64,000 bases of DNA from Clostridia bacterium (GTDB taxonomy: Bacteria; Bacillota; Clostridia; Oscillospirales; CAG-272), in the NCBI GenBank assembly GCA_017532425.1, contig JAFXJH010000019.1, positions 1,029-65,028 on the forward strand. The letters are read 5' to 3'. The notes under the pieces are model-generated. The model searched no databases. It worked only from the letters and a program-made list of their open reading frames with translations, and had not been told where the DNA came from. The translations under genes were made by a program, and so were the position numbers. Positions 1 to 64,000 of this stretch are shown here, piece after piece (positions within the stretch are counted from its first letter, which is position 1; every line of letters begins with the position of its first letter).

Positions 1-1
1 T

Positions 2-2695
2 TTTACGCACACCGAGCATACAGCGGGTGAAATTTTCCCGGAAATCAAGGCAAGCTGTATGCAAGAAGGAAAGAAAGAATATTCGATATGTACGGTATGT
101 AGCGAATTTATATACAATAACGGCGGAGTGTGGACGTTAATAACCGAAGCAGAGCTTATAATTCCGAAGGATATGCAAAATCACCTTGATAAAAAAGAAG
201 ATATTCAGTGGACGTATAACGAAAGCACCCATCAAAAAATATGTCAATGCGGCACGACCCTTGCATCGGAAAATCATAGTATAGACCCGAATGCGCTCGA
301 GGGTACGTGCAATATTTGTAATTATACCAAAGTGCATATTTGCAACGATTTTACAAGAATTTATGCCGTAGAGGGCAACTGTATTACAAAGGGTACTGTT
401 GAGCATTATAAATGTAATGATTGCGGTAAACTATGCATCAGAAGCGGCAACGCATATATTGAAAAAAGCAGAGCAGACCTTGAGACCGAGATAAACGCAA
501 ATAACCATATTGATTCTGAGGAAACTCTCGAGTGGACGCACGATGACAGTAAGCACTATAAAATCTGCCGTTGCGGTAAGATATTTTCGTCTGCAAAGCA
601 CGATATATCACAGAGCGCACTTGAGGGGAAGTGCTCTGTGTGCAATTACTCTAAAACTCACATATGCACGTACACAGAGATTCCCGAAAAATCTGCAAGC
701 TGTATTTCTAAAGGCGAAAAGGCTCACTATAAGTGTGAGTTGTGCAAAAAGCTCTATATAAAAAGCGGAAATGAGTATCTTGAAACGGATGCAGCCTCAC
801 TCGTGATCGAAAAAGATCTTTCAAATCACGTTGATTCTGCCGATACTCTTGATTGGACTTACGATGCAAACGTACATAAAAAGGTCTGTCGATGTAAGTC
901 GATCCTTGTCTCAGAATCACACGATATAGATTCTGACGCGCTCGATGGTATTTGCTCGATTTGCGGATACACTAAAAATCACATTTGCGAGTACACGAAG
1001 ATTGCAAAGAAATCGCCAAATTGTATCGATTTCGGCGAGAAAGAGCATTACAGATGCAACGCTTGCGGAAAGCTTTATGTAAAAGCAAACGACGAATACG
1101 TAGAGACCACAAGATCCGAGCTCGTGCTTCCGAAAGACCCAACAAATCATATAGATACGATAGCATCACTGACGTGGGTATTCGATGACAGCGGTCACAG
1201 AAAGGTCTGCCGATGCGGTACTGTGCGCGAATCGAGCGGACATTCGATAAGAAACGCACTCGAAGGTGAGTGTACCACCTGCGGATACGTCAGAGTTCAC
1301 AGCTGCACGTATACCGAGATCCCCGAAATTCCCGCAAACTGTATGGAAAATGGAGTGAAATCCCACTACAGATGTGATGCCTGCGAGAAGCTTTACGTAA
1401 AATACGATGAAGCGTATATCGAAACCGATAAGAATCAGCTCGTAATCGAAAAAGATCTTTCAAATCACGTTGATTCTGCCGATACTCTTGATTGGACTCT
1501 CGATGCAAACGCGCACCAAAAGGTCTGCCGATGTAAGTCGATTCTTGTCTCAGAATCACACGATATAGATTCTGACGCGCTTGAAGGCATCTGCTCGGTA
1601 TGCGGATACACTAAAAAACACACTTGCGACTATACGAAGATTGCGAAAAAATCGCCAAATTGTATCGATTTCGGTGAAAAAGAGCATTACAAGTGCAACG
1701 CTTGCGGAAAGCTTTATGTAAAAGCAAACGACGAATACATAGAGACCACAAGATCCGAGCTCGTGCTTCCGAAAGATCCGACAAGTCATATAGACACGAT
1801 AGCATCTCTGCCGTGGACGTTTGATGACAGCGGTCACAGAAAGGTCTGCCGTTGCGGAGTTGTGCGCGAGTCAAGCGGACATTCGATAAGAAATGCTCTC
1901 GAGGGTGAATGCACCACCTGCGGATACGTCAGAGTCCACACTTGTACGTATACAGAGATCCCCGAAACGCCCGCAAGCTGTATGACGAAGGGCGAAATAG
2001 CACACTATATATGCGTTTCCTGCAAAAATCTCTATATAAAGAGCGGAAATAAGTACTTGCTGACCGATAAGTCATCTCTCGTGATCGCAAAGGATCCGGA
2101 TAGCCATATAGACGTCGCAGACGATATTCAGTGGTCCTATGACAAAAGTACTCACAGTAAGCTTTGCAGATGCGGAGTTAAGCTTGTAGATGAAAATCAT
2201 AATTTCAGCAAGGATAAATGCACGGTGTGCGGATACGAAAGAGAGCATATTTGTACTTATATCTTTGTAAATGCCTCGGGCGGTGGCTGTTTGTCGGAGA
2301 GTATCAAGGCGCATTATAAATGCGATGATTGCGGAAAGCTATATCTGAAAAGTGACGGTATTTACATAGAGACAGCTCTTTCCGATATTACTTTCGTGAC
2401 AGAGCACTCTCTTAAAAAGCATTACGCGGACAAGGATCACGGAGCGTACTGGGAATGTAAAGATTGCGGACTTATTTTCTCTGACGAAAGAGGAGAAAAT
2501 ATACTGTCCGAGATACCGAAGATCGAAGAAGATACGGAAAAAGATATCCTAAAGGATGATGCTGAAGATAACAGAGTGGACAAGACAAAAGATAACAGTA
2601 TTCTTCTGTACGTCATACTCTTCTGCCTTATCGCTATAATAATACTGCTTGCGGTCTTGATAATACAAAACAGAAAACGCTTTGCAAAAGGATAA
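2..2695 (+). CDS. Cys/His-rich modular repeat protein with C-terminal TM anchor; 5' end lies outside the window
   Basis: The frame is open from nt 2. The 19 codons before the first Met (FTHTEHTAGEIFPEIKASC) already fit the module consensus, so the ORF-track start at 59 is internal. There are eight tandem ~107-aa modules with conserved H-x-C..C..HY-x-C-x2-C..NH..W..H-x-K-x-C-x-C..H..C-x2-C. The C-terminus has a hydrophobic helix ILLYVILFCLIAIIILLAVLII followed by QNRKRFAKG. Confidence 0.7.
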   Translation, partial: FTHTEHTAGEIFPEIKASCMQEGKKEYSICTVCSEFIYNNGGVWTLITEAELIIPKDMQNHLDKKEDIQWTYNESTHQKICQCGTTLASENHSIDPNALEGTCNICNYTKVHICNDFTRIYAVEGNCITKGTVEHYKCNDCGKLCIRSGNAYIEKSRADLETEINANNHIDSEETLEWTHDDSKHYKICRCGKIFSSAKHDISQSALEGKCSVCNYSKTHICTYTEIPEKSASCISKGEKAHYKCELCKKLYIKSGNEYLETDAASLVIEKDLSNHVDSADTLDWTYDANVHKKVCRCKSILVSESHDIDSDALDGICSICGYTKNHICEYTKIAKKSPNCIDFGEKEHYRCNACGKLYVKANDEYVETTRSELVLPKDPTNHIDTIASLTWVFDDSGHRKVCRCGTVRESSGHSIRNALEGECTTCGYVRVHSCTYTEIPEIPANCMENGVKSHYRCDACEKLYVKYDEAYIETDKNQLVIEKDLSNHVDSADTLDWTLDANAHQKVCRCKSILVSESHDIDSDALEGICSVCGYTKKHTCDYTKIAKKSPNCIDFGEKEHYKCNACGKLYVKANDEYIETTRSELVLPKDPTSHIDTIASLPWTFDDSGHRKVCRCGVVRESSGHSIRNALEGECTTCGYVRVHTCTYTEIPETPASCMTKGEIAHYICVSCKNLYIKSGNKYLLTDKSSLVIAKDPDSHIDVADDIQWSYDKSTHSKLCRCGVKLVDENHNFSKDKCTVCGYEREHICTYIFVNASGGGCLSESIKAHYKCDDCGKLYLKSDGIYIETALSDITFVTEHSLKKHYADKDHGAYWECKDCGLIFSDERGENILSEIPKIEEDTEKDILKDDAEDNRVDKTKDNSILLYVILFCLIAIIILLAVLIIQNRKRFAKG

Positions 2696-2737
2696 TATCT
2701 GCGCATTTTTGCTATGATTTTTAAAAAGACCACAGCT

Positions 2738-2777
2738 TTTCGGGAGGCTTTCAAAAAGAGCTTCCCGAAATTTTTTG
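2738..2777 (+). terminator. Rho-independent terminator after the Cys-rich gene
   Basis: TTTCGGGAGGCT (2738-2749), a 9-nt loop, then AGCTTCCCGAAA (2759-2770). This gives a 12-bp stem with one G-U pair, followed by TTTTTT. Confidence 0.7.
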
Positions 2778-2825
2778 TTCGCATAAAATTCATAAAAAAA
2801 GAAGCTAAATTTCACTTGCCCGTTA

Positions 2826-2854
2826 TTGCAATAAGAAATAAAGTGTGATATAAT
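2826..2854 (+). promoter_or_regulatory. sigma-A type promoter for the 962-aa orphan gene
   Basis: TTGCAA (2826-2831), 17-nt spacer, TATAAT (2849-2854), with an upstream TG (gtgaTATAAT). Confidence 0.6.
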
Positions 2855-2896
2855 TTTAATAATACGAAACGCTTGGAAAGGAGGCGCGGTCAATTT

Positions 2897-5785
2897 ATGA
2901 AATTAAAACAGCTTATCTGCTTTTCGTGGAATGAAGAGGATAAAGTAAAAGGCTTTCATGTTTTTGCGCAAAGCAAGGGAATAGACGAGCGCGATATATA
3001 CGCGATAGCATCCCGCCTTGCATATCGCCCGTCGGATAATCTTACCTCCGAAACGGTCAAAAATCTTGCTGAAACGTCAAGACTTCTCGGATATCCGAAA
3101 AAAGGCGATAACGGACTTCATTTTGCGGTACAGCGCGAAATAGATTCGACATTCCCTACAGACTGCGCGTTCTTTACACTTCCGTCGGGTCTGCTTTGCT
3201 GTGCAAAGGTTACTTATTGCGGCGTCGATTATCGACTTAACGTATGGGGAAACTATATAATTCACGCGTATATCTTCTCGTATGACCCTAAAATATCCCC
3301 TGCGTCGATACTGCTCTCACAGAAATTCAAAACGCACCTCACGGCAGATGATCTCAAACCGTCAAGAACACAGCCGTATATTCCCGAAATAGAGATAACA
3401 GAGCCGCTCTCTAACGTAGATGCACTTGCGAAGCTTGTAAAAGCAAGAGGCGCGGGTACTCTTTCAAGAATTCTTGACTGCGTTTTTGCCGCAGTAAGAA
3501 GAGATATGGACATATATATAAACGCGCCCGAAAAGGATATCCTCTTCTGGATGCTTGCCTGCGAAACTCTGCTTCCGCACGATATAACGATGCTCCTTTC
3601 CTTCTCGACCTGTCGCTTTTCTCAGGAGGATGGCTCACCATTCAGAATAAAGCATATAATTTCAAAGCTCGGAAGTCATTATGCGTACAAGCTTTCGTCT
3701 TCCGATAACACGCATATATCTATCGACCCCAAAAACGCGATATTCTCGGATAGCGCAAGTAAGCTTCAGCTTTCGGGACTTATCACCTGCTTGCTTCTTA
3801 CTGCACCCGAGGAAATAGAGGTCATACGCTCGCTTATAGGTACTTACGTAAAGACGCACGGTGTAATCGATTCGGACGAGATATGTCTGATATATCGCCT
3901 TGCGCGTACAGATATATACGACGGAATATCCGAAATAGAGCTGTGCGAGACCTTAAAGGACGTCGTTCTTCGCTCGTTCGGATACGATACGGTCGATAAG
4001 GTGATCGAAAAATATCTCGCCACGACGGCGGACGGATCTTTTAAAATAAAGCTCTACGGTCATCTTGCGGCATATCATTCGCGCCCCGAGCAGATAATGA
4101 CGAATATGTTTTACCGTATAATGCGCGAGCTTTCGGACGGTAGGATGACGGCTGCAGAGGCGCTTGATAAGCTCTTTGAAGAGCCGTTTGGAAAAGAAAC
4201 GGTAAAATATATTATAGATACCCTTGACACAAGATACGAGCTCTTTGAGTTCGGAATGTCTGAGGGAACTACAAGAAGCTTTATATATAAGCTGCTTTTC
4301 TCGGGATTTTACGATCTCAAGGAAGAGGGCTCCGCCGATATGCTCATAAGGCTTATACCGGCGGCTGTGAAATATGAATCGGAAAGAGATAACAGCGTTC
4401 CCGAATGTATCACAGAGCTTATCGCGGTGGTTGAATTTGACGAGAGTATATACCGCAGAGTCATATACGGATACTATGATTATTGCCGCTCGGATCTTAA
4501 AGAATTTGTGGGATGGTGCGGACTTATAACTCTTCTTTTCGAGCAGGGAAGAAAGCTCAATTCGGAGGCGGGGATCACCACCTTTATAATAAGAGAGCTT
4601 GAACACGGAAGCCTGCTTGAATATATGAAGACGGGAAGCGAAGAGACGGTGACCGTGCTCACCCTTCTTTCGATGCTTCGCAGATGCGGTGCGCTGTCCG
4701 AAAAGGCTCACGCGAATTTTATATACGATAAATTCAGAGATTTTCTCAGATATTCTGCTGATTGCGACGTGATCTCTCTTGTTATAGACGGTCTGAAAAA
4801 CGAAAATGAAAGACTTGTGGAGGCTCTTTCGCAGTATTCCGGGGCGGATAAGGGTCTTGCGCTTGAGGTTTATAAAAACAAGGTCAGCCGTACACGCTCG
4901 GCAGACAAAAATCTGCTCAGTGCGATGCACGAAAGCGATATACGATATATAGGCGAGTCAATAGTGTCGGCGCGCATAACCTCTTGGGAGAGCTTTATTT
5001 CTTACCTTAAGGATTGGTACGTAAACGGAAAATACAATAAATGCTTCCAGAGAGCGTTCCAAAGAGCATTTTCCGACTGCCTTGAAAATGAAAGCTGGTA
5101 CTTTATAAACGAAGTGTTCTCTATCTGCAAGAGTAGATTTTCGACGTCCGAAAGGGGAGATCTCGATCTTCTGATAAAGATCCTCGATACCAATATCGGC
5201 TCGTATATCGGTAAGGAAACAAATCTTCTTCAGCTGCTTTCGGATATAAAGAAGCTGAGCGGAAGCCTGCCCACGGCATTGGAGCTTGTTATCGAAACAG
5301 AGCTGACACTTATAGGAAAGAGCGATATTTTTCTCCCCGTGTCGATAAGCTTTGTTCAGACGGCAAGCGACACCTTGAAAAATACGTACGTCAAGGTGTA
5401 CGGTACACGCCTTGTAGACCTTTGCGTGGGAGCATCGGACAGCGAAACGATATCCTCGGCTGTATGGCTCGTCGTTCTTGCATCTGACGGAAATACCTTT
5501 GCAAATATCGTGAAATATATCTCGCGCCTTGCGAGCGGATCGGTCAGAATAATACTCGGAAGAGTAATTTCCGCAGGTCTTATAGATGAAGATAAGATAA
5601 AAGTCGAGAATATGATACTCTCTCTGTCGAGGACAATGAAAACGTCAGATTATCTGATGCTTCGAAAGAACGTTTCCTCAAAGCATCAGAATATAAAATA
5701 CGATATAATTTTCGACAGAGTAGAGGAAAGCTTCGGAATTATAGCAAAGCGAAAGCTTGCGCTGATGCGTAAGGATCATAAATGA
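2897..5785 (+). CDS. Large uncharacterised protein (962 aa); the N-terminal ~130 aa resemble a GAP1-N-type domain and the rest looks helical
   Basis: ATG at 2897 is preceded by GGAAAGGAGG (2875-2884); the ORF-track start at 2873 is a TTG inside that RBS. N-terminus: MKLKQLICFSW..KGFHVFAQSKGI..FPTDCAFFTLPSG..YCGVDYRLNVWGNYIIHAYIF. No P-loop, HExxH, DEAD or other catalytic motif was recognised by eye. Confidence 0.6.
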   Translation: MKLKQLICFSWNEEDKVKGFHVFAQSKGIDERDIYAIASRLAYRPSDNLTSETVKNLAETSRLLGYPKKGDNGLHFAVQREIDSTFPTDCAFFTLPSGLLCCAKVTYCGVDYRLNVWGNYIIHAYIFSYDPKISPASILLSQKFKTHLTADDLKPSRTQPYIPEIEITEPLSNVDALAKLVKARGAGTLSRILDCVFAAVRRDMDIYINAPEKDILFWMLACETLLPHDITMLLSFSTCRFSQEDGSPFRIKHIISKLGSHYAYKLSSSDNTHISIDPKNAIFSDSASKLQLSGLITCLLLTAPEEIEVIRSLIGTYVKTHGVIDSDEICLIYRLARTDIYDGISEIELCETLKDVVLRSFGYDTVDKVIEKYLATTADGSFKIKLYGHLAAYHSRPEQIMTNMFYRIMRELSDGRMTAAEALDKLFEEPFGKETVKYIIDTLDTRYELFEFGMSEGTTRSFIYKLLFSGFYDLKEEGSADMLIRLIPAAVKYESERDNSVPECITELIAVVEFDESIYRRVIYGYYDYCRSDLKEFVGWCGLITLLFEQGRKLNSEAGITTFIIRELEHGSLLEYMKTGSEETVTVLTLLSMLRRCGALSEKAHANFIYDKFRDFLRYSADCDVISLVIDGLKNENERLVEALSQYSGADKGLALEVYKNKVSRTRSADKNLLSAMHESDIRYIGESIVSARITSWESFISYLKDWYVNGKYNKCFQRAFQRAFSDCLENESWYFINEVFSICKSRFSTSERGDLDLLIKILDTNIGSYIGKETNLLQLLSDIKKLSGSLPTALELVIETELTLIGKSDIFLPVSISFVQTASDTLKNTYVKVYGTRLVDLCVGASDSETISSAVWLVVLASDGNTFANIVKYISRLASGSVRIILGRVISAGLIDEDKIKVENMILSLSRTMKTSDYLMLRKNVSSKHQNIKYDIIFDRVEESFGIIAKRKLALMRKDHK

Positions 5786-5811
5786 CATAAAACGAAAGGA
5801 TAAAATATAAA

Positions 5812-6531
5812 ATGGACGTTTCTAAAATCAAGGTAATAGCCTTTGACCTCGACGGTACCATAACACAGCATAAAACTCCGCCGATCCCCGAAAACCGTGA
5901 GGCACTTGAGCGCCTTGCAAAAAAGTATAAGCTTCTGATGGTAGGCGCTGGACAGGTCAGACGTATATTTAATCAGCTTGAAGGATTTCCTATCGATATA
6001 ATCGGAAATTACGGTCTTCAGTACGGAGAATATGACGCAGAGCTCAAGGATATAAAGATAATAAGAGATGAGAAGTTTGAGTGCGACCGCGAAAAGGTAG
6101 ATGCAAAGATAACCTTTTTCCGTGAAAAATACGGATTTACGAAATTCGCGGGAGAAAATACAGAGTTTCATCCGTCGGGCTGCGTGACCTTCCCGATACT
6201 CGGAACAAAGGCCGATCCCGCAGATAAGCTTGCATTTGACCCCGACCGCTCAAAGCGACGTAAAATATACGGCGAGGTGTGCGAGGCATTTTCTGACTAC
6301 TGTGTTTTCGTGGGAGGCTCTTCCTCCTTTGATATGGCACCGAAGCCATATAATAAATATTACGCGCTTGATCTTTATTGCAAAGAAAAGGGATTTTCGC
6401 ACGATGAGGTTGTCTTCGTCGGCGATGATTACGGTCTCGGCGGAAATGATGAATCGGTATATCTGTCCGATTTTGAATTCATCAAGGTCGATGACTACAG
6501 GGATTTTGCCAAGATCGTTTCTGTGCTTTAA
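5812..6531 (+). CDS. HAD-superfamily (IIB/Cof-like) phosphatase
   Basis: Motif I is FDLDGTIT near the N-terminus. Motif IV-like VFVGDDYGLGGNDESV is near the C-terminus. RBS AAAGGA is upstream. Confidence 0.75.
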   Translation: MDVSKIKVIAFDLDGTITQHKTPPIPENREALERLAKKYKLLMVGAGQVRRIFNQLEGFPIDIIGNYGLQYGEYDAELKDIKIIRDEKFECDREKVDAKITFFREKYGFTKFAGENTEFHPSGCVTFPILGTKADPADKLAFDPDRSKRRKIYGEVCEAFSDYCVFVGGSSSFDMAPKPYNKYYALDLYCKEKGFSHDEVVFVGDDYGLGGNDESVYLSDFEFIKVDDYRDFAKIVSVL

Positions 6532-6540
6532 AAATAATAA

Positions 6541-6572
6541 AAAGACTGTTGCTTTGAGGCAACAGTCTTTTT
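6541..6572. terminator. Bidirectional terminator between the HAD gene (+) and aspS (-)
   Basis: AAAGACTGTTGC, loop tttgag, GCAACAGTCTTT. The 12-bp stem is flanked by A-runs and T-runs on both sides. Confidence 0.8.
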
Positions 6573-6585
6573 GTTATAGGTTATT

Positions 6586-8364
6586 TTATTCCTTAACAAT
6601 AGCAATACCGAGGTCGCGGTAAGCCTGCTCGTCTGCGGGAGCGGGGCACTGCGACATGGGCTCGGAAGCGTTCTGTACCTTCGGGAAGGCAACAACGTCG
6701 CGAAGGCTTTCTGCACCCGACATTACCATTGTAAGACGGTCAAGACCCATACCCGAGCCACCGTGAGGCGGAGCACCATACTTGTAAGCGTCAACGAGGA
6801 ATCCGAACTTTGCGGCGATCTCTTCCTTCGTGAGTCCGAGAGCGTCAAACATCTTCTCCTGAAGCTTCCAGTCGGTGATTCTGATAGATCCCGAAAGGAG
6901 CTCGACTCCGTTGAGTACGAGGTCATATGCCTTTGCACGGACTGCGCCCGGATCGCTTTCGAGAAGGGGCAGACATTCTTCCATAGGCATCGTGAAGGGG
7001 TGATGCATAGCATCCCAGTGCTGTGTCTCTTCGTTCCATTCGAAGAAGGGGAATTCTGTGATCCATACGAAATTGAACTTGTCGGGAATCATAGAAAGCT
7101 GCTTTGCGATCTTGAGACGGAGCGCGCCGAGTACGGGAAGTACTACGCGGTTAGCGTCTGCAACGATAAGAGCAACGTCGCCGCGACGGCAGTCGATACT
7201 CTCCATGATAGCGTTAAGTGTTTCGGGAGAAATGAACTTTGCAAAGGAGCAGTTGGGTGTCTCGTCAACGAATCTGATGTATGCAAGACCCTTTGCGCCG
7301 ATACCCTTTGCGTGCTCTGTGAGCTTGTCGATCTCTTTTCTCGAAAGGGTAGAAGCACCGCCCTTGACAACGATAGCGCGAACGCTTCCGCCGTTATTAA
7401 CAGCACCCTCAAATACTCCGAATCCCGAAGCAGCTACAATATTCGAAATATCCTGTATCTCCATACCGAAGCGTGTGTCGGGCTTGTCAGATCCGTAGCG
7501 CGACATAGCTTCCGCATAGGTCATACGGGGGAGAGGAAGCTCGAGCTTTACACCGAGTATTTCATCGAAAAGCTTTGCCATAAGACCTTCGTTTATGTTC
7601 ATTACGTCTTCCTGCGTTGCGAAAGACATTTCAAAGTCGATCTGTGTGAATTCGGGCTGACGGTCTGCACGAAGGTCCTCGTCACGGAAGCAACGTGCAA
7701 TCTGAATGTATCTGTCATATCCCGCGATCATAAGAAGCTGCTTGTAGATCTGGGGAGACTGAGGAAGCGCGTAAACGCATCCCTTGTGGATACGCGAGGG
7801 AACGAGATAGTCGCGTGCGCCCTCGGGAGTAGCCTTTATCATCATAGGTGTTTCGATTTCTGTGAAGTTGTTCGAATAGAAGTACTGACGCGCGATGCGA
7901 GTGATCTCGTTACGCATAAAAATGTTCTTCTGAAGCGCGGGACGGCGAAGGTCGAGATAACGGTACTTGAGCGCGATCTCTTCACCTGCATTGTAGTTTT
8001 CACCGATCTCGAAGGGAAGGGTGTCAGCCTCGGAAAGAACCTTCATAGAGGTAACGAAAATTTCGATCTCGCCGGTGGGAATGTTCTTGTTTACCGAAGA
8101 ACGTGCTCTTACGCTTCCTTTTGCGGAAAGAACGTACTCGCTGCGGCAGGTGAACGCCTTCTCAAAAACTTCCTTGTCTGTAGCATCGTCGAATGCGAGC
8201 TGAACTATACCGCTCTTGTCGCGAAGGTCGATGAAGATAAGGCTTCCAAGGTCGCGGCGGCGCTGTATCCAACCGCAGACGGTAACCTCTTTGCCTATAT
8301 CAGAGGTGCGGAGCTCTCCGCAATATACTGTTCTTTTGTCATCTTTTGTAAAAAATTCTGCCAA
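6586..8364 (-). CDS. aspS: Aspartate--tRNA ligase
   Basis: 592 aa. OB-fold N-terminus (VTVCGWIQRRRDLGSLIFIDLRDKSGIVQL). Class II motifs FRDEDLRADRQPEFTQID and GGSGMGLDRL. Confidence 0.95.
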   Translation of the reverse strand: MAEFFTKDDKRTVYCGELRTSDIGKEVTVCGWIQRRRDLGSLIFIDLRDKSGIVQLAFDDATDKEVFEKAFTCRSEYVLSAKGSVRARSSVNKNIPTGEIEIFVTSMKVLSEADTLPFEIGENYNAGEEIALKYRYLDLRRPALQKNIFMRNEITRIARQYFYSNNFTEIETPMMIKATPEGARDYLVPSRIHKGCVYALPQSPQIYKQLLMIAGYDRYIQIARCFRDEDLRADRQPEFTQIDFEMSFATQEDVMNINEGLMAKLFDEILGVKLELPLPRMTYAEAMSRYGSDKPDTRFGMEIQDISNIVAASGFGVFEGAVNNGGSVRAIVVKGGASTLSRKEIDKLTEHAKGIGAKGLAYIRFVDETPNCSFAKFISPETLNAIMESIDCRRGDVALIVADANRVVLPVLGALRLKIAKQLSMIPDKFNFVWITEFPFFEWNEETQHWDAMHHPFTMPMEECLPLLESDPGAVRAKAYDLVLNGVELLSGSIRITDWKLQEKMFDALGLTKEEIAAKFGFLVDAYKYGAPPHGGSGMGLDRLTMVMSGAESLRDVVAFPKVQNASEPMSQCPAPADEQAYRDLGIAIVKE

Positions 8365-8394
8365 AATATATCACTCCAAACGATTAATTATTTT

Positions 8395-9630
8395 TTAGTT
8401 AAAGAATTCTACGATCTTGTCGATCTCGATCTCATTTTGTGAGCTGTCAGCCATACTGCGAAGCTGCGCGCGTCCGCATTCAAGCTCGCTGTCACCGATG
8501 ATGACAGTGTATTTGGCGCCGATCTTGTCGGCGTACTTCATCTGTGCCTTGAGAGAGCGTCCGACGAGGTCGCACTCTGCGTAAACGCCCTTGTCGCGAA
8601 GCTTGGATGCAAGTCCCGAAGCCTTTACGGCAGCGGCCTCGCCCATAGATGCGATGTAAACGGCGGGACTGTTGTCAATTTCGGGCACCTTTGCGGCAGG
8701 AAGAAGACGGGAGATACCCATACCGAAGCCGCACGCGGGAGTTGCGGGACCGTCAAGCTCGCTTACAAGTCCGTCGTAGCGTCCGCCGCCGCAGATGGTC
8801 GACTGCGCTCCGATAGAGCCGCAGACAAATTCAAATACGGTGCGTGAATAGTAGTCAAGACCGCGCACGATAGAGGTGTCAATCGTATATTCGATCCCCT
8901 TTTCCTTAAGGCAACTTTCGAGAAGATCCATGTGAGCTTTACAGTCGTCGCAGAGATAGTCGATAGTCTTGGGAGCGTTTTCCGCAAACTTTTTGCATAT
9001 CTCGCTCTTGCAGTCGAGGATTCTCATAGGATTAGTCTCAAGACGTGTCTTGCAGGTGTCACAGAGCTCGTCACGGCAGGAAGAGAAATATTCTCTGAGT
9101 GCGCTTCTGTGACCGCCGCGGCAACTTGGGCATCCGATAGAGTTTATTCTGAGCGAAACATCCTCGATTCCGAGATTTTTGATTATAGAATTTGCAAGCG
9201 AGATGATATCAGCATCGGCTGCTGCGGAAGCACTTCCGAAAAGCTCAACGCCGAACTGCTCGAATTCGCGGAAGCGTCCTGCCTGAGGCGCCTCGTGTCT
9301 GAAGCAGTTAATTATATAGTAAAGCTTGATCGGCATTGTATCCGAGAATTTCTTGTTTTCGATGAGAGCGCGTGCTACGCCTGCAGTTCCTTCGGGACGG
9401 AGGGTAAGCGATTCGCCGCTTCTGTCCGTGAAGGTATACATTTCCTTTTGAACAACGTCGGTAGTGTTTCCGACGCCGCGCGAGAAGAGCTCGGTAGCCT
9501 CAAACGTAGGGAAACGAATTTCACCGAAGCCGTACTTTGCCGCAGTTTTTCTGCAGACAGATTCAACGTACTGCCATTTTCCCGTCGCATCGGGAAAAAT
9601 GTCGAGAGTACCTTTTTGTTTTCTTATCAT
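8395..9630 (-). CDS. hisS: Histidine--tRNA ligase
   Basis: 411 aa. Contains GTLDIFP, VQKEMYTFTDRSGESLTLRPEGTAGVAR and GGGRYDGL. It lies directly upstream of aspS, the classic hisS-aspS pairing. Confidence 0.95.
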   Translation of the reverse strand: MIRKQKGTLDIFPDATGKWQYVESVCRKTAAKYGFGEIRFPTFEATELFSRGVGNTTDVVQKEMYTFTDRSGESLTLRPEGTAGVARALIENKKFSDTMPIKLYYIINCFRHEAPQAGRFREFEQFGVELFGSASAAADADIISLANSIIKNLGIEDVSLRINSIGCPSCRGGHRSALREYFSSCRDELCDTCKTRLETNPMRILDCKSEICKKFAENAPKTIDYLCDDCKAHMDLLESCLKEKGIEYTIDTSIVRGLDYYSRTVFEFVCGSIGAQSTICGGGRYDGLVSELDGPATPACGFGMGISRLLPAAKVPEIDNSPAVYIASMGEAAAVKASGLASKLRDKGVYAECDLVGRSLKAQMKYADKIGAKYTVIIGDSELECGRAQLRSMADSSQNEIEIDKIVEFFN

Positions 9631-9728
9631 GGGATTATTTTACTGTCCTTTCGGTTTATATAGTTGAGTTTTATGAAAAAATCAAGTGTATTTTCGCGGT
9701 ATTACCGATTAAAATACATATTCATATT

Positions 9729-9757
9729 ATTATAACAGAAAAGAGAACGCTTTTCAA
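9729..9757 (-). promoter_or_regulatory. sigma-A type promoter of hisS-aspS
   Basis: On the minus strand: TTGAAA (9757-9752), 17-nt spacer, TATAAT (9734-9729). This leaves a ~95-nt leader. Confidence 0.6.
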
Positions 9758-9779
9758 CAGTTTTTGTAAAAAAATAAAG

Positions 9780-10502
9780 CTAATTATCGCACTTTTTGCG
9801 CGTATTTATCTCACAAACGTGTAAAGTATCGCCGTTTACCGTAAAGCGCACGTCAAAACAGGAGTATTCAAAGCCGTAAATACGCTCGGGGTCGCTGTGA
9901 TAGGCGGGCCGAGGGTCACCGGCAAGTGCTTCGGTGAGGGCGTCTTGCTTGTCTTCGGGAATAAGCGCAAGAAGCTCGCTCGGAAAATCTACCTTGAGAA
10001 AATAATCCTTGGTCTGCGCTGTGAATCCGTCGGATGCATTCTCGCAGACGTCAACGTAGGGAAGGTAGGGCTTGATGTCGTATATCGGACTTTTGTCCAT
10101 AATATCCGCGCCCGAAACGATCAAAACGAGTCCGTCGGCAGTCTTTTCTATCCCTTCGAGCTTGACGCAGGTGAGACCGAGCGGATTTGGTCTGTAGGGC
10201 GCGCGGGTCGCAAAAACTCCCATACGCGTGTTGCCGCCGAGACGGGGAGGACGTACGGTAGGTGACCATTTTTCGCCGTACACCTCTGAAAATCCCCAAA
10301 TCAGCCAGAGATGAGAGTATCCCTCAATGCCGCGTAAAAGGTCGGGATTTTTGTAGTCGGGCTCGAAAACTATTTTTGATATCAGAGATGCGGAAAGTCC
10401 GCTCTGACGAGGAAGTCCGAATTTGGTGGGAAAATCGTTACGTATGCGTGCGACAGCCTTCAAGGTAAGGTCGAGGTCGGATGATTTTTCTCTTTCTTTC
10501 AT
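9780..10502 (-). CDS. trmO: tRNA (t6A37-N6)-methyltransferase TrmO (TsaA/YaeB family)
   Basis: Contains FGLPRQSGL, IEGYSHLWLIWGF and RPPRLGGNTRMGVFATRAPYRPNPLGLT. Confidence 0.8.
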   Translation of the reverse strand: MKEREKSSDLDLTLKAVARIRNDFPTKFGLPRQSGLSASLISKIVFEPDYKNPDLLRGIEGYSHLWLIWGFSEVYGEKWSPTVRPPRLGGNTRMGVFATRAPYRPNPLGLTCVKLEGIEKTADGLVLIVSGADIMDKSPIYDIKPYLPYVDVCENASDGFTAQTKDYFLKVDFPSELLALIPEDKQDALTEALAGDPRPAYHSDPERIYGFEYSCFDVRFTVNGDTLHVCEINTRKKCDN

Positions 10503-10529
10503 AAAGCTCTCCTTGTGTAAAAAAAGTGT

Positions 10530-11327
10530 TTACTCTGCCTGATCGTGTCTTACCGCGCTGCTTCGGTAATCGGCGGGCGTCATTCCGGTGTAAGAGAGGA
10601 AGACACGGTTGAAATTTCGTATGCTCTGAAATCCGCTTTCAAGAGCTATGCTTGCAATACTGTCAGAGGTGTTTATAAGACGCTCCTTGGCGTTGTCTAT
10701 GCGGTAAAGATTTATGTACTTGCGAACATTTATCTTTACGTTCATACTGAATACCCTTGACAGATAATGAGGCTCGTATCCGAGCTCCTGCGCCATATTG
10801 ACAAGAGATATTTCTTCCTTGTATCTTTCGGAAATATAGCCGAGCATCCTGTGTATAAGCTCAGATCCCTCCTTTTTTGCCGAAACGAATTCGCTTTTTT
10901 CGTAGAAATCATTGCAAACGGCATAAAGCACGGCTTTTATTGCAAGAGGCGAACGCTTTTCTTTTTTTATACAGTATTCAATATAAAAATTTTTTACGTT
11001 TTCGTCGCAGTCGAAAATAGGGCAGACTGCATTTTTGCCGTGGATCAGCTTTGCAAAGAGGGGCACGTTGTCCTGCGAAAATACGTGTACGATAACACGG
11101 GTGTGACCGATGCTTTCGTATGAATGTATCATATTCGACAGCACGATCGCCATCTGACCGCGTTTTACGCTATATTCTTTGCTTTCTATTGTGAGGAGCA
11201 GCTCTCCTTCCTCCACGTATACAAGCTCGATGTCTCTGTGAAAATGGATAACGTAGCTAAAATCGCTGTATATCCGTATATCGTTGTTTGTAATTCCGCC
11301 CGAATTGTCTGTCTGGTATAAGATCAC
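10530..11327 (-). CDS. AraC-family transcriptional regulator (cupin sensor plus HTH)
   Basis: The C-terminal AraC HTH pair is MAQELGYEPHYLSRVF ... IASIALESGFQSIRNFNRVFLSYTGMTPADYR. The gene is divergent from the GRE1 operon. Confidence 0.9.
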   Translation of the reverse strand: MILYQTDNSGGITNNDIRIYSDFSYVIHFHRDIELVYVEEGELLLTIESKEYSVKRGQMAIVLSNMIHSYESIGHTRVIVHVFSQDNVPLFAKLIHGKNAVCPIFDCDENVKNFYIEYCIKKEKRSPLAIKAVLYAVCNDFYEKSEFVSAKKEGSELIHRMLGYISERYKEEISLVNMAQELGYEPHYLSRVFSMNVKINVRKYINLYRIDNAKERLINTSDSIASIALESGFQSIRNFNRVFLSYTGMTPADYRSSAVRHDQAE

Positions 11328-11584
11328 GATAATACCCCCGAAAGGTAAGAAGTGTAAAAAGATAATTTTTGTCTATTATTATATATTTTTTTGCTTTAAT
11401 TGTCAAGCACTTTTCTGTATAATGTAACTGATGGCAAATATGTCCGAAGCTGTAATAAAATAAGTATTTTACAGCATAATATAATAATTTTCTACTTAAA
11501 TTAGCTGTTCTTGTGCTATAATTAAAGTGAAAAGTCTTTTATTTCGTTTTGTACGCACCTTTGTGCGGAATATGAGGTGATTTT

Positions 11585-13546
11585 ATGTCGGATCTTAGAG
11601 AATTCTTACTAAACAAAAAGCATCACGCTTACAGAAAGCGTCTGCCCGAGACCTTGGCAGAAGAATATAAGAAGGCAGGTCTTGGCGACAGAGAGCGTAT
11701 GACCCGCCGCTTTGAGTATCTCATAAGCGAGGAAACTCCCGTGATACTTGAGGGCGAAAAGATCGTGTTTATAAGAACGGTAGAGAATATTCCAAACTGC
11801 TTTACCGAGGATGAATTTGACGAAATGCGTGAAAAATATTTTCTTCACGAGCTTGGATATATGTCCAATTTTTCGCCCGACTATGAGAGTGTTATAAAAA
11901 ACGGTCTGCTTTGGGTAAGAGATAAGGGAGACTCCTATCTTGCGCGTGAGATGGATGCGCTTATCGGACTTGTCGACAGATACCGCGAGGAAGCGCTCAG
12001 AATAGGACGCGACGACGTTGCAAGCGTACTTGAAAGAGTATCGAGATACGGTGCGCGCACATTTAGAGAGGCACTTCAGCTTTTCAGAATAATACACTTT
12101 GCGCTCTGGCTTGAAGGAAACTATCATAATACCTGCGGCAGATTCGATAAGTATATGTACCCCTATCTTAAGTCCGACCTTGACGCGGGAATTCTTGACG
12201 AAAACGAAGCACTTGAGCTTCTCGTCGACTTCTTCCTCTCGTTTAATAAGGACAGCGATACTTACGTCGGCGTACAGCAGGGCGATAACGGACAGAGTAT
12301 GGTGCTCGGCGGAATTGACAGCGAAGGAAACGAGACCTTTAATCTCCTTTCAAAGCTCTGCCTTGAGGCAAGCCGCAGAAATCTTCTCATCGACCCGAAG
12401 ATCAATCTGCGCGTTTCAAAAAATACTCCCGACGAGGTCTTCGAGCTCGGAAGCGAGCTGACAAAGGCAGGACTCGGATTACCTCAGTATTCAAACGACG
12501 ACGTAGTTATAGACGGTCTTGTAAAACTCGGCTATTCTCTTGAGGATGCACGCGACTACGCAGTTGCCGCTTGCTGGGAGTTCATAATCCCGAAATACGG
12601 CTTCGACGTGGCAAATATAGGCGCGCTCTCCTTCCCGAAGGTGATAGACCTTGCACTCCATACGGATAAAAAATTCGAAAGCTACGCAGATTTTGAAAAT
12701 ACCGTGTTTGAAAAGATACAGGAAGAATGTGACCGCATATGCGATGGCATAAAGAGCCTTTATTTCATACCGTCACCGATACTTATGAGTATGCTTGAGC
12801 CAAAATATCACAATTTCGGTTTGCACGGAACGGGAATAGCGACCGCGGCTGACTCTCTTGCGGCTATTGAAAAATATGTGTTCAGTGATAAAAAGCTTAC
12901 TTTTGATGAGCTGAAAACTGCGGTAGATAATGATTTTGAGGGCGACCCCGAGCTTCTTCATATGCTCAGATACGATTCTCCGAAAATGGGACAGAATCGC
13001 CCCGAGGCAGACGAAAAAGCAGTAAAGCTTCTCGCAAAATTTGCGGAAAGCCTCAAAGGAAAGAAAAACTGCGAGGGCGGAATATTCCGCGCGGGAACGG
13101 GCTCGGCAATGTTCTACCTTTGGCACGCCGCTGAAATAGGCGCATCTCCCGACGGAAGAAGAAAGGGCGAGCCCTTCGGAACAAACTTCTCGCCCAGCCT
13201 TTTCGCACGTATAGACGGTCCCTTCTCGCTGATATCCTCTTTTACAAAGCCCGAGCTTAAAGACGCAATAAACGGCGGCCCTCTGACGGTCGAGTTTGCT
13301 TCTTCGATGTTTTCGGACAGCGAGAGCGTTAAAAAGGTGGCAATGCTTGTGAAAGCCTTTATCGGAATGGGCGGACATCAGATACAGCTCAATACCGTAA
13401 ACCTCGACGTGCTTCGCGACGCGCAGGAAAATCCCGAGCTTCACAGACAGCTTGTCGTGCGTATCTGGGGATGGAGCGCATATTTCGTCGAGCTCGACCG
13501 AGAGTTCCAAAATCACGTTATGAAGCGTAAGGAGTATAGCCTGTGA
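11585..13546 (+). CDS. Glycyl radical enzyme (PFL2/dehydratase-like clade), short form (653 aa), unknown substrate
   Basis: C-terminal glycine-radical segment is QLVVRIWGWSAYFVEL. Candidate Cys loop is YAVAACWEF (C-x-E). ASPDGRRKGEPFGTNFSP and GGHQIQLNTV are typical of GRE barrels. RBS GAGGTGA is upstream. Confidence 0.85.
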   Translation: MSDLREFLLNKKHHAYRKRLPETLAEEYKKAGLGDRERMTRRFEYLISEETPVILEGEKIVFIRTVENIPNCFTEDEFDEMREKYFLHELGYMSNFSPDYESVIKNGLLWVRDKGDSYLAREMDALIGLVDRYREEALRIGRDDVASVLERVSRYGARTFREALQLFRIIHFALWLEGNYHNTCGRFDKYMYPYLKSDLDAGILDENEALELLVDFFLSFNKDSDTYVGVQQGDNGQSMVLGGIDSEGNETFNLLSKLCLEASRRNLLIDPKINLRVSKNTPDEVFELGSELTKAGLGLPQYSNDDVVIDGLVKLGYSLEDARDYAVAACWEFIIPKYGFDVANIGALSFPKVIDLALHTDKKFESYADFENTVFEKIQEECDRICDGIKSLYFIPSPILMSMLEPKYHNFGLHGTGIATAADSLAAIEKYVFSDKKLTFDELKTAVDNDFEGDPELLHMLRYDSPKMGQNRPEADEKAVKLLAKFAESLKGKKNCEGGIFRAGTGSAMFYLWHAAEIGASPDGRRKGEPFGTNFSPSLFARIDGPFSLISSFTKPELKDAINGGPLTVEFASSMFSDSESVKKVAMLVKAFIGMGGHQIQLNTVNLDVLRDAQENPELHRQLVVRIWGWSAYFVELDREFQNHVMKRKEYSL

Positions 13547-14322
13547 ACGGAAAAATATTCGATATAAAGGAATTTTCCGTGCATGACGGACCGGGCGGAC
13601 GAATAACAGTCTTTCTTAAAGGCTGTCCGCTGAAATGTCTGTGGTGTCATAACCCCGAAGGTCAGTCGCTTGAAAGCGAGCTTATGGTAAAGAGATCCTT
13701 TTGTAAGGGATGCGGAGCCTGCGTGAGAAATAAAGAAAGCGAGACCTATAAAAAATACGGCAGAGACGTTAGCGCTTGCCCCGAAAACCTTATATCGGTG
13801 GTCGGAAAAGAGTATACGCCGAGCGAGCTTGCCGATAAGATAATATCGTATAAGCCTCTGCTCGATGCGATGGGCGGCGGAGTTACCTTCAGCGGCGGCG
13901 AGCCTCTTATGCAGTACGAATTTTTGTCGGAGTGTGCAGATATTTTGCGCGAAAACGGCGTGCATATCGCACTTGAAACCTGCGGATTTGCAAAAAGCAA
14001 GGTCTTTACAGAGATACTTGCCAAGGTAGACTACGTGATGTACGATATAAAAATAATGGATAGCGAAAAGCATAAGCTCTATACCGGCTGTCCGAATGAG
14101 ATAATTCTGCAAAACGCAGAGCTTCTCAAAAAGAGCGGCGTTCCGTTTGTTTTCCGTACACCAATGATTCCCAATATCACGGATACACGTGATAATCTTG
14201 AAAGAATAGAAGAATTCACCAAAGGCTTCAGCTGGGAAAAGATACCGTATAATGAGCTTGCAGGAGCGAAATATCCGCATCTTGACAGAACTTATTCGCT
14301 TGAGATAAGCGAGAAAATATAA
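13543..14322 (+). CDS. Glycyl-radical enzyme activating protein (radical SAM)
   Basis: Contains SVHDGPGGRITVFLKGCPLKCLWCHNPE (CxxxCxxC) plus an extra Cys cluster CKGCGACV..ACPE. The GTG start overlaps the GRE1 stop codon (GTGA). Confidence 0.9.
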   Translation: MNGKIFDIKEFSVHDGPGGRITVFLKGCPLKCLWCHNPEGQSLESELMVKRSFCKGCGACVRNKESETYKKYGRDVSACPENLISVVGKEYTPSELADKIISYKPLLDAMGGGVTFSGGEPLMQYEFLSECADILRENGVHIALETCGFAKSKVFTEILAKVDYVMYDIKIMDSEKHKLYTGCPNEIILQNAELLKKSGVPFVFRTPMIPNITDTRDNLERIEEFTKGFSWEKIPYNELAGAKYPHLDRTYSLEISEKI

Positions 14323-14350
14323 TTTGAGATTAACGAAAGGACTTGAAACT

Positions 14351-15814
14351 ATGAAAAAAGTATATCTTGTAATACCCGAAAAAATAGGAAGAATAGCTCC
14401 CGAGGTCTACGGACATTTCTCCGAGCATATCGGCGGAGTGTTTTATGACGGAGTTTACGTAGGCAAGGATTCGGACGTGCCCAATATACGCGGCTTCCGT
14501 AAGGAGATAATAGAAAAGCTCAGAGATATAGCGCCTCCTGTGCTTCGTTGGCCGGGCGGATGCTACGCAGAGGTTTACCGCTGGCGCGACGGTATCGGTG
14601 AAAACCGTCCGACACGTCCGAGCTGGTGGACAAGAGACGACGGAAGATACGAGTCCAACGAGGTAGGAACTCACGAATTTATGGATTTCTGTGAGCTTAT
14701 TGGCGCAAAGCCTTATTTTGCAATGAACGTTACGTCGATAACTCCTATGGATGCACGTGATTGGATGGACTACTGCCTCTCACCGAAGGGAAGCACGACA
14801 CTTGCTCTCGAGCGTGAAAAGAACGGTCATCCGGAACCATTCGATATCCCTTATTGGGGCGTAGGAAACGAAAACTGGGGTGGCGGCGGTCATATGACTC
14901 CAGATTACTATGCTCTTGAATACCGTAAATTCTCAACGATAATGTATAATACGGTTCCCCGCGGACAGCACGTTGATCTTATCGCAGGCGGAGCTAACGG
15001 CGGCGATATCAGATGGACGGATGCGCTCGTAAAGGGACTTGAAAACTGCGGTGCTCCCGTGCACGGAATGTCCTTCCATTACTACTGCGGTAAAGCAGGC
15101 GACCCCGTGAACTTCACAGAGGATGAATGGTATCAGCTTCTCGACAGATCCGAGGTTATGGAAGAGCTGATTGTACGCCACTATGCAGGCGCGCAGGCTA
15201 AGAAGATGGAAGGCAAGCTGAAGCTCGTTATCGACGAGTGGGGATGCTGGCATCCCGACGGATCGGGCCCGAGCAAGGGATATAACCTCTTCGAGCAGCA
15301 GTCCACAATGCGCGACGCTATGGTATCCGCGCTTACTCTCAATATTTTCAACAATCATTGCGAAAAGATCAAGATGGCAAACGTTGCACAGCTTTGTAAT
15401 AATCTGCACGCGCTCTTCCTTGCAGGCGGAGAAAACTGCATAACCACGCCTACCTATCACGTCTTCAAGATGTATAAGGAGCATCAGGGCGCAGACGCAG
15501 TAAGATGCGTTACCGAAAATAACAGCGATCGCAGAAGCGCGATATCTGTTTCGGCATCCGAAAAGAACGGCTATCTGACAGTTACACTTGCAAACCGCAG
15601 CTGCACAGAGGACGCAGAGATCAGCCTCGAAGCACTCGGCGCAAGCGTTGAGGCAAATGCAAAGGCAATGCTTCTTGCAGAGGACGATATGCACGCGCAT
15701 AATACCTTTGAGGATCCCGAAAGAGTAACGATCAAGGAACTCGACGTTGACGTTTCAAAGCCGATAACTCTTCCCAAGGCGGGAATTATGAGCATTTCAA
15801 TTAAGCTTGCATAA
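14351..15814 (+). CDS. abfA: GH51 alpha-L-arabinofuranosidase
   Basis: Contains IAPEVYGHFSEHIGG, LRWPGGCYAEVYRWRDGIG and WGVGNENWG. ATG at 14351 follows GAAAGGA; the ORF-track TTG at 14324 lacks an RBS. Confidence 0.85.
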   Translation: MKKVYLVIPEKIGRIAPEVYGHFSEHIGGVFYDGVYVGKDSDVPNIRGFRKEIIEKLRDIAPPVLRWPGGCYAEVYRWRDGIGENRPTRPSWWTRDDGRYESNEVGTHEFMDFCELIGAKPYFAMNVTSITPMDARDWMDYCLSPKGSTTLALEREKNGHPEPFDIPYWGVGNENWGGGGHMTPDYYALEYRKFSTIMYNTVPRGQHVDLIAGGANGGDIRWTDALVKGLENCGAPVHGMSFHYYCGKAGDPVNFTEDEWYQLLDRSEVMEELIVRHYAGAQAKKMEGKLKLVIDEWGCWHPDGSGPSKGYNLFEQQSTMRDAMVSALTLNIFNNHCEKIKMANVAQLCNNLHALFLAGGENCITTPTYHVFKMYKEHQGADAVRCVTENNSDRRSAISVSASEKNGYLTVTLANRSCTEDAEISLEALGASVEANAKAMLLAEDDMHAHNTFEDPERVTIKELDVDVSKPITLPKAGIMSISIKLA

Positions 15815-15824
15815 AAATCACATT

Positions 15825-15853
15825 AACCGAACCGTGTTTTTTACGGTTCGGTT
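15825..15853 (+). terminator. Stem-loop after abfA (probable terminator, weak U-tract)
   Basis: AACCGAACCGT, loop gtttttt, ACGGTTCGGTT gives an 11-bp stem. The downstream T-run is only partial. Confidence 0.45.
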
Positions 15854-15951
15854 ATAAGTGTTTTATAAAGGATAATATAAAATGACTGATAATATGAAAA
15901 TGATCGCAATAGTTTATCACAAGAATGCGGGAGAAAATTTTCCGGGAATAA

Positions 15952-16197
15952 ACTCGCTGTTCTCGGAAAGAGCGAGGCGCTCCCGACCTGTTTGTAAGCT
16001 TTGATTACGGAGAAAGCTACGTTTCTTTACCTAATCCAGTATCATATCAGTTTAATAATACCTGCAGATGCGGGTATAGTCCGATGCTTATGTTTTCCCC
16101 GGACGGTAAGACGCTTTATTATTTTAACAATCCTCTTAGTGAGAGCGAGTCTTCAAGAGAAAAAATAGTTATGATCCGCATAAAAATTATAGAGTAA
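15952..16197 (+). pseudogene. 3'-terminal remnant of a paralog of the downstream BNR-propeller gene
   Basis: Nt 15985-16197 translate to DLFVSFDYGESYVSLPNPVSYQFNNTCRCGYSPMLMFSPDGKTLYYFNNP..IVMIRIKIIE*. This aligns with the last ~70 aa of the 16215..17882 product (DMFVSFDYGGTYIGIDNPIDYTITSENRCGYSPGLFFSSDGKTLYYVNNP..IAFRRIEIIE*). There is no matching N-terminal body upstream, and the frame is closed at 15949-15951. Confidence 0.7.
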
Positions 16198-16214
16198 AGG
16201 AGAGTAATAGAAAA

Positions 16215-17882
16215 ATGAAAAAAATCAAGTCTGTTCTCGCACTGCTGTGCGCCTTGCTTTTAATGGTGTCATGCTGTGTAAGCTGCGGCGGAGAAAAAGA
16301 CGAGATCAAAGGCTTTGATATAAGCTCTTATACCGTAGTTCGCCCGAGCAGAGCATCAAGGGATCTTATATCGCATACTATAACCTTCAAAAATATGATA
16401 AAAACGAGTATAGGTATAGAGCTCTCGGTAAAGGAGGACTGGATACCGCCTACACAGACACTCGATGAATCGGAAAATGAGATTCTTGTCGGTGGGACTA
16501 ACAGAACAGCTACGGCAAACGCTAAGGCTAAGCTTGATGCAAGTGACGACAAAAACGCGTTTATCATCGAGATTGTCGGTAATAAGATAGTTATCCTCGG
16601 AAAAACAGACAAGATAACCGTACACGCGCTGAAATATTTCCTCGTTAATTTTGTGAGAACCTCAAAGCAGGAAGGCAAAGTGGCGATTGACGAAAATTAC
16701 AGTCAGATATCGATTGCAGATACAGAAACGGTACTGTTCGATAATTTCGTTCAGTTTAAGATGAGCGATATCGTTTCGATATACGAGCCCGAAAGCAAGT
16801 GGTCGCTTACCACCTATCAGTATCCGAAGATCATTCAGCTTCAGTACCAGGAAAAAGAAGAGAACAACGGAATTCTTTTTTCGATACTGAATTCGAGCGA
16901 GCATTTTTACCGACTTTTCAGAAGCTATGATAACGGAGACAACTGGAAACAGGTAACACAGATATACGATAAAATCAATAAAGGTGTACGCGGCGGTCGA
17001 ATGGGTACTCTGTATGAGCTTCCCGTCGATATAGGTGAATTTAAAAAGGGAACTTTGATCCTTGCGGGTACGTCGAGTGCACTGGACACGCATCCGGAAA
17101 AAACTGCGATAGTTCTTTATTACAGCACCGATCTCGGTGAAAACTGGAAAGCCTACCAGAGCATAGATTTCGCCAAAGGACGCACAAACGGTGAAGGTAT
17201 ATGGGAGCCATTCCTTATTTATGAAGAGGAAACAGAGCGCATATACTGCTTCTATTCGGACGATTCCGACCCCGAGCATGATCAGAAGCTGGTATATAAA
17301 TATACGACAGACTTTAAGAACTGGATAGGCGCAGACGGAAAAACAGGTTCTGACGCAGACCCGTGCGAGGCTGTTGCCTGTGATGATCCCAAGCTTCGTC
17401 CGGGAATGATATCTATCGCCAAAATGGGTAACGGAGAATATATAATGACCTATGAAATGGTAGGTCTTAAAATGAATCCTACCTACGCTAAGCGCACAAA
17501 GCGCCTTGACAATTGGGGGGATGTTTCAGATTACGGAACGCTCGTACAGTCAACAGACGGAGTAATATTCGGCTCATCACCTTGGTGTGCATGGAGCCCT
17601 GTCGGAGGAGAATGCGGTACACTTATAGTAGTCGGTAAGCACCGCACGGATAAGCTGGAGGATAAGACCGCGCCCGATATGTTCGTAAGCTTTGACTACG
17701 GTGGGACTTATATAGGTATAGATAACCCGATAGACTATACGATAACCAGTGAAAACCGTTGCGGTTACAGCCCCGGACTTTTCTTCTCGTCTGACGGCAA
17801 GACTCTCTATTACGTGAATAATCCGAACTACGGACCGGGAAATGAATATATTGCTTTCAGAAGAATAGAGATAATCGAATAA
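16215..17882 (+). CDS. Lipoprotein with BNR/Asp-box beta-propeller (sialidase-fold glycosidase-like)
   Basis: Signal peptide plus lipobox MKKIKSVLALLCALLLMVSC. Asp-boxes SYDNGDNW, STDLGENW, SFDYGGTY and SSDGKTLY. RBS AAAGGAGAG is upstream. Confidence 0.7.
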   Translation: MKKIKSVLALLCALLLMVSCCVSCGGEKDEIKGFDISSYTVVRPSRASRDLISHTITFKNMIKTSIGIELSVKEDWIPPTQTLDESENEILVGGTNRTATANAKAKLDASDDKNAFIIEIVGNKIVILGKTDKITVHALKYFLVNFVRTSKQEGKVAIDENYSQISIADTETVLFDNFVQFKMSDIVSIYEPESKWSLTTYQYPKIIQLQYQEKEENNGILFSILNSSEHFYRLFRSYDNGDNWKQVTQIYDKINKGVRGGRMGTLYELPVDIGEFKKGTLILAGTSSALDTHPEKTAIVLYYSTDLGENWKAYQSIDFAKGRTNGEGIWEPFLIYEEETERIYCFYSDDSDPEHDQKLVYKYTTDFKNWIGADGKTGSDADPCEAVACDDPKLRPGMISIAKMGNGEYIMTYEMVGLKMNPTYAKRTKRLDNWGDVSDYGTLVQSTDGVIFGSSPWCAWSPVGGECGTLIVVGKHRTDKLEDKTAPDMFVSFDYGGTYIGIDNPIDYTITSENRCGYSPGLFFSSDGKTLYYVNNPNYGPGNEYIAFRRIEIIE

Positions 17883-17888
17883 AATAAA

Positions 17889-17929
17889 ATACCTTCAGCT
17901 ATATGAAACAGTAAAGCTGAAGGTATTTT
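17889..17929. terminator. Bidirectional terminator between the BNR gene (+) and the histidine kinase (-)
   Basis: ATACCTTCAGCT, 14-nt loop, AGCTGAAGGTAT gives a 12-bp stem flanked by A-runs and T-runs. Confidence 0.75.
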
Positions 17930-17931
17930 GA

Positions 17932-19599
17932 TTAAAATATAACACTTACGGTCGTTCCTTCTCCGAGCTTGCTTTGAAGCTTTATCTCGGCACTATGAAG
18001 CATAACGCCGTGCTTGACTATAGAAAGTCCGAGCCCGGTGCCGCCCGTTTCCTTGGAGTGACTCTTGTCTACTCTGTAAAAACGCTCGAAGACGCGAGCC
18101 TGATCTTCCTCGGCGATTCCTATGCCGGTGTCGGCAACAGAAAGCACGGGGCGCATATCGTCACTATAGAGCCTTATTTTAACGCTTCCGCCGGGACGAT
18201 TGTAGGTGAGTGCGTTGTCGGCAAGGTTGAATATTATCTCGTAAAGCACGGGTCTGATTCCGTTTACGAGGATCTCCTCGCCTTCAAATGAGAGATCGAC
18301 ACCAAGCCTTTCGGCTTTTTCGGACAGCCTTTCGGTAACGGAAGTGCAAAGCTCAAGCAGGTTTACCTTTTCAAACTCTGCCATAAGATTTTTTTCGTCA
18401 AGGCGGGAAAGCTTTATTATGTCCTCAATAAGAGTAAGAAGACGGGATGCTTCCGAATGTATCTGCTCTGCAAAGGTTGGAACGTCCTCGCTTCGCGCGA
18501 CTCCGTTTGAGATTATTTCCGCGTAGCCGAGTATCGTTGTAAGAGGGGTCTTGAGCTCGTGCGAAACGTTTGCCGAAAATTCACGGCGCATTCCCTCAGC
18601 TTGCTCGGACGACGTGACGTCAAGAATGAGAAGAACTACAGAATATTCACCGTAAAGATTGGTGACCGGTGTTGCTGTAAGTCGGTATATCTTTCCGGGA
18701 CGGGATATGTTTCCGATAGTACGGCTTCCGTTAAATGCGTTTTTCAGAATGTTTATTACGTCATCACTGCCGATAAGATCGGTATACAGAGCTCCGCGCT
18801 CGATCGAGAGAATGCTTCGTGCACTTTTGTTTGCCGAAAGTATAACGCCGTCAGAGGAAAGAACGACGATCCCTTCACTCATATTGGCAGTAATGCTGTC
18901 AAATTCCGACCTCCGACGGGTAAGCTCTTCCATGCGGTCGGCTATTTCGGAATTCTTTTTTTCAATGCTGCGAAGCATAGGTGTGAGCTCTTCGTATGTG
19001 TGATTGGACATTGGATTGTCGAAATTGAGGTTGCGAAGAGGATTGCTGAGCGATTTCGAGAGTATTATGGCGATTAAAAATGAGATAAGCGCCAAGATGG
19101 CGGCGATGGGAACGGTAATTATAGCCGCATTTGCAAAAGCTCCGAGACCGTTTGCCACAGAGGTCGCAAGTCGGAGAATGTTTCCGCTTTCAAGACGGAT
19201 AGCGTAGTAATACGTCTCGTTTCCTATCGTATCAGAAGCGCGCGTAGCTTCGCCTCTGCCGTTCGAAATGGCGCCCTCAAATTCGGGGCGGTCGGCATGA
19301 TTGCCCATTTCTGAAGGGGAAGCAAAGTTGTCGTAAAGAACCTCACCGTCCCTGGAAATAAGAGTTATTCTGTGCTCGCTCGGCTTGCCTATGCGCTCGA
19401 GAAAAACGAAAGTGTCTTCGCCGTATGAATCTATTTCGTTGACAGCCTTTGAAAGATATTCTGCCTGATAGCGTATTTCCTCGATAACGTCGCTGTGTGA
19501 ATCTGCGTACGTTATGCCGGTTATAACCAGTACTGATATTATCAAAGTGCAGAGAGAGGGGATAAGTATGCTCCAAAAGGTCTTTTTTCGCATTTTCAT
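17932..19599 (-). CDS. Sensor histidine kinase, PhoR-like (2 TM, PAS, HisKA, HATPase)
   Basis: H-box SHELKTPLTTILGYAEII. N/G boxes NLADNALTYN and DTGIGI..GGTGLGLSIV. Two N-terminal TM segments. Confidence 0.85.
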   Translation of the reverse strand: MKMRKKTFWSILIPSLCTLIISVLVITGITYADSHSDVIEEIRYQAEYLSKAVNEIDSYGEDTFVFLERIGKPSEHRITLISRDGEVLYDNFASPSEMGNHADRPEFEGAISNGRGEATRASDTIGNETYYYAIRLESGNILRLATSVANGLGAFANAAIITVPIAAILALISFLIAIILSKSLSNPLRNLNFDNPMSNHTYEELTPMLRSIEKKNSEIADRMEELTRRRSEFDSITANMSEGIVVLSSDGVILSANKSARSILSIERGALYTDLIGSDDVINILKNAFNGSRTIGNISRPGKIYRLTATPVTNLYGEYSVVLLILDVTSSEQAEGMRREFSANVSHELKTPLTTILGYAEIISNGVARSEDVPTFAEQIHSEASRLLTLIEDIIKLSRLDEKNLMAEFEKVNLLELCTSVTERLSEKAERLGVDLSFEGEEILVNGIRPVLYEIIFNLADNALTYNRPGGSVKIRLYSDDMRPVLSVADTGIGIAEEDQARVFERFYRVDKSHSKETGGTGLGLSIVKHGVMLHSAEIKLQSKLGEGTTVSVIF

Positions 19600-19636
19600 T
19601 CTCCTTTTGCTTTGTTAGCTTTGTTTTTATATACTT

Positions 19637-19665
19637 AAACCACCGACAAGTGTCGGTGGTTTTTT
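19637..19665. terminator. Strong stem-loop between the response-regulator and kinase genes
   Basis: ACCACCGAC, loop aagt, GTCGGTGGT (9 bp). It is flanked by AAA on one side and TTTTT on the other. The perfect U-tract is on the plus strand, while both flanking genes are on the minus strand. Confidence 0.4.
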
Positions 19666-19666
19666 C

Positions 19667-20341
19667 TTAGCTTTTGTCTATTATCCGATAACCTACACCG
19701 CGTACGGTCTCAATAAGGTCGCCTGCGCTTCCAAGCTTTGAGCGGAGCGTTCTGATATGTACGTCGACCGTTCGGGTCTCACCGTCGAAATCGTATCCCC
19801 ATATTTTCTCAAGGATAAGATCGCGCGTGAGCACGGTGCCCCTGCTTGTCATAAGCATTTTAAGCAGCTCAAACTCCTTGAGTGTGAGAAGCACCTGAAC
19901 AGAGTCTACGGTAACAACGTGACTTTTGACGTTTAGGCTTATTCCCGATATCGAATATTCGTCGGATTCCGAAGAATTGGAGCTGCGGCGCAAAACCGCT
20001 TTTATTCGCGATATCATTTCCATTATGCCGAACGGCTTGGTTATGTAATCGTCTGCACCGTAGTCAAGCCCTATGATCTTGTCGTATTCGGTGTTCTTGG
20101 CGGTAACCATTATTACGGGAATGTTTTTGATAGAAGGAGTATTTCTGATCTTTTTCAGTATTTCGATGCCGTCTTCGCCGGGCATCATTATGTCAAGAAG
20201 AATAAGCTCGGGAACTCTTTTTTCGATTGCGTCGAGAAGAGCTTTTCCGTTGCTGAAGCCCTCAGCATCGAATCCTGTGTTTTTCAGGGTGTATATGACA
20301 AGATCGCGTATGCCCTTGTCATCTTCCGCATAATAGATCAT
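19667..20341 (-). CDS. OmpR/PhoB-family response regulator
   Basis: Receiver domain (LILLDIMMPGEDG, VIMVTAK) plus winged-helix domain (LTLKEFELLKML..VDVHIRTLRSKL..IETVRGVGYR). Confidence 0.9.
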   Translation of the reverse strand: MIYYAEDDKGIRDLVIYTLKNTGFDAEGFSNGKALLDAIEKRVPELILLDIMMPGEDGIEILKKIRNTPSIKNIPVIMVTAKNTEYDKIIGLDYGADDYITKPFGIMEMISRIKAVLRRSSNSSESDEYSISGISLNVKSHVVTVDSVQVLLTLKEFELLKMLMTSRGTVLTRDLILEKIWGYDFDGETRTVDVHIRTLRSKLGSAGDLIETVRGVGYRIIDKS

Positions 20342-20389
20342 ATTTTACTCCTTTCTCATAATTTCAGTATAGATCTTAAAGCTTTGATG

Positions 20390-22153
20390 TCAGTTTGCTT
20401 CCTTGATGGAATACTTGTTTCTGTACTCGGTGTACTTGATTCTGAAGTAGTTGTTGTCACCTGATTTTACAGCTTGCAGATACTCGTGAGAATCGAAGTT
20501 CATAGAAGCAACGTCGATTATCGAAACCGCAACGTTGGAGCAGTGGTCGGATACACGTTCGATATTGTTAAGGAAATCGGCAAGAACGAAGCCGTATTCT
20601 ATTGTGCACTGACCCTTCTGCAAACGCATAATGTGATTTGCACGAACCTCTGCGATGATGTCGTCGATAACCTCTTCAAGAGGCTCGATCTGGGTAGCGC
20701 ACTCAACGCTGTCCTCGGTGAATGCCTTGAGAGTGAGTGAAAGTATATCACGAATAGCTTCCTTGAGCACGGAAAGCTCGCGCTTTGCTGTGGGAGAGAA
20801 GTCGATCTTCTTTTCGTGGATCTCTTTTGCAACGTCTGCAAGATTTACAGCGTGGTCTCCGATACGCTCAAAGTCGCCGATACAGTGGAGAAGCTGTGCG
20901 GCACGTTGGCTGTCCGCATCGGATATGCTCTTACCAGAGAGCTTTACGATGTAGGATCCGAGCTTGTCCTCATATCTGTCGAGCACGTCTTCCTTAAGAA
21001 GAATATCGTCGGCACCGTCGGAAGAATATTTGTCGGTGAGCGCTACAGAGGAGATAAGAGTTTCAACCGATATTTCAGCCATCTTGCTTGTGGCGTTCTG
21101 ACATTCGGAAAGCGCAAACGAGGGAGTAGCGAGAAGTCTTTCGTCGATAAGAACCTCTTCAACCTTGTTTTCTTCTCCGCGAACGACCTTTTCGGCGATC
21201 TTGATAAGAAGCTTCGAGAAGGGAAGAAGGATGACAGTTACAGATACGTTGAACAAGCTGTGGAATATAGCAATTCCGAGCTCGTTGATAGGAGCATCGA
21301 GGATGGGCGCGCGGAAAATGAGATCGGCGATATAATAAGCGATAAGATAAACGACAGTACCGATTATATTAAAGGAAATGTGAAGAACGGAAACACGCTT
21401 TGCGTTCTTGTTTACACCGATACTCGAGATAAGAGAGGTTACACAAGTACCGATATTCTGTCCGAGGATGATCGGAATAGCCATTCCAAATGTAACGTTT
21501 CCCGAGCCTGCGAGAGTTATAAGAATACCTACAGAAGCGGCAGAGCTCTGAATTATACCGGTGAACGCCGTGCTGATAAGTACGGCAACAATGGGGTTCT
21601 TGAAAACAGAGAGGAACTGGTCGAAGTTGTCAAGCTCGGTAAGAGGCTTCATCGCGTCGCTCATAAGGGACATACCTGTCATAAGAACAGAGAATCCGAC
21701 GAGGATCATACCGATATCTTTTGTCTTCTGCTTTTTGGAAGCCATTATCATAAGAATACCTATGAAAGCGGCGATGGGAGCGAACGAAGAAGGCTTGAGA
21801 AGGTCGATAAATATGTTTCCGCCTTCAAGACCGACAAGTGAGAGAAGCCAAGCGGTAAGGGTCGTACCGATGTTTGAACCCATAATAACGCTTACAGTCT
21901 GCTGGAACTGCATAACGCCCGAGTTTACAAGACCTACGAGCATAACAGTCAGAGCGGATGAGGACTGTATAGCTACGGTTATACCCGCACCGAGAGCAAG
22001 TCCCTTGAAAATATTTGAAGTCATTTTACCGAGGGCGCGTTCAAGACTGCCACCCGTCATTTTTTCAAGTCCCGAGGACATTATAGTCATACCGTAAAGG
22101 AAGAACGCAACGCCGCCGAGAAGGCCTATTATAGCAAAAATAACAGTTTCCAT
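20390..22153 (-). CDS. Na+/phosphate cotransporter (NptA-like) fused to PhoU-like domains
   Basis: METVIFAIIGLLGGVAFFLYGM.. is the NaPi-II N-terminus. The C-terminal ~220 aa are helical and PhoU-like (IGDFERIGDHAVN, LNNIERVSDHCSN). ATG at 22153 follows AGGTAGGAAA; the ORF-track TTG at 22228 has no RBS. Confidence 0.8.
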   Translation of the reverse strand: METVIFAIIGLLGGVAFFLYGMTIMSSGLEKMTGGSLERALGKMTSNIFKGLALGAGITVAIQSSSALTVMLVGLVNSGVMQFQQTVSVIMGSNIGTTLTAWLLSLVGLEGGNIFIDLLKPSSFAPIAAFIGILMIMASKKQKTKDIGMILVGFSVLMTGMSLMSDAMKPLTELDNFDQFLSVFKNPIVAVLISTAFTGIIQSSAASVGILITLAGSGNVTFGMAIPIILGQNIGTCVTSLISSIGVNKNAKRVSVLHISFNIIGTVVYLIAYYIADLIFRAPILDAPINELGIAIFHSLFNVSVTVILLPFSKLLIKIAEKVVRGEENKVEEVLIDERLLATPSFALSECQNATSKMAEISVETLISSVALTDKYSSDGADDILLKEDVLDRYEDKLGSYIVKLSGKSISDADSQRAAQLLHCIGDFERIGDHAVNLADVAKEIHEKKIDFSPTAKRELSVLKEAIRDILSLTLKAFTEDSVECATQIEPLEEVIDDIIAEVRANHIMRLQKGQCTIEYGFVLADFLNNIERVSDHCSNVAVSIIDVASMNFDSHEYLQAVKSGDNNYFRIKYTEYRNKYSIKEAN

Positions 22154-22211
22154 AATTTTCCTACCTATAAATTTGAATTTAAAATAATCCATTACAATTT
22201 TATAAAAAAAA

Positions 22212-22252
22212 TGTGAACGTGTGCTCAAATTGCAGTTAAATCTAAGTTAAAT
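22212..22252 (-). promoter_or_regulatory. Candidate Pho-box-like direct repeats upstream of the Na/Pi transporter
   Basis: On the minus strand, ATTTAACT occurs twice with 11-bp phasing (22252-22245 and 22241-22234), followed by TTCACA (22217-22212) and a TATAAA. This periodicity is typical for OmpR/PhoB-family sites. Confidence 0.3.
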
Positions 22253-22426
22253 ATTTATTGCCGAAAAATGAACAAAGATGACGAAAATTGTTAAAACAGG
22301 CAAAAACGACGACTTGTTTCGCATTTTGGAAAAATATTGTTTGAGATGTATAAAATATCCTGAAAGCGGCTATTTTAAATATGATAAAATTACGCGGTAT
22401 TTCCGTTTGTATGAAAGGTGTTTGAT

Positions 22427-22579
22427 ATGGAAAAAATGAAAAAAGCAATGGAAAAAAAGGAAATGAAAATTCTTCTCTCCGTGGTGCTGGCTGTAGTTGC
22501 CGTAAGCGTTATGATGTGTACATTTAAGCTTGTCAGCCGTAAGAAAAAGCGTAAAAAGCTCGCGCAGGGAGAAATGTAA
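22427..22579 (+). CDS. Possible 50-aa single-pass membrane peptide
   Basis: MEKMKKAMEKKEMKILLSVVLAVVAVSVMMCTFKLVSRKKKRKKLAQGEM. GAAAGGTG lies 6 nt upstream of the ATG. The ORF is below the ORF-track size cutoff. Confidence 0.35.
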   Translation: MEKMKKAMEKKEMKILLSVVLAVVAVSVMMCTFKLVSRKKKRKKLAQGEM

Positions 22580-22597
22580 GAGAATTTTCAAACAAAA

Positions 22598-22958
22598 CAC
22601 CGTCATATCAAACGATACGACGGTGCGTAGGAAGACAAAATATTTTAGAAAATCCGGTAGCCAAGGAAAGGGGATTGGAGTCTGAGGAAAGGGGAAAAAC
22701 TTCGGCGTTTGAGATGGTTTTTCCCTTTCCTCAGTCAAACAGAACGATTTTGTCTGCATTTTACACCGTCATATCAAACGATATGACGGTACGTACGGAA
22801 GACAAAATATTTTAGAAAATCCGGTAGCCAAGGAATGGGGGTAGGAGTCTGAGAAAAGGGAAAAAACTTCGGCATTTGAGATGGTTTTTCCCATTCCTCA
22901 GTCAAACAGAACGATTTTGTCTACATTTTATACCGTCATATCAAACGATATGACGGTA
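22598..22958. repeat. 166-167-nt structured tandem repeat (2 full units plus a third copy of the leading hairpin)
   Basis: The hairpin ACCGTCATAT-caaacg-ATATGACGGT occurs at 22598-22625, 22765-22790 and 22931-22958. Each unit also has a closing stem AGACAAAAT/ATTTTGTCT and internal GGGAAAAAC/GTTTTTCCC hairpins. Confidence 0.85.
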
Positions 22959-22965
22959 TTTTACT

Positions 22966-23778
22966 TTAATTTTTGTTGAGAATCGATTTTATATCTTCAA
23001 AATCGGCATCGCTTACAAGAGCCTCGTCGCCGAGAGTGTACTCACGTCCGAGCATCTCGTACTTGTGAAGTCCGAGCTCGTGATATTTCAGCGCTTCTAT
23101 CTTTTCGATATTCGGGAATCGGTCAAGAAATTCTTTTATCTGCATAACGTCCTCTTTGCTTGCATTAAAGGTGTTGACAACAGGAATTCTTACCCAAATC
23201 TTTGCACCGCACTGATAGAGCCTCTCAAAATTCTCAAGGATAGTGCGGTTAGACATACCCGTGAATTTTTTGTGTTGCTCGTCATTCAGCGTTTTGATAT
23301 CGTAAAGAAATAGGGAAGCGTAGGGAATAAGCTTTTCGATGTTCGAAAATTCAACCGCACCGCAGGTATCGATAGCGACCGAAATACCGTGCTCTGCAAG
23401 CTTTTTCGTGCATTCGAGGATAAAATCGCTTTGAAGCAGACATTCTCCGCCCGAGAATGTCACTCCGCCTGTGTCCGAGAAAAAGTCGGCATCAGCAAGC
23501 AAAAGCTTCACAAGAGCGTCAGATGTGTACTCCTTGCCGTATGCGACAAGCGCGCCCGCGGGGCATACCTCTGCACCGTCAACTCTGCTTTTGTCCGCAC
23601 AGCTTTTGCAGGAAATGCATTTTCTCGGATCATACATAACGGACGTATCGCGAGTCAGACCCTCGGGATTCTGACACCACGCGCATCTCAGAGGGCATCC
23701 CTTCATAAATACCGTGGTGCGTACACCCGGTCCGTCGTGTAACGAGCATCTTTGAATGTTAAAAACTCTACCTGTCAT
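22966..23778 (-). CDS. Glycyl-radical enzyme activating protein (radical SAM)
   Basis: Contains SLHDGPGVRTTVFMKGCPLRCAWCQNPE plus the ferredoxin-like cluster CISCKSCADK..CPAGAL. Confidence 0.9.
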   Translation of the reverse strand: MTGRVFNIQRCSLHDGPGVRTTVFMKGCPLRCAWCQNPEGLTRDTSVMYDPRKCISCKSCADKSRVDGAEVCPAGALVAYGKEYTSDALVKLLLADADFFSDTGGVTFSGGECLLQSDFILECTKKLAEHGISVAIDTCGAVEFSNIEKLIPYASLFLYDIKTLNDEQHKKFTGMSNRTILENFERLYQCGAKIWVRIPVVNTFNASKEDVMQIKEFLDRFPNIEKIEALKYHELGLHKYEMLGREYTLGDEALVSDADFEDIKSILNKN

Positions 23779-23785
23779 AGCTTTA

Positions 23786-24736
23786 TCAGAAGTTTGCGTA
23801 TGTCAGCTTCCTCAGGATCTCCTCGTCGAGAACATATTCGGACATAAGGAGGTTTTCTTTGAGGTGATCGATGTTGGAGGAAGAGAAGAGCGGAACGATG
23901 GTAGGACGGTTCGGGAGTCTGTCAGAGCCGATAAGCCAAGCGAGAACGAGAGCGGAGGGTGCAAGACCGAGCTCCTTTGCGCTGTCAAGAAGAACGTTAA
24001 GACGTTCGTCTATCTGATACTTTCCGGGCATTCTCGCGATATTATCATATCCGCCGCCTGCAAGACAGGAGTAGGGAACGAGAGGTATATTGTTTTCTGC
24101 AAGATAGTGAAGTCTTTCTTCGGTGGCGTTTACGTTATAGGTGTAATTGAGCTTTGCTCCGCCTTTTGTGTAAAGATAGGTGTAGCAGGGCTGGTTTACC
24201 GTGAAATCAGCAAAGCCGTTCTTTTCGGCGATATGCTTTGCTTCGCACATACGCCATGTATAATAGTTGCTCGCACCGATAGCGCGTACCTTGCCCTTCT
24301 TTATAAGCTTATCAAAAGCCTCCATCGTTTCTTCGATGGGAGTGTTCATATCGTCGCTGTGAGCGTAGTAGAGGTCGATATAATCTGTTCCGAGCTTGCG
24401 AAGACTTTCGTCGCACCAGTACTCGATCTGCTTTGCGGAAAGTCCCGCGCCCTCGCCGTGACGGTCAAAGCCGACCTTTGTAGCGATAACGAGCTTGTCG
24501 CGTCCGCCTCTTTCCTTCAGCCATTTACCGAGCAGAGTTTCGCTCTCGTCGCCCGATGCACCCGGCCACCAGTGTGCATAGTTGTTGGATGTGTCGAGGA
24601 AGTTTCCTCCCATATCTACGAAAAGATCAAGCTGCTCGAAAGAATCCTTTTCGCTTGTTTTAGTGCCGAACATCATAGTTCCGAGACACATATTGCTGAC
24701 TTCAAGTCCTGCGCGTTCAAATTTTACTTTTTTCAT
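23786..24736 (-). CDS. Aldo/keto reductase family oxidoreductase
   Basis: Contains LGTMMFG, FLDTSNNY, IATKVG, IDLYYAHSDD and VRAIGASNY, which carry the AKR D-Y-K-H tetrad positions. Confidence 0.85.
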   Translation of the reverse strand: MKKVKFERAGLEVSNMCLGTMMFGTKTSEKDSFEQLDLFVDMGGNFLDTSNNYAHWWPGASGDESETLLGKWLKERGGRDKLVIATKVGFDRHGEGAGLSAKQIEYWCDESLRKLGTDYIDLYYAHSDDMNTPIEETMEAFDKLIKKGKVRAIGASNYYTWRMCEAKHIAEKNGFADFTVNQPCYTYLYTKGGAKLNYTYNVNATEERLHYLAENNIPLVPYSCLAGGGYDNIARMPGKYQIDERLNVLLDSAKELGLAPSALVLAWLIGSDRLPNRPTIVPLFSSSNIDHLKENLLMSEYVLDEEILRKLTYANF

Positions 24737-24763
24737 TTTTGTACCTGCCTTTCCTGAGGTTAT

Positions 24764-24793
24764 GAAGCTTTGAGGCGAAGGTCACAAAGCTTC
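24764..24793 (-). other. Intercistronic stem-loop between GRE2 and the AKR gene
   Basis: GAAGCTTTG (24764-24772) pairs with CAAAGCTTC (24785-24793): 9 bp with a 12-nt loop and no U-tract. Confidence 0.4.
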
Positions 24794-24809
24794 TGCCATT
24801 GTTTTATTT

Positions 24810-26996
24810 TCAGAATGTATTTCTTGAGATGAGATCGTCCTGTGCCTTTTTGCACATATCGACGAATACTGCGCTGTATCCGGTTACGCGTACCATAAGA
24901 TCGCGGTACATATCCGGTTTTTTCTGTGCGTCGAGCAGAAGCTCCTTGTCTACAGAGCTGAGCTGTATCTGAAGTCCGCCCTTTTCAAAATATACCGCAA
25001 TAATGTGAGAAAGATTTTCGAGTCCTGCTTCGCCATCGAAATTTCTGGGCTGTATCGTTACGTTAAGAGCGCCCGAAGCAAACTGATCGAAGGGGATATT
25101 TGAAATAGAGGAGAGCATAGCCGTGATACCGTTCTTTGCCGCGCCGACAGAGGGCTGACAGTTCTGACAGATGGGATCGCCTATGCGTCTTCCGTCGGGA
25201 GTTGCGGGAATGACCTCGCCGCGAGGAATGTGCCACGTGTCGTTCTCCGTGCAGAAGCGGAGCTTGAGGAAGGACGGGCGGTCCTTTGACGCATCCTTGC
25301 AGGCGTTTACTATAGCTTTGGTAAGCTCTCTTGCATAGTAGGATGAGGTGTCGTGACCGTCCCCCATCTTCGGAGAGTTCTTGCAAAGCGCTAAAAGAAC
25401 TTGGTCGTTTTCAAAGTTCGTGTCACACGCTGTGAATATTCTTTCGGCAGAGATATTCTTTTCGTTTATGAGATAATCCACAGCAGATGCTATATCTATC
25501 ATAGTGCCTATGCCGCCGAAGGGAACGACAAGGTTGGTGTTCTGAAAATACAGACCGCCTCTTGAAATGTTTTCAAAAGTAAAGCAGGAGCAGAATCTCA
25601 GCTGATTCGGATTAAAGTAGGGTTCCTTCAGCGTGGATTTCGAAATAAGCTCGGAGAATTTACCGAAGAACGTGTCGTAAATAGACTTCAACATTCCCTC
25701 TCGTGAGAACTCGCGTCCGTTTTCAAAGCTTGCACGGATAGCCTCCATAAGGGTGGGAATAAGACAGCGTTCAACACCGTAGTAGAATACATGATAGTTG
25801 GGAGCGTCCTTCGCGGGGATCGTCGGCCAGTTGCATCCGTAAAACTCGTGCGAGAGCGCATCGTATTCGCTTTCACCGAAGCTTTTGTACATTTCGCAAA
25901 CGCTGATGTCGTTGTAGACCATGATAGAGCCGCTTGCGCGCATCTTCGAAACGAGGGTCTTCCATACGTCGGCGTGATCCTTTGCAAAATCTCTTGTGTA
26001 ACGGAAAACGATGACCGGATTTTTGTATTTCGGATGTATGCGCTCGACCATAAGCTCTGTAAGACCGTTGCATACCGTCTTCTTGGTTTCAGGGTCAGTA
26101 CCCGAAAGAATAAGATACTGCGGAGCGTCGTAGCAGAGGATTCTGTGCCATCCCGTGCAGTTGGGAGAGTTTTCGCGGTTTGATATCTGATGCTCTCCGC
26201 GTCCCATAATGAGGTTGTTCTTGGCGTAGAATTCTTCTATAAGAAGGGCAGCCGTTTCTCTGTCTATACTGCCTTCGGAAAGCTCTTTTTCATATATCTT
26301 GTTCATAAAAAGATCGAGTCTTCCGAGCGCAAGAGTCGGGTTTGGTGAAATGTAGGCGCAGAATATAAATTCAATCGACCATACGAGCTGAAAAGCGGCG
26401 TGCAGAGTTTGCGGAGCGCCGGAAGCTGCCTCTCTGCAGGCTTTTGCCGAATCAAGCAGACCTTTTGCCTCGGCGGCTTCTGCGGAGCGCTCGATAAAGC
26501 AGATGATAGATTCGTATATCATTATTGCGCCGCGCAGGAAGCTGCATTTTTCCTCACAGCCCTGCTCGGTGTATATTTTAAGAGACTTTTCTGCCTCTGC
26601 CTTGAGGGCGGGAAGACCCTTTTCTATTATATCCTTCCAGAGGAATGACTGATGTCCTGCGTCGAAAAAGAATTTCGGAATACCCTCGTTTTTCATAAGA
26701 GGGGTTATATATTTTTCGCGGAAAGCCTTTTCCTCATCCTCATTAAAGGACTCCTCAACCATACGTCCGATAAGAATATCGTTTTCGCTGACAGGAATCG
26801 AAACTCGCGATAAAAACGCCTTGAGCGCGTTGCCGAGCTTGAGAGGCTGATTTTCAATATCCTTTACCTCCTCGCATATCTCGCTCCAAAGGCGGACACG
26901 CTCGGATGAATAGGTTACTACAGGCTTTTTTGTAAGGGCATAGATAGCCTCTTTTTGCATATTTTCTCTTAAAAAATCAAAGTTTTCTCTGTTCAT
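24810..26996 (-). CDS. Glycyl radical enzyme (PFL2-like), 728 aa, unknown substrate
   Basis: Glycine-radical segment DLMVRVTGYSAVFVDM. Contains ATPDGRRIGDP and GGLQIQLSSV. Candidate Cys loop EFYGCNWPT. ATG at 26996 follows AAGGAGA; the ORF-track start at 27092 adds 32 implausible residues. Confidence 0.85.
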   Translation of the reverse strand: MNRENFDFLRENMQKEAIYALTKKPVVTYSSERVRLWSEICEEVKDIENQPLKLGNALKAFLSRVSIPVSENDILIGRMVEESFNEDEEKAFREKYITPLMKNEGIPKFFFDAGHQSFLWKDIIEKGLPALKAEAEKSLKIYTEQGCEEKCSFLRGAIMIYESIICFIERSAEAAEAKGLLDSAKACREAASGAPQTLHAAFQLVWSIEFIFCAYISPNPTLALGRLDLFMNKIYEKELSEGSIDRETAALLIEEFYAKNNLIMGRGEHQISNRENSPNCTGWHRILCYDAPQYLILSGTDPETKKTVCNGLTELMVERIHPKYKNPVIVFRYTRDFAKDHADVWKTLVSKMRASGSIMVYNDISVCEMYKSFGESEYDALSHEFYGCNWPTIPAKDAPNYHVFYYGVERCLIPTLMEAIRASFENGREFSREGMLKSIYDTFFGKFSELISKSTLKEPYFNPNQLRFCSCFTFENISRGGLYFQNTNLVVPFGGIGTMIDIASAVDYLINEKNISAERIFTACDTNFENDQVLLALCKNSPKMGDGHDTSSYYARELTKAIVNACKDASKDRPSFLKLRFCTENDTWHIPRGEVIPATPDGRRIGDPICQNCQPSVGAAKNGITAMLSSISNIPFDQFASGALNVTIQPRNFDGEAGLENLSHIIAVYFEKGGLQIQLSSVDKELLLDAQKKPDMYRDLMVRVTGYSAVFVDMCKKAQDDLISRNTF

Positions 26997-27259
26997 AGTA
27001 TGATCTCCTTGCATAGAGAATATGGGCATAGGTGTGATAGATAAAGACACTTTACACCCATTTAAGTATACCACATAAAAAATAAAAGTCAATTATCTGC
27101 AAAAATATTTAAAAAATTTTTCACTACATAAAAGTATATCTTAAACTTAATAAAATTGACTTGATTTTTTTATAAATATAGGTTATATTTTATATATAGA
27201 ATGTCTGCGTATACGTTTTGGCAGATATTATAAACGTTTTTGAAAGAGATCTGATACAA

Positions 27260-28639
27260 ATGTTGAAACTTTTCAGAAAAAATAAAGCATTTTGCAAGGC
27301 TGATAAGCTGACCTATGGCCTTCCGATAGAGAAGAATTTTTCTCCGAAGGGAATATACCTTTCCGTGTCAGAGACCTGCGTGTCTGTCGGTGAAGAGGTC
27401 GGCATAGGCTCGCTTGTCGGTAAGAATTCGGACGGAGCGTCCGTGTGCTCGGGTATTTCGGGAAAAATATCTGAGATCAAAAAGATATCCGATAGCAAGT
27501 ACGGCGTAAATATAGAAAACGATCTTGCAAAAAGACAAGGCGAATATCTCCGTCCCTTCGGCGAGGAAAACAATATAAGGGTTACCGATATCACACCCGA
27601 AATGCTGATAAGCGTTATGAAAAAGGCGTCGGTAAAAACTCGTGGACATCAGATATCGGCAAACGATCGCACGGTATTTCAGAGAATTGAGGATTCGTTT
27701 GGAAAAGCAAGACAGATAGTGATAAACTGCGTTGGCGGCGAGCCTTACGACAGCTCTTTTAAGCGCATTATGCTTGAAAACGCATCTGACGTAATAAACG
27801 GTATGAAGCTCGTTATGGCGGTTATGAAGATAGGAGAGGGCGTTCTTCTTCTCGACTCGGAGAGCAGTGAATGTGCAAATACGCTTTCGTCGATGCTTGC
27901 CCCAAAAGACAATATAAAGGTCGTTCTTGCAGATATGGCTTATCCCACGGATAACGAGCATAACGTGATATACACACTCACGTCGATAGAGATTTCGCGC
28001 AAAAGAAGCGCAGAGCGTGTTGGGTGCGTGGTATTTGATCTGCATGAGATACTTGCCGTTGCAAGAGCTTTTATTTACGGCGAGGTCGAGACCTGCGAAA
28101 TAATCACAGTATCGGGAGACGCGCTTTCAAAGCCGATGAATCTGAAGGTTCCTTACGGAACGAAAATATCCGAAATAGCCGACTACTGCGGAGTGAATAA
28201 GGATATCGACGTCAAGATTATCGCAGGCGGAGTCTTGCGCGGCAAAGAGGTCGGCACAGAGGATGTTTTTGAAGTCGGAATGTCACCTTTGGTATTACTG
28301 AACGCAAAAAAGATACCTTCATTTAACGGTGTGAGATGTATGAGATGCGGCTCGTGTATGCGCGCCTGCCCGATGCTTCTTATGCCTATGTATCTCAGCC
28401 TTTCGGGATTTTCGGGTGTCAAAGCATTCGGAAAAATGTTTGATATAAGCGCGTGCACCGAGTGCGGAGTCTGTCAGTACGTTTGCCCCGCGGGAATACC
28501 GATACTGAAGAATATACGCAGGATGAAGGACACCTTGCTGCCCGATACGGCAGATGAAAATGATAAAACTGCAGAAAATAAGCCCGAAAAAGAAGAAAAT
28601 AGCGAAAAATCGCAGGACGTCGGAGGTGACAAGCAATGA
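27260..28639 (+). CDS. RnfC-like protein (barrel-sandwich N-terminus, SLBB-like middle, 2x[4Fe-4S] ferredoxin C-terminus)
   Basis: Contains CMRCGSCMRACP and CTECGVCQYVCPAGIP, plus INCVGGEPYDSS (compare INGAECEPY in RnfC). ATG at 27260 follows GAAAGAG; the alternative TTG at 27218 has no RBS. Confidence 0.65.
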   Translation: MLKLFRKNKAFCKADKLTYGLPIEKNFSPKGIYLSVSETCVSVGEEVGIGSLVGKNSDGASVCSGISGKISEIKKISDSKYGVNIENDLAKRQGEYLRPFGEENNIRVTDITPEMLISVMKKASVKTRGHQISANDRTVFQRIEDSFGKARQIVINCVGGEPYDSSFKRIMLENASDVINGMKLVMAVMKIGEGVLLLDSESSECANTLSSMLAPKDNIKVVLADMAYPTDNEHNVIYTLTSIEISRKRSAERVGCVVFDLHEILAVARAFIYGEVETCEIITVSGDALSKPMNLKVPYGTKISEIADYCGVNKDIDVKIIAGGVLRGKEVGTEDVFEVGMSPLVLLNAKKIPSFNGVRCMRCGSCMRACPMLLMPMYLSLSGFSGVKAFGKMFDISACTECGVCQYVCPAGIPILKNIRRMKDTLLPDTADENDKTAENKPEKEENSEKSQDVGGDKQ

Positions 28640-29580
28640 CTAAAAAGGAATACGTTGTATGCCCTCCGTATGCCTCGAGCAGAGGCGACATAAGAGACCT
28701 TGACGTTTTGGTGGCTCTTATTCCTATCGTCGCTTGGGCGGTCTTTATGTTTGGCTGGAGCTCGATGCTTTTCGTTGCTGTCGGCGTAGCATCAAGCGTC
28801 GTCTTTGAGATGGTCGTCGAGCTTTTTCTGTTTAAGAAAATAGGATACGGAGTTGTGAACGCGGCTCTTACAGGACTTCTGATATCGCTGTCCGTGTCTC
28901 CGAATGCACCGGTATGGCTTCCCGTGCTCGGAAGCGCGGTGGCAATATTCGTCGCAAAATATCAGTTTGTCGTGCTCGCGGAGTACGGAAGCTTTTTCTC
29001 GCCTGCGGCTCTCGGTATGCTTATATGCGGAGTTTATCCCGAAAACGAGCATGCTTTCGTGGACGGTCTGCGAAACGCACTTTATCCCGAGGACGGAATG
29101 CTTAACGTATTTCTCGGTAATACCGAGGGAGCTCTCGGCACGGTATCCGCACTTTTGCTCGCATTTGCGGCAATATATCTCTTGCTCAGAGGAGCACTTT
29201 CATTTAAAACGGTGCTGTCCGCACTTGTCGTTATGTCAGCAATGTCACTTATGATCGTTCCTGCGTGGACTACGTTTTCCGATAATATGATATATCAGAT
29301 CATAGGCGGAGGATTTTTGTTCTATCTCGTGTTTGCGGCAGGTGACCGTATGGGCTCTCCCGTTACCGAAATGGGTAAGCTTGTCTACGGCGCGGGATTT
29401 GCGGCCCTCGTATTCGTTTTTCGATTCTATACAGACCTTCCCGCGTGTGAAGCTATGAGTGCGGTAATAATGAGTATACTTACTCCCGTGATTGATTTGT
29501 ATACAAGACAGTCACCCTTCGGCGGAGTTGTGCGCACCGCGAAACCAGAGAATGACACGCCTGCAAAATCAAAGAAATAA
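28636..29580 (+). CDS. RnfD/NqrB-like polytopic membrane protein
   Basis: Contains NTEGALGTVSALLLAFAAIYLLLRG and FAAGDRMGSPVTEMGK (compare GSLGE.SAL...L.R and ATD.VTSP in RnfD). The ATGA start/stop overlaps the RnfC-like gene. Confidence 0.6.
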   Translation: MTKKEYVVCPPYASSRGDIRDLDVLVALIPIVAWAVFMFGWSSMLFVAVGVASSVVFEMVVELFLFKKIGYGVVNAALTGLLISLSVSPNAPVWLPVLGSAVAIFVAKYQFVVLAEYGSFFSPAALGMLICGVYPENEHAFVDGLRNALYPEDGMLNVFLGNTEGALGTVSALLLAFAAIYLLLRGALSFKTVLSALVVMSAMSLMIVPAWTTFSDNMIYQIIGGGFLFYLVFAAGDRMGSPVTEMGKLVYGAGFAALVFVFRFYTDLPACEAMSAVIMSILTPVIDLYTRQSPFGGVVRTAKPENDTPAKSKK

Positions 29581-29620
29581 GCAGAAATTACCGTAAATCA
29601 TCAGAAAGGCATAATTCTCT

Positions 29621-30561
29621 ATGAAAAGTCCGTTTCCTTATTCCGATTCGAATAAGAGATATTATACGTACGATTATTTTTTGAGAAAAAAGTTCGGACA
29701 AAGGTTTTTAAGGTCACGCTCGACGCGGGATTTACCTGCCCGAATATAGACGGAAGTAAGGGAAGAGGAGGGTGCACCTACTGCTCCTCGAGAGGCAGCG
29801 GAGATTTCGCGGCTTCTGCCTCGCTTTCTATAGAAGAACAGTATAATACGGTCAGAGCTGTAATGGACAAAAAATGGGAGGGCGGTCTGTGTATCCCCTA
29901 TTTTCAGGCTCATACAAATACGTATGCTCCGACCTGCGTGCTCAGAGAAAAGTTTGAGCAGACACTAAAGCTTCCCGATGCCGTAGGACTCGATATCGCG
30001 ACACGCGCCGATTGTCTCTCGGACGAAACGGTTGAATATCTCCGTGAGCTTCACGAGAGGACCTTTCTGACAGTCGAGCTCGGACTTCAGACTGTGCACG
30101 ACGTCACGGCTGAAAAAATAAACAGATGCCATACGTACGAGGAATTTCTTAAAGGCTATGAGAAGCTGAAAGGACTTAACGTGTGCGTTCATATAATCAA
30201 CGGTCTGCCGGGTGAAACTCACGAAATGATGCTCGATACGGCAAGAGAGCTTGCACGCATAAGACCCTTTATGCTGAAGATACACCTGCTTCATATCATA
30301 GCGGGTACAAAAATGGCAGAGCAGTATCTTGCGCACGAGTTTGAGCTTCCTACGCTTGAAGAGTACGTAGAGATGGTGTGCGATCAGCTTGAAATACTTC
30401 CCGAGGATACCGTTATAGCACGCGTTACGGGCGACGGAGCTCCCGATACCCTCGTTGCTCCGCTGTGGAGCAAGAAGAAATTTGTGGTTATGAACGAGAT
30501 AGATAAGGAGCTTTTGCGCCGAAATAGTATGCAAGGATCCAAATATTTCCAAAAAACTTGA
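29621..30561 (+). pseudogene. TIGR01212-family radical SAM gene (YhcC/YtqA-like) interrupted by a 1-nt frameshift
   Basis: From ATG 29621: MKSPFPYSDSNKRYYTYDYFLRKKFGQ. After the A-run at 29700-29702 the homologous sequence continues in another frame: KVFKVTLDAGFTCPNIDGSKGRGGCTYC... This joins the ORF-track 29863..30561 product. The first frame stops at 29747-29749. Confidence 0.7.
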
Positions 30562-30622
30562 CTTTGTGCGTAAAAGCCTACGAAAAAAATTGATTTTTTT
30601 GTTAAAAATATAATAAAAACTA

Positions 30623-30651
30623 TTGCATATCGAAAATAAATAGTATATAAT
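30623..30651 (+). promoter_or_regulatory. sigma-A type promoter of the EF-G paralog
   Basis: TTGCAT (30623-30628), 17-nt spacer, TATAAT (30646-30651). Confidence 0.6.
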
Positions 30652-30742
30652 TACATTATGCTGTTTAATGTGCAGCTTGCGGATGATCTGGTCCGCTTAC
30701 TATATATTTATATTTAATCCACGGTAAAGGAGAACTTCACAG

Positions 30743-32806
30743 ATGGCACAATTCACAACCAAACAAATAAGAAACGTATGCTTTATGGGTCACGGAGGAA
30801 GCGGAAAGACTTCCATAGTTGAGGCAATGCTCTATTTTACAGGAACATCAGATCGCCTCGGAAAGGTTCCCGACGGAAATACCGTATCAGACTTTGATGC
30901 AGAAGAAATCAAGCGTGGTTTCTCGATCTATACATCTATTGAAAACGTAATTTGGAAAAATACCAAGATAAATATCCTCGATACACCCGGATTCCTTAAC
31001 TTCGAGGGTGAGGTTCACAGCGCACTTCGCGTTGCTGACGCGGCTATTATTGCCGTTGACGCAAAGTCGGGTATTGAAGTAGGTACAGAGCTTGCTTGGG
31101 AAAGAGCAAAGGCAGCAAAGCTTCCTACAGCATTCTTCGTAAATAAGTATGACGATCCCGATGCACATTTCCATAACGTATTTGATTCGCTTTCCGAAAG
31201 TTTCGGTAAGGCTATTTGCCCCGTGCTTATTCCCGCTTATGAAAAGGGCTCGTTCATCAACCTTCTCGACCTTAAGAAGTACGTATACGACGGCACAACA
31301 GGTAAGCGTACAGAGGGTGAGATCAACCCCGAATATAAGAACAGAGTTGAAACATACCGCGATAAGCTGATGGAAGCTGTTTCGGTAACAGACGAAGAGC
31401 TTATGATGAAATATCTCGAGGGCGAGGAGATCACCAAGGAAGAGGCTGCAAACGCACTTCACGAGGGTATTATTTCGGGTGAGATCGTTCCTGTATTCAG
31501 CGGTAGTGCTGCTAAGCTTTGGGGTATCGACCTCGTTATGGATATCATCGCGGATTCCTTCCCGAGACATACAGCAAAGAAGACAGAAGCACTTGCAGAC
31601 GGCGACGAGATAGAGATCACCACAGAGGGCGGAGCTTCTCTCTACGTATTCAAGACCTCGGTTGACCAGTTCGGAAGAACAACCTACTTCAAGGTTATGA
31701 ACGGTGAGCTCAGAAGCGGCGATACACTCCGTAACCTCGCTACAGATACAGATGAAAAATTCCTCCACTTCTCTACAGTTAACGGTAAGAAGCAGACAGA
31801 GGTCGAATCTCTCTCATGCGGAGATATCGGTGCTATTACCAAGCTTGTAAACACCAATACTTGCGATACACTCGCAGTATCTGCAAAGACAGCATATGCT
31901 CCCGCAGTATATCCTGTTCCCGTATATACAGTAGCAGTTTCTCCCAAGGCTAAGGGCGATGAAGATAAGATCGTTCAGGGTATTCAGAAGATCATGGACG
32001 AGGATAAGACAGTACATTTCGAGAGCGATCCCGAAACACGTCAGCTCCTTCTCAGCACAATGGGTGATATGCAGGTGGACGTTGTTCTTTCCAAGGTTAA
32101 GGCTCGCGGCGGTCCCGCAGCAGAGCTTTCCGTTCCTAAGATCGCATACAGAGAAACGATCAAGGGTAAGGCAGACGTTCAGGGTAAGCATAAGAAGCAG
32201 TCGGGCGGACACGGTCAGTACGGCGACGTAAAGATCAGATTCTCGCAGGGCGAAGATGAAGGACTTACCTTCACAACAAGCGTTGTAGGCGGATCGGTTC
32301 CGAAGAACTTCTTCCCCGCAATCGAAAAAGGACTTCAGGAAGCAATGCAGAAGGGTGTTCTTGCAGGATATCCCGTAGTAAACCTTGCAGCAGACCTTTA
32401 TGACGGTTCTTACCACGACGTTGACTCGAACGAGCTTTCCTTTAAGATGGCAGCTTCCATCGCATATAAGACAGGTCTGCCCCTTGCAAAGCCCGTACTT
32501 CTCGAGCCTATCGGTGAGCTCAACGTAACAATTCCCGAGGCAATGGTTGGTGACGTTATGGGTGATATCAACGGTAAGCGTCGCGGTGCGGTTCTCGGTA
32601 TGAATCCTTCTCAGGCAAGACCGGGATATACAACTATCGATGCAGAAGTTCCGAAGGCAGAAATGACAGACTACGCTATCGCACTTCTCGCTATCACACA
32701 GGGTAGAGGAAGCTTTGTTTACAACGTAACACGTTACGATGAAGTTCCTTCCAATATAGCACAGAAAGTAATCGCAGAAGCAAAGGAAGCTTCGGAAGAT
32801 AAGTAA
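30743..32806 (+). CDS. Elongation factor G family GTPase (EF-G paralog)
   Basis: 687 aa. G1 is GHGGSGKTS and G3 is DTPGF. EF-G domains II-V are recognisable (HKKQSGGHGQYGDV, GGSVPKNFFPAIEKG). RBS AAAGGAGAA is upstream. The gene is not embedded in an rpsL-rpsG-fusA-tuf context. Confidence 0.85.
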   Translation: MAQFTTKQIRNVCFMGHGGSGKTSIVEAMLYFTGTSDRLGKVPDGNTVSDFDAEEIKRGFSIYTSIENVIWKNTKINILDTPGFLNFEGEVHSALRVADAAIIAVDAKSGIEVGTELAWERAKAAKLPTAFFVNKYDDPDAHFHNVFDSLSESFGKAICPVLIPAYEKGSFINLLDLKKYVYDGTTGKRTEGEINPEYKNRVETYRDKLMEAVSVTDEELMMKYLEGEEITKEEAANALHEGIISGEIVPVFSGSAAKLWGIDLVMDIIADSFPRHTAKKTEALADGDEIEITTEGGASLYVFKTSVDQFGRTTYFKVMNGELRSGDTLRNLATDTDEKFLHFSTVNGKKQTEVESLSCGDIGAITKLVNTNTCDTLAVSAKTAYAPAVYPVPVYTVAVSPKAKGDEDKIVQGIQKIMDEDKTVHFESDPETRQLLLSTMGDMQVDVVLSKVKARGGPAAELSVPKIAYRETIKGKADVQGKHKKQSGGHGQYGDVKIRFSQGEDEGLTFTTSVVGGSVPKNFFPAIEKGLQEAMQKGVLAGYPVVNLAADLYDGSYHDVDSNELSFKMAASIAYKTGLPLAKPVLLEPIGELNVTIPEAMVGDVMGDINGKRRGAVLGMNPSQARPGYTTIDAEVPKAEMTDYAIALLAITQGRGSFVYNVTRYDEVPSNIAQKVIAEAKEASEDK

Positions 32807-32812
32807 AACTCA

Positions 32813-32846
32813 AAGCGAAGCGGTTTCTGCCGCTTCGCTTGATTTT
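32813..32846 (+). terminator. Rho-independent terminator after the EF-G paralog
   Basis: AAGCGAAGCGG, loop tttctg, CCGCTTCGCTT, then GATTTT. Confidence 0.8.
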
Positions 32847-32876
32847 ATATAATAATTGATGAAAGGATGTTCGATT

Positions 32877-33785
32877 ATGGATTCAAACGGATTTAATAAC
32901 GAGCCGATCAATAAGCAGCAAAGCGAAAATACAGATTTTTTTTCAAACGGAGCATATGATGAGCCGACAGTACCCGATAAGGGCGCGATATTTGCGGAAA
33001 AGATAAGAGCTATGTTCAGATCAAATGCATATCTTACGGCAACTATTGCATATACGGTTATGGCAAGCGCATCTCTGATATGGGGAAATCTTGATGTTTT
33101 TGCGGTGCTTTTCACAGTAGGAATGTGGATAGCGTATACTGCAGCGGCAAAGGGTGCACCTCTCAAGGAAATGAAATTTCTTTCGGGCGTGCTGAAGGCG
33201 TACTATATTCTTACAATTGTAGGAATAGTTTGCATGATAGTTTCGGGCGTGATATGTATGATATGCGGCCCTATGGTGATAAACTATGAAAAAGAAGTCT
33301 TGGATGCTTTAAAGATCATCGAAACAGACTTCGGCGGATCATTTTATTTTACTTGGGGCAGTGAGGTAACCTACTTTACGGCGGAAGAGCTTGCCGCAAA
33401 GGTTTTTGAGCTTTTCGGTCTGACGCTTTCAACCGCACTCGGAATAATTCTGATAATTCTCGGAGTTGTTCTTGTAATTTCCGCAGTTGTTTTGATACTT
33501 ATGAATGAGTTTTTCGTTCATAAGCTCAGTAAGCAGTTTGTAAAGGCAATAGCTGCTCTGACACTGAATACAGATGCAGAGCTCTGCTTCAAGACGGTAA
33601 GAGTCTTTGCTACTGTGCTCGGTGTTCTGACCGCTATTTCGGCGGCATCGGCAATAGCAAGCTTTGATATGATCTTCCTTGCAAGCGAGGGTGCTTATGC
33701 CGTAGCATATTTCGCAATAGCCTCGGCACTCAAAGAACCGCAGGAGCAGACTGCGACCTCAAGCACCGCAGAGCCGATGCTCTGA
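32877..33785 (+). CDS. Polytopic membrane protein, unknown function
   Basis: ATG at 32877 follows GAAAGGA. There are at least 5 hydrophobic segments and no recognised motif. Confidence 0.6.
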   Translation: MDSNGFNNEPINKQQSENTDFFSNGAYDEPTVPDKGAIFAEKIRAMFRSNAYLTATIAYTVMASASLIWGNLDVFAVLFTVGMWIAYTAAAKGAPLKEMKFLSGVLKAYYILTIVGIVCMIVSGVICMICGPMVINYEKEVLDALKIIETDFGGSFYFTWGSEVTYFTAEELAAKVFELFGLTLSTALGIILIILGVVLVISAVVLILMNEFFVHKLSKQFVKAIAALTLNTDAELCFKTVRVFATVLGVLTAISAASAIASFDMIFLASEGAYAVAYFAIASALKEPQEQTATSSTAEPML

Positions 33786-33803
33786 GTGTGAAAATTTAAC
33801 GTT

Positions 33804-33838
33804 AAAACGTCCGTGTAATTACGGACGTTTTTCTTTTA
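33804..33838 (+). terminator. Rho-independent terminator
   Basis: AAAACGTCCGT, loop gtaatt, ACGGACGTTTT, then TCTTTT. Confidence 0.8.
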
Positions 33839-33869
33839 TAAATAATAAATTTCCGATAATCGGTATTTG

Positions 33870-33898
33870 TCATATAATCCAAAGCGATTTCATATCTA
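33870..33898 (+). promoter_or_regulatory. Candidate sigma-E type promoter of spoIVA
   Basis: TCATATA (33870-33876), 14-nt spacer, CATATCTA (33891-33898). The B. subtilis sigma-E consensus as recalled is ZHATAXX-14-CATACAHT. The -35 box fits fully and the -10 box matches 5 of 8 positions. Confidence 0.3.
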
Positions 33899-33954
33899 TA
33901 TAGCAAATAAATAAAGAAGGCGGCGTAGGTGTACGCCTTGTATGGAGGAAAAAT

Positions 33955-35427
33955 ATGACAAATATTTATCGCGATATTGCTACTCGCACCGGAGGCGATA
34001 TCTACGTTGGCGTTGTGGGACCGGTGCGCACGGGAAAATCTACGTTTATAAAAAGATTTATGGAAACGCTTGTGCTGCCGAATATATCGGACAATTATGA
34101 CAGAGAGCGTGCGAAGGACGAGATGCCTCAGTCGGCGGCCGGCAGGACAGTAATGACGACAGAACCAAAATTTATTCCCGATGAGGCAGTGAAAATATCG
34201 CTTGATGACGTTGCCTCTCTCAGCGTAAAAATGGTGGACTGCGTCGGATATATTGTTTCGGATGCACTTGGTCAGACGGAGGAAGGAAAACCGAGAATGG
34301 TGCTGACGCCTTGGTCAAGTAAGCCTCTGCCGTTCGGCGAAGCGGCGGAAATAGGCACGAAAAAGGTAATAACAGATCATAGCACGATAGGATTTGTAGT
34401 AACTACAGACGGAAGCGTGTGCGATATTCCGCGCTCACAGTATGAGGATGCGGAGCGCAGAGTTGTGAGCGAGCTTCGTCAGATGAATAAGCCGTTTGCC
34501 ATAATCTTAAATTCCGCTCACCCCGAAAGTCCGGAAAGCGAGGCACTTGCACTCGAGATCGAGGCAAGATACGGCGTGCCCGTTGCGCTTGTAAACTGTA
34601 TGACTCTCGACAGCGAGGATATTCGGCATATACTCGAGCTCGTGCTTCTTGAATTTCCGATCTCGGAGATCTCGATAGACCTGCCCGAGTGGACTCTTGC
34701 CCTTGAAAGCGATCATCCGATAATCGATTCTCTCAGAAAGGATATCGTAGACTGCGCGGGAAAAATAAGCAAAATAGGACAGATCAAAAACGCCTTTGCG
34801 AGTCTTGAAGAAAACGATTACGTATTATCGGCGACGGTAAACGATATAGACCTCGGAAACGGAAGGGCGCAGATGGCTATCACACTTGATCCGGAGCTCT
34901 ATTTCAAGGTGATAAGCGAGATGACCGGTCTTGAGATTTCGGATGAGGAAACTCTGATAGATACCTTTAAAAATCTCGCTTCGATCAAAGCGAAATACGA
35001 TAGAATATCTCAGGCACTCAGCGATGCCGAAAGTAAGGGATACGGCATAATAGTGCCAGAGATCGAGGATATGCACCTTGAAGAGCCGAAGCTTGTAAAG
35101 CATTCAGGTGGATACGGCGTGCGACTTAAAGCAAGCGCTCCGTCGATACATATGATAAAAGCAACGCTCGAGACCGAAATAAATCCGGTAGTCGGAAGTG
35201 AGCAGCAGAGCGAGGATCTTATAAAATATCTGCTCAGCGAGTTTGACGAGGACCCGACGAAGATATGGGGAACGAACCTTTTCGGAAAGACTCTGCACGA
35301 GCTTGTGAACGAGGGACTGCTTGCAAAGCTTGCAAACGTGCCCGATAATGCACGCGAAAAGCTGTCCGAAACGCTTAGCCGCATTGTAAACGAGGGAAGC
35401 GGCGGACTTATATGTATAATTCTTTAA
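33955..35427 (+). CDS. spoIVA: Stage IV sporulation protein A (spore coat morphogenetic ATPase)
   Basis: Contains IYRDIATRTGGDIYVGVVGPVRTGKSTFIKRFME and MPQSAAGRTVMTTEPKFIP, with the C-terminal GGLICII. Confidence 0.95.
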   Translation: MTNIYRDIATRTGGDIYVGVVGPVRTGKSTFIKRFMETLVLPNISDNYDRERAKDEMPQSAAGRTVMTTEPKFIPDEAVKISLDDVASLSVKMVDCVGYIVSDALGQTEEGKPRMVLTPWSSKPLPFGEAAEIGTKKVITDHSTIGFVVTTDGSVCDIPRSQYEDAERRVVSELRQMNKPFAIILNSAHPESPESEALALEIEARYGVPVALVNCMTLDSEDIRHILELVLLEFPISEISIDLPEWTLALESDHPIIDSLRKDIVDCAGKISKIGQIKNAFASLEENDYVLSATVNDIDLGNGRAQMAITLDPELYFKVISEMTGLEISDEETLIDTFKNLASIKAKYDRISQALSDAESKGYGIIVPEIEDMHLEEPKLVKHSGGYGVRLKASAPSIHMIKATLETEINPVVGSEQQSEDLIKYLLSEFDEDPTKIWGTNLFGKTLHELVNEGLLAKLANVPDNAREKLSETLSRIVNEGSGGLICIIL

Positions 35428-35449
35428 AGAGGTCTGCGGTAAAGTAAAT

Positions 35450-35728
35450 ATGGGAAAATGCTCTTTTTATGACCTTCGCGAAAAGGAAGTCGTGAATATT
35501 TGCGACGGAAGGCGCTTCGGATACGTGTGCGATATGGAAATAGATACGATATGCGGATCGATATGCGCGCTGATCGTTCCGGGAGAGTTTAAATTTTTCG
35601 GATTCTCAAGGTGTAACGACTACGTCATTCCGTGGGAATGTGTCGAGCAGATAGGCGGGGATATCATTCTCGTAAGGGTAGTGAATCTTATTCCGAGAGA
35701 AAAAAACGGTAGGAAAAAGAAAAATTAA
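35450..35728 (+). CDS. YlmC/YmxH-family sporulation protein (PRC barrel)
   Basis: 92 aa. Contains DLREKEVVNICDGRRFGYVCDMEID..G.I.ALIVPG. Confidence 0.8.
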   Translation: MGKCSFYDLREKEVVNICDGRRFGYVCDMEIDTICGSICALIVPGEFKFFGFSRCNDYVIPWECVEQIGGDIILVRVVNLIPREKNGRKKKN

Positions 35729-35769
35729 AACGGCATTGCCGAGATGCGGGGACTGCGTCCTGACCGTAA

Positions 35770-36567
35770 TTAATTGCGAGAGTCTATGGATTTTTTATAG
35801 TCTCTCGGACTAACACCAAACTCCTTTTTAAACATATGGCTCAGATAATGCTCGTTACAAAATCCCAGAGTCTGAGCTATTTCGTATAGAGTTATGTTGG
35901 GGTAATCGTTTAAATATTGCTTTGTGCATTTTAATTTATGATGCAAGATGTACTGATGCATCGGCATACCGTACGTCTCTTTGAAAATATTTTCAACAGT
36001 TCTCTGACAGAGATGAAAATGCGAAGCGATCTCCTTGTTTGTTTGGCTACCGTTTGTGTAAAGAATATAATCCCTGATCTGACTTGCAAGAGTTGGCTTA
36101 TCGACGCTTGATGAGATACGGCTTAGTTCATACAGTAGTGTATTTACGTAAGACGTTGCAAGTGTAGAATCGCCCTTGAGCTGTGTGAGTCCCTGAAAGA
36201 GCGTTCTGATGTGAGGAGCGCTTCCTGCGTTTATCAAATGGTCTAAAGTAACGTATTCCGATGCGCCTGAGTTGTCAATGTCTCTGCCGTCGCCTGCTTC
36301 TGGATAGATATGAAAATAGATTATTTTAGTGTTTGGTGAACACGGGGTGACGCCGCGATGCGTTATGTTGGCGGGAAGAAAAACAATGTCGTTTTTCTTC
36401 AAAGGTATGACCTTGTTTTGCAAAGATACACACCACTCCCCCTCAAGCATATAGAAAAAATCGTGAACGTCAAGATTTCTTGTATCGTGAATGTGGGGTG
36501 CTTTAAACTGAAGCTGATTCGCTCGCTGAAGTTTTCTTGTGTTGGTTACCGAAAGTATATATGACAT
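35770..36567 (-). CDS. AraC-family transcriptional regulator
   Basis: Cupin-like N-terminus. C-terminal HTH is IASHFHLCQRTVENIFKE..IAQTLGFCNEHYLSHMFKKEFGVSPRDY. The gene is divergent from the GH127 gene. Confidence 0.9.
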   Translation of the reverse strand: MSYILSVTNTRKLQRANQLQFKAPHIHDTRNLDVHDFFYMLEGEWCVSLQNKVIPLKKNDIVFLPANITHRGVTPCSPNTKIIYFHIYPEAGDGRDIDNSGASEYVTLDHLINAGSAPHIRTLFQGLTQLKGDSTLATSYVNTLLYELSRISSSVDKPTLASQIRDYILYTNGSQTNKEIASHFHLCQRTVENIFKETYGMPMHQYILHHKLKCTKQYLNDYPNITLYEIAQTLGFCNEHYLSHMFKKEFGVSPRDYKKSIDSRN

Positions 36568-36667
36568 ACAAAGTAGCTGCTCCTTCTTGTTTTCTTTATT
36601 ATATATGTTTTCTTTTGTTTCGTCAATATATTTGCGCTTTTACGTATATTAAATACGCTTTTATTAA

Positions 36668-36696
36668 TAGACAAAATAAGAATGCATTGATATAAT
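36668..36696 (+). promoter_or_regulatory. sigma-A type promoter of the GH127 gene
   Basis: TAGACA (36668-36673), 17-nt spacer, TATAAT (36691-36696), preceded by TGA (extended -10). Confidence 0.5.
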
Positions 36697-36746
36697 ATGC
36701 GTATACGAAAGTTGTTCGATCGTTATAACAGAAACAATAAGGATGG

Positions 36747-38660
36747 ATGCTCAATATGTTAAAAAAATTCAGACATACAGAAGGACTTCTGGCAAGATAC
36801 GCAAGGCTTGTCTGTGACACCGTTGTTCCGTATCAGGAAAGAGCGATCAGAGATGAGATAGAGGGGGTAGTTCCCAGCTATGCTATTGAGAATTTTAAAA
36901 ATGCTGCCATTCTCAATAAGACGGGCGTAAAGCCTGCCGGCGGTGATCATAAAGGCTGCGTATTTCAAGATAGTGACGTTGCAAAATGGATAGAGGCAGC
37001 GGCATATTCTCTTTCGGTTAAGCCGGATGCCGAGCTTGAAAAACGCCTGGATGAGGTGTGCGAGCTTATAGGAGAGGCGCAGGAGGCTGATGGATATCTC
37101 GATACTCACTTTACGCTTAACAGACCAAAAGAGAAGTTTACCGAACTTGTAGGCGGTCACGAGCTCTACTGCTCAGGTCATATGATAGAAGCGGCCGTTG
37201 CACTTTACGAGATCACAGGAAAGAAAAAACTGCTTGACACCGTATGTAAAAACGCAGATATGCTCTACCGTGTTTTTGTTACAGAGGGTCGTGAGGGATA
37301 TCCGGGGCATCCCGAAATAGAGCTTGCTCTTTTGAGACTTTGGCGCGTGACGAATGAAGATCGATATATGGAGCTTGCAAAGCATTTTATTGATATTCGC
37401 GGAATCGATACGGATTTCTTTAATAAGGAGTACCGTCGCCTGGGTATCAATATTATATACGACAATCACTATTCTCAGTGCCACGCACCTGTAAGACAGC
37501 AAAGTGACGCCGTGGGACACGCGGTAAGGGCGGCATATCTTTATACAGCAATGGCAGATCTTGCAGCTATTACAGACGATAAGGAGCTTGAAGATGCTTG
37601 CTTCAGACTGTTTGAGAGTATTGAAAAGCGTCGTATGTATATTACAGGCGGAATAGGCTCCTCCTATCACGGAGAAGCATTTACAGCTGATTACGATCTT
37701 CCGAGCGATACTGCATATACAGAGACCTGCGCTTCTATCGCTTTGATATTCTTTGCTTCCAAGCTGCTCAAGCTCAGACGTGAAGGAAGAATAGCAGACG
37801 TAATGGAACGAGCTTTGTATAACACCGTTCTTGCAGGAATAGAGCTTGACGGAAAAAAGTTTTTCTACGTAAATCCTCTTGAGGTGCTTCCCGGAATTTC
37901 GGGTAATATACCTACGCACAGACATGCGCTTCCACAAAGACCGGGATGGTACGGTTGCGCTTGCTGTCCGCCCAATACCGCACGTTTGATTGGATCTGTT
38001 GCAAATTATGCGTGGGATGAGCAGGACGGGATACTTTATTCTAATTTGTTTGCATCCGGAGAGCTTACGCTTTCAAACGTTACTCTCGAGGTGGAGACAG
38101 ATTATCCGTTTGGGGATACTGTGAAATACAAGGTAAAAAAAGGAAGTACAAAGCTTGCTATCCATATTCCCGCTTTTACTTTGAAGAATTATTCGGTATC
38201 TGCGCACGGCGAACTTAAAAGCGGATATTACTATCTTGAAGTAAATGAAGGCGACGAGGTTACAGTTAAAGTAGAAATGATTCCTCGACTTTACCGTTCG
38301 AATACAAGAGTGGCATCTAACAGCGGCAAGGCTGCGGTAATGGTAGGACCTGTCGTTTACTGTGCCGAAGAGAAGGATAACGGAGACGTTCTTGGATTTT
38401 CATTCAGAAGCTCTGCCGAGCTTAAGCTGAATAAAGAAACTCCTGAGCAGATCGGAGGATTTTACTCCGAGGCCAGCGATCTTGGAGCGGTATATACGGT
38501 TACGGCAGAGGGTCAACAAACGGTTATGGATAACGCAAGTGATCTGTATTTTACAGACGAATACCGTAAGGAAGAAAAAACACTTAAACTGATTCCGTAC
38601 TTTATGTGGGGAAATCGCGGACTTAATCAAATGAGAGTCTGGATGCCTGTGGAATTGTAA
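36747..38660 (+). CDS. GH127 (DUF1680) beta-L-arabinofuranosidase-like
   Basis: Contains QDSDVAKWIEAAAYSL and ELYCSGHMIEAAVALYEITG, plus the conserved Cys cluster GWYGCACCPPNTARL. The start could be 36747 or the ATG at 36756. Confidence 0.8.
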   Translation: MLNMLKKFRHTEGLLARYARLVCDTVVPYQERAIRDEIEGVVPSYAIENFKNAAILNKTGVKPAGGDHKGCVFQDSDVAKWIEAAAYSLSVKPDAELEKRLDEVCELIGEAQEADGYLDTHFTLNRPKEKFTELVGGHELYCSGHMIEAAVALYEITGKKKLLDTVCKNADMLYRVFVTEGREGYPGHPEIELALLRLWRVTNEDRYMELAKHFIDIRGIDTDFFNKEYRRLGINIIYDNHYSQCHAPVRQQSDAVGHAVRAAYLYTAMADLAAITDDKELEDACFRLFESIEKRRMYITGGIGSSYHGEAFTADYDLPSDTAYTETCASIALIFFASKLLKLRREGRIADVMERALYNTVLAGIELDGKKFFYVNPLEVLPGISGNIPTHRHALPQRPGWYGCACCPPNTARLIGSVANYAWDEQDGILYSNLFASGELTLSNVTLEVETDYPFGDTVKYKVKKGSTKLAIHIPAFTLKNYSVSAHGELKSGYYYLEVNEGDEVTVKVEMIPRLYRSNTRVASNSGKAAVMVGPVVYCAEEKDNGDVLGFSFRSSAELKLNKETPEQIGGFYSEASDLGAVYTVTAEGQQTVMDNASDLYFTDEYRKEEKTLKLIPYFMWGNRGLNQMRVWMPVEL

Positions 38661-38685
38661 AAATATTTGCATAATATTGTTTAGT

Positions 38686-38712
38686 AAAAAGCACTGCAGA
38701 GCAGTGCTTTTT
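38686..38712 (+). terminator. Rho-independent terminator after the GH127 gene
   Basis: AAAAAGCACTGC, loop aga, GCAGTGCTTTTT. Confidence 0.8.
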
Positions 38713-38751
38713 GCGTCTTATATTATATGCCGACTTTTTATCACATTTTTA

Positions 38752-38780
38752 TTTACAAAAGGAAAAAACTGTGATATAAT
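38752..38780 (+). promoter_or_regulatory. sigma-A type promoter
   Basis: TTTACA (38752-38757), 17-nt spacer, TATAAT (38775-38780), with extended TG (tgtgaTATAAT). Confidence 0.6.
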
Positions 38781-38856
38781 CAAAATACAAGCAAATAATA
38801 TTTGAATTTATATGAAAGGACAGCTTCGATTTAAAAAACGAAGCACGGTGATAACA

Positions 38857-40782
38857 ATGAGATACAGACCCGTTGCCGTTCCGCTTGTAACAGTTGACCC
38901 ATTTTTCTCGATCTGGTCGTGTGACGACGCTCTTTACGGAGGACCCACACAGCACTGGTCGGGTAAGCTCTGCCCGATAACCGCAGGAATTCTCGTAGGC
39001 GGAGAATTCGTTTCCATGGGAGCGTTCGAGCCTAATGGAAGAGCGATCAAGCGCCGCGCATATCAGACAGGCCTTAAGATCACTCCCACAAGCTCGATAT
39101 ACGAGTTTGAAAACGAGCTTGCAAAGGTTACTCTTACCTTTACGACTCCTCTCCTTCTTAACAGACTCGATATAATGACACGCCCCGTAAGCTACGTGGC
39201 GTATAAGATAGAGAGCAAGACTCAGAGACCGATAAGATTCGTGTTCGGTGTAAGCTCACGCGCGTGCGTAGATAACATAGGACAGAGCGTTTCCTTCAGC
39301 CGTACAAAATGCTCGGTAAGATGCGGAAATACATGTCAGACCCCTCTTGCACAGTCGGGCGATAACGTAATGATAGACTGGGGATATCTCCATATCTGCG
39401 ATAAGACCGCAATGCCCGGAAAGATAGCAGCTCAGAACAGAATCGAGGCATATCCGATAAACCGTACCTACGACGCTTTTAATGAAGAGCCCTACCTTAT
39501 GGTAATAAAGGACGAGCAGGAAGGCGTAGTTACTCTCGGATACGACGAGATCAAGCCTATCGAATATTTCGGCGATCAGCTTGATGAATATTATACCAAG
39601 TATTTTGACAGCTTTGAGGATATGCTCCTTGCAGCACATAATCAGTATTCCGAGATCAAGGCGCTTTGCGATGAGTTTGACGCATCTCTTACGGCAGAGA
39701 CCTCCGCACTCAGCGAGGATTACGAAAAGATAACCTCTCTCGCATACCGTCAGGCGATTGCGGCACATAAGCTCGTTGAGGATACAGAGGGCAATATCAT
39801 CTTCCTTTCCAAGGAAGACGACTCCAACGGATGTATAGGCACGCTTGACGTTACATATCCGTCGATCCCGCTCTTCCTTAAGTATAACCCCGAGCTTGTA
39901 AAGGGTATGCTCAGACCTATCATAAAGTATGCTAAATCGGACGTCTGGACCTTCGATTTCACACCTCACGACGTAGGACAGTATCCGCTTGCAAACGGTC
40001 AGGTATACGGAACTTATCCCTTCAAGATCTGGGATATTGATTCTTACAGAATCTACGGAAAACTCGCATTCGAAAAGCAGATGCCTATCGAGGAAGCGGG
40101 AAATATGCTCCTTTGCCTTGCGGCAGTAAAGAAATATTCGGGCGGAGATCAGAGTCTTTTCGATGCCGATAAGGAGATCATGAAGCAGTGGACTGATTAT
40201 CTCGTAAAATACGGCTACGATCCCGAAAATCAGCTCTGCACGGACGACTTTGCAGGACATCTCGCAAGAAACTGCAACCTCAGCGTTAAGGCTATACTCG
40301 GTATCGCGGCATACGCATCTCTTTCGGGCGACGATTCCTATATGGATATCGCAAGAGAGTACGCAAAGAAATGGGAGATCGATGCAAAGGCATCTCACGG
40401 CGCTACACGCCTGACCTTCGACGGCGAGGATACCTGGAGTCTTAAATATAATATCGTTTGGGACGACCTTCTCGGATATAACCTCTTCTCCGATGAGGTA
40501 AAGAAGGCTGAGATAGAGCTCTATAAGACGAAGTTCAACCGCTACGGCGTTCCGCTTGACAGTAGAGCTGACTTCACAAAGATCGACTGGCTTATGTGGG
40601 CAACATGCATACATAAGGATAAGGAATTCTTTGACGAGGTATGCGCAAGCATGATGAGAATGATAAACGAGACGGTAGACAGAGTTCCGCTTACCGACTG
40701 GTACTTTACAAGCACAGCGGCATTCCGCGCGTTCAGAAACAGAAGTGTAGTCGGCGGACTTTTCATAAATCTTCTTGACTGA
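38857..40782 (+). CDS. DUF4965/DUF1793 (glutaminase A-like) family protein, probable glycoside hydrolase
   Basis: The N-terminus MRYRPVAVPLVTVDPFFSIWSCDD..HWSGK is characteristic of this family as recalled. The start is 38857 (weak GGTGA RBS) or 38812 (no RBS). Confidence 0.6.
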   Translation: MRYRPVAVPLVTVDPFFSIWSCDDALYGGPTQHWSGKLCPITAGILVGGEFVSMGAFEPNGRAIKRRAYQTGLKITPTSSIYEFENELAKVTLTFTTPLLLNRLDIMTRPVSYVAYKIESKTQRPIRFVFGVSSRACVDNIGQSVSFSRTKCSVRCGNTCQTPLAQSGDNVMIDWGYLHICDKTAMPGKIAAQNRIEAYPINRTYDAFNEEPYLMVIKDEQEGVVTLGYDEIKPIEYFGDQLDEYYTKYFDSFEDMLLAAHNQYSEIKALCDEFDASLTAETSALSEDYEKITSLAYRQAIAAHKLVEDTEGNIIFLSKEDDSNGCIGTLDVTYPSIPLFLKYNPELVKGMLRPIIKYAKSDVWTFDFTPHDVGQYPLANGQVYGTYPFKIWDIDSYRIYGKLAFEKQMPIEEAGNMLLCLAAVKKYSGGDQSLFDADKEIMKQWTDYLVKYGYDPENQLCTDDFAGHLARNCNLSVKAILGIAAYASLSGDDSYMDIAREYAKKWEIDAKASHGATRLTFDGEDTWSLKYNIVWDDLLGYNLFSDEVKKAEIELYKTKFNRYGVPLDSRADFTKIDWLMWATCIHKDKEFFDEVCASMMRMINETVDRVPLTDWYFTSTAAFRAFRNRSVVGGLFINLLD

Positions 40783-40805
40783 CGTAATTAAATAATATAA
40801 AATAC

Positions 40806-40832
40806 AAAAACCGCAGAACTTCTGCGGTTTTT
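40806..40832. terminator. Bidirectional terminator
   Basis: AAAAA-CCGCAGA, loop act, TCTGCGG-TTTTT. Confidence 0.8.
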
Positions 40833-40856
40833 GTTGTTTTGATAAGCAAATTGTAA

Positions 40857-41261
40857 TTATTTTTTGTCAGATGTTTCTAAGAATTTCTTTGCTTCTTCAA
40901 GTATTGCCTTAATCACTCCGGCTACTCCACCGAAAGTAGGAGATAACCCGTCCGGAAAAGCTGTTATAAATCCAAAAATATCGGAAACGGTAATAGCCAA
41001 TCCGCCAATTAAGAAGAACCAAATGAAAAATTTTATCTGTTCGTAAGATGCGTTATTTCCTATTCCTTTGAACAATAATTTCGTGAAAAAGTATATTACA
41101 AAGAAAAAAATCGGCACAAGAACAAGGACGGTTATTCTGTCAACACCTTCTCTGTAGATTAACGTTAGTGTTCCGAATATAATAAAAAGAAGTACGTAAA
41201 TAACAAAAATAAGGTATCTCTTTTCAACTAACTTTTTAAGCATTTTTTTCCTCCGTTTCAA
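40857..41261 (-). CDS. Small membrane protein (3-4 TM), unknown function
   Basis: 134 aa with hydrophobic segments. It starts 6 nt downstream of the GH43 gene, and its codon usage is AT-rich relative to neighbours. Confidence 0.5.
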   Translation of the reverse strand: MKRRKKMLKKLVEKRYLIFVIYVLLFIIFGTLTLIYREGVDRITVLVLVPIFFFVIYFFTKLLFKGIGNNASYEQIKFFIWFFLIGGLAITVSDIFGFITAFPDGLSPTFGGVAGVIKAILEEAKKFLETSDKK

Positions 41262-41267
41262 ATGTTA

Positions 41268-42473
41268 TTAATTCTTCAGCTTAATAACATCGCCTGTCGT
41301 ATCTACCTCGATGCAATATACGTTCTTCTGCTTGATAGGTCCGTGGAAGGTTATCATAAGTCTTCCGTCAGCATCTCTGAACATAAATCCGTGTCCTCCG
41401 TCGCGTCCGTAGCGATAGTCGCCGATTCCGCGTGCAAATACGCATTCCTCCTGCTGTACCCAAGGACCAAGGATGCCGTTATCAGAGTATGCAACGCCGA
41501 TGCAGTATTCTCCCGAGATCCAACCCGACCAGATCATAGCAAGCTTTCCGCTTTCGAAACGGTGGACAAAAGGACCGTCGGTTACGTTGTTCTTGGGATT
41601 CCAAGGAGCATCGTTTGCATAGAAGAGCGTTGTTATCTCGCCCTCGAATGCGGTGAGGTCGTCGGTCAGACGGCAAGCGCACATGCTTCCGATGTGATCG
41701 GGCATAGAGGTCCATTCGTGAACGAATACCATCCAGGGATCGCCGTTTTCGTCAACGTAAAGCGTGTTGTCAATGCAGTCCCAATCGGAGGGCGTGAGAT
41801 GACCGTTTGTTATAAGCTCGTACTTTCCGTCGGGCTTGTCACAGCGGAATATAGCGCATCCGCGGTGTCCGCTCTTTTCCGAGAAATAGGTTGCGAAAAT
41901 ATAGAATTTGCCCTTGTATTCCCAAATTTCGGGCGCCCAGTAATGGCTTATTCCGTCGAATGCGGGGTTTGTACACTCCTGCGCGTTGAAGGCGTGTATC
42001 GGCTCGCCCCAATCGTACATATTGTCGCTTACGTATATCTCGTATCCGTTATTGGCATTACCGCCGTGATATGTGCAGACGAAGCTGCAGAGATAATATT
42101 TTCCGTCGTGACAAAGAATGCTCGGGTCACTCGTTATCATAACCTTTGTGTCGATATGGAGATCTTCAAGATAGGGCGTTTCTCCCATATGGCTGCGGAT
42201 AAGACGCTGTGCGGCATAGTAGAGAGTTTCAAGATTTCCCGCGATAAGAGTAACGCTTTCCTTTTCGCAGGAAACGTCAATGCTGTAGCTCTTGAATTCA
42301 AGAGAAGAGTCGACCGCGAGAGTGATAGAGGGACAGCCTGCGTCCTCGGTATCCTCGAGCGAAATACTGTATTTTTTGAGAACAGCCTCGCGTATGATAT
42401 CTGCGATCTCTTTTGTTTCCTCGCTGGAAACGATCTTGAGCGAAGCAATCGGTAAAAGCTTGTTGTTTTTCAT
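41268..42473 (-). CDS. GH43-family glycoside hydrolase (arabinofuranosidase/xylosidase-like) with an extra ~100-aa N-terminal domain
   Basis: Contains SDPSILCHDGKYYL, YWAPEIWEYKGKFYIFATY, DCIDNTLYVDENGDPWMVF and VTDGPFV. Confidence 0.75.
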   Translation of the reverse strand: MKNNKLLPIASLKIVSSEETKEIADIIREAVLKKYSISLEDTEDAGCPSITLAVDSSLEFKSYSIDVSCEKESVTLIAGNLETLYYAAQRLIRSHMGETPYLEDLHIDTKVMITSDPSILCHDGKYYLCSFVCTYHGGNANNGYEIYVSDNMYDWGEPIHAFNAQECTNPAFDGISHYWAPEIWEYKGKFYIFATYFSEKSGHRGCAIFRCDKPDGKYELITNGHLTPSDWDCIDNTLYVDENGDPWMVFVHEWTSMPDHIGSMCACRLTDDLTAFEGEITTLFYANDAPWNPKNNVTDGPFVHRFESGKLAMIWSGWISGEYCIGVAYSDNGILGPWVQQEECVFARGIGDYRYGRDGGHGFMFRDADGRLMITFHGPIKQKNVYCIEVDTTGDVIKLKN

Positions 42474-42651
42474 AATAAAGCAGTTCCTTTCTTTGTTATG
42501 TATTTATATAGTATCATAAGCTTACTACATAATTCAAGAAAAAATTTAATTAAAAAACGACATTTATTAATCTTTGGAAGATCTTACTCGCCCTCTTTAT
42601 ATCATATAAAAGGGCTGTTGTCAATATAAATTGGAAATTTAAGAAAAAGTC

Positions 42652-42695
42652 TTGACAAATCGACTTAAACTGTATATAATCGAAATATACAGTTT
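42652..42695 (+). promoter_or_regulatory. Consensus sigma-A promoter overlapped by a perfect 11-bp inverted repeat (candidate YtrA-type operator)
   Basis: TTGACA (42652-42657), 17-nt spacer, TATAAT (42675-42680). The inverted repeat AAACTGTATAT-aatcgaa-ATATACAGTTT spans 42667-42695. Confidence 0.7.
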
Positions 42696-42711
42696 TAACA
42701 GAGGTGATGAC

Positions 42712-43089
42712 GTGAATATCTTAATAGACAATAAAAGCGGAGAGCCGATATATAATCAGATATATAATCAGATAAAAAATCAGATAATAGGCGGAGACCT
42801 CAAAGAAAACGAGATGCTTCCGTCGATAAGAGGTCTTGCAAAGGATCTTCGGATAAGCTTTATCACGACCAAGCGTGCGTACGATGAGCTTGAAAAGGAA
42901 GGCTTTATTTATACGCTTCCCGCAAAGGGATGCTACGTTGCACCAAAAAACGTGGAGCTTCTGCGCGAGGAAAATCTCAAAAAGATAGAGGGGCATATCG
43001 AAGAGATATCAAGGCTTGCGGCATCCTGCAATCTGAAAAGAGAGGATATTATTGAAATGATCAATTTCTGTATGGAGGAAGAAGAATGA
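42712..43089 (+). CDS. GntR-family (YtrA subfamily) transcriptional regulator
   Basis: The GTG at 42712 follows AGAGGTGA. Contains PIYNQIYNQIKNQIIGGDLKENEMLPSIRGLAKDLRISFITTKRAYDELEKEGFI. Confidence 0.85.
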   Translation: MNILIDNKSGEPIYNQIYNQIKNQIIGGDLKENEMLPSIRGLAKDLRISFITTKRAYDELEKEGFIYTLPAKGCYVAPKNVELLREENLKKIEGHIEEISRLAASCNLKREDIIEMINFCMEEEE

Positions 43090-43922
43090 ATGCACTTGAA
43101 CTGAATAACGTAAGCAGATCCTTTACGGGATTTTGTCTTGATAATATAGATCTGACCTTGCCAAGCGGATGTATAATGGGGCTTGTGGGCGAAAACGGAG
43201 CAGGGAAAAGCACGACGATAAAGCTGATTCTGAATATGCTTCATAAGGATAGCGGTACGATCACCATACTCGGACGGGATAACGGCGAAAATATAAGGCT
43301 TATCAAGGAAGACGTTGGCGTTGTGATGGACGATGTCGGAATTCCCGAATGTCTTACGGCAAAGCAGGTCGGTAAGGTGATGAAGCATACCTTCCGAAAT
43401 TGGGATCAGAATGAATACGTAAGACTGCTTGAAAAGCTCTCTCTGCCCGACAATAAGCCGTTCGGGGAGTTTTCGCGCGGTATGAGAATGAAGCTCGGAA
43501 TAGCTGTTGCTATGTCACACGGAGCAAAGCTTCTTCTTCTCGATGAGCCGACAAGCGGACTCGACCCGGTGGTGCGCGACGAGGTGGTCGAAATGTTCTA
43601 CGATTTTACAAGGGATGAGGAGCATTCTATACTGATATCCTCTCACATCGTAAGCGACCTTGAAAAGCTTTGCGATTATATCGCGTTTTTGCATAAAGGA
43701 AAGCTTCTTCTTTGCGAGGAAAAGGACAAACTGCTTTCCGAATACGGGATAATACACTGTACTCCGGAGCAGCTTTGCGAGGTGGGAGAAATAAAGTATA
43801 AAAAAGAAACACCTTACGGCGTGGAGGTCATAGTTTTGCGCGAAAAAGCTTCGGATAAATTCAAAATAAGTCCGATAAGCATAGAAGAGCTCTTTGTTTT
43901 TATGGTAAAGGAGGCGAGATAA
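43086..43922 (+). CDS. ABC transporter ATP-binding protein
   Basis: Walker A GENGAGKST, signature FSRGMRMKL and Walker B LLLLDEPTSGLD. The start overlaps the GntR stop codon. Confidence 0.9.
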   Translation: MNALELNNVSRSFTGFCLDNIDLTLPSGCIMGLVGENGAGKSTTIKLILNMLHKDSGTITILGRDNGENIRLIKEDVGVVMDDVGIPECLTAKQVGKVMKHTFRNWDQNEYVRLLEKLSLPDNKPFGEFSRGMRMKLGIAVAMSHGAKLLLLDEPTSGLDPVVRDEVVEMFYDFTRDEEHSILISSHIVSDLEKLCDYIAFLHKGKLLLCEEKDKLLSEYGIIHCTPEQLCEVGEIKYKKETPYGVEVIVLREKASDKFKISPISIEELFVFMVKEAR

Positions 43923-44549
43923 ATGAGGGGGCTTATAATCAAGGATCTGTATATGGCAAAGAAATATTGCAGAAATTCGCTTATCTTAAACGTTATTTTT
44001 ATAGCGATATCCCTTGTGGGTAACTCGAATCTGTTTTTCATATTTTATCCGTGTATGATATGCGGAATGATCCCGATAACACTTCTTGCATATGATGAGA
44101 AAAGCAAATGGCTGCAGTACAGCGCGACTATGCCTTATACAAGAGCACAGATAGTCAGCGGAAAATATATTATCGGTCTTGTCGGTCAGGTCGCTATGAT
44201 AATAATCACGGGAGTGGCACAAGCAGTACGAATGAATGTGCAGGGAAGCTTTATTTTCAAGGAATATCTCGTTCTTATGATGCTTTTACTTATAATGTCA
44301 TTTGTTTCATCATCAATGTGTCTTCCATTTATGTTCAAGCTCGGTGTTGAAAAGGGAAGAGCGGCTTACTATGGTATGATAGGTCTTGTGTGCGCGGGAA
44401 GCGTGGTCTCGTCGGCCTATCTGCTCAAGGACGCGATCGAGACTCTTGAAATAAACAGCGTTTTGCCGATACTTTGCCTTGTTTCGATAGGAATATATGC
44501 TCTTTCGTGGTATCTGTCGATAGTATTTTATAAGAAAAGGGAATTGTAA
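43923..44549 (+). CDS. ABC-2 type transporter permease
   Basis: The MRGLIIKDLY N-terminus is typical of ABC-2 permeases in YtrA-type operons. Six hydrophobic segments. Confidence 0.75.
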   Translation: MRGLIIKDLYMAKKYCRNSLILNVIFIAISLVGNSNLFFIFYPCMICGMIPITLLAYDEKSKWLQYSATMPYTRAQIVSGKYIIGLVGQVAMIIITGVAQAVRMNVQGSFIFKEYLVLMMLLLIMSFVSSSMCLPFMFKLGVEKGRAAYYGMIGLVCAGSVVSSAYLLKDAIETLEINSVLPILCLVSIGIYALSWYLSIVFYKKREL

Positions 44550-44575
44550 TTTCGGGTTATAGGAGATAAGATAAA

Positions 44576-45232
44576 ATGATAGAAATTGACAGTTGGATAA
44601 ATGACTTTTTGAAGGTGCTGAAATATACTTTTGAAAATCGCATATGGTTTGTCGGACTTCAGGGAAGCTACGGACGCGGCGAAGCGACTGACGCAAGCGA
44701 TATCGATGTTGTAGTAATACTCAATGAGCTTTCGACTGCCGATATCAAAACGTATAGTGCTATGCTTGATACTTTGCCGCACAGAGAGTTTGTTTGCGGA
44801 TTTCTTTCGGGTAAAAATGAGCTTCTGAGCTGGGAACCCTCCGACCTGTTTCAGTTTTATTATGACACAACACCGATTGTAGGCAGTCTTGATGAACTTT
44901 TACTGATGATTAATAACGAGGCACTTGATAGGGCAGTAAAGATAGGTGTATGTAATATTTATCACGGATGTGTACATAATATGGTACACGAAAAGAGCGA
45001 GGATGTCCTGAAAGGACTGTATAAAGCGGCTTCCTTTGTCCTGCAGGCTACTACTTTTAAACAGACGGGAAGATATATAAAGCACCAAAGTGGACTGCTT
45101 AAAACACTTTCGGAAGAAGATAAGGTTATAATTGATACATTTTTGAGTTTGAAGAACGACCGAATGAAAGATTTTGATAAAATGTCAGAGATTCTCTTCA
45201 CTTGGACTAAAAAACAGATCGAAAAAATATGA
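44576..45232 (+). CDS. Pol-beta-fold nucleotidyltransferase (KNTase/ANT-like, with helical C-terminal domain)
   Basis: GLQGSYGRGEATDASDIDVVVIL carries the G-S..D-x-D motif. Confidence 0.7.
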   Translation: MIEIDSWINDFLKVLKYTFENRIWFVGLQGSYGRGEATDASDIDVVVILNELSTADIKTYSAMLDTLPHREFVCGFLSGKNELLSWEPSDLFQFYYDTTPIVGSLDELLLMINNEALDRAVKIGVCNIYHGCVHNMVHEKSEDVLKGLYKAASFVLQATTFKQTGRYIKHQSGLLKTLSEEDKVIIDTFLSLKNDRMKDFDKMSEILFTWTKKQIEKI

Positions 45233-45248
45233 TCTTATATAAAAAAAT

Positions 45249-45291
45249 AAACACAGGTATATCTTATAAACGGATATACCTGTGTTTGTTT
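45249..45291. terminator. Bidirectional terminator
   Basis: AAACACAGGTATATC, 9-nt loop, GATATACCTGTGTTT gives a 15-bp stem. Confidence 0.85.
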
Positions 45292-45305
45292 ATCAAGAAT
45301 ATTTA

Positions 45306-46529
45306 TTATTTTTCATACTTTACCGCATCAGCCATGATCCTAGCGAGAAGCGATGCTATCTTGTCCATATCGTTTGCCGAGATGAACTCAAATCTCGAAT
45401 GAAAATTGTTTCCGCCCGTACAAAGATTCGGGCAGGGAAGACCCATATAGGAAAGACGCGCGCCGTCTGTGCCCCCTCTTATCGGAACGGCGATCGGAGT
45501 GATGCCGAGCTCGGTCATAGCCTCTTTTGCGCGGTCGATGATGTACATGCAGGGCTCGATCATCTTCTTCATATTGTAGTAAGAATCGGCGATAGTTACC
45601 TTTACGGTGCCGTCTGTGTACTTTTGGTTCAGAATATCTGCGGCTTTTTCAAAATCCTGCTTCTTCTGCGCGAATTTTTCCTCATCGTGGTCGCGGATTA
45701 TATAGGTGAGAGTTGCCTTTTCGGTCTCTCCTGCGATGTCGATAAGATGATGGAAGCCCTCGTATCCTTCGGTGGTTTCGGGAAGCTCGTCAGCGGGAAG
45801 AAGAGCGTCGAATTCGCAGGCTACGTGAGAAGCGTTTATCATTTTTCCCTTGGCAGTGCCGGGGTGAATGGAAAGTCCGACTATCTCAACGAGCGCGGAT
45901 GCCGCGTTGAAGTTTTCGTATTCGATCTCTCCGAGAGCACCGCCGTCAACCGTGTAGGCGTAATCTGCGGCGAATCTTTCTACGTCGAAAAGGTCTGCGC
46001 CGCGTCCGATCTCCTCGTCGGGAGTAAATCCTATCTTGATATCTCCGTGAGGAATGTCGTTTTTGATAACGTACTCGACAGCGCTCATTATCTCGGCGAT
46101 TCCCGCCTTGTCGTCTGCGCCGAGCAGAGTAGTTCCGTCGGTTACGATGAGGTCGTGACCGATATAATTACTGAGATATGGATAATCGGCACCTCTCAGA
46201 TATATTCCCTTTTCCTCGTTAAGAAGAACGTCCTCACCGGTATATTTCACAAGTCTTGCCTTGATATTCTCGTCGGAGGCCGCAGAGGAAGTGTCCATAT
46301 GCGCGATAAATCCTATCGTCGGACAGCTCTTTTCGCAGTTTTTGGGAAGGGTCGCGTAAACGTATCCGTGACTATCCATAGAGGCATCGTCAAGTCCGAG
46401 CGCTTTAAGCTCACTTACAAGATATTCTCCGAGTATCTTCTGCTTTGCAGTAGATGGTACGGTTTCGGACGTCTCGTCTGACATAGTCGGAAAAGAAACG
46501 TATTTTAAAAATCTGTTGTAGGTTTCCAT
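45306..46529 (-). CDS. pepT: Peptidase T (M20B tripeptide aminopeptidase)
   Basis: Contains RFLKYVSFPTMSDE, IGFIAHMDTS, LLGADDKAGIAEI and FTPDEEIGRGA. Confidence 0.9.
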   Translation of the reverse strand: METYNRFLKYVSFPTMSDETSETVPSTAKQKILGEYLVSELKALGLDDASMDSHGYVYATLPKNCEKSCPTIGFIAHMDTSSAASDENIKARLVKYTGEDVLLNEEKGIYLRGADYPYLSNYIGHDLIVTDGTTLLGADDKAGIAEIMSAVEYVIKNDIPHGDIKIGFTPDEEIGRGADLFDVERFAADYAYTVDGGALGEIEYENFNAASALVEIVGLSIHPGTAKGKMINASHVACEFDALLPADELPETTEGYEGFHHLIDIAGETEKATLTYIIRDHDEEKFAQKKQDFEKAADILNQKYTDGTVKVTIADSYYNMKKMIEPCMYIIDRAKEAMTELGITPIAVPIRGGTDGARLSYMGLPCPNLCTGGNNFHSRFEFISANDMDKIASLLARIMADAVKYEK

Positions 46530-46552
46530 ATTAAAGTCCCTTTAAAATTCGT

Positions 46553-47548
46553 TTATTTGCGGATCTCGGTAAGCACGGCGTGTACGGCAAGTCTTCCGTC
46601 GTCGTTGAAGCCGTTTGTACACGTGCTGAGAGTGAGTATTTTGTCTTCGCCGTTAAACTTGAAGGTGTAGTTGTATACAGCCTTGAGCGATGATTTGTAC
46701 GCCTTTTTTGCCCATTCAACGAATTCGTTGTCGCTTGAAAAATGCATACGGGTATACGGATTGTACGTGCTCGTTTCGTAAGCGGAAAATACGGTATATA
46801 CGCGGATACCTTCGTCGGTATATATGTATATGTATCTGTTTGCTCTGAAGAATGATCCGCTCTTGAATTTTGCAAGCTGTGCGAACATTTCTCCCGAAGC
46901 CATATTGTGACCGTACAAGACTGTATTCTGGTCAGACCAGTCGCTCGCGTTTCTGTAGTCTGCGAAGATCGATCCCGATTTGAGATAGGTTCCCGTGATA
47001 GAATGGTTGAGGTAGTAATCGTTGTCCTCGGTCTGAACTATCGGATAATCTATTACCGTGCCGGGAATGGATATCCAGCCGATAACGTCGGGATTTGTTT
47101 CGCGAAGGCTTTTAAGCTTTGCGCGAAGGAGTATAAGCGTTTCGGATACCTCGTTGTCGGAAGGACCTACATCTATTTCAGGAATAGTCGGAGTACCGAA
47201 GATCTCGGTCGTGCCGCCGTGAAAGTTCTTGTTCGACTTCGAAACGGCGGGGTCGGTCATAAGAAGGATATCTCCCATATTGGTGGAAAGATTACTGTAT
47301 ATATCTCCTGCCTCCTTGTATCCGCGCATACTTGTAACGACCTCGGACACGCAAAGCAAAAGGATAGATATAAGCACTATCATAACGACCGTTTTGATCA
47401 TATAAGACGAGATCGGAGGAATTTTCCTGGGCAGCTTGGGAGCTATCTCGCTTGTTGACAGAGAAGTGAGCGAATCCATAAAAATATGATCGTTTTTTTC
47501 ACCGCCGTTCATAGTGCCGTTTTTTTCTTCGTTTTGAGAATTTTTCAA
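46553..47548 (-). CDS. srtB: Class B sortase with N-terminal TM anchor
   Basis: Contains YLNHS, NTVLYGHNM and LTLSTC, plus a late Arg (RLAVHAV). The TTG start follows GGAAAGGAGG. Confidence 0.8.
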   Translation of the reverse strand: MKNSQNEEKNGTMNGGEKNDHIFMDSLTSLSTSEIAPKLPRKIPPISSYMIKTVVMIVLISILLLCVSEVVTSMRGYKEAGDIYSNLSTNMGDILLMTDPAVSKSNKNFHGGTTEIFGTPTIPEIDVGPSDNEVSETLILLRAKLKSLRETNPDVIGWISIPGTVIDYPIVQTEDNDYYLNHSITGTYLKSGSIFADYRNASDWSDQNTVLYGHNMASGEMFAQLAKFKSGSFFRANRYIYIYTDEGIRVYTVFSAYETSTYNPYTRMHFSSDNEFVEWAKKAYKSSLKAVYNYTFKFNGEDKILTLSTCTNGFNDDGRLAVHAVLTEIRK

Positions 47549-47669
47549 GATAATATCCTCCTTTCCGTATATACAAATGTACTGTACGAGTATATTATAC
47601 GACTATTTATAGACATCTTCAATCCGTATTTATTAAATAAGTGTAAATTTCGTTTGAAAATAGCTTGTA

Positions 47670-50492
47670 TTATTTGGATAACAGCTTTTTGAGGTAATGA
47701 CCGGTGTAAGAGTCCTCGCACATAGCGACCTCCTCGGGAGTACCGGTCGCAACAATTCTGCCTCCTCTGTCGCCGCCCTCGGGTCCGAGGTCGATTATAT
47801 AATCGGCTGTCTTTATCATATCGAGATTGTGCTCGATAACAACGACCGTGTTGCCTGCATCGGCAAGGCGGCTGAGCATCGAGATAAGATTTTTAACGTC
47901 GGCAGAGTGCAGACCGGTGGTAGGCTCGTCGAGAATATATATCGTTCTTCCCGTGCTGCGCTTGGAGAGCTCGTCCGCAAGCTTGACACGCTGTGCTTCG
48001 CCTCCCGAAAGGGTGGTCGAGGACTGACCTATCTTGATATATCCGAGACCTACGTCGTAAAGCGTGCGCAGTCTGCGGTAAAGCTTGGGATGACTTTCAA
48101 AGAAATACATACCCTCCTCGACAGTCATATCAAGCACGTCGGCGATGCTCTTGCCCTTGTATTTTACCTCAAGCGTCTCACGGTTGTAGCGCTTTCCGTG
48201 ACATTCCTCGCAAACGACGTAAACGTCGGGCAAAAAGTGCATTTCAATGCACTTTACTCCGTCACCCTCGCACTTTTCACAGCGTCCGCCCTTTAAGTTA
48301 AATGAGAAGCGGTTTGACTTGTAGCCGCGCTGCTTTGCCTCGGGCAGGGATGCAAAGAGCTCTCTGATATCGGTGAAAAGCCCGACGTAGGTCGCGGGAT
48401 TGGAACGAGGTGTTCTTCCTATAGGACTTTGGTCGATGGATATTACCTTGTCAAGCTCCTCTACACCCTCGATGGCATCGTGCTTTCCGGGTGTAGTATA
48501 CGCTCTGTTGAGCGTGTGAGAGAGCGATTCCTTGAGTATCGAGTTTATAAGCGAGCTTTTTCCGCTTCCCGATACACCGGTAACGCAAACCATTTTGCCG
48601 AGAGGAATGGTGACGTCGATGTTTTTGAGATTGTTTTCGCGAGCACCCTTTATGGTGATGAATTTTCCGTTGCCCGCTCTGCGCACCTCGGGAATCTCTA
48701 TTTTTTGTCTTCCCGAAAGATACGCACCTGTGATAGATTCCTCGGAATTCTTGATATCTTCAGGAGTACCGCTTGCTACGACGTATCCGCCGTGAATACC
48801 AGCACCCGGTCCGATATCTACGATAAAGTCGGCGTTTTCCATAGTTTCCTCGTCGTGCTCGACAACGATGACAGTATTGCCGACGTCGCGCAGACGCTTG
48901 AGCGTTTCGATAAGCTTGGAGTTGTCGCGCTGATGCAGACCGATAGACGGCTCGTCAAGCACGTACATAACGCCGACAAGCGAGCTTCCTATCTGAGTTG
49001 CAAGACGTATTCTCTGTGCCTCTCCGCCCGAAAGCGTGCCCGAAGAGCGCGAAAGGGTGAGATAATCGAGTCCGACCGACACAAGGAAGGTAAGACGCGC
49101 GGTAATTTCTTTGATTATTTCCTTTGAGATTATTTTTTCGGTCTCGTCAAAGTCGATATTCTTTACAAATTCAAGAGCTTCGGAGATAGGCATAGAGCAG
49201 AATCCGAAAATGTTCTTGTTTCCGACGGTAACGCTGTTTATTTCATCGTTAAGACGTGAACCGCCGCATTTTTCACAGATAATGTCCTCGGTGAATTCTC
49301 CGTAATATTCCGAGCCCCACTGACGTATTCTGTTTTCAAGCATAGGGATAAGTCCGTCGAAGGTTATAGTCTGCTGAGAAACACGCTTGTCAAAAACTCT
49401 GCGTACCGTGTAAAGGTTGTCGTTGTCTCCGTAAAGAAGAACATTCATCGCCTCGTCCGAATATTTGTAGAGCGGGGTATCGAGAGTAAAGCCGTGCTTT
49501 TCGCCGACAGCGGCAAAAAGCGGTCCGTTCCAGGTGTCGTCGTCAAGACTCTTGAAGCCGTTGACCATTATTGCGCCCTGACGCAGAGACAGATTCTTAT
49601 TGGGCATGATCTTTGCCTGACTTATGACCGTTTTTACGCCGAGACCGGAGCATTCGGGACAAGCACCGAGAGGATTGTTGAATGAGAACATTCTCGGCTC
49701 AAGCTCGCCGAAGGATATTCCGTGCTCCTCGCAGGCAAAATTAAGCGAAAAGGAAAGTATCTTGTCTTCTTCGGAGGGCAGAAGTATCTCGAGGTCGCCT
49801 CCCGCGAGATTCAGCGCCGTTTCAACCGAGTCGGCAAGACGGGAGCGTATGTCGGGACGGATCACAAGACGGTCGATAACGATCTCGATGGTGTGCATCT
49901 TGTTTTTGTCGAGAATGATATCCTCGGAAAGGTCTCTGACCTCGCCGTTTATGCGTGCGCGCACGTATCCGAGCTTCTTGGCATCGTCAAGTATCTTTAT
50001 GTGCGTGCCCTTTTTTCTTCTTACCATAGGGGCGAGGACCATGAACTTTGTTCCCTCGGGCATAGAGGATATGCGGTCGAGGATTCCGTCGAGAGTCTGC
50101 TTGCGGATCTCTTTGCCGCATACGGGACAGTGCGGTACACCAACACGGGCATAAAGCAGACGAAGGTAATCGTATATTTCCGTTACCGTGCCGACAGTCG
50201 AGCGCGGGTTTTTAGAGGTCGTTTTCTGGTCTATTGAGATAGACGGCGACAGACCCTCGATGAGGTCGACGTCAGGCTTGTCTATCTGACCGAGAAACTG
50301 TCTTGCATATGACGAGAGCGATTCTACAAACTTGCGGTGTCCCTCTGCATAGAGCGTGTCAAATGCAAGCGAGGATTTTCCCGATCCCGAAAGTCCGGTG
50401 AAAACGATAAGCTTGTCTCTCGGAATGTCGAGCGATATATTTTTGAGGTTGTTTTCTCTTGCACCCCGTATTACTATCTTTTTGTTATCCAT
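47670..50492 (-). CDS. uvrA: Excinuclease ABC subunit A
   Basis: 940 aa. Contains [44 protein letters not shown], a second Walker [11 protein letters not shown], and zinc-finger Cys pairs. Confidence 0.97.
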
Positions 50493-50534
50493 TTTTTAGT
50501 ATCCTTTTTTGTAAATATCTCATAGGTTAAGCGC

Positions 50535-52511
50535 TTACTGCTTTTCGAGTGCTCTTATGCGGTCGCGGTATACGGCGGCAGTTTCAAAGTCGAGCTTCGA
50601 AGCAGCCTCGCGCATAAGCTTTTCAAGCTCGGCAACAGAGTATTTTTCTCCGCTGTCCCGCTTTGACTTTTTCGTATCTGCACCACGCTTTGTCTGTGTG
50701 CGCGAATCTCCGAAGTCGATAAGCTCGCGAATGTCCTTTTTGATAGTCTTCGGAATTATTCCGTTTGCCTTGTTGTACGCGTCCTGTTTTTCGCGGCGGC
50801 GCTTGGTTTCGTCTATCGCAACGCGCATAGAACGCGTTATCTTGTCGGCGTACATTATGACCCTTCCGTCTGCGTTTCGCGCGGCACGTCCGATAGTCTG
50901 TATAAGAGAGGTCTCTCCGCGCAGAAATCCTTCCTTGTCGGCGTCAAGTATAGCGACAAGCGATACCTCGGGAATGTCGAGACCCTCGCGGAGCAGGTTT
51001 ACACCCACGAGCACGTCGAAAACACCGAGACGCAGATCGCGTATGATCTCTGTACGCTCGACCGTGTCGATGTTGTGGTGAATGTACTTTACCTTGATAA
51101 GATTCATAGTGAAATATTCGGTAAGGTCCTCTGCCATCTTCTTTGTAAGCGTGGTTACAAGGACGCGCTCGCCCTTTTCGGCTCTTATGCGTATCTCGCC
51201 CATAAGATCGTCTATCTGACCCTCGGCGGGGCGCACCTCTACCACGGGATCAAGAAGTCCGGTCGGTCTTACGAGCTGTTCAACGATTTGCTCGGACTGC
51301 CCCTTCTCATAATCGCTCGGAGTGGCTGAAACGTAGATCACCTGATTAAGCTTGTCGGCAAATTCGTCGAATTTCAGCGGTCTGTTGTCATACGCCGACG
51401 GCAGACGGAATCCATATTCGACAAGATTGGTCTTTCTCGCACGGTCGCCGCCACTCATTCCGTGAATCTGCGGTATGGAAACGTGAGATTCGTCTATGAA
51501 AAGCAGAAAATCCTTTGGAAAATAGTCAAGCAGAGTATAGGGCGTAGAGCCGGGCTCACGACCTGCGAAAATACGCGAATAGTTTTCGATACCCGAGCAG
51601 AATCCGACTTCGCGGAGCATCTCGAGATCGTATCTCGTGCGCTCCTCGATCCTCTGAGCCTCAATAAGCTTGTTCTGCGACTTGAAAAACTCAACGCGCT
51701 CTTCCATTTCTATCTCGATCTGCTTCAGCGCTCTTTCACGAGTTTCGTCCGAAACGGCGTAGTGCGTGGCGGGATAGATGGTAGTGTATCCGAGTGTGCG
51801 GATAAGCTCACCCGTTACTGTGTTTATTTCGCTGATACGGTCTATTTCGTCACCGAAAAACTCGACTCGCACCGCCTTTTTGTCACTTGCGGCAGGAAGC
51901 ACCTCGACAGTATCTCCGCGCACTCTGAATTTGTCACGCTCAAGACCGATATCGTTTCTTTCGTAATTCATTGAGATAAGCTTCGATATTAATTCCTCGC
52001 GCGACATCTCTGCACCTTGGCGAAGAGATATCATCTGCGAAAGATATTCTCTCGGGTCACCGAGCGAATATATGCAGGAAACGCTCGCGATTATTATGAC
52101 GTCGCGTCGCTCAAAAAGTGAGGTAGTCGCGCTGTGACGTAGGCGGTCTATCTCGTCGTTTACCGCGCTGTCCTTTTCAATGTATATATCCTTGCCCGGA
52201 ATGTAAGCCTCGGGCTGATAGTAGTCATAGTAGGAAACGAAGAACTCAACCGCATTTTCGGGGAAAAACTCACGGAATTCCGAGCAAAGCTGTGCGGCAA
52301 GAGTCTTGTTATGAGAAAGTATAAGTGTGGGCTTGTTTACGTTTGCGATAATATTCGCCATAGTAAAGGTCTTACCCGAGCCGGTAACGCCGAGAAGGGT
52401 CTGCTTTTTCATTCCCGCATTTACACCTGCGCTGAGAAGCTCGATAGCTTCGGGCTGGTCGCCGGTCGGCTTGAACGGTGAAACCAATTTGAATTTGTTC
52501 TGTTTTTCCAC
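50535..52511 (-). CDS. uvrB: Excinuclease ABC subunit B
   Basis: 658 aa. Contains [20 protein letters not shown] and a C-terminal UVR domain ([13 protein letters not shown]). The GTG start follows GAAAGGAAG. Confidence 0.97.
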
Positions 52512-52607
52512 GTTGAAACTTCCTTTCTCATATATATTAACACGCGTTTCACGGTCGCGCGGAGCTGTGAAAAAACACAGAATCCGTGAAATTTGTCAAA
52601 CTATAAT

Positions 52608-52636
52608 ATTATATCACACATTTTTAAAAATTTAAA
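52608..52636 (-). promoter_or_regulatory. Candidate extended -10 promoter for uvrB
   Basis: On the minus strand: TTTAAA (52636-52631), 17-nt spacer, tgtgTGaTATAAT (-10 at 52613-52608). Confidence 0.4.
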
Positions 52637-52704
52637 TAGCAAAAGGTATTATTTTTTTATAAAAGAAGAGAATACTTGATTTTTTTATTATGTTTTAAAA
52701 ACTA

Positions 52705-52733
52705 TTGACTTTTATCGGTAAAAATGATATATT
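52705..52733 (+). promoter_or_regulatory. sigma-A type promoter of the nucleoside hydrolase gene
   Basis: TTGACT (52705-52710), 17-nt spacer, TATATT (52728-52733), with TGa upstream. The -10 box overlaps the ORF-track ATG at 52724, which argues for the downstream start. Confidence 0.55.
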
Positions 52734-52780
52734 CATTTTCAGAGAGAATATCTCGTAATACATATAGTGAGGTAATAACT

Positions 52781-53698
52781 ATGACAAGCGAACAGTTTAT
52801 GAAAAATCTCAACGTTCCCGAAGGAAAGGTGGACGTAATACTCGATACCGATGCTTATAACGAAATTGACGACCAGTTTGCAATAGCGTATATGCTTCGC
52901 TCGGATGATAAAATAAATGTAAAAGCAATATGTGCGGCTCCCTTTTTCAATGCACTTTCTACCTCTCCCGAGGACGGTATGGAAAAAAGCTATAACGAAA
53001 TACTTAAAATACTCAAATTCGCAGGACACGAGGAGCTTTGCGAAAACACTTACAGAGGAAGCCGCGGCTATCTCGTTGACGAAAAAACTCCTCAGCCCTC
53101 GGACGCGGCAAATAAGATAGTTGAGATAGCAAACGGATATACGGCTGAAAAGCCTCTGTACGTTGTAGCTATCGGAGCTATAACAAATGTGGCTTCCGCA
53201 CTTATTATGGATCCCTCGATCAAGGAAAAGATGGTAGTCGTATGGCTCGGCGGACACGCAACGAGCTGGATACATAACAGAGAATTCAATCTCTTCCAGG
53301 ATGTCGCGGCTGCAAGAATAATTTTCGGATGCGGCGTGCCCTTCGTACAGCTACCCTGTATGGGCGTTGTAAGCGAATTCAGAATAAGCCGCCCCGAGCT
53401 TGAATACTGGCTTGTTGATAAGAATCCGCTTGCAGATTATCTCGCAAGAAATACCATCAAAGCGGCAGAATCGTATGCGGCAGGCAAGCCCTGGACGCGC
53501 GTTATATGGGACGTTACCGCAGTTGCGTGGCTTCTCAACGATAAGAACAGATTTATGAACTCGGTAATAGAGCACGCGCCTATTCCCGAATACGACCATC
53601 AGTATGCAAAGAGAGCGGACCGTCATTTCTACCGCTACGTAAACGAAATAAAGAGAGATGCTCTTATGGAGGATCTTATCAAAAAGCTGCTTAAGTAA
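52781..53698 (+). CDS. Nucleoside hydrolase (IUNH family)
   Basis: VILDTDAYNEIDDQFAIAYML carries the DxDxxxDD motif. ATG at 52781 follows GTGAGGTA. Confidence 0.8.
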   Translation: MTSEQFMKNLNVPEGKVDVILDTDAYNEIDDQFAIAYMLRSDDKINVKAICAAPFFNALSTSPEDGMEKSYNEILKILKFAGHEELCENTYRGSRGYLVDEKTPQPSDAANKIVEIANGYTAEKPLYVVAIGAITNVASALIMDPSIKEKMVVVWLGGHATSWIHNREFNLFQDVAAARIIFGCGVPFVQLPCMGVVSEFRISRPELEYWLVDKNPLADYLARNTIKAAESYAAGKPWTRVIWDVTAVAWLLNDKNRFMNSVIEHAPIPEYDHQYAKRADRHFYRYVNEIKRDALMEDLIKKLLK

Positions 53699-53744
53699 GA
53701 TTTTTACCAAAACCGTGGATCACGGCTTGTGAAAGGAGATAACT

Positions 53745-54524
53745 ATGGGAAGAATGCTCGGAGCTTTCGATTCGGATAATGACAACGATCGTCCCGATCT
53801 TAATAAATGCCCCGATTGCGGATGCTTTTTCGCGCAGGACAACTGTCCTCTTTGCGGAAAGCTTTGCCCCGAGGAAATGAGAGCGGGCAACCGCAAGGCT
53901 GTAAAGGCAAAGAAAAAAAGAGGCGGATATTCTTCGGGCAGGGTGACCTTTGTCGAGTGGTATCACAGCTGGTGGTTTATCATTCTTATGATGCTCGTTA
54001 TGCCTATCGTGGGTATAATCCTGCTTATCACAAGTCCGCATAAAAAATCGCTCAAGATAGCCCTTATCGCGGTAGCCGTTCTTATAGCTATGCTTCCGAC
54101 GATACTGTTCGCAGTGTACGGCTTTTTGCTTAGTACCTTTGACAGTCCGATCGATACGTCAAAAAGCAGGGAAGAATATATCGAAGCGTGCCAAAGCGTG
54201 GACGCAGAGGAATATTACCGTATGGCGGATACTTATACGGGAAAATTCGTTTCGATAACCCTGAAGATCAAGGAAAAATTCACGGACGGCGATGCTTACA
54301 CGGGTGATAAGTACACTACGCATTACCTTTGCACGGATACGGACGGAAAAGAACTTCGCTTCATAATAAGAGACTGTATTCAGGACGGCTCGCAGAACTT
54401 TATCGCAGGCGACGTTATAACCGTTTACGGCGAGGGTGCGGGAAATTATTCGGTTTACGATGAAAATTACGATCTCCGTAGCGCTCCCGGAATCTTCGTG
54501 GCGTACGTTAAGATCGTGGAATGA
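53745..54524 (+). CDS. Zinc-ribbon membrane protein, unknown function
   Basis: N-terminal CPDCGCFFAQDNCPLCGKLCP, then two TM helices, then an ~130-aa extracytoplasmic domain. Confidence 0.6.
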   Translation: MGRMLGAFDSDNDNDRPDLNKCPDCGCFFAQDNCPLCGKLCPEEMRAGNRKAVKAKKKRGGYSSGRVTFVEWYHSWWFIILMMLVMPIVGIILLITSPHKKSLKIALIAVAVLIAMLPTILFAVYGFLLSTFDSPIDTSKSREEYIEACQSVDAEEYYRMADTYTGKFVSITLKIKEKFTDGDAYTGDKYTTHYLCTDTDGKELRFIIRDCIQDGSQNFIAGDVITVYGEGAGNYSVYDENYDLRSAPGIFVAYVKIVE

Positions 54525-54534
54525 ATTAAGTAAC

Positions 54535-54569
54535 AAAAAACTCTTGGAAACTGTCTTCCAAGAGTTTTT
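54535..54569. terminator. Rho-independent terminator
   Basis: AAAAAA-CTCTTGGAA, loop actgtc, TTCCAAGAG-TTTTT. Confidence 0.8.
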
Positions 54570-54573
54570 CTTT

Positions 54574-54866
54574 GTCGGAAACCCTTTTTTCAAAAAGGGT
54601 TTCCGACACCTTCCCAAAAACTTTACTGAAAAAGAAAGAAGAGACTTTTTTTAAGAAAAGTTTTTGGAGTTCCAAGAACCTTTTTTCAAAAAGCTCCTTT
54701 GCGTTTTTTGCAAAGTTTTTTGGGGAAGATAATCCCCTCTCACCTGCTTCGCAGGAGCTCTCCTGAAGGGAGAGCCTTCAAGTTTTTATTTTCAGCAAAG
54801 TTTTTGGAGTTCCAAGAACCTTTTTTCAAAAAGGTTCTTGGCAGGATCCAAGGACAGAGTCCTTGG
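54574..54866. repeat. Hairpin-module repeat cluster, locus A
   Basis: Perfect hairpins at 54574-54607 (16 bp), 54812-54841 (14 bp) and 54848-54866 (8 bp). An exact 37-nt repeat occurs at 54657-54693 and 54797-54833. Linkers at 54614-54633 and 54789-54807 are inverted copies of each other. Confidence 0.85.
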
Positions 54867-54868
54867 CG

Positions 54869-55963
54869 TTACTTCAGAATTTCAAGTAAGATCTTTGCAG
54901 CTTCGCGCATAGTGAGCTCGCCGTCGGAAATGCCTGATACGCTTATCGATTCCTTGCAGATATACGAAGCCATTTCGAGCGCCTTGGCAGAGGTGAGAAT
55001 ATCGATCTCAGAGTCGGATATTTCGCCGAAAACAGAGATAACGTCGTTCTCGTCGTCGGGAAGAGAAAGTCCGGCGGCAGCCATAGCCATTATGGCAAAT
55101 TCGTCATAGGAAACAGCCTTATCGGGCTCAAAATAGCTGTATTTTCCGATAGTTTTTCCGACGTAGATGCCCTTGTCGGCAAGGAGAAGAGCATCGTATT
55201 TGAATTCGCTTCCGAGGTCAACGTAGCTGATGGTGGGCGCTTTTTTTACGTCAAGCGATACGCTTATGATATCGGACGCGTTGCCGTAGCAGTCGGTCAC
55301 AATATAGGAAAAAGAATCCTCGCCCACGGCGTTTTTGTCGGGAGTATAGACAAATTTTCCGCTTGACGGATCATCGAGAGTGAGCTTCCCGTGAGAGGGG
55401 CGAGATACGATAGAAAAGGTGACGCTGTCGCCGTCGGGGTCGCGCGCGGAGAGATAGTCAATGCGGTCAATTCCCGCGTAGGCGGATACCACCTTCGAGG
55501 ATGCGCTCGGCGCAAAGTTGAGAGTGTCGGTGAATTTTATCGTGCAATCGATAACACGGGGATATCCCGAGGAGATGCATCCGAAAACGAAGGAGGCATC
55601 GTCTACAGACTCGCTTGCAGGGATAAATACCAGCTTTGAGAGCTTGCTTCGGGGGATTATCTGATTTGCAAGGACGGGCACTTTGCCGAGCATAAGCTTT
55701 CCGTCGGCAGAATCGGGAAGAATAAGGATAGTTATGCTGGCAAGACGGGAGCTGCCGATACATTCTTCAAATTCGTCGGTGTCAAAGCTTACTCGGCTTC
55801 CGCGCATGCCGTTTTTGGTGAAGACCGTGTTTTGCGCAAGATTGTCAATAGCGGGTGAAAGACTTTCCTTGGCGTGAGCGGCACACGGGATGATGAGAGC
55901 GCTGAAAATAAGCGAGATAAAAATAATTGAGGTCAGAATTTTGAATAAACGGGATTTTTTCAT
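54869..55963 (-). CDS. Secreted protein with cadherin-like/Ig-like domain and a possible SLH-like C-terminus
   Basis: Signal peptide MKKSRLFKILTSIIFISLIFSALIIPCAAHA. Contains DPDGDSVTFSIVSRPSHGKLTLDDPSSGKFVYTPDKNAVGEDSFSYIVTD. The C-terminal FEPDKAVSYDEFAIMAMAAAGL resembles an SLH motif. Confidence 0.6.
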   Translation of the reverse strand: MKKSRLFKILTSIIFISLIFSALIIPCAAHAKESLSPAIDNLAQNTVFTKNGMRGSRVSFDTDEFEECIGSSRLASITILILPDSADGKLMLGKVPVLANQIIPRSKLSKLVFIPASESVDDASFVFGCISSGYPRVIDCTIKFTDTLNFAPSASSKVVSAYAGIDRIDYLSARDPDGDSVTFSIVSRPSHGKLTLDDPSSGKFVYTPDKNAVGEDSFSYIVTDCYGNASDIISVSLDVKKAPTISYVDLGSEFKYDALLLADKGIYVGKTIGKYSYFEPDKAVSYDEFAIMAMAAAGLSLPDDENDVISVFGEISDSEIDILTSAKALEMASYICKESISVSGISDGELTMREAAKILLEILK

Positions 55964-56147
55964 TTTAAATATTCCTTTCTTTTGGTACTGAAATAATTAT
56001 TGGCAAAATAAGTGAGAAATATTCCCGTGAAGTATAGAAGAAAATATAAATTTGCGGTAAAATAGGGTGTGAGGTTTTTATAAGATAGGTTGTGTAATAA
56101 GTGAAGGACACTTTAATAAAAGCTTTTTGGGGAAAGGAGAGATATCA

Positions 56148-56708
56148 ATGGATAACGGTGCAAGTAGCTACCGCCGTTTCCGTGAAGATGGTGACGAAAG
56201 CGGACTTGAAGAAATAATACGCGATTATAGGGACGGACTTGTCTTTTATCTTAAAAGTATCGTGGGAAATATACACGAAGCGGAGGAGCTTGCAGAGGAT
56301 ACCTTCGTTTTGCTCGGCACGAAAAAGCCGAGAGATAAGGAAATAGGATCTTTTAAGACCTGGCTGTATACGATAGGAAGAAATATCGCTATAAATCATA
56401 TAAGGCGGAAAAAGCGCACGGACACTCTGCCTATTGATGATCTGCCCACACTTGTAAGTGAGGAAAAAGACCTTGAAAAGGCGTATATCAGAGAGGAAAG
56501 AAAGATAAGCGTACATAAAGCGCTGAAAAAACTGAAAACCGAATATCACGAGGTCATATGGCTTGTGTATTTTGAGGGTATGAGTATTAAAGAGACAGCG
56601 GCGATAATGAAAAAATCGGTGCACAATATAGAAACACTTGTTTACCGTGCACGAAAATCGCTGAGATCAGAGCTTGAAAAGGAGGGCTTTGTTTATGAAG
56701 AGCTATGA
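56148..56708 (+). CDS. ECF-type RNA polymerase sigma factor
   Basis: Region 2 is HEAEELAEDTFVLL..FKTWLYTIGRNIAINHIRR. Region 4 is VIWLVYFEGMSIKETAAIMKKSVHNIETLVYRARKSL. ATG at 56148 follows AAAGGAGAG. Confidence 0.85.
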   Translation: MDNGASSYRRFREDGDESGLEEIIRDYRDGLVFYLKSIVGNIHEAEELAEDTFVLLGTKKPRDKEIGSFKTWLYTIGRNIAINHIRRKKRTDTLPIDDLPTLVSEEKDLEKAYIREERKISVHKALKKLKTEYHEVIWLVYFEGMSIKETAAIMKKSVHNIETLVYRARKSLRSELEKEGFVYEEL

Positions 56709-57732
56709 TGAAACAATAAGCGCGGTGCTTGACCGCATAAGAGAAAACAATATCGAAAACCAGCGCAAAAGGAAGATGGCACTAAAGCTGATAACTTCGC
56801 TCGGTTGCTTGTGCCTCGTTGTGGCTGTTTGTGTGGGAGTGTGGAATATTGATTTCTCCGCACTTACGGGGGATGAAAAAACACCTGTGGATGAAAACAT
56901 ACCTAAAGAAGATGTTTTCCTGCTCAGTAACGGATTGTCACCGTCAGAAGACAAGTTGGTCGGATTTTCTATACCTGCAAGCGATTACGGCATAGCCCGT
57001 GCGGCGCACTCGGAAAATATAGTGTTTAGCGAATTAAAGAACAAAGTAAAAACTCCGTTTAAAGGAGCGGGCACTTTTGTTTATCGACATACCGAATGTG
57101 AATATAGAACTATTGGTTCAAAAGAATACGGAGATTTTTACAGTTCTTTTGACATATATATCGAAGAAGAAACTGGAGCTAGAGTTGAGTATTTGCACGG
57201 CACAAATATCATAACGGCTTATAGAAAAGGTAATATAGAAAGACCGCGGGGAGGCGCAACCATTGATGAGAAGCGAGCAAAACAAGCAGCAAAAGAACTT
57301 GTTTTGAAAATAATGACCGAAAAAGAATTTTCCGAATATGATGAAGGAGTATTTTCACCGTATGCCGGAAGCGGTCTGTACGCTGTTCTCTACACACGCT
57401 ACATTAATGGATATGCGACTGATGACAGCATAAATGTAGTTGTAACTCCGGACGGAGAAGCTGTAATGTATAACGGACGTTATGTTGGCAAATATGATAC
57501 TCTTGAATCAAAGCTTACGAAAGAAAAGCTTGATGCAGCTAACGAAAAGCTCAGAACAAAAATAGAAGAAATGAATTTGAAAAATTTGTCTATGGGAATT
57601 TCCCGTATTTTAACGACTATAACAGGTGAAGTTTTTATTAGGATCCCGATAGAATACGATGGTTCAAAAGAACCTCCCGCTGACGTTGTGGTTAGCAAAG
57701 CGACTGCATATGTGTATATAAGTGTAAATTAA
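56695..57732 (+). CDS. Putative anti-sigma factor (single TM, large extracytoplasmic domain)
   Basis: Overlaps the sigma-factor stop codon by 14 nt. It has a short cytoplasmic N-terminus and the TM segment LKLITSLGCLCLVVAVCVGVW. Confidence 0.55.
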   Translation: MKSYDETISAVLDRIRENNIENQRKRKMALKLITSLGCLCLVVAVCVGVWNIDFSALTGDEKTPVDENIPKEDVFLLSNGLSPSEDKLVGFSIPASDYGIARAAHSENIVFSELKNKVKTPFKGAGTFVYRHTECEYRTIGSKEYGDFYSSFDIYIEEETGARVEYLHGTNIITAYRKGNIERPRGGATIDEKRAKQAAKELVLKIMTEKEFSEYDEGVFSPYAGSGLYAVLYTRYINGYATDDSINVVVTPDGEAVMYNGRYVGKYDTLESKLTKEKLDAANEKLRTKIEEMNLKNLSMGISRILTTITGEVFIRIPIEYDGSKEPPADVVVSKATAYVYISVN

Positions 57733-57746
57733 TTTTAATACCCCAC

Positions 57747-57773
57747 CCCCGCGCTACCCGCGCGGGGATTTTT
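57747..57773 (+). terminator. Rho-independent terminator
   Basis: CCCCGCGC, loop taccc, GCGCGGGG, then ATTTTT. Confidence 0.8.
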
Positions 57774-57827
57774 CTGCTCAATCACCAATTTTCTGAATCA
57801 AAAAAACACAAAATTAATAAAAAAGTC

Positions 57828-57856
57828 TTGTAATCGCAAAAGAAGCGTGATATAAT
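57828..57856 (+). promoter_or_regulatory. sigma-A type promoter of ilvE
   Basis: TTGTAA (57828-57833), 17-nt spacer, TATAAT (57851-57856), with extended TG (gtgaTATAAT). Confidence 0.6.
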
Positions 57857-57918
57857 AATTATAATTTTGGATACTTATAGTCGTTTTGCCTTGAGCAGGG
57901 CAAACACAGGAGGTTTTT

Positions 57919-58989
57919 ATGCTTAACATAAGATACGAATACACAACAGAAAAAAAGGTTAAACCCGATTACTCCAAGCTTGGATTTGGTAAGTATTTTA
58001 CAGACCACATGTTTATGATGGATTATACAGAGGGTCAGGGCTGGCACGATGCACGTATAGTTCCTTTCCAGAACCTCTCGCTTTCTCCCGCAACCGCAGT
58101 TTTCCACTACGCGCAGGAAATGTTCGAGGGTCTTAAGGCTTATAAGACAGCAGACGGAAAGATTCAGCTCTTCAGACCTCAGAAGAATATCGAAAGACTT
58201 AACAACACAAACAGACGTATGTGTATCCCCGAGATCGATCCCGATGACGTTCTTCAGGCTATCAAGGCTGTAGTTAAGACGGACGAGGACTGGATCCCCG
58301 AGGAAGAGGGCAAGTCGCTCTATATCAGACCCTTCATTATCGCAACGGACGCTATGCTCGGTGTTCACCCCTCTCATAGCTATCTCTTCTGCATTATTCT
58401 TTCTCCCGTCGGTGCGTACTACGCAACGGGTATCAACCCCGTTAAGATCTACGTTGAGCCCGAATACGTTCGCGCTGTAAAGGGCGGTACGGGATTTGCA
58501 AAGGTCGGCGGTAACTACGCGGCTTCTCTTAAGGGTCAGGAAGTAGCTGAAAAGCTCGGATACGCACAGGTGCTCTGGCTTGACGGTATTCACCATAAGT
58601 ATATAGACGAGGTCGGCGCTATGAACGTCTTCTTCGTTATAGACGGTGAGATCATTACTCCCACACTTGAAAACGGAAATATCCTTCCCGGCGTTACACG
58701 TGACTCGGCTATTCAGCTCCTCAGAAGCTGGGGATATAAGGTAAGCGAAAGACTCCTCTCGATCGATGAGATCCGCGAGGCTGCCGATAACGGCAAGCTC
58801 GACGAGGCTTTCGGTACGGGTACAGCCGCAGTTATCTCTCCTATCGGCGAGCTTAACGAGGCAGGCAAGGTTATGATAATCAACGAAGGCAAGATCGGAC
58901 CGATCTCCCAGCGTCTTTATAATAATCTCACAGGTATTCAGTGGGGTACGGTTGAAGACACAATGGGCTGGACGGTTGCAGTTGACTGA
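57919..58989 (+). CDS. ilvE: Branched-chain amino acid aminotransferase
   Basis: 356 aa, class IV aminotransferase. Contains FTDHMF, FHYAQEMFEGLKAY, GGTGFAKVGGNYA and GVTRDS. Confidence 0.9.
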   Translation: MLNIRYEYTTEKKVKPDYSKLGFGKYFTDHMFMMDYTEGQGWHDARIVPFQNLSLSPATAVFHYAQEMFEGLKAYKTADGKIQLFRPQKNIERLNNTNRRMCIPEIDPDDVLQAIKAVVKTDEDWIPEEEGKSLYIRPFIIATDAMLGVHPSHSYLFCIILSPVGAYYATGINPVKIYVEPEYVRAVKGGTGFAKVGGNYAASLKGQEVAEKLGYAQVLWLDGIHHKYIDEVGAMNVFFVIDGEIITPTLENGNILPGVTRDSAIQLLRSWGYKVSERLLSIDEIREAADNGKLDEAFGTGTAAVISPIGELNEAGKVMIINEGKIGPISQRLYNNLTGIQWGTVEDTMGWTVAVD

Positions 58990-59006
58990 TCTTCGGATTT
59001 TGAATT

Positions 59007-59936
59007 ATGAAGCTTGATATCGGCAAAGAATTTGACGGTATGACCGTGCGCGATTTTCTGACACACGAGCTTCAGCTTTCGCGCAGGTGTATTTCTTCGC
59101 TGAAAAATCACGAAAAGGGAATGGTTCTTAACGGTGACAGAGTTACCGTAAGAGCCCTTCTCTCAAGCGGTGACATTTTGGAGCTCGCTCTTGAGGACGA
59201 AAGCGAGGATATCACCGAGCTGACTCCGGTGAATATACCGATAGAGGTTATATACGAGGATGAAGCCGTGACCGTGGTTAATAAGCCCGCGGGAATGCCG
59301 ACGATACTTTCTCACGGTCATTACGAGGATACTCTGGCAAACGCGCTTGCGTACAGATACCGCGGCAGAGGCTTCGTTATGCGTGCTGTCAACCGACTTG
59401 ACAGAGATACGAGCGGAATATGCCTTGTGGCAAACAGCCGCAGAAGCGCGTATATTCTCTGCGAGCAGATGAAGAGCAGAGAAATGACGAAAAAGTATAT
59501 AGCTCTGCTTGACGGCAGAATAGATGCCGATAATTCAGAAAAGATAATAAAAAACTATATAAAACGTAAAGAAGGAAGCACGATGATGCGCGAAGTTACC
59601 CTTGACCCAAGCGGCGGGGATATTGCCGAAACGCATTATCGCCTTTTTGCGCAGAGCAAAAAATACAGCGCTGTGATAGCAGAGCCGAAAACGGGCAGAA
59701 CTCATCAGCTTCGCGTGCATTTTTCGCATATGGGATATCCGATAGTCGGTGATACTATGTACGGAGAGAAAAGCGAGCTGATAGACCGTCAGGCGCTTCA
59801 CGCCTTTGAGCTGACATTTACTCATCCCTATACGAAGGAAAAAATGACGTTTCGCGCGCCTCTTCCCGAGGATATGCTCGCCGTTATGCGGGACGTTGAG
59901 ATGGATATCGATCTCGCGGAGCTTAAAGCAGAGTGA
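59007..59936 (+). CDS. RluA-family pseudouridine synthase (S4 domain plus catalytic domain)
   Basis: Contains VNRLDRDTSGICLVA and HQLRVHFSHMGYPIVGDTMYG. Confidence 0.9.
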   Translation: MKLDIGKEFDGMTVRDFLTHELQLSRRCISSLKNHEKGMVLNGDRVTVRALLSSGDILELALEDESEDITELTPVNIPIEVIYEDEAVTVVNKPAGMPTILSHGHYEDTLANALAYRYRGRGFVMRAVNRLDRDTSGICLVANSRRSAYILCEQMKSREMTKKYIALLDGRIDADNSEKIIKNYIKRKEGSTMMREVTLDPSGGDIAETHYRLFAQSKKYSAVIAEPKTGRTHQLRVHFSHMGYPIVGDTMYGEKSELIDRQALHAFELTFTHPYTKEKMTFRAPLPEDMLAVMRDVEMDIDLAELKAE

Positions 59937-59980
59937 CGCTTGCAAGCGCTGAAATATCTGTTTGTGAAAGGAATTACCAG

Positions 59981-61174
59981 ATGTCCGAAGAAAAGATAAA
60001 CGACTATCCGAATATAACCGAATGTGAAAATATTTCGGATGAAAACACAGAAGGCGCAAAAAAAGTCAAAAGGAGCTTTCGCGAAGCTTTTTTTAAGTTT
60101 TGTCCGCTTGCTTGCGTAGTCTTTTTCGCTTTGGGCATAATTTCCTTTGCCGTTCATATGATAGCTGTGGCATCCCCCGATTTTGCCGACTTTATTACGA
60201 AATACGTGGCATCGGGCGTGAGATTTACGCTTGCAAAGCTTACCGGATGGATACCATTTTCACTTGCGGAAATGATAATAATAATTCTTCCGCTTATTCT
60301 CGTGGCTCTGATAGTGATCGGCATAAAAGTAGTAAGATCGAATAAAAAGTATGCCTATTCTCGATATATCTGCACGCTTCTTTCGATAATCGTGACCTTT
60401 TACTCGCTTTTCGTCTTCACCCTCGGTACGGGATATCAGGGCAGAACGCTTTATGAAAAGCTGGGCGTTGAGAAGCCGAAATACGAGGATTCCTCCGATC
60501 TTCTCGCGCTTTGCGAATATCTCCGCGATAACGCTAAGGAATGTGCGAAGGATATAACCTTTAATGAGCTCACGGGCTCGGTAATGCCTTATTCGCGCGA
60601 TGAGCTTAACGATCTTTTGAACGATGCCTGCATAAAAGCAGCAGAAAAATACGATTTTATTTCCCCGCTCAGATCAAATTTTAAGCACGTGATACTGAGT
60701 CACTATATGACGTATACTCACATTTCGGGAGTATATACCTACTATACGGGCGAATCGAATATAAATACGAATTTCCCCGATTATACTCTTCCGTATACCG
60801 CGGCGCACGAGATGGCGCATCAACGCGGCATAGCTCCGGAAAACGAAGCTAATTTCGTTGCTTATCTGATATGTATGGAAAGCGATGATAATTATATCAG
60901 ATACAGCGCGTATCTTAATTTGCTCGAATACGTTCAGTCGACTCTTTATAAAGCCGACAAGAGCGCGTACAGCGCATTCTCCTTTACGCTCGGAGAAGAG
61001 ATATATCTCGAATTCCGCGCATATAACGCATTTTTTGACGAATACCGCCAAAACGTAGTTGCGAACGTGAGCCAGGCGGTAAACGATACCTACCTCAAGG
61101 CGCAGGGACAGTCCGCAGGAACGATAAGCTATTCGCTCGTCGTCGGACTCGCCATCGCATATCTCGATTATTGA
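59981..61174 (+). CDS. DUF3810-like membrane zinc-metallopeptidase-like protein
   Basis: HExxH is present in YTAAHEMAHQRGIAPENEANF, with N-terminal TM segments. ATG at 59981 follows GAAAGGA. Confidence 0.65.
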   Translation: MSEEKINDYPNITECENISDENTEGAKKVKRSFREAFFKFCPLACVVFFALGIISFAVHMIAVASPDFADFITKYVASGVRFTLAKLTGWIPFSLAEMIIIILPLILVALIVIGIKVVRSNKKYAYSRYICTLLSIIVTFYSLFVFTLGTGYQGRTLYEKLGVEKPKYEDSSDLLALCEYLRDNAKECAKDITFNELTGSVMPYSRDELNDLLNDACIKAAEKYDFISPLRSNFKHVILSHYMTYTHISGVYTYYTGESNINTNFPDYTLPYTAAHEMAHQRGIAPENEANFVAYLICMESDDNYIRYSAYLNLLEYVQSTLYKADKSAYSAFSFTLGEEIYLEFRAYNAFFDEYRQNVVANVSQAVNDTYLKAQGQSAGTISYSLVVGLAIAYLDY

Positions 61175-61256
61175 AAACAAGTGCCGAAATGACATAAAAG
61201 CCTCGTCGGCATATTATAATATTGATTTAACAACTGTCAAAAGGAATGATCATATA

Positions 61257-62543
61257 ATGGAAAAGATAGTTATTAACGGCTCAAGGCCGCTTAACGGTGA
61301 AATTGAAATAGGCGGAATGAAAAACGGAGCACTTCCGATAATATTCGCCGCACTCCTTGTAACGAAGGGTGTTTCTGTTATAGAAAATCTGCCCGCTGTC
61401 AAGGACATCGATCTTTCTCTTGAAATAATAGAAAGCCTCGGTGCAAAGGTAGACCGCATAGATAAGCATACCGCAAGAATAGACGCAACGTCGGTAAAGG
61501 TGTCCGAGCCTCCGGCATCTCTTGTGAGAAAGATGAGAGCATCCTATTATCTTCTCGGAGCAGAGCTCGGAAGATTCGGTGAGGCTGTCGTTCAGTATCC
61601 GGGCGGATGCGATTTCGGCGGACGTCCGATAGACAGACATATCAAGGGCTTCGAAACCCTCGGTGCAACGGTTACGGAAACCTTCTCTGAAAGCGGAAAA
61701 TGCGTAAGAGCTGTGACCGAGGGCGGTGTTGTCGGAGCAAACGTCTTCTTTGATGACGTTTCGGTCGGTGCAACCATAAACGTAATGCTCGCCGCGGTTA
61801 CCGCCAAGGGTCTTACAATAATTGAAAACGCTGCAAGAGAGCCTCACGTTGTTGACCTTGCAAACTTCCTCAATACCTGCGGCGCAAAGGTAATGGGCGC
61901 GGGTACTCCCACTATAAAGATAACCGGAGTCGATAAAAACGAGCTCCACGGATGTACATATACGGTCGTTCCCGATATGATAGAGGCGGGCACTTATATG
62001 GTGGCAGCCGCCGCAACGGGTGGAAGCGTACTCATAAAGAACGTTATCCCGAAGCACCTTGAAGCAACCTCTACAAAGCTCGCCGAGATGGGCGTTAAGA
62101 TAGTGGAAAATGACGACAGCGTCGAGGTCAGCGTTCCGTCGGGACTTAACGCAACCAATATCAAGACTCTTCCGTATCCGGGTATCCCGACCGATATGCA
62201 GCCTCAGTTCTGCGTGCTTATGTGCGTTGCAAACGGTGTAAGTAAGCTCGTAGAGGGTGTTTTCGACAACAGATTCCAGTACGTCGATCAGCTCAGAAAT
62301 ATGGGTGCTTCCATCGAAGTAAACGGTCGCGTGGCTACTATAAGCGGCGGATCGCCTCTTTACGGCGCAGCTGTCAATGCATCCGACCTCAGAGCGGGCG
62401 CGGCTATGATAATCGCGGGACTTGCCGCTAACGGAAAGACAGAAATTGAAAATATCAATTATATTAACCGCGGTTATGAGGATATAGTTGAAAAGCTTTC
62501 GGCTGTCGGAGCAGATATCGCTCTTGTAAACGTAGAAGACTAA
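61257..62543 (+). CDS. murA: UDP-N-acetylglucosamine 1-carboxyvinyltransferase
   Basis: 428 aa. Contains GGMKNGALPIIFAALL, active-site loop YPGGCDFGGRPIDRH, and PYPGIPTDMQPQF. Confidence 0.95.
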   Translation: MEKIVINGSRPLNGEIEIGGMKNGALPIIFAALLVTKGVSVIENLPAVKDIDLSLEIIESLGAKVDRIDKHTARIDATSVKVSEPPASLVRKMRASYYLLGAELGRFGEAVVQYPGGCDFGGRPIDRHIKGFETLGATVTETFSESGKCVRAVTEGGVVGANVFFDDVSVGATINVMLAAVTAKGLTIIENAAREPHVVDLANFLNTCGAKVMGAGTPTIKITGVDKNELHGCTYTVVPDMIEAGTYMVAAAATGGSVLIKNVIPKHLEATSTKLAEMGVKIVENDDSVEVSVPSGLNATNIKTLPYPGIPTDMQPQFCVLMCVANGVSKLVEGVFDNRFQYVDQLRNMGASIEVNGRVATISGGSPLYGAAVNASDLRAGAAMIIAGLAANGKTEIENINYINRGYEDIVEKLSAVGADIALVNVED

Positions 62544-62572
62544 AAAATCCGGAGCTTGCTCCGGATTTTTTG
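62542..62572 (+). terminator. Rho-independent terminator of murA
   Basis: AAAAAATCCGGAG, loop cttg, CTCCGGATTTTTT. Confidence 0.85.
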
Positions 62573-62576
62573 GCAA

Positions 62577-62863
62577 AGGGAACTTTTTGGAAAAAGTTCC
62601 CTCTGCACACCCTCAAAAACTTTGCTGAAAAGAAGAATTTTAGGGGCGAAATTTATGGGCAGTACCATTAGTTTTTTTCTTTAATAAAGTTTCTTGAAAT
62701 TCCTAGGAACTTTTTGAAAAAAAGTTCCCTCCGGACTCCTTCAAAAGCTTTGCAGAAAAGAAAAAATCATATTGAAGTCTACAAATCGCCCCTTTACTTT
62801 TTGTCTTTCCTTTTGAGAAAAGTTTTTGAAGTTCTTAGAAACTTTTTACAAAAAGTTTCTAAG
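62577..62863. repeat. Hairpin-module repeat cluster, locus B
   Basis: Hairpins at 62577-62602 (12 bp), ~62704-62731 (imperfect) and 62834-62863 (14 bp). The linkers are homologous to those of locus A. Confidence 0.85.
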
Positions 62864-62987
62864 CGGGATCCAAGGGCAGAGCCCTTGGCGGGATTCAAGG
62901 GCAGAGCCCTTGGCGGGATTCAAGGGCAGAGCCCTTGGCGGGATTCAAGGGCAGAGTCCTTGGTGGGTTTCAGGGCAGAGCCCTGAG
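62864..62987 (+). repeat. 25-nt tandem hairpin array (4 full units plus 1 degenerate unit)
   Basis: The unit cgggatTCAAGGGCagaGCCCTTGg occurs at 62864, 62889, 62914 and 62939. A degenerate unit spans 62964-62987. The array ends 2 nt before the GAAAGGA RBS of the next gene. Confidence 0.9.
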
Positions 62988-62998
62988 AAAGGATAAAA

Positions 62999-63958
62999 AT
63001 GAGAACACTTACGGTTAATAAAAACGATGCGGGACAGAGGCTGGATAAATTTCTGTCGAAGGCAGTGCCGACGCTTCCGGGATCGCTGATGTATAAGCTC
63101 ATAAGAACGAAGAAGATAAAGGTCAACAGAAAGCGCACGGAGCATACCTATTTTCTGTGCGAGGGCGATACGGTCGAGCTGTTCATTAAAGAAGAATTTT
63201 TTGAAAATACGGTAGAAACGAGCGCGCTGAAGCTGACACCGCATATAGATATAATATACGAAGACGAAAATATAATGCTCTGCGATAAAAGAGCAGGGAT
63301 GATAGTTCATTCGGACGATAAAGAGAGCACGAATACGCTGATATCGCATATTACGGCGTATCTCTATCAGAAGGGCGAATACGATCCGAATAAAGAAAAC
63401 TCGTTTGCGCCCGCACTGTGTAACAGAATAGACAGAAATACGGGCGGAATAGTTATAGCGGCAAAAAACGCGCAGACCCTTCGTATAATGAACGAAAAGA
63501 TAAAGAACAGAGAACTTAAAAAGAAATATCTTGCCGCGGTTCACGGGATTTTCAAGGAAAAAGAAGGACTTCTGAAGGGATACCTTATAAAAGATCAGAA
63601 AACCAATACGGTAAAGGTATTTGAAGTACAGCCGAAATTCGGCGATGCGAAGAAGATAGTTACGGGATACCGCGTTGTTGCCGAAAAAAACGGTCTTTCG
63701 CTGCTTGAGGTCGACCTCATAACGGGACGTACTCATCAGATAAGAGCTCATATGTCATCGATAGGACATCCGCTGCTTGGCGATGGAAAATACGGCGTAA
63801 ACAGAGAGGATAAGCAGAGCGGATATAAATATCAGGCACTTTATTCGTATTGCCTTGAATTTTGCTTTACGGGTGACTCGGGAATACTTGAATATCTGAA
63901 TGAAAGGAAATTCGAAATAAATGAAGACAAGATCTGGTTTTGCAGAGAATTTCAGTAA
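62999..63958 (+). CDS. RluA-family pseudouridine synthase (S4 domain plus catalytic domain)
   Basis: Contains CNRIDRNTGGIVIAAK and HQIRAHMSSIGHPLLGDGKYG. Confidence 0.9.
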   Translation: MRTLTVNKNDAGQRLDKFLSKAVPTLPGSLMYKLIRTKKIKVNRKRTEHTYFLCEGDTVELFIKEEFFENTVETSALKLTPHIDIIYEDENIMLCDKRAGMIVHSDDKESTNTLISHITAYLYQKGEYDPNKENSFAPALCNRIDRNTGGIVIAAKNAQTLRIMNEKIKNRELKKKYLAAVHGIFKEKEGLLKGYLIKDQKTNTVKVFEVQPKFGDAKKIVTGYRVVAEKNGLSLLEVDLITGRTHQIRAHMSSIGHPLLGDGKYGVNREDKQSGYKYQALYSYCLEFCFTGDSGILEYLNERKFEINEDKIWFCREFQ

Positions 63959-64000
63959 GCTTTGCGAGAAAAAAGCCTTTCTGCTGCTGATTTTGGCGCT

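Follow-up and report, generated by a model that had tools for sequence, protein, structure and literature searches.

A compact, uncharacterised glycyl radical enzyme lineage in plant-sugar gene clusters of Clostridia

Organization of the locus

The window analyzed in this study, a stretch of 64,000 nt of clostridial DNA, contains a gene for a short glycyl radical enzyme (GRE) that is followed by genes for its activase and a GH51 alpha-L-arabinofuranosidase (Table 1). The coordinates agreed with the layout in the initial annotation, which had given a divergent AraC gene, a 653-aa GRE, an activase with a GTGA overlap and a GH51 gene 28 nt further on. No terminator-like site was found between the activase stop and the GH51 ATG at 14351, and this ATG, rather than the mechanical TTG at 14324, was taken as the true start because gene callers use it on a 99%-identical contig (L081). 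The GRE start is preceded at 5 nt by the RBS GAGGTG, and a hairpin with T-runs on both strands lies directly 3' of the GH51 stop. From these features, the three genes are predicted to form one transcription unit closed by this strong hairpin, and the operon for an oxygen-sensitive radical enzyme appears to be genuine.

Table 1. Coordinates of the features at the GRE locus
Feature	Position	Strand	Remarks
AraC-family regulator	10530..11327	-	N-terminal cupin/AraC_binding and C-terminal HTH_18; divergent from GRE operon
Divergent control region	11328..11584	.	AT-rich, 257 nt; between AraC gene and GRE
Short GRE, 653 aa	11585..13546	+	Pfam PFL-like and Gly_radical; WGW / C-W-E / Asn-for-His lineage
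Asn95 codon	11867..11869	+	Profile alignment to 1r8w: general-acid His164 of glycerol dehydratase
Cys loop A328-A-C330-W331-E332-F333 (AACWEF)	12566..12583	+	Predicted thiyl-radical Cys and C-x-E Glu, aligned to GCVE of 1r8w, 8yjo
Gly loop V625-R-I-W628-G629-W630-S-A (VRIWGWSA, 625-632)	13457..13480	+	Aligned to RVaGYSA of 1r8w/8yjo/CutC
Cognate GRE-activating radical SAM enzyme (activase), 259 aa	13543..14322	+	GTG start overlaps GRE TGA (GTGA)
GH51 alpha-L-arabinofuranosidase, cytoplasmic, 487 aa	14351..15814	+	Third operon gene; Pfam Alpha-L-AF_C
Intrinsic-terminator-like hairpin, bidirectional	15824..15854	.	12-13 bp stem, 6 G-C pairs
GH93-like exo-alpha-1,5-arabinanase, lipoprotein-type, 555 aa	16215..17882	+	phmmer; context gene just downstream

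The regulator matched HTH_18 (2e-21), AraC_binding (1.8e-8) and also Cupin_2; it is probably this dedicated, divergently encoded sugar regulator of the AraC type that governs the GRE operon. On its minus strand, the control region has a perfect TTGACA-17-TATAAT (11406->11378), the predicted promoter of the AraC gene. Neither Rfam matches nor informative repeats were found in the control region. By eye, a TGcTATAAT-like extended -10 may be present near 11514-11524 on the plus strand.

The GH51 protein matched Alpha-L-AF_C (3.1e-38) and, with phmmer, AbfD3 2vrk (E 1.6e-109), and no signal peptide was seen in its sequence. The GH93-like protein had no Pfam or NCBIfam match; phmmer related it to exo-arabinanase 3a71 (E 7e-31) and Arb93A 2w5n (E 3e-26), and a Cys-rich, lipobox-like stretch forms the end of its signal sequence. 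The gene is kept beside the cassette in L001 and in L081. With this gene and a GH127 at 36.7 kb, the window is more arabinan-flavoured than the initial annotation had recognised.

Fold, catalytic loops and known relatives of the GRE

The GRE matched the Pfam families PFL-like (4e-78) and Gly_radical (2.2e-16), and its AF2 model (pLDDT 94.2, pTM 0.93) is a complete GRE barrel, with Foldseek TM scores of 0.84-0.89 to GRE structures. The protein is shorter than solved PFL2-type enzymes (653 versus 776-850 aa), as had been observed. It is roughly equidistant from all solved GREs (19-25% identity) and stays far under the cutoffs of all curated NCBIfam models for GRE subfamilies or equivalogs (291.8 bits against 678.2 for PFL2-3). 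In HMMER alignments to 1r8w (glycerol dehydratase) and 8yjo (PflD), G629 fell on the radical Gly (RVaGY), and C330 and E332 coincided with the catalytic Cys and Glu (GCvE), in agreement with the proposals that the Trp-flanked Gly is the radical Gly and that a C-x-E Cys loop is retained. The Gly loop had also been called motif-divergent, and it does break the PROSITE-style pattern R-[IVT]-[CSA]-G-Y; however, apart from a conservative V->I, it meets the fingerprint now current in the field, RVxG[FWY]x6-8[FL]x4Qx2[IV]x2R (PMC13450708, PMC11528403), and that description was therefore overstated. The activase matched TIGR02494 PFLE_PFLC (241.5 bits, over the 174.35 cutoff) and Pfam Radical_SAM and Fer4_12; its CX3CX2C motif is C28/C32/C35, and the ferredoxin-like insert is reduced, with only 4 Cys.

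The best sequence and fold matches were glycerol dehydratase of Clostridium butyricum (1r8w/1r9d) and 1,2-propanediol dehydratases (5i2a, 9rco), with E values of 2e-73 for the GRE alone and 3e-150 with the family profile, and TM scores of 0.84-0.87. These enzymes share with the window GRE the 10-stranded barrel, the positions of the Gly and Cys loops, C-x-E and an adjacent PFLE_PFLC-type activase, whereas identity is only 22-25% and the window GRE lacks about 130-190 aa by comparison. Relative to glycerol dehydratase, about 60 residues are missing in the N-terminal helical region; the remainder were lost in surface loops and helices. In a profile alignment, H164, D447, V434 and the Ala at G-1 of 1r8w are replaced by N95, N344, Trp and Trp, respectively. 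Moreover, the Y339 loop is deleted, with GDNGQ there instead, and the Tyr of the G-L-Y-P-S-S segment (index 639 in the chain as aligned) becomes G506.

YbiW/PflD, the only characterised sugar-acting GREs, use C-x-E chemistry for ring C-O cleavage (PMC13450708); they are the GRE isomerases of "anhydroglycolysis", 1,5-anhydroglucitol-6-P and 1,5-anhydromannitol-6-P C-O lyases (PDB 8id7, 8id0, 8yjo). PflD was the second-best single-sequence PDB match, in one stretch (residues 145-651), and a sugar-utilisation context is common to both systems. However, identity is 19-24%, the NF007437 score (235 bits) stays under its cutoff (1109), and PflD has His at the invariant Asn of the window family in the alignment, in which YbiW was not displayed. 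Furthermore, YbiW/PflD substrates are PTS-derived sugar phosphates, whereas in the window-family loci ABC transporters and exo-glycosidases are encoded and kinase or PTS genes do not recur. CutC, HypD and other PFL2-type 1,2-eliminases have the same fold (TM 0.83-0.89), C-x-E and a dedicated activase, but they share 21-22% identity with the window GRE and carry the canonical RVAGY Gly loop and GCVE Cys loop, and the window GRE scores 4-5 fold under each of their equivalog cutoffs.

A compact lineage and its gene neighbourhoods

Rather than being particular to the window gene, the W-G-W and C-W-E motifs identify a very large lineage that is uncharacterised. Sequence comparison assigns the window GRE to this Clostridia lineage, which is compact (about 650-690 aa) and wholly uncharacterised and has as its hallmarks a coupled pair of Trp residues, one next to the Gly and one next to the Cys, and an Asn replacing the dehydratase general-acid His. 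Trp at G-1 and Trp at C+1 co-occurred (42/9/6/40), Asn stood at the His164 position in 25/25 WGW representatives versus His in 42/46 canonical ones, and the median lengths of GRE representatives were 688, 724 and 783 aa. The Asn for glycerol dehydratase Asp447 and the loss of two Tyr-bearing pocket elements also mark the lineage, and, judged by the alignment to 1r8w, these substitutions would suit a more spacious and more polar pocket. Among 80 species-level homologs, 154 of the 653 positions did not vary and 294 reached at least 90% conservation, which suggests strong constraint. The Asn95 position was invariant in 78/78 family sequences, as were C330 and W331 in the Cys loop and R626, W628 and G629 in the Gly loop; E332 was found in 77/78 and W630 in 67/78. 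Two further uncharacterised groups, the RVWGF / C-W-E clades (about 680-750 aa) and the RVWGWSG sister clades (674-691 aa; e.g. Biomaibacter acetigenes P0367), have the Trp pair, mostly Asn-for-His and intermediate compaction, at 30-50% identity to the window GRE. Their neighbours differ (a CUT2 monosaccharide ABC transporter or NagA/NagB) and are sugar-linked too.

Gut and rumen Clostridia place the GREs of this lineage inside plant-sugar-degrading gene clusters. Among 79-80 species-level loci related to the window GRE, the activase adjoined the GRE in at least 74/80. GH51 directly followed the activase in 5/80 (L001, L048, L049, L051, L070), at two or more distinct positions in the GRE tree; the order AraC-GRE-activase-GH51 recurred in all but L049, which had LacI instead, at a GRE identity of only about 62%. 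The GH51 linkage is thus only weakly conserved in relatives. The same co-transcribed slot held a GH36-like Raffinose_syn protein, closest to plant alkaline alpha-galactosidase, in about 18/79 loci, and the adjoining GH36 or GH51 gene was always on the same strand, with gaps of mostly -3 to 45 nt. Full-length AraC homologs (32-41% identity, 87% in L001) lay divergently upstream in about 22/80 loci. Among the neighbour families, AraC was counted in about 23 loci, LacI in about 11 and GH51 in 4-5, and dedicated AraC/LacI sugar-type regulators occurred in 34/79. A recurrent sugar regulator or GH was found within 3-4 genes in 50/79 loci, and in 31/40 with full flanks. About a third of the loci lacked a recurrent carbohydrate gene, partly because contigs were short and only recurrent clusters were counted, and neighbour gene types were heterogeneous. 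Longer contigs showed the order ABC transporter-GH36like-GRE-activase-HAD-DUF4867 in loci with GH2/3/38/39/88/94/106 and esterases, and rhamnosidases (GH78, GH106) recurred near the module. No product-processing enzyme (kinase, aldolase, aldehyde dehydrogenase) was consistently found downstream across the loci, so that the pathway cannot be closed.

Substrate class and candidate mechanism

Because the GRE-activase pair lies inside carbohydrate operons, co-transcribed with GH36-like or GH51 genes, its substrate is most likely a sugar or a sugar-derived small molecule that becomes available in the cytoplasm as plant glycans are degraded. The data support a carbohydrate-derived substrate in glycan-utilisation loci for the GRE family, and we consider it probable that the GRE and activase of the window work as a two-component glycyl radical system on such a substrate and are transcribed together with GH51. 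The initial annotation was more specific and derived the substrate from arabinose-containing glycans, so that the GRE would act on L-arabinose or another arabinan or arabinoside breakdown product supplied by GH51. Consistent with its statement that no characterised GRE is tied to such catabolism, no paper linking a GRE to arabinan or arabinofuranosidases was found in the literature searched, and a June 2026 GRE review has no such enzyme. The GH93-like and GH127 genes around the window cassette, the recurrence of that cassette and a GH51 frequency far over chance for one GH family all favour arabinose. However, 75/80 loci lack GH51, the GH36-like protein is the commonest partner, and araA/araB/araD-type genes were not seen beside the module among the neighbour families. 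Moreover, no GRE position separating GH51-linked from GH36-linked members was found, and the window GRE is 64.6% identical to GH36-linked versus 62-63% to GH51-linked members. Since the GH36-like protein occupies the slot more often and no GRE residue discriminates, arabinose is too narrow for the family, and arabinose specificity is unlikely. L-Arabinopyranose and D-galactopyranose have their ring stereochemistry in common, and beta-L-arabinopyranosidases occur within the GH27/GH36 families; arabinose or a homomorphic sugar could therefore be set free by the GH36-like neighbours as well. The arabinose link would be one local version of a broader link between the GRE lineage and sugar-releasing enzymes.

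A function unrelated to carbohydrates, with the sugar loci reflecting co-regulation with growth on plant glycans or a hitch-hiking mobile two-gene module, would suit the near-universal linkage of the activase only and the diversity of neighbours, which in some clades are NrdD/NrdG, GDSL lipases, LRR surface proteins or nothing recognisable. The repeated use of one adjacent, near-zero-gap slot by two GH families, the sugar-type regulators and the sugar transporters or amino-sugar genes beside the sister clades make it quite improbable. A trimmed B12-independent diol or glycerol dehydratase, acting on glycerol or on 1,2-propanediol from rhamnose or fucose freed by the neighbouring GH78/GH106, would agree with the closest structural matches, with C-x-E and with the recurrent rhamnosidases. 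Identity to these dehydratases is no better than to CutC, HypD or PflD, though, the substrate-binding and catalytic residues of glycerol dehydratase are all changed, the PFL2-3 cutoff is far off, and aldehyde dehydrogenase and microcompartment shell families were absent from the top-25 neighbour lists, all of which renders this identity very doubtful. Hardly credible is a pyruvate (or 2-ketoacid) formate-lyase, the name in public records ("pyruvate formate-lyase", "formate C-acetyltransferase") and in the Pfam family PFL-like: the window GRE carries only one Cys in its Cys loop, with Trp-Glu after it, where PFL has a Cys-Cys pair (PMC13450708), TIGR01255 scored 70.6 bits against a cutoff of 994.2, and PFL 1h16 was among the weakest PDB matches (E 4e-17).

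In our best reading, the GRE may thus be a C-x-E radical C-O eliminase or isomerase on a carbohydrate-derived substrate that is not specific for arabinose. By analogy with the superfamily, the activase, with its C28/C32/C35 cluster and one auxiliary cluster, would remove the C-alpha H of G629, and the stored glycyl radical would generate a thiyl radical on C330 that takes H from the substrate carbinol carbon. E332 would deprotonate the substrate hydroxyl to give a ketyl radical, which would expel the beta leaving group by C-O cleavage, in a net 1,2-elimination or a YbiW/PflD-like ring-opening isomerisation, and the product radical would regain H from C330. The general acid used by C-O dehydratases and YbiW/PflD is missing from the window GRE family, so that the leaving-group chemistry may differ from anything known, or another residue, such as H181, H414, K272 or R502, may take over. 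In the source organism, the supply line would run from the extracellular GH93-like enzyme through import to GH51.

Organisation of the cassette and fold of the enzyme

The initial annotation had described a glycyl radical enzyme (GRE) gene preceded by a divergent AraC-family regulator gene and followed by genes for its activase and a GH51 arabinofuranosidase. This layout was borne out by the ORF listing and by Pfam and NCBIfam assignments; the observation was thus confirmed, and its interpretation was partly supported. The GRE gene has a ribosome-binding site, GAGGTG, 5 nt ahead of its ATG, and the GTG start of the activase gene, itself preceded by AAGGAG, overlaps the TGA stop of the GRE gene by 4 nt (GTGA). 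For the GH51 gene, the most likely start is the ATG called on a 99%-identical contig, 28 nt beyond the activase stop, and no terminator-like site was found between the GRE, activase and GH51 genes; the spacing and the lack of a terminator are as first described. The GH51 protein has the catalytic and C-terminal domains of its family, and its residues 13-460 match AbfD3 (2vrk; E 1.6e-109), yet it scores under the ArfA equivalog cutoff (187.9 against 625). In the 257-nt leader of the GRE gene, a search for Rfam-type RNA elements or riboswitches gave no match at E<=1, and no direct repeats resembling AraC operators were found, the only repeats being weak AT-rich inverted ones.

Features of the cassette and its surroundings in the window
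Feature	Position	Strand	Basis or remark
AraC-family regulator gene	10530-11327	-	ORF listing; Pfam HTH_18, AraC_binding and cupin
GRE (GRE1), 653 aa	11585-13546	+	ORF listing; Pfam PFL-like and Gly_radical
Activase, 259 aa, PFLE_PFLC-type	13543-14322	+	NCBIfam TIGR02494, 241.5 against cutoff 174.35
GH51 alpha-L-arabinofuranosidase	14351-15814 (most likely ATG at 14351)	+	Pfam Alpha-L-AF_C (3.1e-38) and ASD1_dom
G+C-rich hairpin, 12-13 bp, with T-runs	15824-15854		Ten bases past the GH51 stop
GH93-like, 555-aa lipoprotein-like protein	16215-17882	+	Beyond the terminator; matches fungal GH93 exo-arabinanases
Second, unrelated GRE operon	22966-27092	-	
GRE2-operon activase	22966-23778	-	36% identical to the first activase; likewise only 4 insert Cys
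GRE2-operon aldo-keto reductase	23786-24736	-	
GRE2, about 728-760 aa	24810-27092	-	Gly loop LMVRVTGYSAVF; Cys loop G-C-N-W, no Glu at C+2
RnfC/RnfD-like genes and SpoIVA	27218-29580 and 33955-35427		
AraC / GH127 / GtaA-like glycosidase trio	35770-40782		Second AraC gene divergent from the other two

An AlphaFold2 model of the GRE, built from 78 homologs, reached a pLDDT of 94.2 and a pTM of 0.93, and Foldseek matched it to more than 40 GRE structures (TMq 0.84-0.89; probability 1.00). Since the model superposes on every solved PFL2-type GRE across the whole query (TM 0.83-0.89; identity 19-25%), the barrel is predicted to be complete, with the 10 beta/alpha strands and the Cys and Gly finger loops typical of the superfamily. 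The approximately 130 residues missing relative to known GREs comprise, in the indel map against 1r8w, about 60 N-terminal helical residues, the rest being trimmed loops and helices.

HMMER alignments to B12-independent glycerol dehydratase (GDH; 1r8w), to the sugar-phosphate isomerase PflD (8yjo) and to CutC placed V-R-I-W-G629-W-S-A on I/V-V-R-V-A-G-Y-S-A, and those to 1r8w and 8yjo placed A-A-C330-W-E332-F on G-C-V-E-P/L, with C330 at the position of GDH C433. These alignments indicate that the Trp-flanked glycine corresponds to the radical glycine, as had been proposed, and that the C-x-E motif noticed earlier in the loop AACWEF is intact on the catalytic Cys and Glu. The description of the enzyme as motif-divergent held only against the older PROSITE-type pattern [CSA]-G-Y, which is broken at two positions; the C-terminal fingerprint in current use, RVxG[FWY]x6-8[FL]x4Qx2[IV]x2R (PMC13450708), is matched by R626-I-W-G629-W-SAYFVE-L-DREF-Q-NH-V-MK-R with the sole deviation of V to I at position 2, where V occurs in 31 of 78 relatives. 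C330 is invariant (78/78), and the glutamate of C-x-E is kept in 77 of 78. This motif on the Cys loop is that of GRE 1,2-eliminases and isomerases (PMC13450708), and the GRE carries it as C330-W331-E332. The invariant or near-invariant set comprises N95, G233-D-N-G-Q237, K272, C330-W-E, N344, R/K502 and R626/W628/G629. Among 80 species-level homologs, invariant positions number 154 of 653, and 294 show conservation of 90% or more, a pattern of strong purifying selection and not of a decaying paralog. The GRE, which has the fold, the fingerprint, the catalytic Cys and an activase, is a genuine member of the superfamily.

Active site, activase and relation to characterised enzymes

The GRE did not fall into any curated GRE equivalog. 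Its scores were 258.8 against a cutoff of 1100 for HypD, 235.3 against 1109 for the PflD-type model NF007437, 233.6 against 1000 for HpfG and 202.8 against 1050 for CutC, i.e., 4-5 fold too low; the PFL2/glycerol dehydratase model TIGR01774 gave 291.8 against 678.2. The name pyruvate formate-lyase, used in the public record, was also rejected, as the enzyme has a single Cys (A-A-C-W-E) in place of a Cys-Cys pair and scored 70.6 against 994.2 with TIGR01255.

A comparison with GDH (1r8w) revealed that the Tyr339 loop is deleted, that Asp447 is replaced by N344 and that the Tyr of G-L-Y-P-S-S (index 639 as aligned) is replaced by G506; from the 1r9d structure, we take these three GDH residues to line the pocket. 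In addition, the position of GDH His164, the general acid for the leaving group (PMC13450708), is occupied by Asn95, which is invariant (78/78), and the His of the dehydratases and PflD is thus lacking. Together, these replacements mean that most of the glycerol-binding residues of GDH are changed, and the alignment to 1r8w suggests a larger, polar and uncharged-to-basic pocket. Furthermore, neither the Aldedh nor the BMC families were found among the top-25 neighbour families in the 254 neighbours of related GRE loci. A B12-independent glycerol/diol dehydratase is therefore considered unlikely, the substrate-binding residues being changed and the aldehyde-processing and microcompartment families being absent from that list.

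Judged by the scores below cutoff and by the failure to conserve both the general acid and the pocket residues of the dehydratases, the GRE lies outside every characterised family. The June 2026 GRE review includes no GRE of the WGW/C-W-E kind, i.e., with Trp beside both the radical Gly and the catalytic Cys, among its enzymes and describes whole clades without any experimental validation. A literature search for GREs linked to arabinofuranosidase, alpha-galactosidase, monosaccharides or polysaccharide-utilisation loci found nothing relevant.

The activase carries an invariant CX3CX2C motif (C28/C32/C35), as expected of a cognate activase. In this GRE family, the compact insert of the activase in most cases contains 8 Cys, a number sufficient for two auxiliary clusters, whereas the insert of the activases in the window and in the closest relative keeps only C54, C57, C60 and C79, which suggests that just one auxiliary [4Fe-4S] cluster is present. 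Such a predicted one-cluster activase would stand between PFL-AE, which has none, and typical GRE-AEs, which have two.

Distribution and gene neighbourhoods of the lineage

A search of 5.8 billion proteins yielded well over 100 clusters of 653-664 aa with approximately 65% identity to the GRE, from Oscillospiraceae, Lachnospiraceae, Acutalibacteraceae and other Clostridia in gut samples of humans (including Hadza), ruminants, deer and goats. Homologs number in the thousands across human, ruminant and other gut metagenomes, and species-representative genomes contain 275 stretches with a gene for a relative. In an exhaustive search of 50%-identity representatives, short GREs (~640-710 aa) extended down to ~30% identity, and canonical enzymes of ~780-800 aa first appeared near E ~1e-70. 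Among 97 aligned representatives, Trp at both G-1 and C+1 was found in 42, at neither position in 40 and in mixed form in 15, a strong association of the two residues. Asn at the GDH His164 position was present in all 25 W-G-W representatives, and His in 42 of 46 canonical ones; the median length was 783 for canonical, 724 for W-G-F/Y and 688 for W-G-W sequences. By these comparisons, the GRE is no oddity and is a member of a large uncharacterised lineage. Among public genomes, the locus has its closest relative in the Oscillospiraceae MAG SIG672 (91% GRE identity). In six further full-length relatives of the short GRE clade (P0129, P0160, P0163, P0180, P0184 and P0194; 634-681 aa, 31-43% identity), the catalytic Cys and/or the radical Gly are absent in the alignment, e.g., AAGSCF with VCVRDW, or GASSSI; either catalytically dead pseudo-GREs or misaligned columns may account for this.

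Gene neighbourhoods were compared in 80 loci from species-representative genomes, in which ORFs were called and clustered and the clusters typed. The activase gene follows the GRE gene almost everywhere (adjacent in at least 74 of 80 loci). In about 22 loci, the AraC regulator has a full-length homolog upstream of the GRE in divergent orientation; in about 11-13, the upstream gene is for a LacI-type regulator. The proposed linkage to GH51 recurs in only five of the 80 loci, namely, L001 (the closest relative), L048, L051, L070 and, as a truncated copy, L049. The GH51-linked GREs occupy at least two separate places on a neighbour-joining tree, which argues that the four-gene cassette recurs, though as a minority arrangement. 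The partner seen most often is a ~640-aa Raffinose_syn/GH36-like protein, which most resembles plant alkaline alpha-galactosidase/raffinose synthase and lies no more than two genes from the module in 18 of 79 loci. Abutting GH36-like or GH51 genes are always on the same strand as the module, with gaps mostly of -3 to 45 nt, and on this arrangement the two glycosidases take each other's place in a single co-transcribed slot. Comparison of GH51-linked with GH36-linked GREs revealed no specificity-determining alignment positions, and the GRE of the window is 64.6% identical to GH36-linked and 62-63% to GH51-linked members. The clade looks isofunctional regardless of the neighbouring glycosidase.

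Longer contigs typically show the order CUT1 ABC transporter, GH36-like protein, GRE, activase, Cof/S6PP-type HAD phosphatase and DUF4867, surrounded by GH2, GH3, GH27, GH38, GH39, GH78, GH88, GH94, GH106 and carbohydrate esterases. As lower bounds, a recurrent carbohydrate-related neighbour was found in 50 of 79 loci and in 31 of the 40 whose flanks each hold at least three genes. By gene content, the module resides inside Gram-positive glycan-utilisation loci. Sister clades of 674-691 aa adjoin a CUT2 monosaccharide ABC transporter (Biomaibacter acetigenes) or the arrangement AraC-GRE-AE-NagB-NagA. Among the 254 neighbours, no consistent downstream enzyme for the GRE product was found; those present are low-frequency candidates (HAD phosphatase, about 5; DUF4867, about 3-5; aldo-keto reductase, 3; SDR, 3). 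In L002, L010, L035, L091 and L093, DUF4867 (~200-215 aa) and the HAD phosphatase lie directly past the activase, before or near the GH36-like gene, and these two proteins are candidates for handling the GRE substrate or product. In an Acutalibacteraceae subclade (L011, L031, L047, L056, L060 and L062), which adjoins surface proteins of >2000 aa and GDSL esterases, a second activase-like gene (~228 aa) comes after the GRE-activase pair. The anaerobic ribonucleotide reductase NrdD also follows in L031, L056, L060 and L062, and two glycyl-radical systems are thus clustered together.

Predicted reaction, substrate and local context

GREs perform chemically hard anaerobic reactions, and several of them (CutC, HypD, IslA and HPAD) turned out to be major activities of the gut microbiome after their substrates had been identified. 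Sugar-acting GREs were recognised only in 2024, which makes the present lineage topical. Uncharacterised GRE clades are to be expected; as read from its sequences, this one is a compact, abundant lineage set in carbohydrate loci, and it stands out as prevalent, well defined and open to tractable hypotheses. Its signature comprises the Trp pair at the radical site, the replacement of the general-acid His by Asn and the trimming of ~130 aa, with half the usual auxiliary Cys in the activase as an additional mark of the window sublineage. Tight co-transcription with exo-glycosidases in plant-glycan loci provides a testable context, and the compact GRE and small activase may be easier to reconstitute than canonical GREs. 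Discovery of the substrate would add a step to fibre fermentation or expose new radical chemistry.

The conserved residues and superfamily knowledge (PMC13450708) suggest that the GRE works as a C-x-E eliminase/isomerase. The activase would form the radical on G629, and C330, converted to a thiyl radical, would take a hydrogen from a carbinol C-H, after which E332 would deprotonate the substrate hydroxyl. The resulting ketyl radical would lose its beta substituent by C-O cleavage, giving either a net elimination or, as in YbiW/PflD, an isomerisation that opens the ring, and C330 would return the hydrogen. Because the His acid is lacking, either the leaving group would need no such protonation, or H181, H414, K272 or R502 would substitute, or the chemistry would differ.

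Its genomic context suggests that the GRE acts on a sugar or a sugar-derived small molecule. The arabinose-glycan origin first suggested is narrower than the family data support; the arabinose link is local and not family-wide, given the frequencies of GH51 (5/80) and GH36-like partners (18/79). It is conceivable, though we consider it rather unlikely, that the WGW/C-W-E GREs with Asn at the His164 position form a new functional class that acts by C-O bond cleavage on a plant-derived sugar, or a derivative of one, that is free and non-phosphorylated. Candidates for such a class would be a galacto-configured pyranose common to L-arabinose and D-galactose, a sugar methyl ether or an unusual pectic sugar. 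L-Arabinopyranose and D-galactopyranose are stereochemically homomorphic, and a single pocket could accept the products of both GH51 and GH36-like enzymes, which would explain their swapping in one slot. Alternative candidates would be an aglycone or polyol common to both, or a pectic sugar that is methylated or otherwise unusual. Should a new class of this kind exist, it would constitute a new route of anaerobic carbohydrate catabolism widespread in gut and rumen Clostridia, with the Trp pair at the Gly/Cys junction and the Asn-based, His-less pocket as mechanistic hallmarks.

In the window, the 555-aa protein beyond the terminator matches 3a71 (E 7e-31) and also 2w5n/2ydt. It has no match to Pfam and NCBIfam profiles and seems to be a GH93-like enzyme from bacteria (Clostridia) that the profile libraries fail to detect. 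The closest relative of the locus carries two tandem paralogs of it. No transporter genes occur in the immediate GRE locus; a supply line of surface GH93, import of arabino-oligosaccharides and cytoplasmic GH51 is plausible by homology. In the trio of AraC, GH127 and GtaA-like genes, the best NCBIfam match of the GH127-family protein is aceric-acid hydrolase, below cutoff, and the DUF4964-DUF5127-GtaA_6_Hairpin protein is probably another glycosidase. The AraC of this trio was rejected as a paralog of the GRE-linked regulator, the likeness being confined to the HTH. The RnfC/RnfD-like genes and SpoIVA indicate an Rnf-containing, spore-forming Clostridia genome. GRE2, encoded in the second GRE operon, is 24% identical to GRE1, scores 205.7 bits against 678.2 for PFL2-3 and is likewise uncharacterised.

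Follow-up and report, generated by a model that had tools for sequence, protein, structure and literature searches.

Between the end of a GRE-AKR-activase operon and a small gene that converges on it, the window (the whole stretch of 64,000 nucleotides analysed here) carries a tandem array of structured units, and the question raised by this locus is whether the array regulates the operon or is a repeat with a history of its own. The first-pass annotation took it for a repeated terminator/antiterminator or a 3'-UTR-derived sRNA on the strand of the operon.

Tandem Repeats Finder reports a single array at this site, 22597-22958 (period 167, 2.2 copies, 93% matches, score 638), confirming the description of two full units with a third hairpin. 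All three hairpin copies are present, but two of them start one nucleotide away from where they had been placed. The closing stem, the strong hairpin and the competing 9-mers occur in both units (Table 1). Each core measures ~123 nt and contains a pyrimidine-rich single-stranded stretch when read on the minus strand, and units 1 and 2 differ from each other by ~6%. The 26-nt hairpin that accompanies the cores, ACCGTCATATC-AAAC-GATATGACGGT, has three copies, all within the array, with 0 expected from shuffles. In a terminator consensus scan of the array only the outer copies were flagged, T1 on the minus strand (tail GTTTTGTTTG, TTTGTTTG in the scan output) and T3 on the plus strand (tail ATTTTACTTTAATTTTT, TTTACTTTAA in the scan output), each having a GC stem-loop followed by a U-tract on that strand. 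A covariance model built from 11 copies of the module and run with filters off found only the two array copies in the 64-kb window, module 1 with 99.1 bits (22654-22739, minus strand) and module 2 with 95.1 bits (22821-22906, minus strand). We rejected the array as coding sequence, since 167, its period, is not divisible by 3 and the ORFs that run across the repeat are spurious. The array does yield such spurious "proteins" in public databases (P0158, P0159).

Table 1. Features of the array and of the neighbouring genes, with positions in the window
Feature	Position	Strand	Description
Small membrane-protein gene, 50 aa	22427-22579	+	MEKMKKAMEKKEMK, TM segment and KKKRKK tail
Hairpin T1	22599-22624	.	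1 mismatch; one stem position G.U on minus, A.C on plus
Core module 1	22633-22755	-	Stem P1 around hairpin P2 and a C-rich single-stranded segment
P1 of core module 1	22633-22641 with 22747-22755		9-bp closing stem AGACAAAAT/ATTTTGTCT
CCTTGGCT of module 1	22659-22666	-	Family-invariant; plus strand reads AGCCAAGG
Competing 9-mers, module 1	22664-22672 with 22723-22731		
P2 hairpin, module 1	22682-22734	-	18 bp; bears the family-invariant loop
P2 loop, module 1	22698-22719		Minus strand reads AACCATCTCAAACGCCGAAGTT
Hairpin T2 (internal)	22765-22790	.	T-tract on neither strand
Core module 2	22800-22922	-	
P1 of core module 2	22800-22808 with 22914-22922		Closing stem AGACAAAAT/ATTTTGTCT
CCTTGGCT of module 2	22826-22833		
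Competing 9-mers, module 2	22831-22839 with 22890-22898		
P2 hairpin, module 2	22849-22901		
Invariant loop, module 2	22865-22886		
Hairpin T3	22932-22957	.	8 nt past the activase stop codon
Glycyl-radical-enzyme activase	22966-23778	-	NCBIfam TIGR02494, 294.7 bits; last operon gene
Aldo-keto reductase	23786-24736	-	GRE-AKR-activase operon
GRE	24810-27092	-	GRE-AKR-activase operon
Na/Pi symporter-PhoU gene		-	Flanking gene

The history of the hairpin can be followed through the neighbouring genes. The 50-aa ORF, which is convergent with the GRE operon and has no family match in Pfam or NCBIfam, keeps its place in the congeneric genome L010 (GCA_054266115.1; activase 88% identical, DNA ~80% identical to the window), where the order activase, convergent small ORF, Na/Pi transporter is retained with an extra 246-aa gene before the transporter. 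There the convergent pair is separated by a single hairpin, AAAATACCGTCATATCGACAGATATGACGGTATTTT, with A- and T-tracts on either side and no core; judged by its sequence, this is a classical bidirectional terminator, and it represents the ancestral state. In four further contigs (L012-L015) the small ORF (75% identical) lies at a different locus, upstream of rnfC, and is directly followed by one hairpin with an identical ACCGTCATATC/GATATGACGGT stem and a different loop. Because the small ORF carries the same stem elsewhere, the hairpin belongs to the small-ORF gene and predates the array, and what had been described as the leading hairpin of each unit is the resident bidirectional terminator between the activase and small-ORF genes. 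In L011 (activase 70% identical), neither gap nor hairpin follows the activase. Since T1 keeps the sole minus-strand U-tract and T3 the sole plus-strand one, the convergent transcripts are expected to cross the array and overlap by ~350 nt, each gaining a mutually complementary, hairpin-rich 3' UTR of that length. For two mutations the G.U falls on the strand that bears the hairpin's U-tract, the minus strand for the T1 mutation and the plus strand for a T3 mutation in the conspecific strain L018; these wobbles, two observations only, fit T1 and T3 as opposite-strand terminators.

Our data support the view that the unit is genuinely structured. The array folds much more stably than shuffled sequence on either strand (z = -10.9 for minus, -9.3 for plus), and the main hairpin covaries across other lineages. 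The assignment to the minus strand was not supported. It had been argued that mismatches become G-U wobbles only on that strand, which is true of hairpin copy 1 and of one stem pair in unit 2 but fails elsewhere: the unit 1 stem has an A.C on minus that is a G.U on plus, and the unit 2 stem also has a U.U mismatch. P2 wobbles are split between 9 G.U and 8 A.C, and folding energies do not favour the minus strand either (single-unit MFEs on plus versus minus, -45.0 versus -34.1 for unit 1 and -31.1 versus -31.8 for unit 2). The sub-hairpin followed by TTTTCT, which had been called terminator-like, can be seen in unit 2, but in that unit only, and was not flagged as terminator-like by the scan. 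Promoter-like sites in this region of the window, in L022 and in L024 are not above chance.

The number of modules at the array site is 0, 1 or 2 among relatives and strains. L001, 99.96% identical to the window, has two units, and L018, 98.5% identical over 17 kb, has one, arranged as hairpin-core-hairpin in a gap of 220 nt versus 387 in the window. The array also breaks metagenome assemblies, as 7/9 conspecific contigs fetched via the activase (L002-L007, L019) end inside it. The L018 unit differs from each window unit by ~7%, in strains that differ by 1.5% genome-wide, and has four stem changes that are not compensated: P1 has lost 1 nt, the left arm of P2 has two substitutions (A to T and G to T) and the activase-side hairpin has one (G to A). 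Among the five copies from the window species, we found no compensatory change in the primary structure at any pair, and the divergence of the units looks near-neutral.

The core is also found at a second locus within the species. In L009, and in the tail of L004, an extra copy lies upstream of a pnuC-type transporter gene, where it forms a mosaic with repeats of other families. The corresponding position in L016, which has a 99% identical PnuC, is an empty site, occupied by other repeats but not by the core. A metagenome scan returned L009 as its sole match. The module thus shows both dispersed copies (the pnuC locus) and empty sites, in L010 for the array and in L016 for pnuC, as expected of a MITE. 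The genome is rich in further mosaic palindromic repeats, whose families form clusters in the window at 54.56-54.89 kb and 62.57-62.99 kb. The covariance model, run over ~60 kb of L010, L011, L012, L016 and L017, recovered no true copy; a weak match upstream of pnuC in the sister species L017 (4963-5023, 16.5 bits) was discarded as a plain purine/pyrimidine hairpin without the invariant loop.

A wider family came to light through a spurious 54-codon ORF in core 1, which we searched against 1.84 billion protein representatives. It recovers two further spurious ORFs whose contigs carry clear homologues of the module (another protein from the ORF-based search, P0157 of 463 aa, is an irrelevant fungal repeat), and homologous modules are now known from at least three other lineages. 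L022/L023 have one copy adjoining a bidirectional terminator. L021 (GCA_965343075.1) has a tandem array of 2.1 copies next to an SRP RNA gene, with a period of 220 nt and 94% identity, and in addition a third copy that is degenerate; the likeness of the module to this SRP RNA is at noise level. L024, a siphovirus-like contig encoding tail and capsid proteins, has at least three copies plus one truncated within the loop, with the breakpoint after GACGCC, and was the only contig returned by loop-motif scans of 2.9 million viral contigs. A scan of genome contigs with the window-specific C-rich motif returned only a chance match, in a Sneathiella MAG within unrelated GC-rich sequence. Plasmid and phage collections, searched with the array by BLASTN, contained no match. 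Neither the window nor the other lineages reach the gathering score of any Rfam family, and alignments at E<=10 are only noise.

Read in the minus-strand sense of the window, family members share one order: purine-rich left arm, loop, pyrimidine-rich right arm, C-rich linker and CCUUGGCU, for which the compact motif is ACCATCTCANNCGCCGAAGTT-N(25-60)-CCTTGGCT. The 22-nt loop, AACCAUCUCA(G/A)ACGCCGAAGUU, is almost invariant, with single-base variants only in unit 2, in L018 and in the copy at the start of L024, and CCUUGGCU downstream of the hairpin is invariant in every copy that has it. In the stem of P2, 13/18 pairs have changes on both sides across 11 copies, with 91% of cells paired; the covariation score is 0.467 versus 0.249+-0.027 for shuffled alignments (0/500 reach it), well above all slid controls, and a duplex comparison shows each lineage's left arm to be most stable with its own right arm. 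The closing stems differ by lineage (AGACAAAAT, ACAACTTTCTTG and TTGTCGA): in MFE folds, ACAACUU-CUUG pairs with CAAAGAAGUUGU in L021 and UUGUCGA with UCGAUAA in L022. The GCCGA of the loop could pair with the UUGGC of CCUUGGCU in a candidate pseudoknot, although both sides are invariant and hence uninformative. The orientation of the module to flanking genes is inconsistent, being sense in the window and L022 and antisense in L021 and L024. Neither an associated transposase, with 64 kb of this genome covered, nor a target-site duplication was found. The flanks of the window cores (ATAAAATGT / TCCGTACGT for unit 2, GTAAAATGC / TCCTACGC for unit 1) are not direct repeats, and in place of such a duplication a complete 26-nt hairpin sits on either side of the core.

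These observations bear directly on several explanations. A repeated terminator/antiterminator, in which the left arm of the big hairpin would alternate between its right arm and the C-rich segment and so control read-through of the GRE operon in cis, could draw on the 12-bp helix that left arm and C-rich segment form in the window units (~-19 kcal/mol versus ~-10 when shuffled), on the A-U to U-A exchange that preserves this helix in unit 2, and on its 83.5% pairing in a 9-copy alignment, versus 50-69% when slid. However, the 83.5% reflects purine/pyrimidine bias and four window-species rows; the alternative helix beats shuffles in the two window units only, the own-lineage helices of L018, L022, L021 and L024 being no better than composition-matched shuffles (p = 0.14-0.86), and for the left arm of L022 the window's segment is a better partner than the one from L022 itself. 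The covarying pair advanced for this layout does exist, but it is reached in 255/500 shuffles of the five species copies and is broken in L018, which has the A of the C-rich segment without the compensating change in the left arm. Two conserved, mutually exclusive helices, one of them with a U-tract, as an attenuator would have, are not seen: P2 has no following U-tract and is not flagged as terminator-like. On either strand only the convergent partner gene lies downstream, and the same operon occurs without the element in L010 and L011, which argues against regulation of the GRE operon. The comparison of the alternative helix across lineages has already largely refuted this model, and we regard it as extremely improbable. 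Still less credible is a type I toxin-antitoxin pair in which the array provides the antisense antitoxin and the hydrophobic, lysine-rich peptide of 50 aa is the toxin. The small ORF does have a transmembrane segment and the KKKRKK tail, convergence would give ~350 nt of overlapping 3' UTRs, and T1 holds a promoter-like TTGATA-16-GAAAAT on the minus strand that points across the ORF; but the ORF has no toxin-family match, is followed by a single terminator hairpin and no array in L010 and L012-L015, and is missing where the module is found elsewhere. A functionless local tandem duplication by replication slippage, unrelated to any wider element, would agree with the strain-variable copy number, the neutral-looking divergence and the sister species without the array. 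We consider it very unlikely, as the core also occurs at a second locus within the species, and a purely local origin cannot explain why at least three other lineages have homologues whose stem covaries and whose loop is invariant.

The alternative that deserves most attention is a regulatory RNA. A 3'-UTR-derived or independent sRNA is a possible product of the module, which would then be the gene or the 3'-UTR source of a trans-acting sRNA on the minus strand, with the tandem copies as paralogous sRNAs. Such an RNA would consist of the 5' P2 hairpin, a single-stranded C/U-rich segment resembling an anti-Shine-Dalgarno sequence (ACUCC..CCCC..UUCCUUGGCU) and a terminator hairpin, and would repress translation by pairing with ribosome-binding sites in the manner of RsaE/RoxS, LhrC or csRNAs. 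In its favour are this architecture and a weak RsaE-like alignment on the minus strand, the covariation of P2, the conservation of the loop and of CCUUGGCU between lineages, the P1 closing stems that differ in sequence in the window, L021 and L022, and the same-strand intrinsic terminators 30-90 nt downstream in the window (T1), L022 and L024a. The L024 module and its terminator run antisense to the structural genes of the phage, an orientation that points to an independent transcript, and in the window T2 and T3 lack U-tracts on the minus strand, making read-through from the operon to T1 plausible. Against it, promoter-like sites are no more frequent than chance, the RsaE score is far under the gathering score, the minus strand shows no G.U excess, the plus strand folds equally well or better, the element is missing from the congener and its copy number differs among strains, stem mutations in L018 are uncompensated, and orientation to the neighbours varies. 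On balance we judge such an sRNA unlikely, while taking it seriously.

The reading that we prefer, and to which we give roughly even chances of being correct, is that the array is a recent lineage-specific amplification of the terminator hairpin together with a ~123-nt module of an undescribed low-copy, tandem-prone, insertion-polymorphic family of gut Clostridia. A compact bidirectional terminator would have acquired the structured module, the hairpin being co-duplicated, and the unit would then have been amplified or lost among strains, the arrays growing and shrinking by unequal recombination or slippage between the duplicated hairpins. As a by-product, the U-tracts of the old terminator would now be divided between T1, for the minus strand, and T3, for the plus strand. 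That the stem covaries while the loop stays invariant suggests that a trans-acting protein recognises the hairpin. Selection could act on a hairpin whose sequence-specific loop is presented to such a protein, which would copy or move the element and might be a transposase, a recombinase or an HUH-type enzyme; this could take place at the DNA level or on either strand. Insertion and copy-number polymorphism, mosaic loci and multiple copies, which form tandem arrays in two lineages and lie next to one another in a further lineage, fit the repeat reading, as do the loop-truncated copy, the phage-like contig, the near-neutral decay in one strain and the absence of strand bias and promoter.

Several observations count against this same reading, and against a classical MITE in particular: the absent target-site duplication, the lineage-variable closing stems and the co-duplication of the terminator hairpin. 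Because the sequence of P1 varies between lineages, terminal inverted repeats bound by a transposase are unlikely, and a structural requirement of RNA or single-stranded DNA fits better. No standard mechanism of transposition accounts for a 26-nt hairpin being duplicated, with its flanks, to either side of the core. The copy number is low (2 in 64 kb of the window, 0 in ~60 kb of relatives, and a single positive contig among 2.9 million viral contigs), and intrinsic terminators follow the module on the same strand in the window, L022 and L024, as they would in an sRNA gene. The lack of a target-site duplication, the variable P1 and the co-duplicated hairpin keep the structured-RNA reading alive, with its C/U-rich seed and downstream terminator. 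A further proposal, which we judge unlikely, is that the ~125-nt module represents a new structured class, defined by an almost invariant 22-nt loop, a covarying 18-bp stem, a lineage-specific P1 and a possible pseudoknot between the loop and CCUUGGCU. It could be a new kind of mobile element carried on a hairpin, with a loop that a putative HUH-type or other enzyme nicks or recognises, which would explain the tandem multimers and the loop-truncated copy, or a new regulatory RNA that spreads horizontally among gut Clostridia and their phages.

An invariant loop on a freely covarying stem, shared by several uncultured Clostridia and a phage-like contig, is an unusual conservation pattern, and the family, absent from Rfam, is a candidate for a new mobile repeat family or a new RNA motif of the gut microbiome. 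At this locus, the conversion of a terminator into a ~350-nt 3'-UTR overlap between the GRE operon and the small gene could alter the expression of both genes between strains without any coding change.

Comparison with known systems helps to place the module. RsaE/RoxS (RF01820) resembles it in combining a hairpin, an unpaired C-rich motif and a terminator hairpin, and was the only bacterial sRNA to align with the unit layout in the Rfam search. The alignment, although one of the better-scoring in that search, is non-significant (20.3 bits, E 2.7, below the gathering threshold of 79), and we rejected membership; RsaE is, moreover, a single conserved gene with its own promoter, whereas the array is a strain-variable tandem and dispersed repeat. 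In origins recognised by HUH endonucleases (rolling-circle plasmid dso, geminivirus-type), an invariant hairpin-loop sequence sits on a stem that varies but stays paired, and tandem multimers are typical. The module shares the invariant loop on a variable paired stem and the tandem multimers, but no Rep or HUH gene lies near it, and its loop, at 16-22 nt, is longer and bears no relation to known nick motifs. The sole HUH-like hint is the L024 copy truncated inside the loop.

The likeness to MITEs such as Correia/NEMIS, bcr1 and ERIC extends to size (100-170 nt), closing inverted termini, a stable RNA fold, insertion polymorphism with empty sites in relatives, and an intergenic position near terminators. 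Each window core has a perfect 9-bp inverted repeat, AGACAAAAT/ATTTTGTCT, yet the closing stems of L021 and L022 are unrelated to it in sequence, which leaves the inverted termini unconserved between lineages; the module has no target-site duplication, no parent IS or transposase was identified for it, and the flanking 26-nt terminator hairpin is co-duplicated.

REP and BIME elements of Enterobacteria and Pseudomonas are likewise mosaic palindromic repeats located 3' of genes, often between convergent genes (PMC3733652, PMC2817692), and form tandem arrays of strain-variable location. E. coli REPs, among them some between convergent genes, have been proposed to serve in the 3' UTR both to terminate transcription and to stabilise the mRNA (bioRxiv 10.64898/2026.03.23.713779). 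A REP is a GC-rich palindrome of 20-40 bp with a GTAG or CGTC tag left unpaired; it occurs in over 100 copies per genome, often in alternating orientation (PMC3733652, PMC2817692). In contrast, the module is ~123 nt long, AT-rich, low-copy and in direct orientation, and with two module copies in 64 kb and the three hairpin copies confined to the array, we did not assign the array to this class. Reading the CGTC of the hairpin as a REP tag was also rejected, since this CGTC is paired inside the stem, unlike the free tag that a REP requires, and dispersed copies of the hairpin are lacking.

BOX, RUP and SPRITE elements of pneumococcus are, like the module, structured intergenic repeats of ~100-150 nt in a Firmicute; they are modular, tandemly amplified, clustered with or inserted into other repeats and strain-variable, and they include terminator-like hairpins (SPRITE) and co-transcription with neighbouring genes (PMC10969869). 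They have no sequence similarity to the module, whose copy density is much lower; a covarying stem with an almost invariant 22-nt loop and CCTTGGCT is not described for them, and the module family spans several lineages and a phage-like contig. Our best reading is that the family is comparable to BOX/SPRITE/RUP, BIME and MITE and closer to a small mobile repeat than to a regulatory switch, and it is best filed as a new family within a known kind, the structured, dispersed or tandem intergenic repeats.

The gene for the 50-aa small membrane protein is kept in related species, where its N-terminus is invariant, and no Pfam or NCBIfam family was found for its product. The stem of its terminator is always the same, with a variable loop. 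On the minus strand, the terminator hairpin copy T1 together with its tail makes up a promoter-like site, from which an antisense transcript would run over the small ORF. Divergent from this ORF, relatives conserve a region that is not in the window and consists of a 23-codon ORF with a promoter and a leader; in a congeneric species (L010) and a relative carrying the small ORF at another locus (L012), it resembles an attenuator or leader-peptide region. Separately, in-frame, Cys-rich coding repeats near the start of the window appear to encode a repetitive Cys-rich protein.

Coordinates of the features
Feature	Contig	Positions	Details
Small membrane protein, 50 aa	window	22427-22579	MEKMKKAMEKKEMK, TM segment, KKKRKK tail
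Promoter-like site	window	22584-22611 (minus)	TTGATA-16-GAAAAT
Promoter, leader and 23-codon ORF	L010; L012	11190-11370; 440-620	TTGACA-17-TATAAT; MKNVIHHFANTHSFPLLIRSMRA
Cys-rich coding repeats	window	200-2400	~321 nt, 6-8 copies, HY.C..CGKL
SRP RNA gene, adjoining element array and spurious ORF P0159	L021	2858-3123 and 3024-3746	178.7 bits (SRP RNA)
Interrupted family copy	L024	13880-13912	ends after GACGCC
Hairpin upstream of pnuC	L017	4963-5023	GATAAGGAAGGGAGG...CCCTTCCTTATC; 16.5 bits
Insertion-polymorphic element	L009	100-230	GGGCTCTCCCTTCGGGCAGC...GCTCCTGCGAAGCAGGTGAGAGGGGATT
Same, partial copy	window	54704-54762
Palindromic repeat clusters	window	54560-54890; 62570-62990	e.g. GGAACCTTTTTTCAAAAAGGTTCC-type hairpins with CAAAAACTTTGCTGAAAAG
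25-nt tandem repeat	window	62863-62984	GCGGGATTCAAGGGCAGAGCCCTTG x4.9

Copies of the module family and one look-alike were found in other contigs. In L021, from another lineage, the element array adjoins an SRP RNA gene, and a 240-aa database 'protein' (P0159) is a spurious ORF running through the SRP RNA and the repeats. In the siphovirus-like contig L024, one copy breaks off within the invariant loop, with a complete copy immediately next to it; the point where it stops may mark a breakpoint or a nick site. The sister species (L017) has a purine/pyrimidine hairpin followed by a C-rich tail upstream of pnuC, which scores weakly against the family model and is without the invariant loop.

Another element is also insertion-polymorphic, being in one same-species contig (L009) and missing from the tail of a second (L004), which otherwise matches. 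Other palindromic repeat families are dispersed and clustered in the window, and also occur in L004, L009, L016 (99% identical PnuC), L017 and, from another lineage, L022/L023. Intergenic regions of this clade are thus mosaic and BIME-like.

Follow-up and report, generated by a model that had tools for sequence, protein, structure and literature searches.

A glycyl radical enzyme operon of an uncharacterised clade, with a C-N-W loop in place of C-x-E and an aldo/keto reductase partner

We identified a three-gene operon that is predicted to specify a functional glycyl radical system belonging to a clade not yet characterised. Its glycyl radical enzyme (GRE), here called GRE2, carries a tryptophan, W390, where CXE enzymes have their catalytic Glu. 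Our reading of the system as a whole, to which we give slightly less than even confidence, is that the radical enzyme would use a relocated base to convert a free, sugar-like substrate into a carbonyl compound, and that an aldo/keto reductase (AKR) would reduce the product.

The operon lies on the minus strand of the window, by which we mean the whole 64,000-nt stretch of DNA analysed. It runs from GRE2 (24810-26996; 728 amino acids), a non-CXE GRE, through an NAD(P)H-dependent AKR (23786-24736; 316 amino acids) to a GRE-activating radical SAM enzyme (activase; 22966-23778; 270 amino acids), with spacers of 73 nt and 7 nt. A reading made earlier from the sequence only had described this gene order and a 728-residue GRE2 with the motif RVTGYSAVF, and both are borne out by the open reading frames and domains. 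GRE2 starts at an ATG at 26996 that AGGAG precedes by 8 nt. In public gene calls the start is an ATG 11 codons further upstream, giving 739 amino acids, but we favour the shorter form because homologues begin at that position. About 70 nt upstream of the start is a promoter-like site (TTGACT-16 nt-TATACT, with a TG preceding the -10 hexamer; 27065..27092, minus strand) that is the best match in the region (10/12), and the operon appears to sit behind this single strong promoter; no Rfam family matched between the site and the GRE2 start codon.

The GRE2-AKR spacer contains a 9-bp stem-loop with a 12-nt loop (24764..24793, minus strand; arms 24793-24785 and 24772-24764), exactly where it had been reported. 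The stem-loop is real, yet carries little weight: it lacks a U tail, the intergenic RNA folds no better than its shuffles (z = -0.75), and the gap in orthologous loci is only ~20-50 nt, the spacer length not being conserved. Directly 3' of the activase stop, a 13-bp hairpin (22930..22959, no strand assigned), the first of three copies and part of a ~166-nt tandem repeat, probably marks the end of the operon. No transporter or regulator adjoins the operon within the window.

The GRE superfamily (PFL-like, IPR004184) is recognised by a PFL-like barrel domain together with a C-terminal glycyl radical domain bearing RVxG[FWY], and GRE2 has both (PF02901, 119 bits; PF01228, 80 bits). Its glycyl radical motif, R703-V-T-G706-Y-S708 (24873..24890, minus strand; G706 codon 24881-24879), retains R703 and G706 in 80/80 of the relatives over which we counted residue conservation. 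This glycine rules out an aminoacyl radical enzyme, a group that has Ala, Ser or Thr where the radical Gly would be (PMC11528403). An AF2 model of GRE2 (pLDDT 90.3, pTM 0.92) has the GRE barrel fold, with a TM of ~0.75 to all eliminases; its weak spots are the Gly loop (pLDDT <50) and an inserted loop at residues 263-292 (pLDDT 60-83), the least confident interior part. Identity to every solved GRE is 17-21%.

Relatives of GRE2 occur in ~200 species-level genomes, mostly of gut and rumen Clostridia. Although orthologues are only 35-85% identical, conservation reaches 95% or more at 91 positions, among them Gly706, Cys388 and the motifs specific to the family, and the parts needed for radical chemistry are intact and conserved. 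A decaying or non-catalytic paralogue, which would fit the loss of the canonical catalytic Glu and the poorly modelled Gly loop, is very improbable given this conservation, the retention of a dedicated activase and AKR, the strong promoter and ribosome-binding site, and the number of genomes that keep the family.

The CXE motif of GRE 1,2-eliminases places a Glu two residues past the catalytic Cys, where it hydrogen-bonds to or deprotonates a substrate hydroxyl (PMC13450708). According to a June 2026 review, which lists no characterised GRE of GRE2's type, the motif is kept in all eliminases and isomerases. GRE2 lacks it: the tip of its Cys loop reads G387-C388-N389-W390 (25827..25838, minus strand; codons 25838-25827), and no acidic residue (Glu or Asp) occurs from C+1 to C+8. 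A search of the PDB with the family profile (hmmsearch) placed GCNW on the GCVE or GCIE of five structures (1r8w, 8iof, 9f3w, 7vua and 5i2a), and thereby on the G-C-V-E loop of glycerol dehydratase (GD), CutC, HplG, HpzG and propanediol dehydratase (PD). Alignment to a profile of 18 canonical GREs (hhalign) gave an identical register with 100% probability, and three independent profile alignments in all concur on C388 and W390. C388, the sole invariant Cys in the family alignment, is predicted to be the catalytic (thiyl-radical) Cys.

Conservation among the 80 relatives was 80/80 for this Cys, 77/80 for the Asn and 75/80 for the Trp, and the three sequences with E at C+2 are from different GRE families that co-occur in these loci. 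Representatives scoring above ~560 bits are all GCN[WHRDA]. In side branches of the family C+2 is H, R, D, N or A; the position is not strictly Trp, and the Trp itself is therefore unlikely to be chemically essential. Loss of the Glu is genuine and dates back to the family's ancestor.

The sequence-only reading had picked EFYGCNWPT by eye as the best candidate Cys loop and had left two explanations for it, a misalignment or a mechanistically distinct clade. The loop was chosen correctly, and of the two explanations it is the distinct clade that stands; its mechanism may be distinct as well. NCBIfam equivalog models all scored GRE2 5- to 15-fold below their cutoffs, with 186 against 1100 for HypD, 145 against 1050 for CutC and 180 against 1000 for HpsG, and TIGR01774 (PFL2/glycerol dehydratase subfamily) gave 206 against 678. 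These scores, like the low identity to solved structures, place GRE2 outside all characterised GRE families. By eye the region is difficult to align, and a single-sequence phmmer search left residues 261-475 unaligned to the top PDB matches listed. The profile alignments, however, span the region and locate both the Cys and the general-base position, with C388 on the catalytic Cys and W390 on the Glu rather than a normal C-x-E elsewhere, and the AF2 model puts G-C-N at the tip of a predicted β-hairpin. A misaligned Cys loop in what is really a normal CXE eliminase, or in a protein from some characterised family, is thus refuted by the NCBIfam scores, both profile alignments and the conservation, and is barely credible.

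Other active-site elements are a mixture of the retained and the family-specific. The β1 His, partner of the Glu in eliminases (His164 of GD, His160 of HypD), is kept as H115 (G114-H115; 26652..26657, minus strand), which aligned to His164 of GD (1r8w) and is conserved in 79/80 relatives. The role of GD His164 has been described (PMC13450708). The β2-β3 connector, in eliminases the source of an active-site Phe or Ser (PMC7077986), has its place taken by a family-specific insertion of 11 residues and the motif K259-N-N-L-I-M-G-R-G-E268-H269-Q270 ... R285 ... D290-A-P-Q-Y294 (26115..26222, minus strand). The residues of this GRGEHQ...DAPQY motif are conserved in 77-79 of the 80 relatives, and canonical GREs are without it. 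On β8, the motif D586-T-W-H589 (25230..25241, minus strand; D586 77/80, H589 73/80) aligned through D586 to Thr645 of HypD (6vxc, with construct numbering offset by 20), a substrate-binding residue (PMC7077986). D586 is a candidate for the relocated base. By alignment to positions in HypD, GD and IslA, Asp586, Glu268/His269 and Trp390 would all face the substrate, and the invariant residues specific to the family (Trp, Tyr, Asn, Gln, His, Asp and Arg) recall those of carbohydrate-binding sites.

Both partner proteins have the features expected of their families. The AKR (PF00248, 206 bits) has the catalytic tetrad D48, Y53, K87 and H126, invariant in 67/67 orthologues, and is more conserved than the GRE (51-94% versus 35-85% identity). 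The activase (TIGR02494, 294.7 bits against a cutoff of 174) has a C28-x3-C32-x2-C35 (CX3CX2C) motif and one auxiliary 4-Cys motif (C54, C57, C60 and C72), all seven Cys being conserved in 46/46 sequences, as befits a nearby cognate activase. The pairing of GRE and AKR, for which a comparison of neighbourhoods had been proposed, proved to be recurrent: in 64/73 loci the next gene downstream of the GRE is an orthologous AKR. Of four AKR homologues sampled, three adjoin a GRE2-type GRE and one stands alone.

We compared the neighbourhoods of 79 related loci. A DMT transporter is the immediate upstream neighbour in 17 loci, and in 19 an AraC regulator occurs within 4 kb. Loci without the AKR adjoin GH127, GH29, a heparinase II/III-like lyase, SGNH esterases and a sugar-binding protein, and two loci (L007 and L018) additionally have GH43. 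More distant non-CXE GREs sit within CUT2 monosaccharide ABC-transporter operons, and one of them, with a split transketolase also linked to it, has two aldehyde dehydrogenases on its flanks. The 79 neighbourhoods contain no recurrent kinase, PTS or aldolase, and no small conserved ORFs recur next to the GRE. The window has a second GRE (11585-13546), ~11 kb from GRE2 and 24% identical to it. The earlier impression that two GRE systems within 15 kb are unusual did not hold, as several of the 79 loci have another GRE no more than 8 kb away (in tandem in L007, and also in L020 and L070), and L018 and L039 lie on a single contig.

The AKR pairing and the two aldehyde dehydrogenases beside a related non-CXE GRE suggest that the product of GRE2 is probably a carbonyl compound. 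The AKR might instead act first, turning an aldose or ketose into an alditol or, in reverse as an aldose 1-dehydrogenase, giving a lactone, on which the GRE would then act. Aldose reductases and 1-dehydrogenases of the L-galactose or L-fucose type are indeed AKRs, and L-galactose dehydrogenases are among the PDB matches; the AKR-less loci put the GRE directly beside sugar-releasing hydrolases, showing that it can work without the AKR, and one AKR homologue is solitary. We nevertheless consider this order distinctly unlikely. The reductases and dehydrogenases adjoining characterised GREs act on the GRE product, as is established for GD/DhaT, PD, CutC and HypD/P5C reductase, the aldehyde dehydrogenases of the related GRE can act only after a carbonyl has formed, and an enzyme that dehydrates the terminal diol of an alditol should still have a GD-type Glu.

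The substrate is probably a sugar, as suggested by the DMT and AraC neighbours, the glycoside hydrolases, the CUT2 operons of relatives and the invariant polar and aromatic residues, although this assignment is circumstantial because neighbourhoods vary beyond GRE-AKR-activase. In our preferred reading, and following the general GRE mechanism, the motifs for which were checked here, the activase would put a radical on Gly706, the radical would pass to Cys388, and the Cys388 thiyl radical would take a hydrogen atom from the substrate, which may be a free, unphosphorylated sugar or sugar-like polyol from plant glycans. Abstraction at a carbinol carbon would be followed by cleavage of the β C-O bond with His115 as the acid; the missing Glu would be replaced by Asp586 on β8 or by Glu268/His269 on the inserted loop, and Trp390 may pack against the substrate ring. 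With the carbonyl product reduced by the co-transcribed NAD(P)H-dependent AKR, the net outcome would be reductive deoxygenation, or another step of this carbonyl-trapping kind. Such a dehydratase-type reaction, with its carbonyl product then reduced, is plausible.

Alternatively, GRE2 might do without a Cys-loop base by catalysing a reaction of another class, such as radical C-C cleavage of a sugar, epimerisation or isomerisation, or chemistry on a non-carbohydrate plant metabolite, with the AKR processing or detoxifying a fragment. This alternative would suit the rebuilding of three canonical substrate-contacting elements, the 17-21% identity to any solved GRE, the radiation of related short GREs with C-N-N, C-N-D, C-C-x and C-S-x loops, the relative linked to a split transketolase, and DMT transporters and AraC regulators that are not sugar-specific. 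It is unlikely on balance, as the dehydratase-type His115 is kept, profile similarity is highest to eliminases, a carbonyl-handling partner is most simply explained by elimination, and accessory subunits and CoA-handling genes are absent. Beyond the dehydration and reduction proposed for this operon, the GCN(W) family may form a new functional class of GRE whose substrates are plant-derived sugars or cyclitols in free, unphosphorylated form, and in which GRE and AKR together perform a reductive deoxygenation like that of ribonucleotide reductase. This wider proposal is speculative and less likely than not; if true, the acid-base arrangement would differ from that of every CXE eliminase and isomerase, and the two-enzyme route would consist of a radical dehydration and then a ketoreduction with NAD(P)H.

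Among known GRE classes, profile E-values (1e-87 to 1e-70 for eliminases and isomerases, 1e-43 for BSS and 1e-27 for PFL) suggest that GRE2 is closer to the 1,2-eliminase/isomerase branch than to the others. The closest systems are the eliminases (GD, PD, CutC, HypD, HpzG/HypG and IslA/IseG/HpsG; 1e-87 to 1e-77), which have in common with GRE2 the ten-stranded barrel, the Gly and Cys finger loops, a GRxD motif, the β1 His and a TIGR02494-type activase; an oxidoreductase is also adjacent in the GD, PD and HypD operons. GRE2 differs in its C-N-W loop, its GRGEHQ insertion and β8 DTWH motif, an N-terminus ~60-100 residues shorter, and an activase with a single auxiliary cluster motif, where eliminase activases usually have two.

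The isomerases YbiW, PflD and HplG, to our knowledge the only characterised GREs with carbohydrate substrates, have a fold like that of GRE2 (8id0 and 8yjo, TM 0.78) and yield a ketone, YbiW and PflD by ring opening of 1,5-anhydroglucitol-6-P and 1,5-anhydromannitol-6-P. They keep the CXE Glu (Glu443, Glu433 and Glu429) and work on phosphorylated sugars with a downstream aldolase, whereas GRE2 has an AKR partner; the missing Glu and the lack of a kinase, PTS or aldolase in its neighbourhoods ruled out an isomerase identity. PFL and TdcE belong to the same superfamily and likewise have no Cys-loop Glu, but PFL uses CoA and a Cys-Cys pair where GRE2 has a single Cys. A formate-lyase was rejected on this loop, on TIGR01255 (64 against 994) and on similarity confined to the C-terminal third. 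X-succinate synthases, which should closely resemble BssA or MasD, were rejected on E-values (1e-43 to 1e-45, against 1e-87 for GD) and the absence of recurrent small accessory-subunit ORFs, and the decarboxylases HPAD, IAD and PhdB on NF033715 (98 against 1150) and NF033718 (125 against 1100); with a decarboxylase, moreover, the AKR would have no carbonyl product as its substrate.

A representative search also found uncharacterised short non-CXE GREs that resemble GRE2 in length (~715-790 amino acids), in having no Cys-loop Glu, in the terminal Tyr of a DAPQY-type motif and in a sugar-transporter context. They differ in their loops (C-N-N, C-N-D, C-C-x or C-S-x) and in having an S-E-N-Q motif and no GRGEHQ or DTWH, and those sampled have other partners than an AKR, one lying with the aldehyde dehydrogenases and transketolase and two in ABC-transporter operons. 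Should the wider proposal hold, gut anaerobes would possess a broader radiation of non-CXE sugar GREs, all of it uncharacterised, to which the GCN(W) family contributes one branch.

On the minus strand of the window, positions 22966-26996 carry three co-directional genes that encode a glycyl radical enzyme (GRE2), an aldo/keto reductase (AKR) and a GRE-activating radical SAM enzyme (activase). A sequence-only reading had proposed this operon, and open reading frames, Pfam and NCBIfam bear it out. GRE2 (24810-26996) is 728 aa long from an ATG at 26996, which has an AGGAG 8 nt upstream, and matches PF02901 and PF01228. The AKR gene (23786-24736; 316 aa, PF00248) follows after 73 nt and the activase gene (22966-23778; 270 aa, TIGR02494 at 294.7 bits against a cutoff of 174) after a further 7 nt, both on the same strand. 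The region's best promoter match is a sigma-70-like site at 27092-27065, minus strand (TTGACT, 16 nt, TATACT, with TG before the -10 element), and a riboswitch or leader RNA upstream of or between the operon genes was rejected, as no Rfam family matched at E ≤ 1 anywhere in 22000-27400. The 9-bp stem-loop reported earlier in the GRE2-AKR spacer is present on the minus strand (arms 24793-24785 and 24772-24764). We rejected it as a regulatory terminator, as a U tail is absent, shuffled versions of the spacer fold just as well (z = -0.75) and the gap spans only ~20-50 nt in orthologous loci; it carries little weight. Just past the activase stop, 22597-22962 contains an element in three tandem copies, ~166 nt apart, each with a 13-bp hairpin (ACCGTCATATC...GATATGACGGT); two units are 94% identical over 162 nt. 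A 333-aa ORF antisense to the AKR gene (23756-24757, plus strand), with the same shadow ORF in eight other loci, was dismissed as a codon-bias artefact.

The Cys-loop Glu motif (CXE, with Glu two residues after the catalytic Cys, C+2) is the field's basis for predicting eliminase function, and its Glu is used by all GREs known to break C-O, C-N or C-S bonds. The DNA encodes both motifs picked out in the sequence-only reading, the glycyl motif RVTGYSAVF and the loop EFYGCNWPT, with C388-N389-W390 in place of CXE. A single-sequence search against PDB sequences left residues 261-475 unaligned to the top matches listed, which explains the caution with which that reading had placed the loop. We therefore gathered 30 homologues (37-87% identity) and aligned them as a profile, which matched solved GREs end to end and set the G-C-N-W of GRE2 on the G-C-V-E of glycerol dehydratase (GD; Cys433/Glu435), CutC, HpzG (8iof) and propanediol dehydratase (PD), and on the G-C-I-E of HplG. 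Profile-profile comparison with 18 canonical CXE enzymes gave the identical register (100% probability, 712 columns), and an AlphaFold2 model built on the same alignment (mean pLDDT 90.3, pTM 0.92) placed G-C-N at the tip of a β-hairpin. Foldseek matched this model to every eliminase and isomerase structure at a TM of ~0.75 with 17-21% identity and no single closest relative. The catalytic Cys thus aligns nowhere else, no normal CXE emerges, and no acidic residue occurs within eight positions after Cys388. That GRE2 is an ordinary eliminase misaligned across the loop had a footing in the single-sequence gap; with the profile, profile-profile and structural placements in agreement, this explanation can effectively be dismissed, and the loop was correctly identified as C-N-W.

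A scan of one genome per species recovered 204 relatives, and 79 loci were kept, nearly all from gut or rumen Clostridia metagenome-assembled genomes (Oscillospiraceae, Eubacteriales and Christensenella), with three from Planctomycetota. Organisms with a relative include Ruminococcaceae bacterium OttesenSCG-928-L11, the Christensenella sp. UBA1259 lineage and Candidatus Neoclostridium roslinense. Among the 80 GRE sequences that these loci encode, Cys388 and Gly706 are invariant (80/80); Asn389 is kept in 77, Trp390 in 75, His115 in 79, the G-R-G-E-H-Q motif at 265-270 in 77, Asp586 in 77 and His589 in 73; within D290-A-P-Q-Y294, A291 is kept in 69 and the other four positions in 75-79. Glu occupies C+2 in three of the 80; these three come from other GRE families for which the loci also have genes. 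A non-catalytic paralogue, a reading that loss of the Glu might invite, is effectively excluded with the radical residues so conserved. The family profile was also run against 1.84 billion cluster representatives. Full-length matches above ~560 bits all had G/P/A-C-N-[W/H/R/D/A] together with [GSA]-x-G-E-H-Q, in which x was Arg in all but two. The 300-500-bit tier also lacked the Glu; its loops were C-N-N, C-N-D, C-C-x or C-S-x, most of them accompanied by an S-E-N-Q motif, and canonical G-C-V-E enzymes appeared only at ~320 bits and below. C-N-W is a family trait, and the loop states across these score tiers show that GRE2 belongs to one well-defined family nested within a broader non-CXE radiation of short GREs (~715-790 aa).

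Alignment to published structures suggests that the surrounding active site differs as well. His115 is kept and aligns with GD His164, the acid that protonates the leaving hydroxyl (PMC13450708), and the GRxD Asp is common to all GREs. N219-P220-T221 takes the position of GD His281-Ser282 and of the HypD catalytic Asp278, which pairs with P220, so that D228 was rejected as the counterpart of Asp278. In GD, CutC and PD the β2-β3 connector contributes a Phe to the active site, and in HypD it contributes Ser334 (PMC7077986); in GRE2 it is ~11 residues longer and bears an invariant K-N-N-L-I-M-G-R-G-E-H-Q ... R285 ... D-A-P-Q-Y. On β8, Asp586 aligns, after correction for a 20-residue construct offset, with HypD Thr645, which hydrogen-bonds substrate (PMC7077986). 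By these alignments, three canonical substrate-contacting elements are rebuilt, and the family's new invariant residues are of the polar and aromatic kinds usually seen where carbohydrates bind. The most evident candidates for a relocated base are Asp586 and Glu268/His269. Because C+2 differs among side branches, Trp390 probably serves in packing rather than in the chemistry; of the two positions, C+1 (Asn) is the better conserved. Replacements on this scale could also mean that GRE2 belongs to a different radical reaction class, a possible but, with the leaving-group acid retained, rather unlikely assignment.

The AKR is a near-obligate partner. Of the 73 loci with room for it, 64 have an AKR orthologue directly downstream of the GRE in the same orientation. 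AKR orthologues are more conserved (51-94% identity) than the GREs (35-85%), and the tetrad Asp48, Tyr53, Lys87 and His126 is invariant (67/67). In a reverse look-up of four AKR homologues on long contigs (56-58% identical), three lay directly after a 740-744-aa GRE and one stood alone. The best PDB matches of the AKR, the deoxynivalenol 3-keto reductases DepB and AKR6D1, were rejected as a substrate lead because only the N-terminal 185 residues align, at a generic AKR level, and the PDB contains a disproportionate number of such entries. All 46 activase sequences have C-x3-C-x2-C together with just one auxiliary four-Cys motif (C54, C57, C60, C72). Literature searches for the GRE-AKR pairing, a GCNW-type motif or a comparable enzyme returned nothing relevant.

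Apart from the core genes, recurrent neighbours across the 79 loci are limited to two: an EamA/DMT transporter directly upstream on the same strand (17 loci), for which NCBIfam gave only weak SMR/DMT-level matches and no substrate, and an AraC regulator within 4 kb (19 loci). Where the AKR is missing, the GRE adjoins a GH127 β-L-arabinofuranosidase, a GH29 fucosidase, a heparinase II/III-like lyase, SGNH esterases or a sugar-binding protein; GH43 also occurs in loci L007 and L018, and URO-D-like, GH32 and GH2 genes lie near some relatives. Among more distant non-CXE relatives, three of the five looked up sit with genes for CUT2-type monosaccharide ABC transporters, and the remaining two were uninformative. 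These three GREs (L089, 5001-7250; L090, 1562-3901; L091, 6001-8271) have C-N-N or C-N-D loops. In L089 and L091 the GRE is immediately preceded by genes for the complete transporter (binding protein, ATPase and permease), and L091 also has two aldehyde dehydrogenases and a split transketolase. In L090 there are two genes for periplasmic binding proteins, as well as a sensor kinase paired with an AraC-type response regulator. These GREs seem to represent a broader radiation of sugar GREs without CXE, so far uncharacterised. Collectively, the neighbourhoods provide circumstantial evidence that the substrate is a free sugar or resembles one and that the product is a carbonyl. The GRE-AKR pairing could also serve an AKR that acts first, an order we consider unlikely.

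Several further features of these loci were observed. L007 (5754-10175) encodes two tandem GCNW-family paralogues, 47-48% identical to GRE2, with no adjacent AKR or activase and next to a heparinase II/III-like lyase, GH43 and an SGNH esterase; the same genome (SIG672) has an 85%-identical GRE2 orthologue with an AKR (L001). Microcompartment association was rejected, as the shell-like small ORFs beside the L073 GRE are toxin-like and restriction-modification genes. The flanks of the window operon are unrelated to it: an RnfC-like gene and an RnfD-like gene lie to one side, and a Na/Pi cotransporter with a two-component system lies to the other, an arrangement repeated in near-identical metagenome contigs (L080, L081). 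The RnfC-like (473 aa) and RnfD-like (314 aa) pair (27218-29580, plus strand) has no other Rnf subunits adjoining and is followed by a TIGR01212-like radical SAM gene; matching upstream genes lie beside the GRE in a few close relatives (L001, L009 and L010), with the Pfam check covering the L001 RnfC-like gene only.

The window's other GRE, GRE1 (11585-13546; 653 aa), keeps CXE in an A-C-W-E loop, has an unusual RIWGWS glycyl motif and is 24% identical to GRE2; the two activases are 36% identical. The GRE1 activase gene (13543-14322) overlaps GRE1, a GH51 α-L-arabinofuranosidase gene (14324-15814) comes directly after, and a divergent AraC regulator lies at 10530-11327. This locus (10530-15814) looks like another uncharacterised sugar-linked GRE. 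Two GRE systems so close together had been considered unusual, a view that does not hold: several of the 79 loci carry a second GRE within 8 kb, and such proximity is ordinary in these organisms.

As judged from the alignments, the radical system of the operon is intact and conserved, and the motif replacements are likewise established. We tentatively favour, at somewhat less than an even chance, a GRE that makes a carbonyl from a sugar-like substrate for subsequent reduction by the AKR. By analogy with the general GRE mechanism, the radical would pass from Gly706 to Cys388 to the substrate, presumably a free sugar-like molecule, whose β C-O bond would be cleaved with His115 as acid and a relocated base assisting; the AKR would then reduce the product. 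This family, placed in the eliminase-like part of the tree and represented in ~200 species-level genomes from gut and rumen, has retained the radical machinery without the Glu, and so gives a specific place to look for either a relocated base or a new type of reaction. With the AKR as coupling enzyme, substrates could readily be screened through an NAD(P)H-linked read-out, which should make their discovery practical. The sugar-related gene context suggests that gut Clostridia of herbivores and humans use a plant cell-wall sugar by an anaerobic route that has gone unrecognised, and the searches exposed a wider set of short GREs with C-N-N, C-N-D, C-C-x and C-S-x loops, three of five sampled loci being sugar-transport operons.

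Eliminase activases are roughly 300 aa long, usually with two auxiliary clusters, whereas the GRE2 activase is shorter (270 aa) with one auxiliary four-Cys motif. A June 2026 review (PMC13450708) recognises seven GRE classes. By its account, the six C-O eliminases, CutC, the C-S lyases and three isomerases all keep CXE, and a Cys pair is limited to PFL and TdcE. Whole GRE clades are still unannotated (PMC13450708). GRE2 lies outside the characterised families, scoring 5- to 15-fold under every NCBIfam equivalog or subfamily cutoff. It differs from aminoacyl radical enzymes (as defined in PMC11528403) because its Gly is normal, and from eliminases and isomerases in lacking their defining CXE, a clear and testable departure. 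GRE2 is a member of the GRE superfamily. It represents a genuine and well-conserved variant of this known enzyme kind, one that is apparently uncharacterised.
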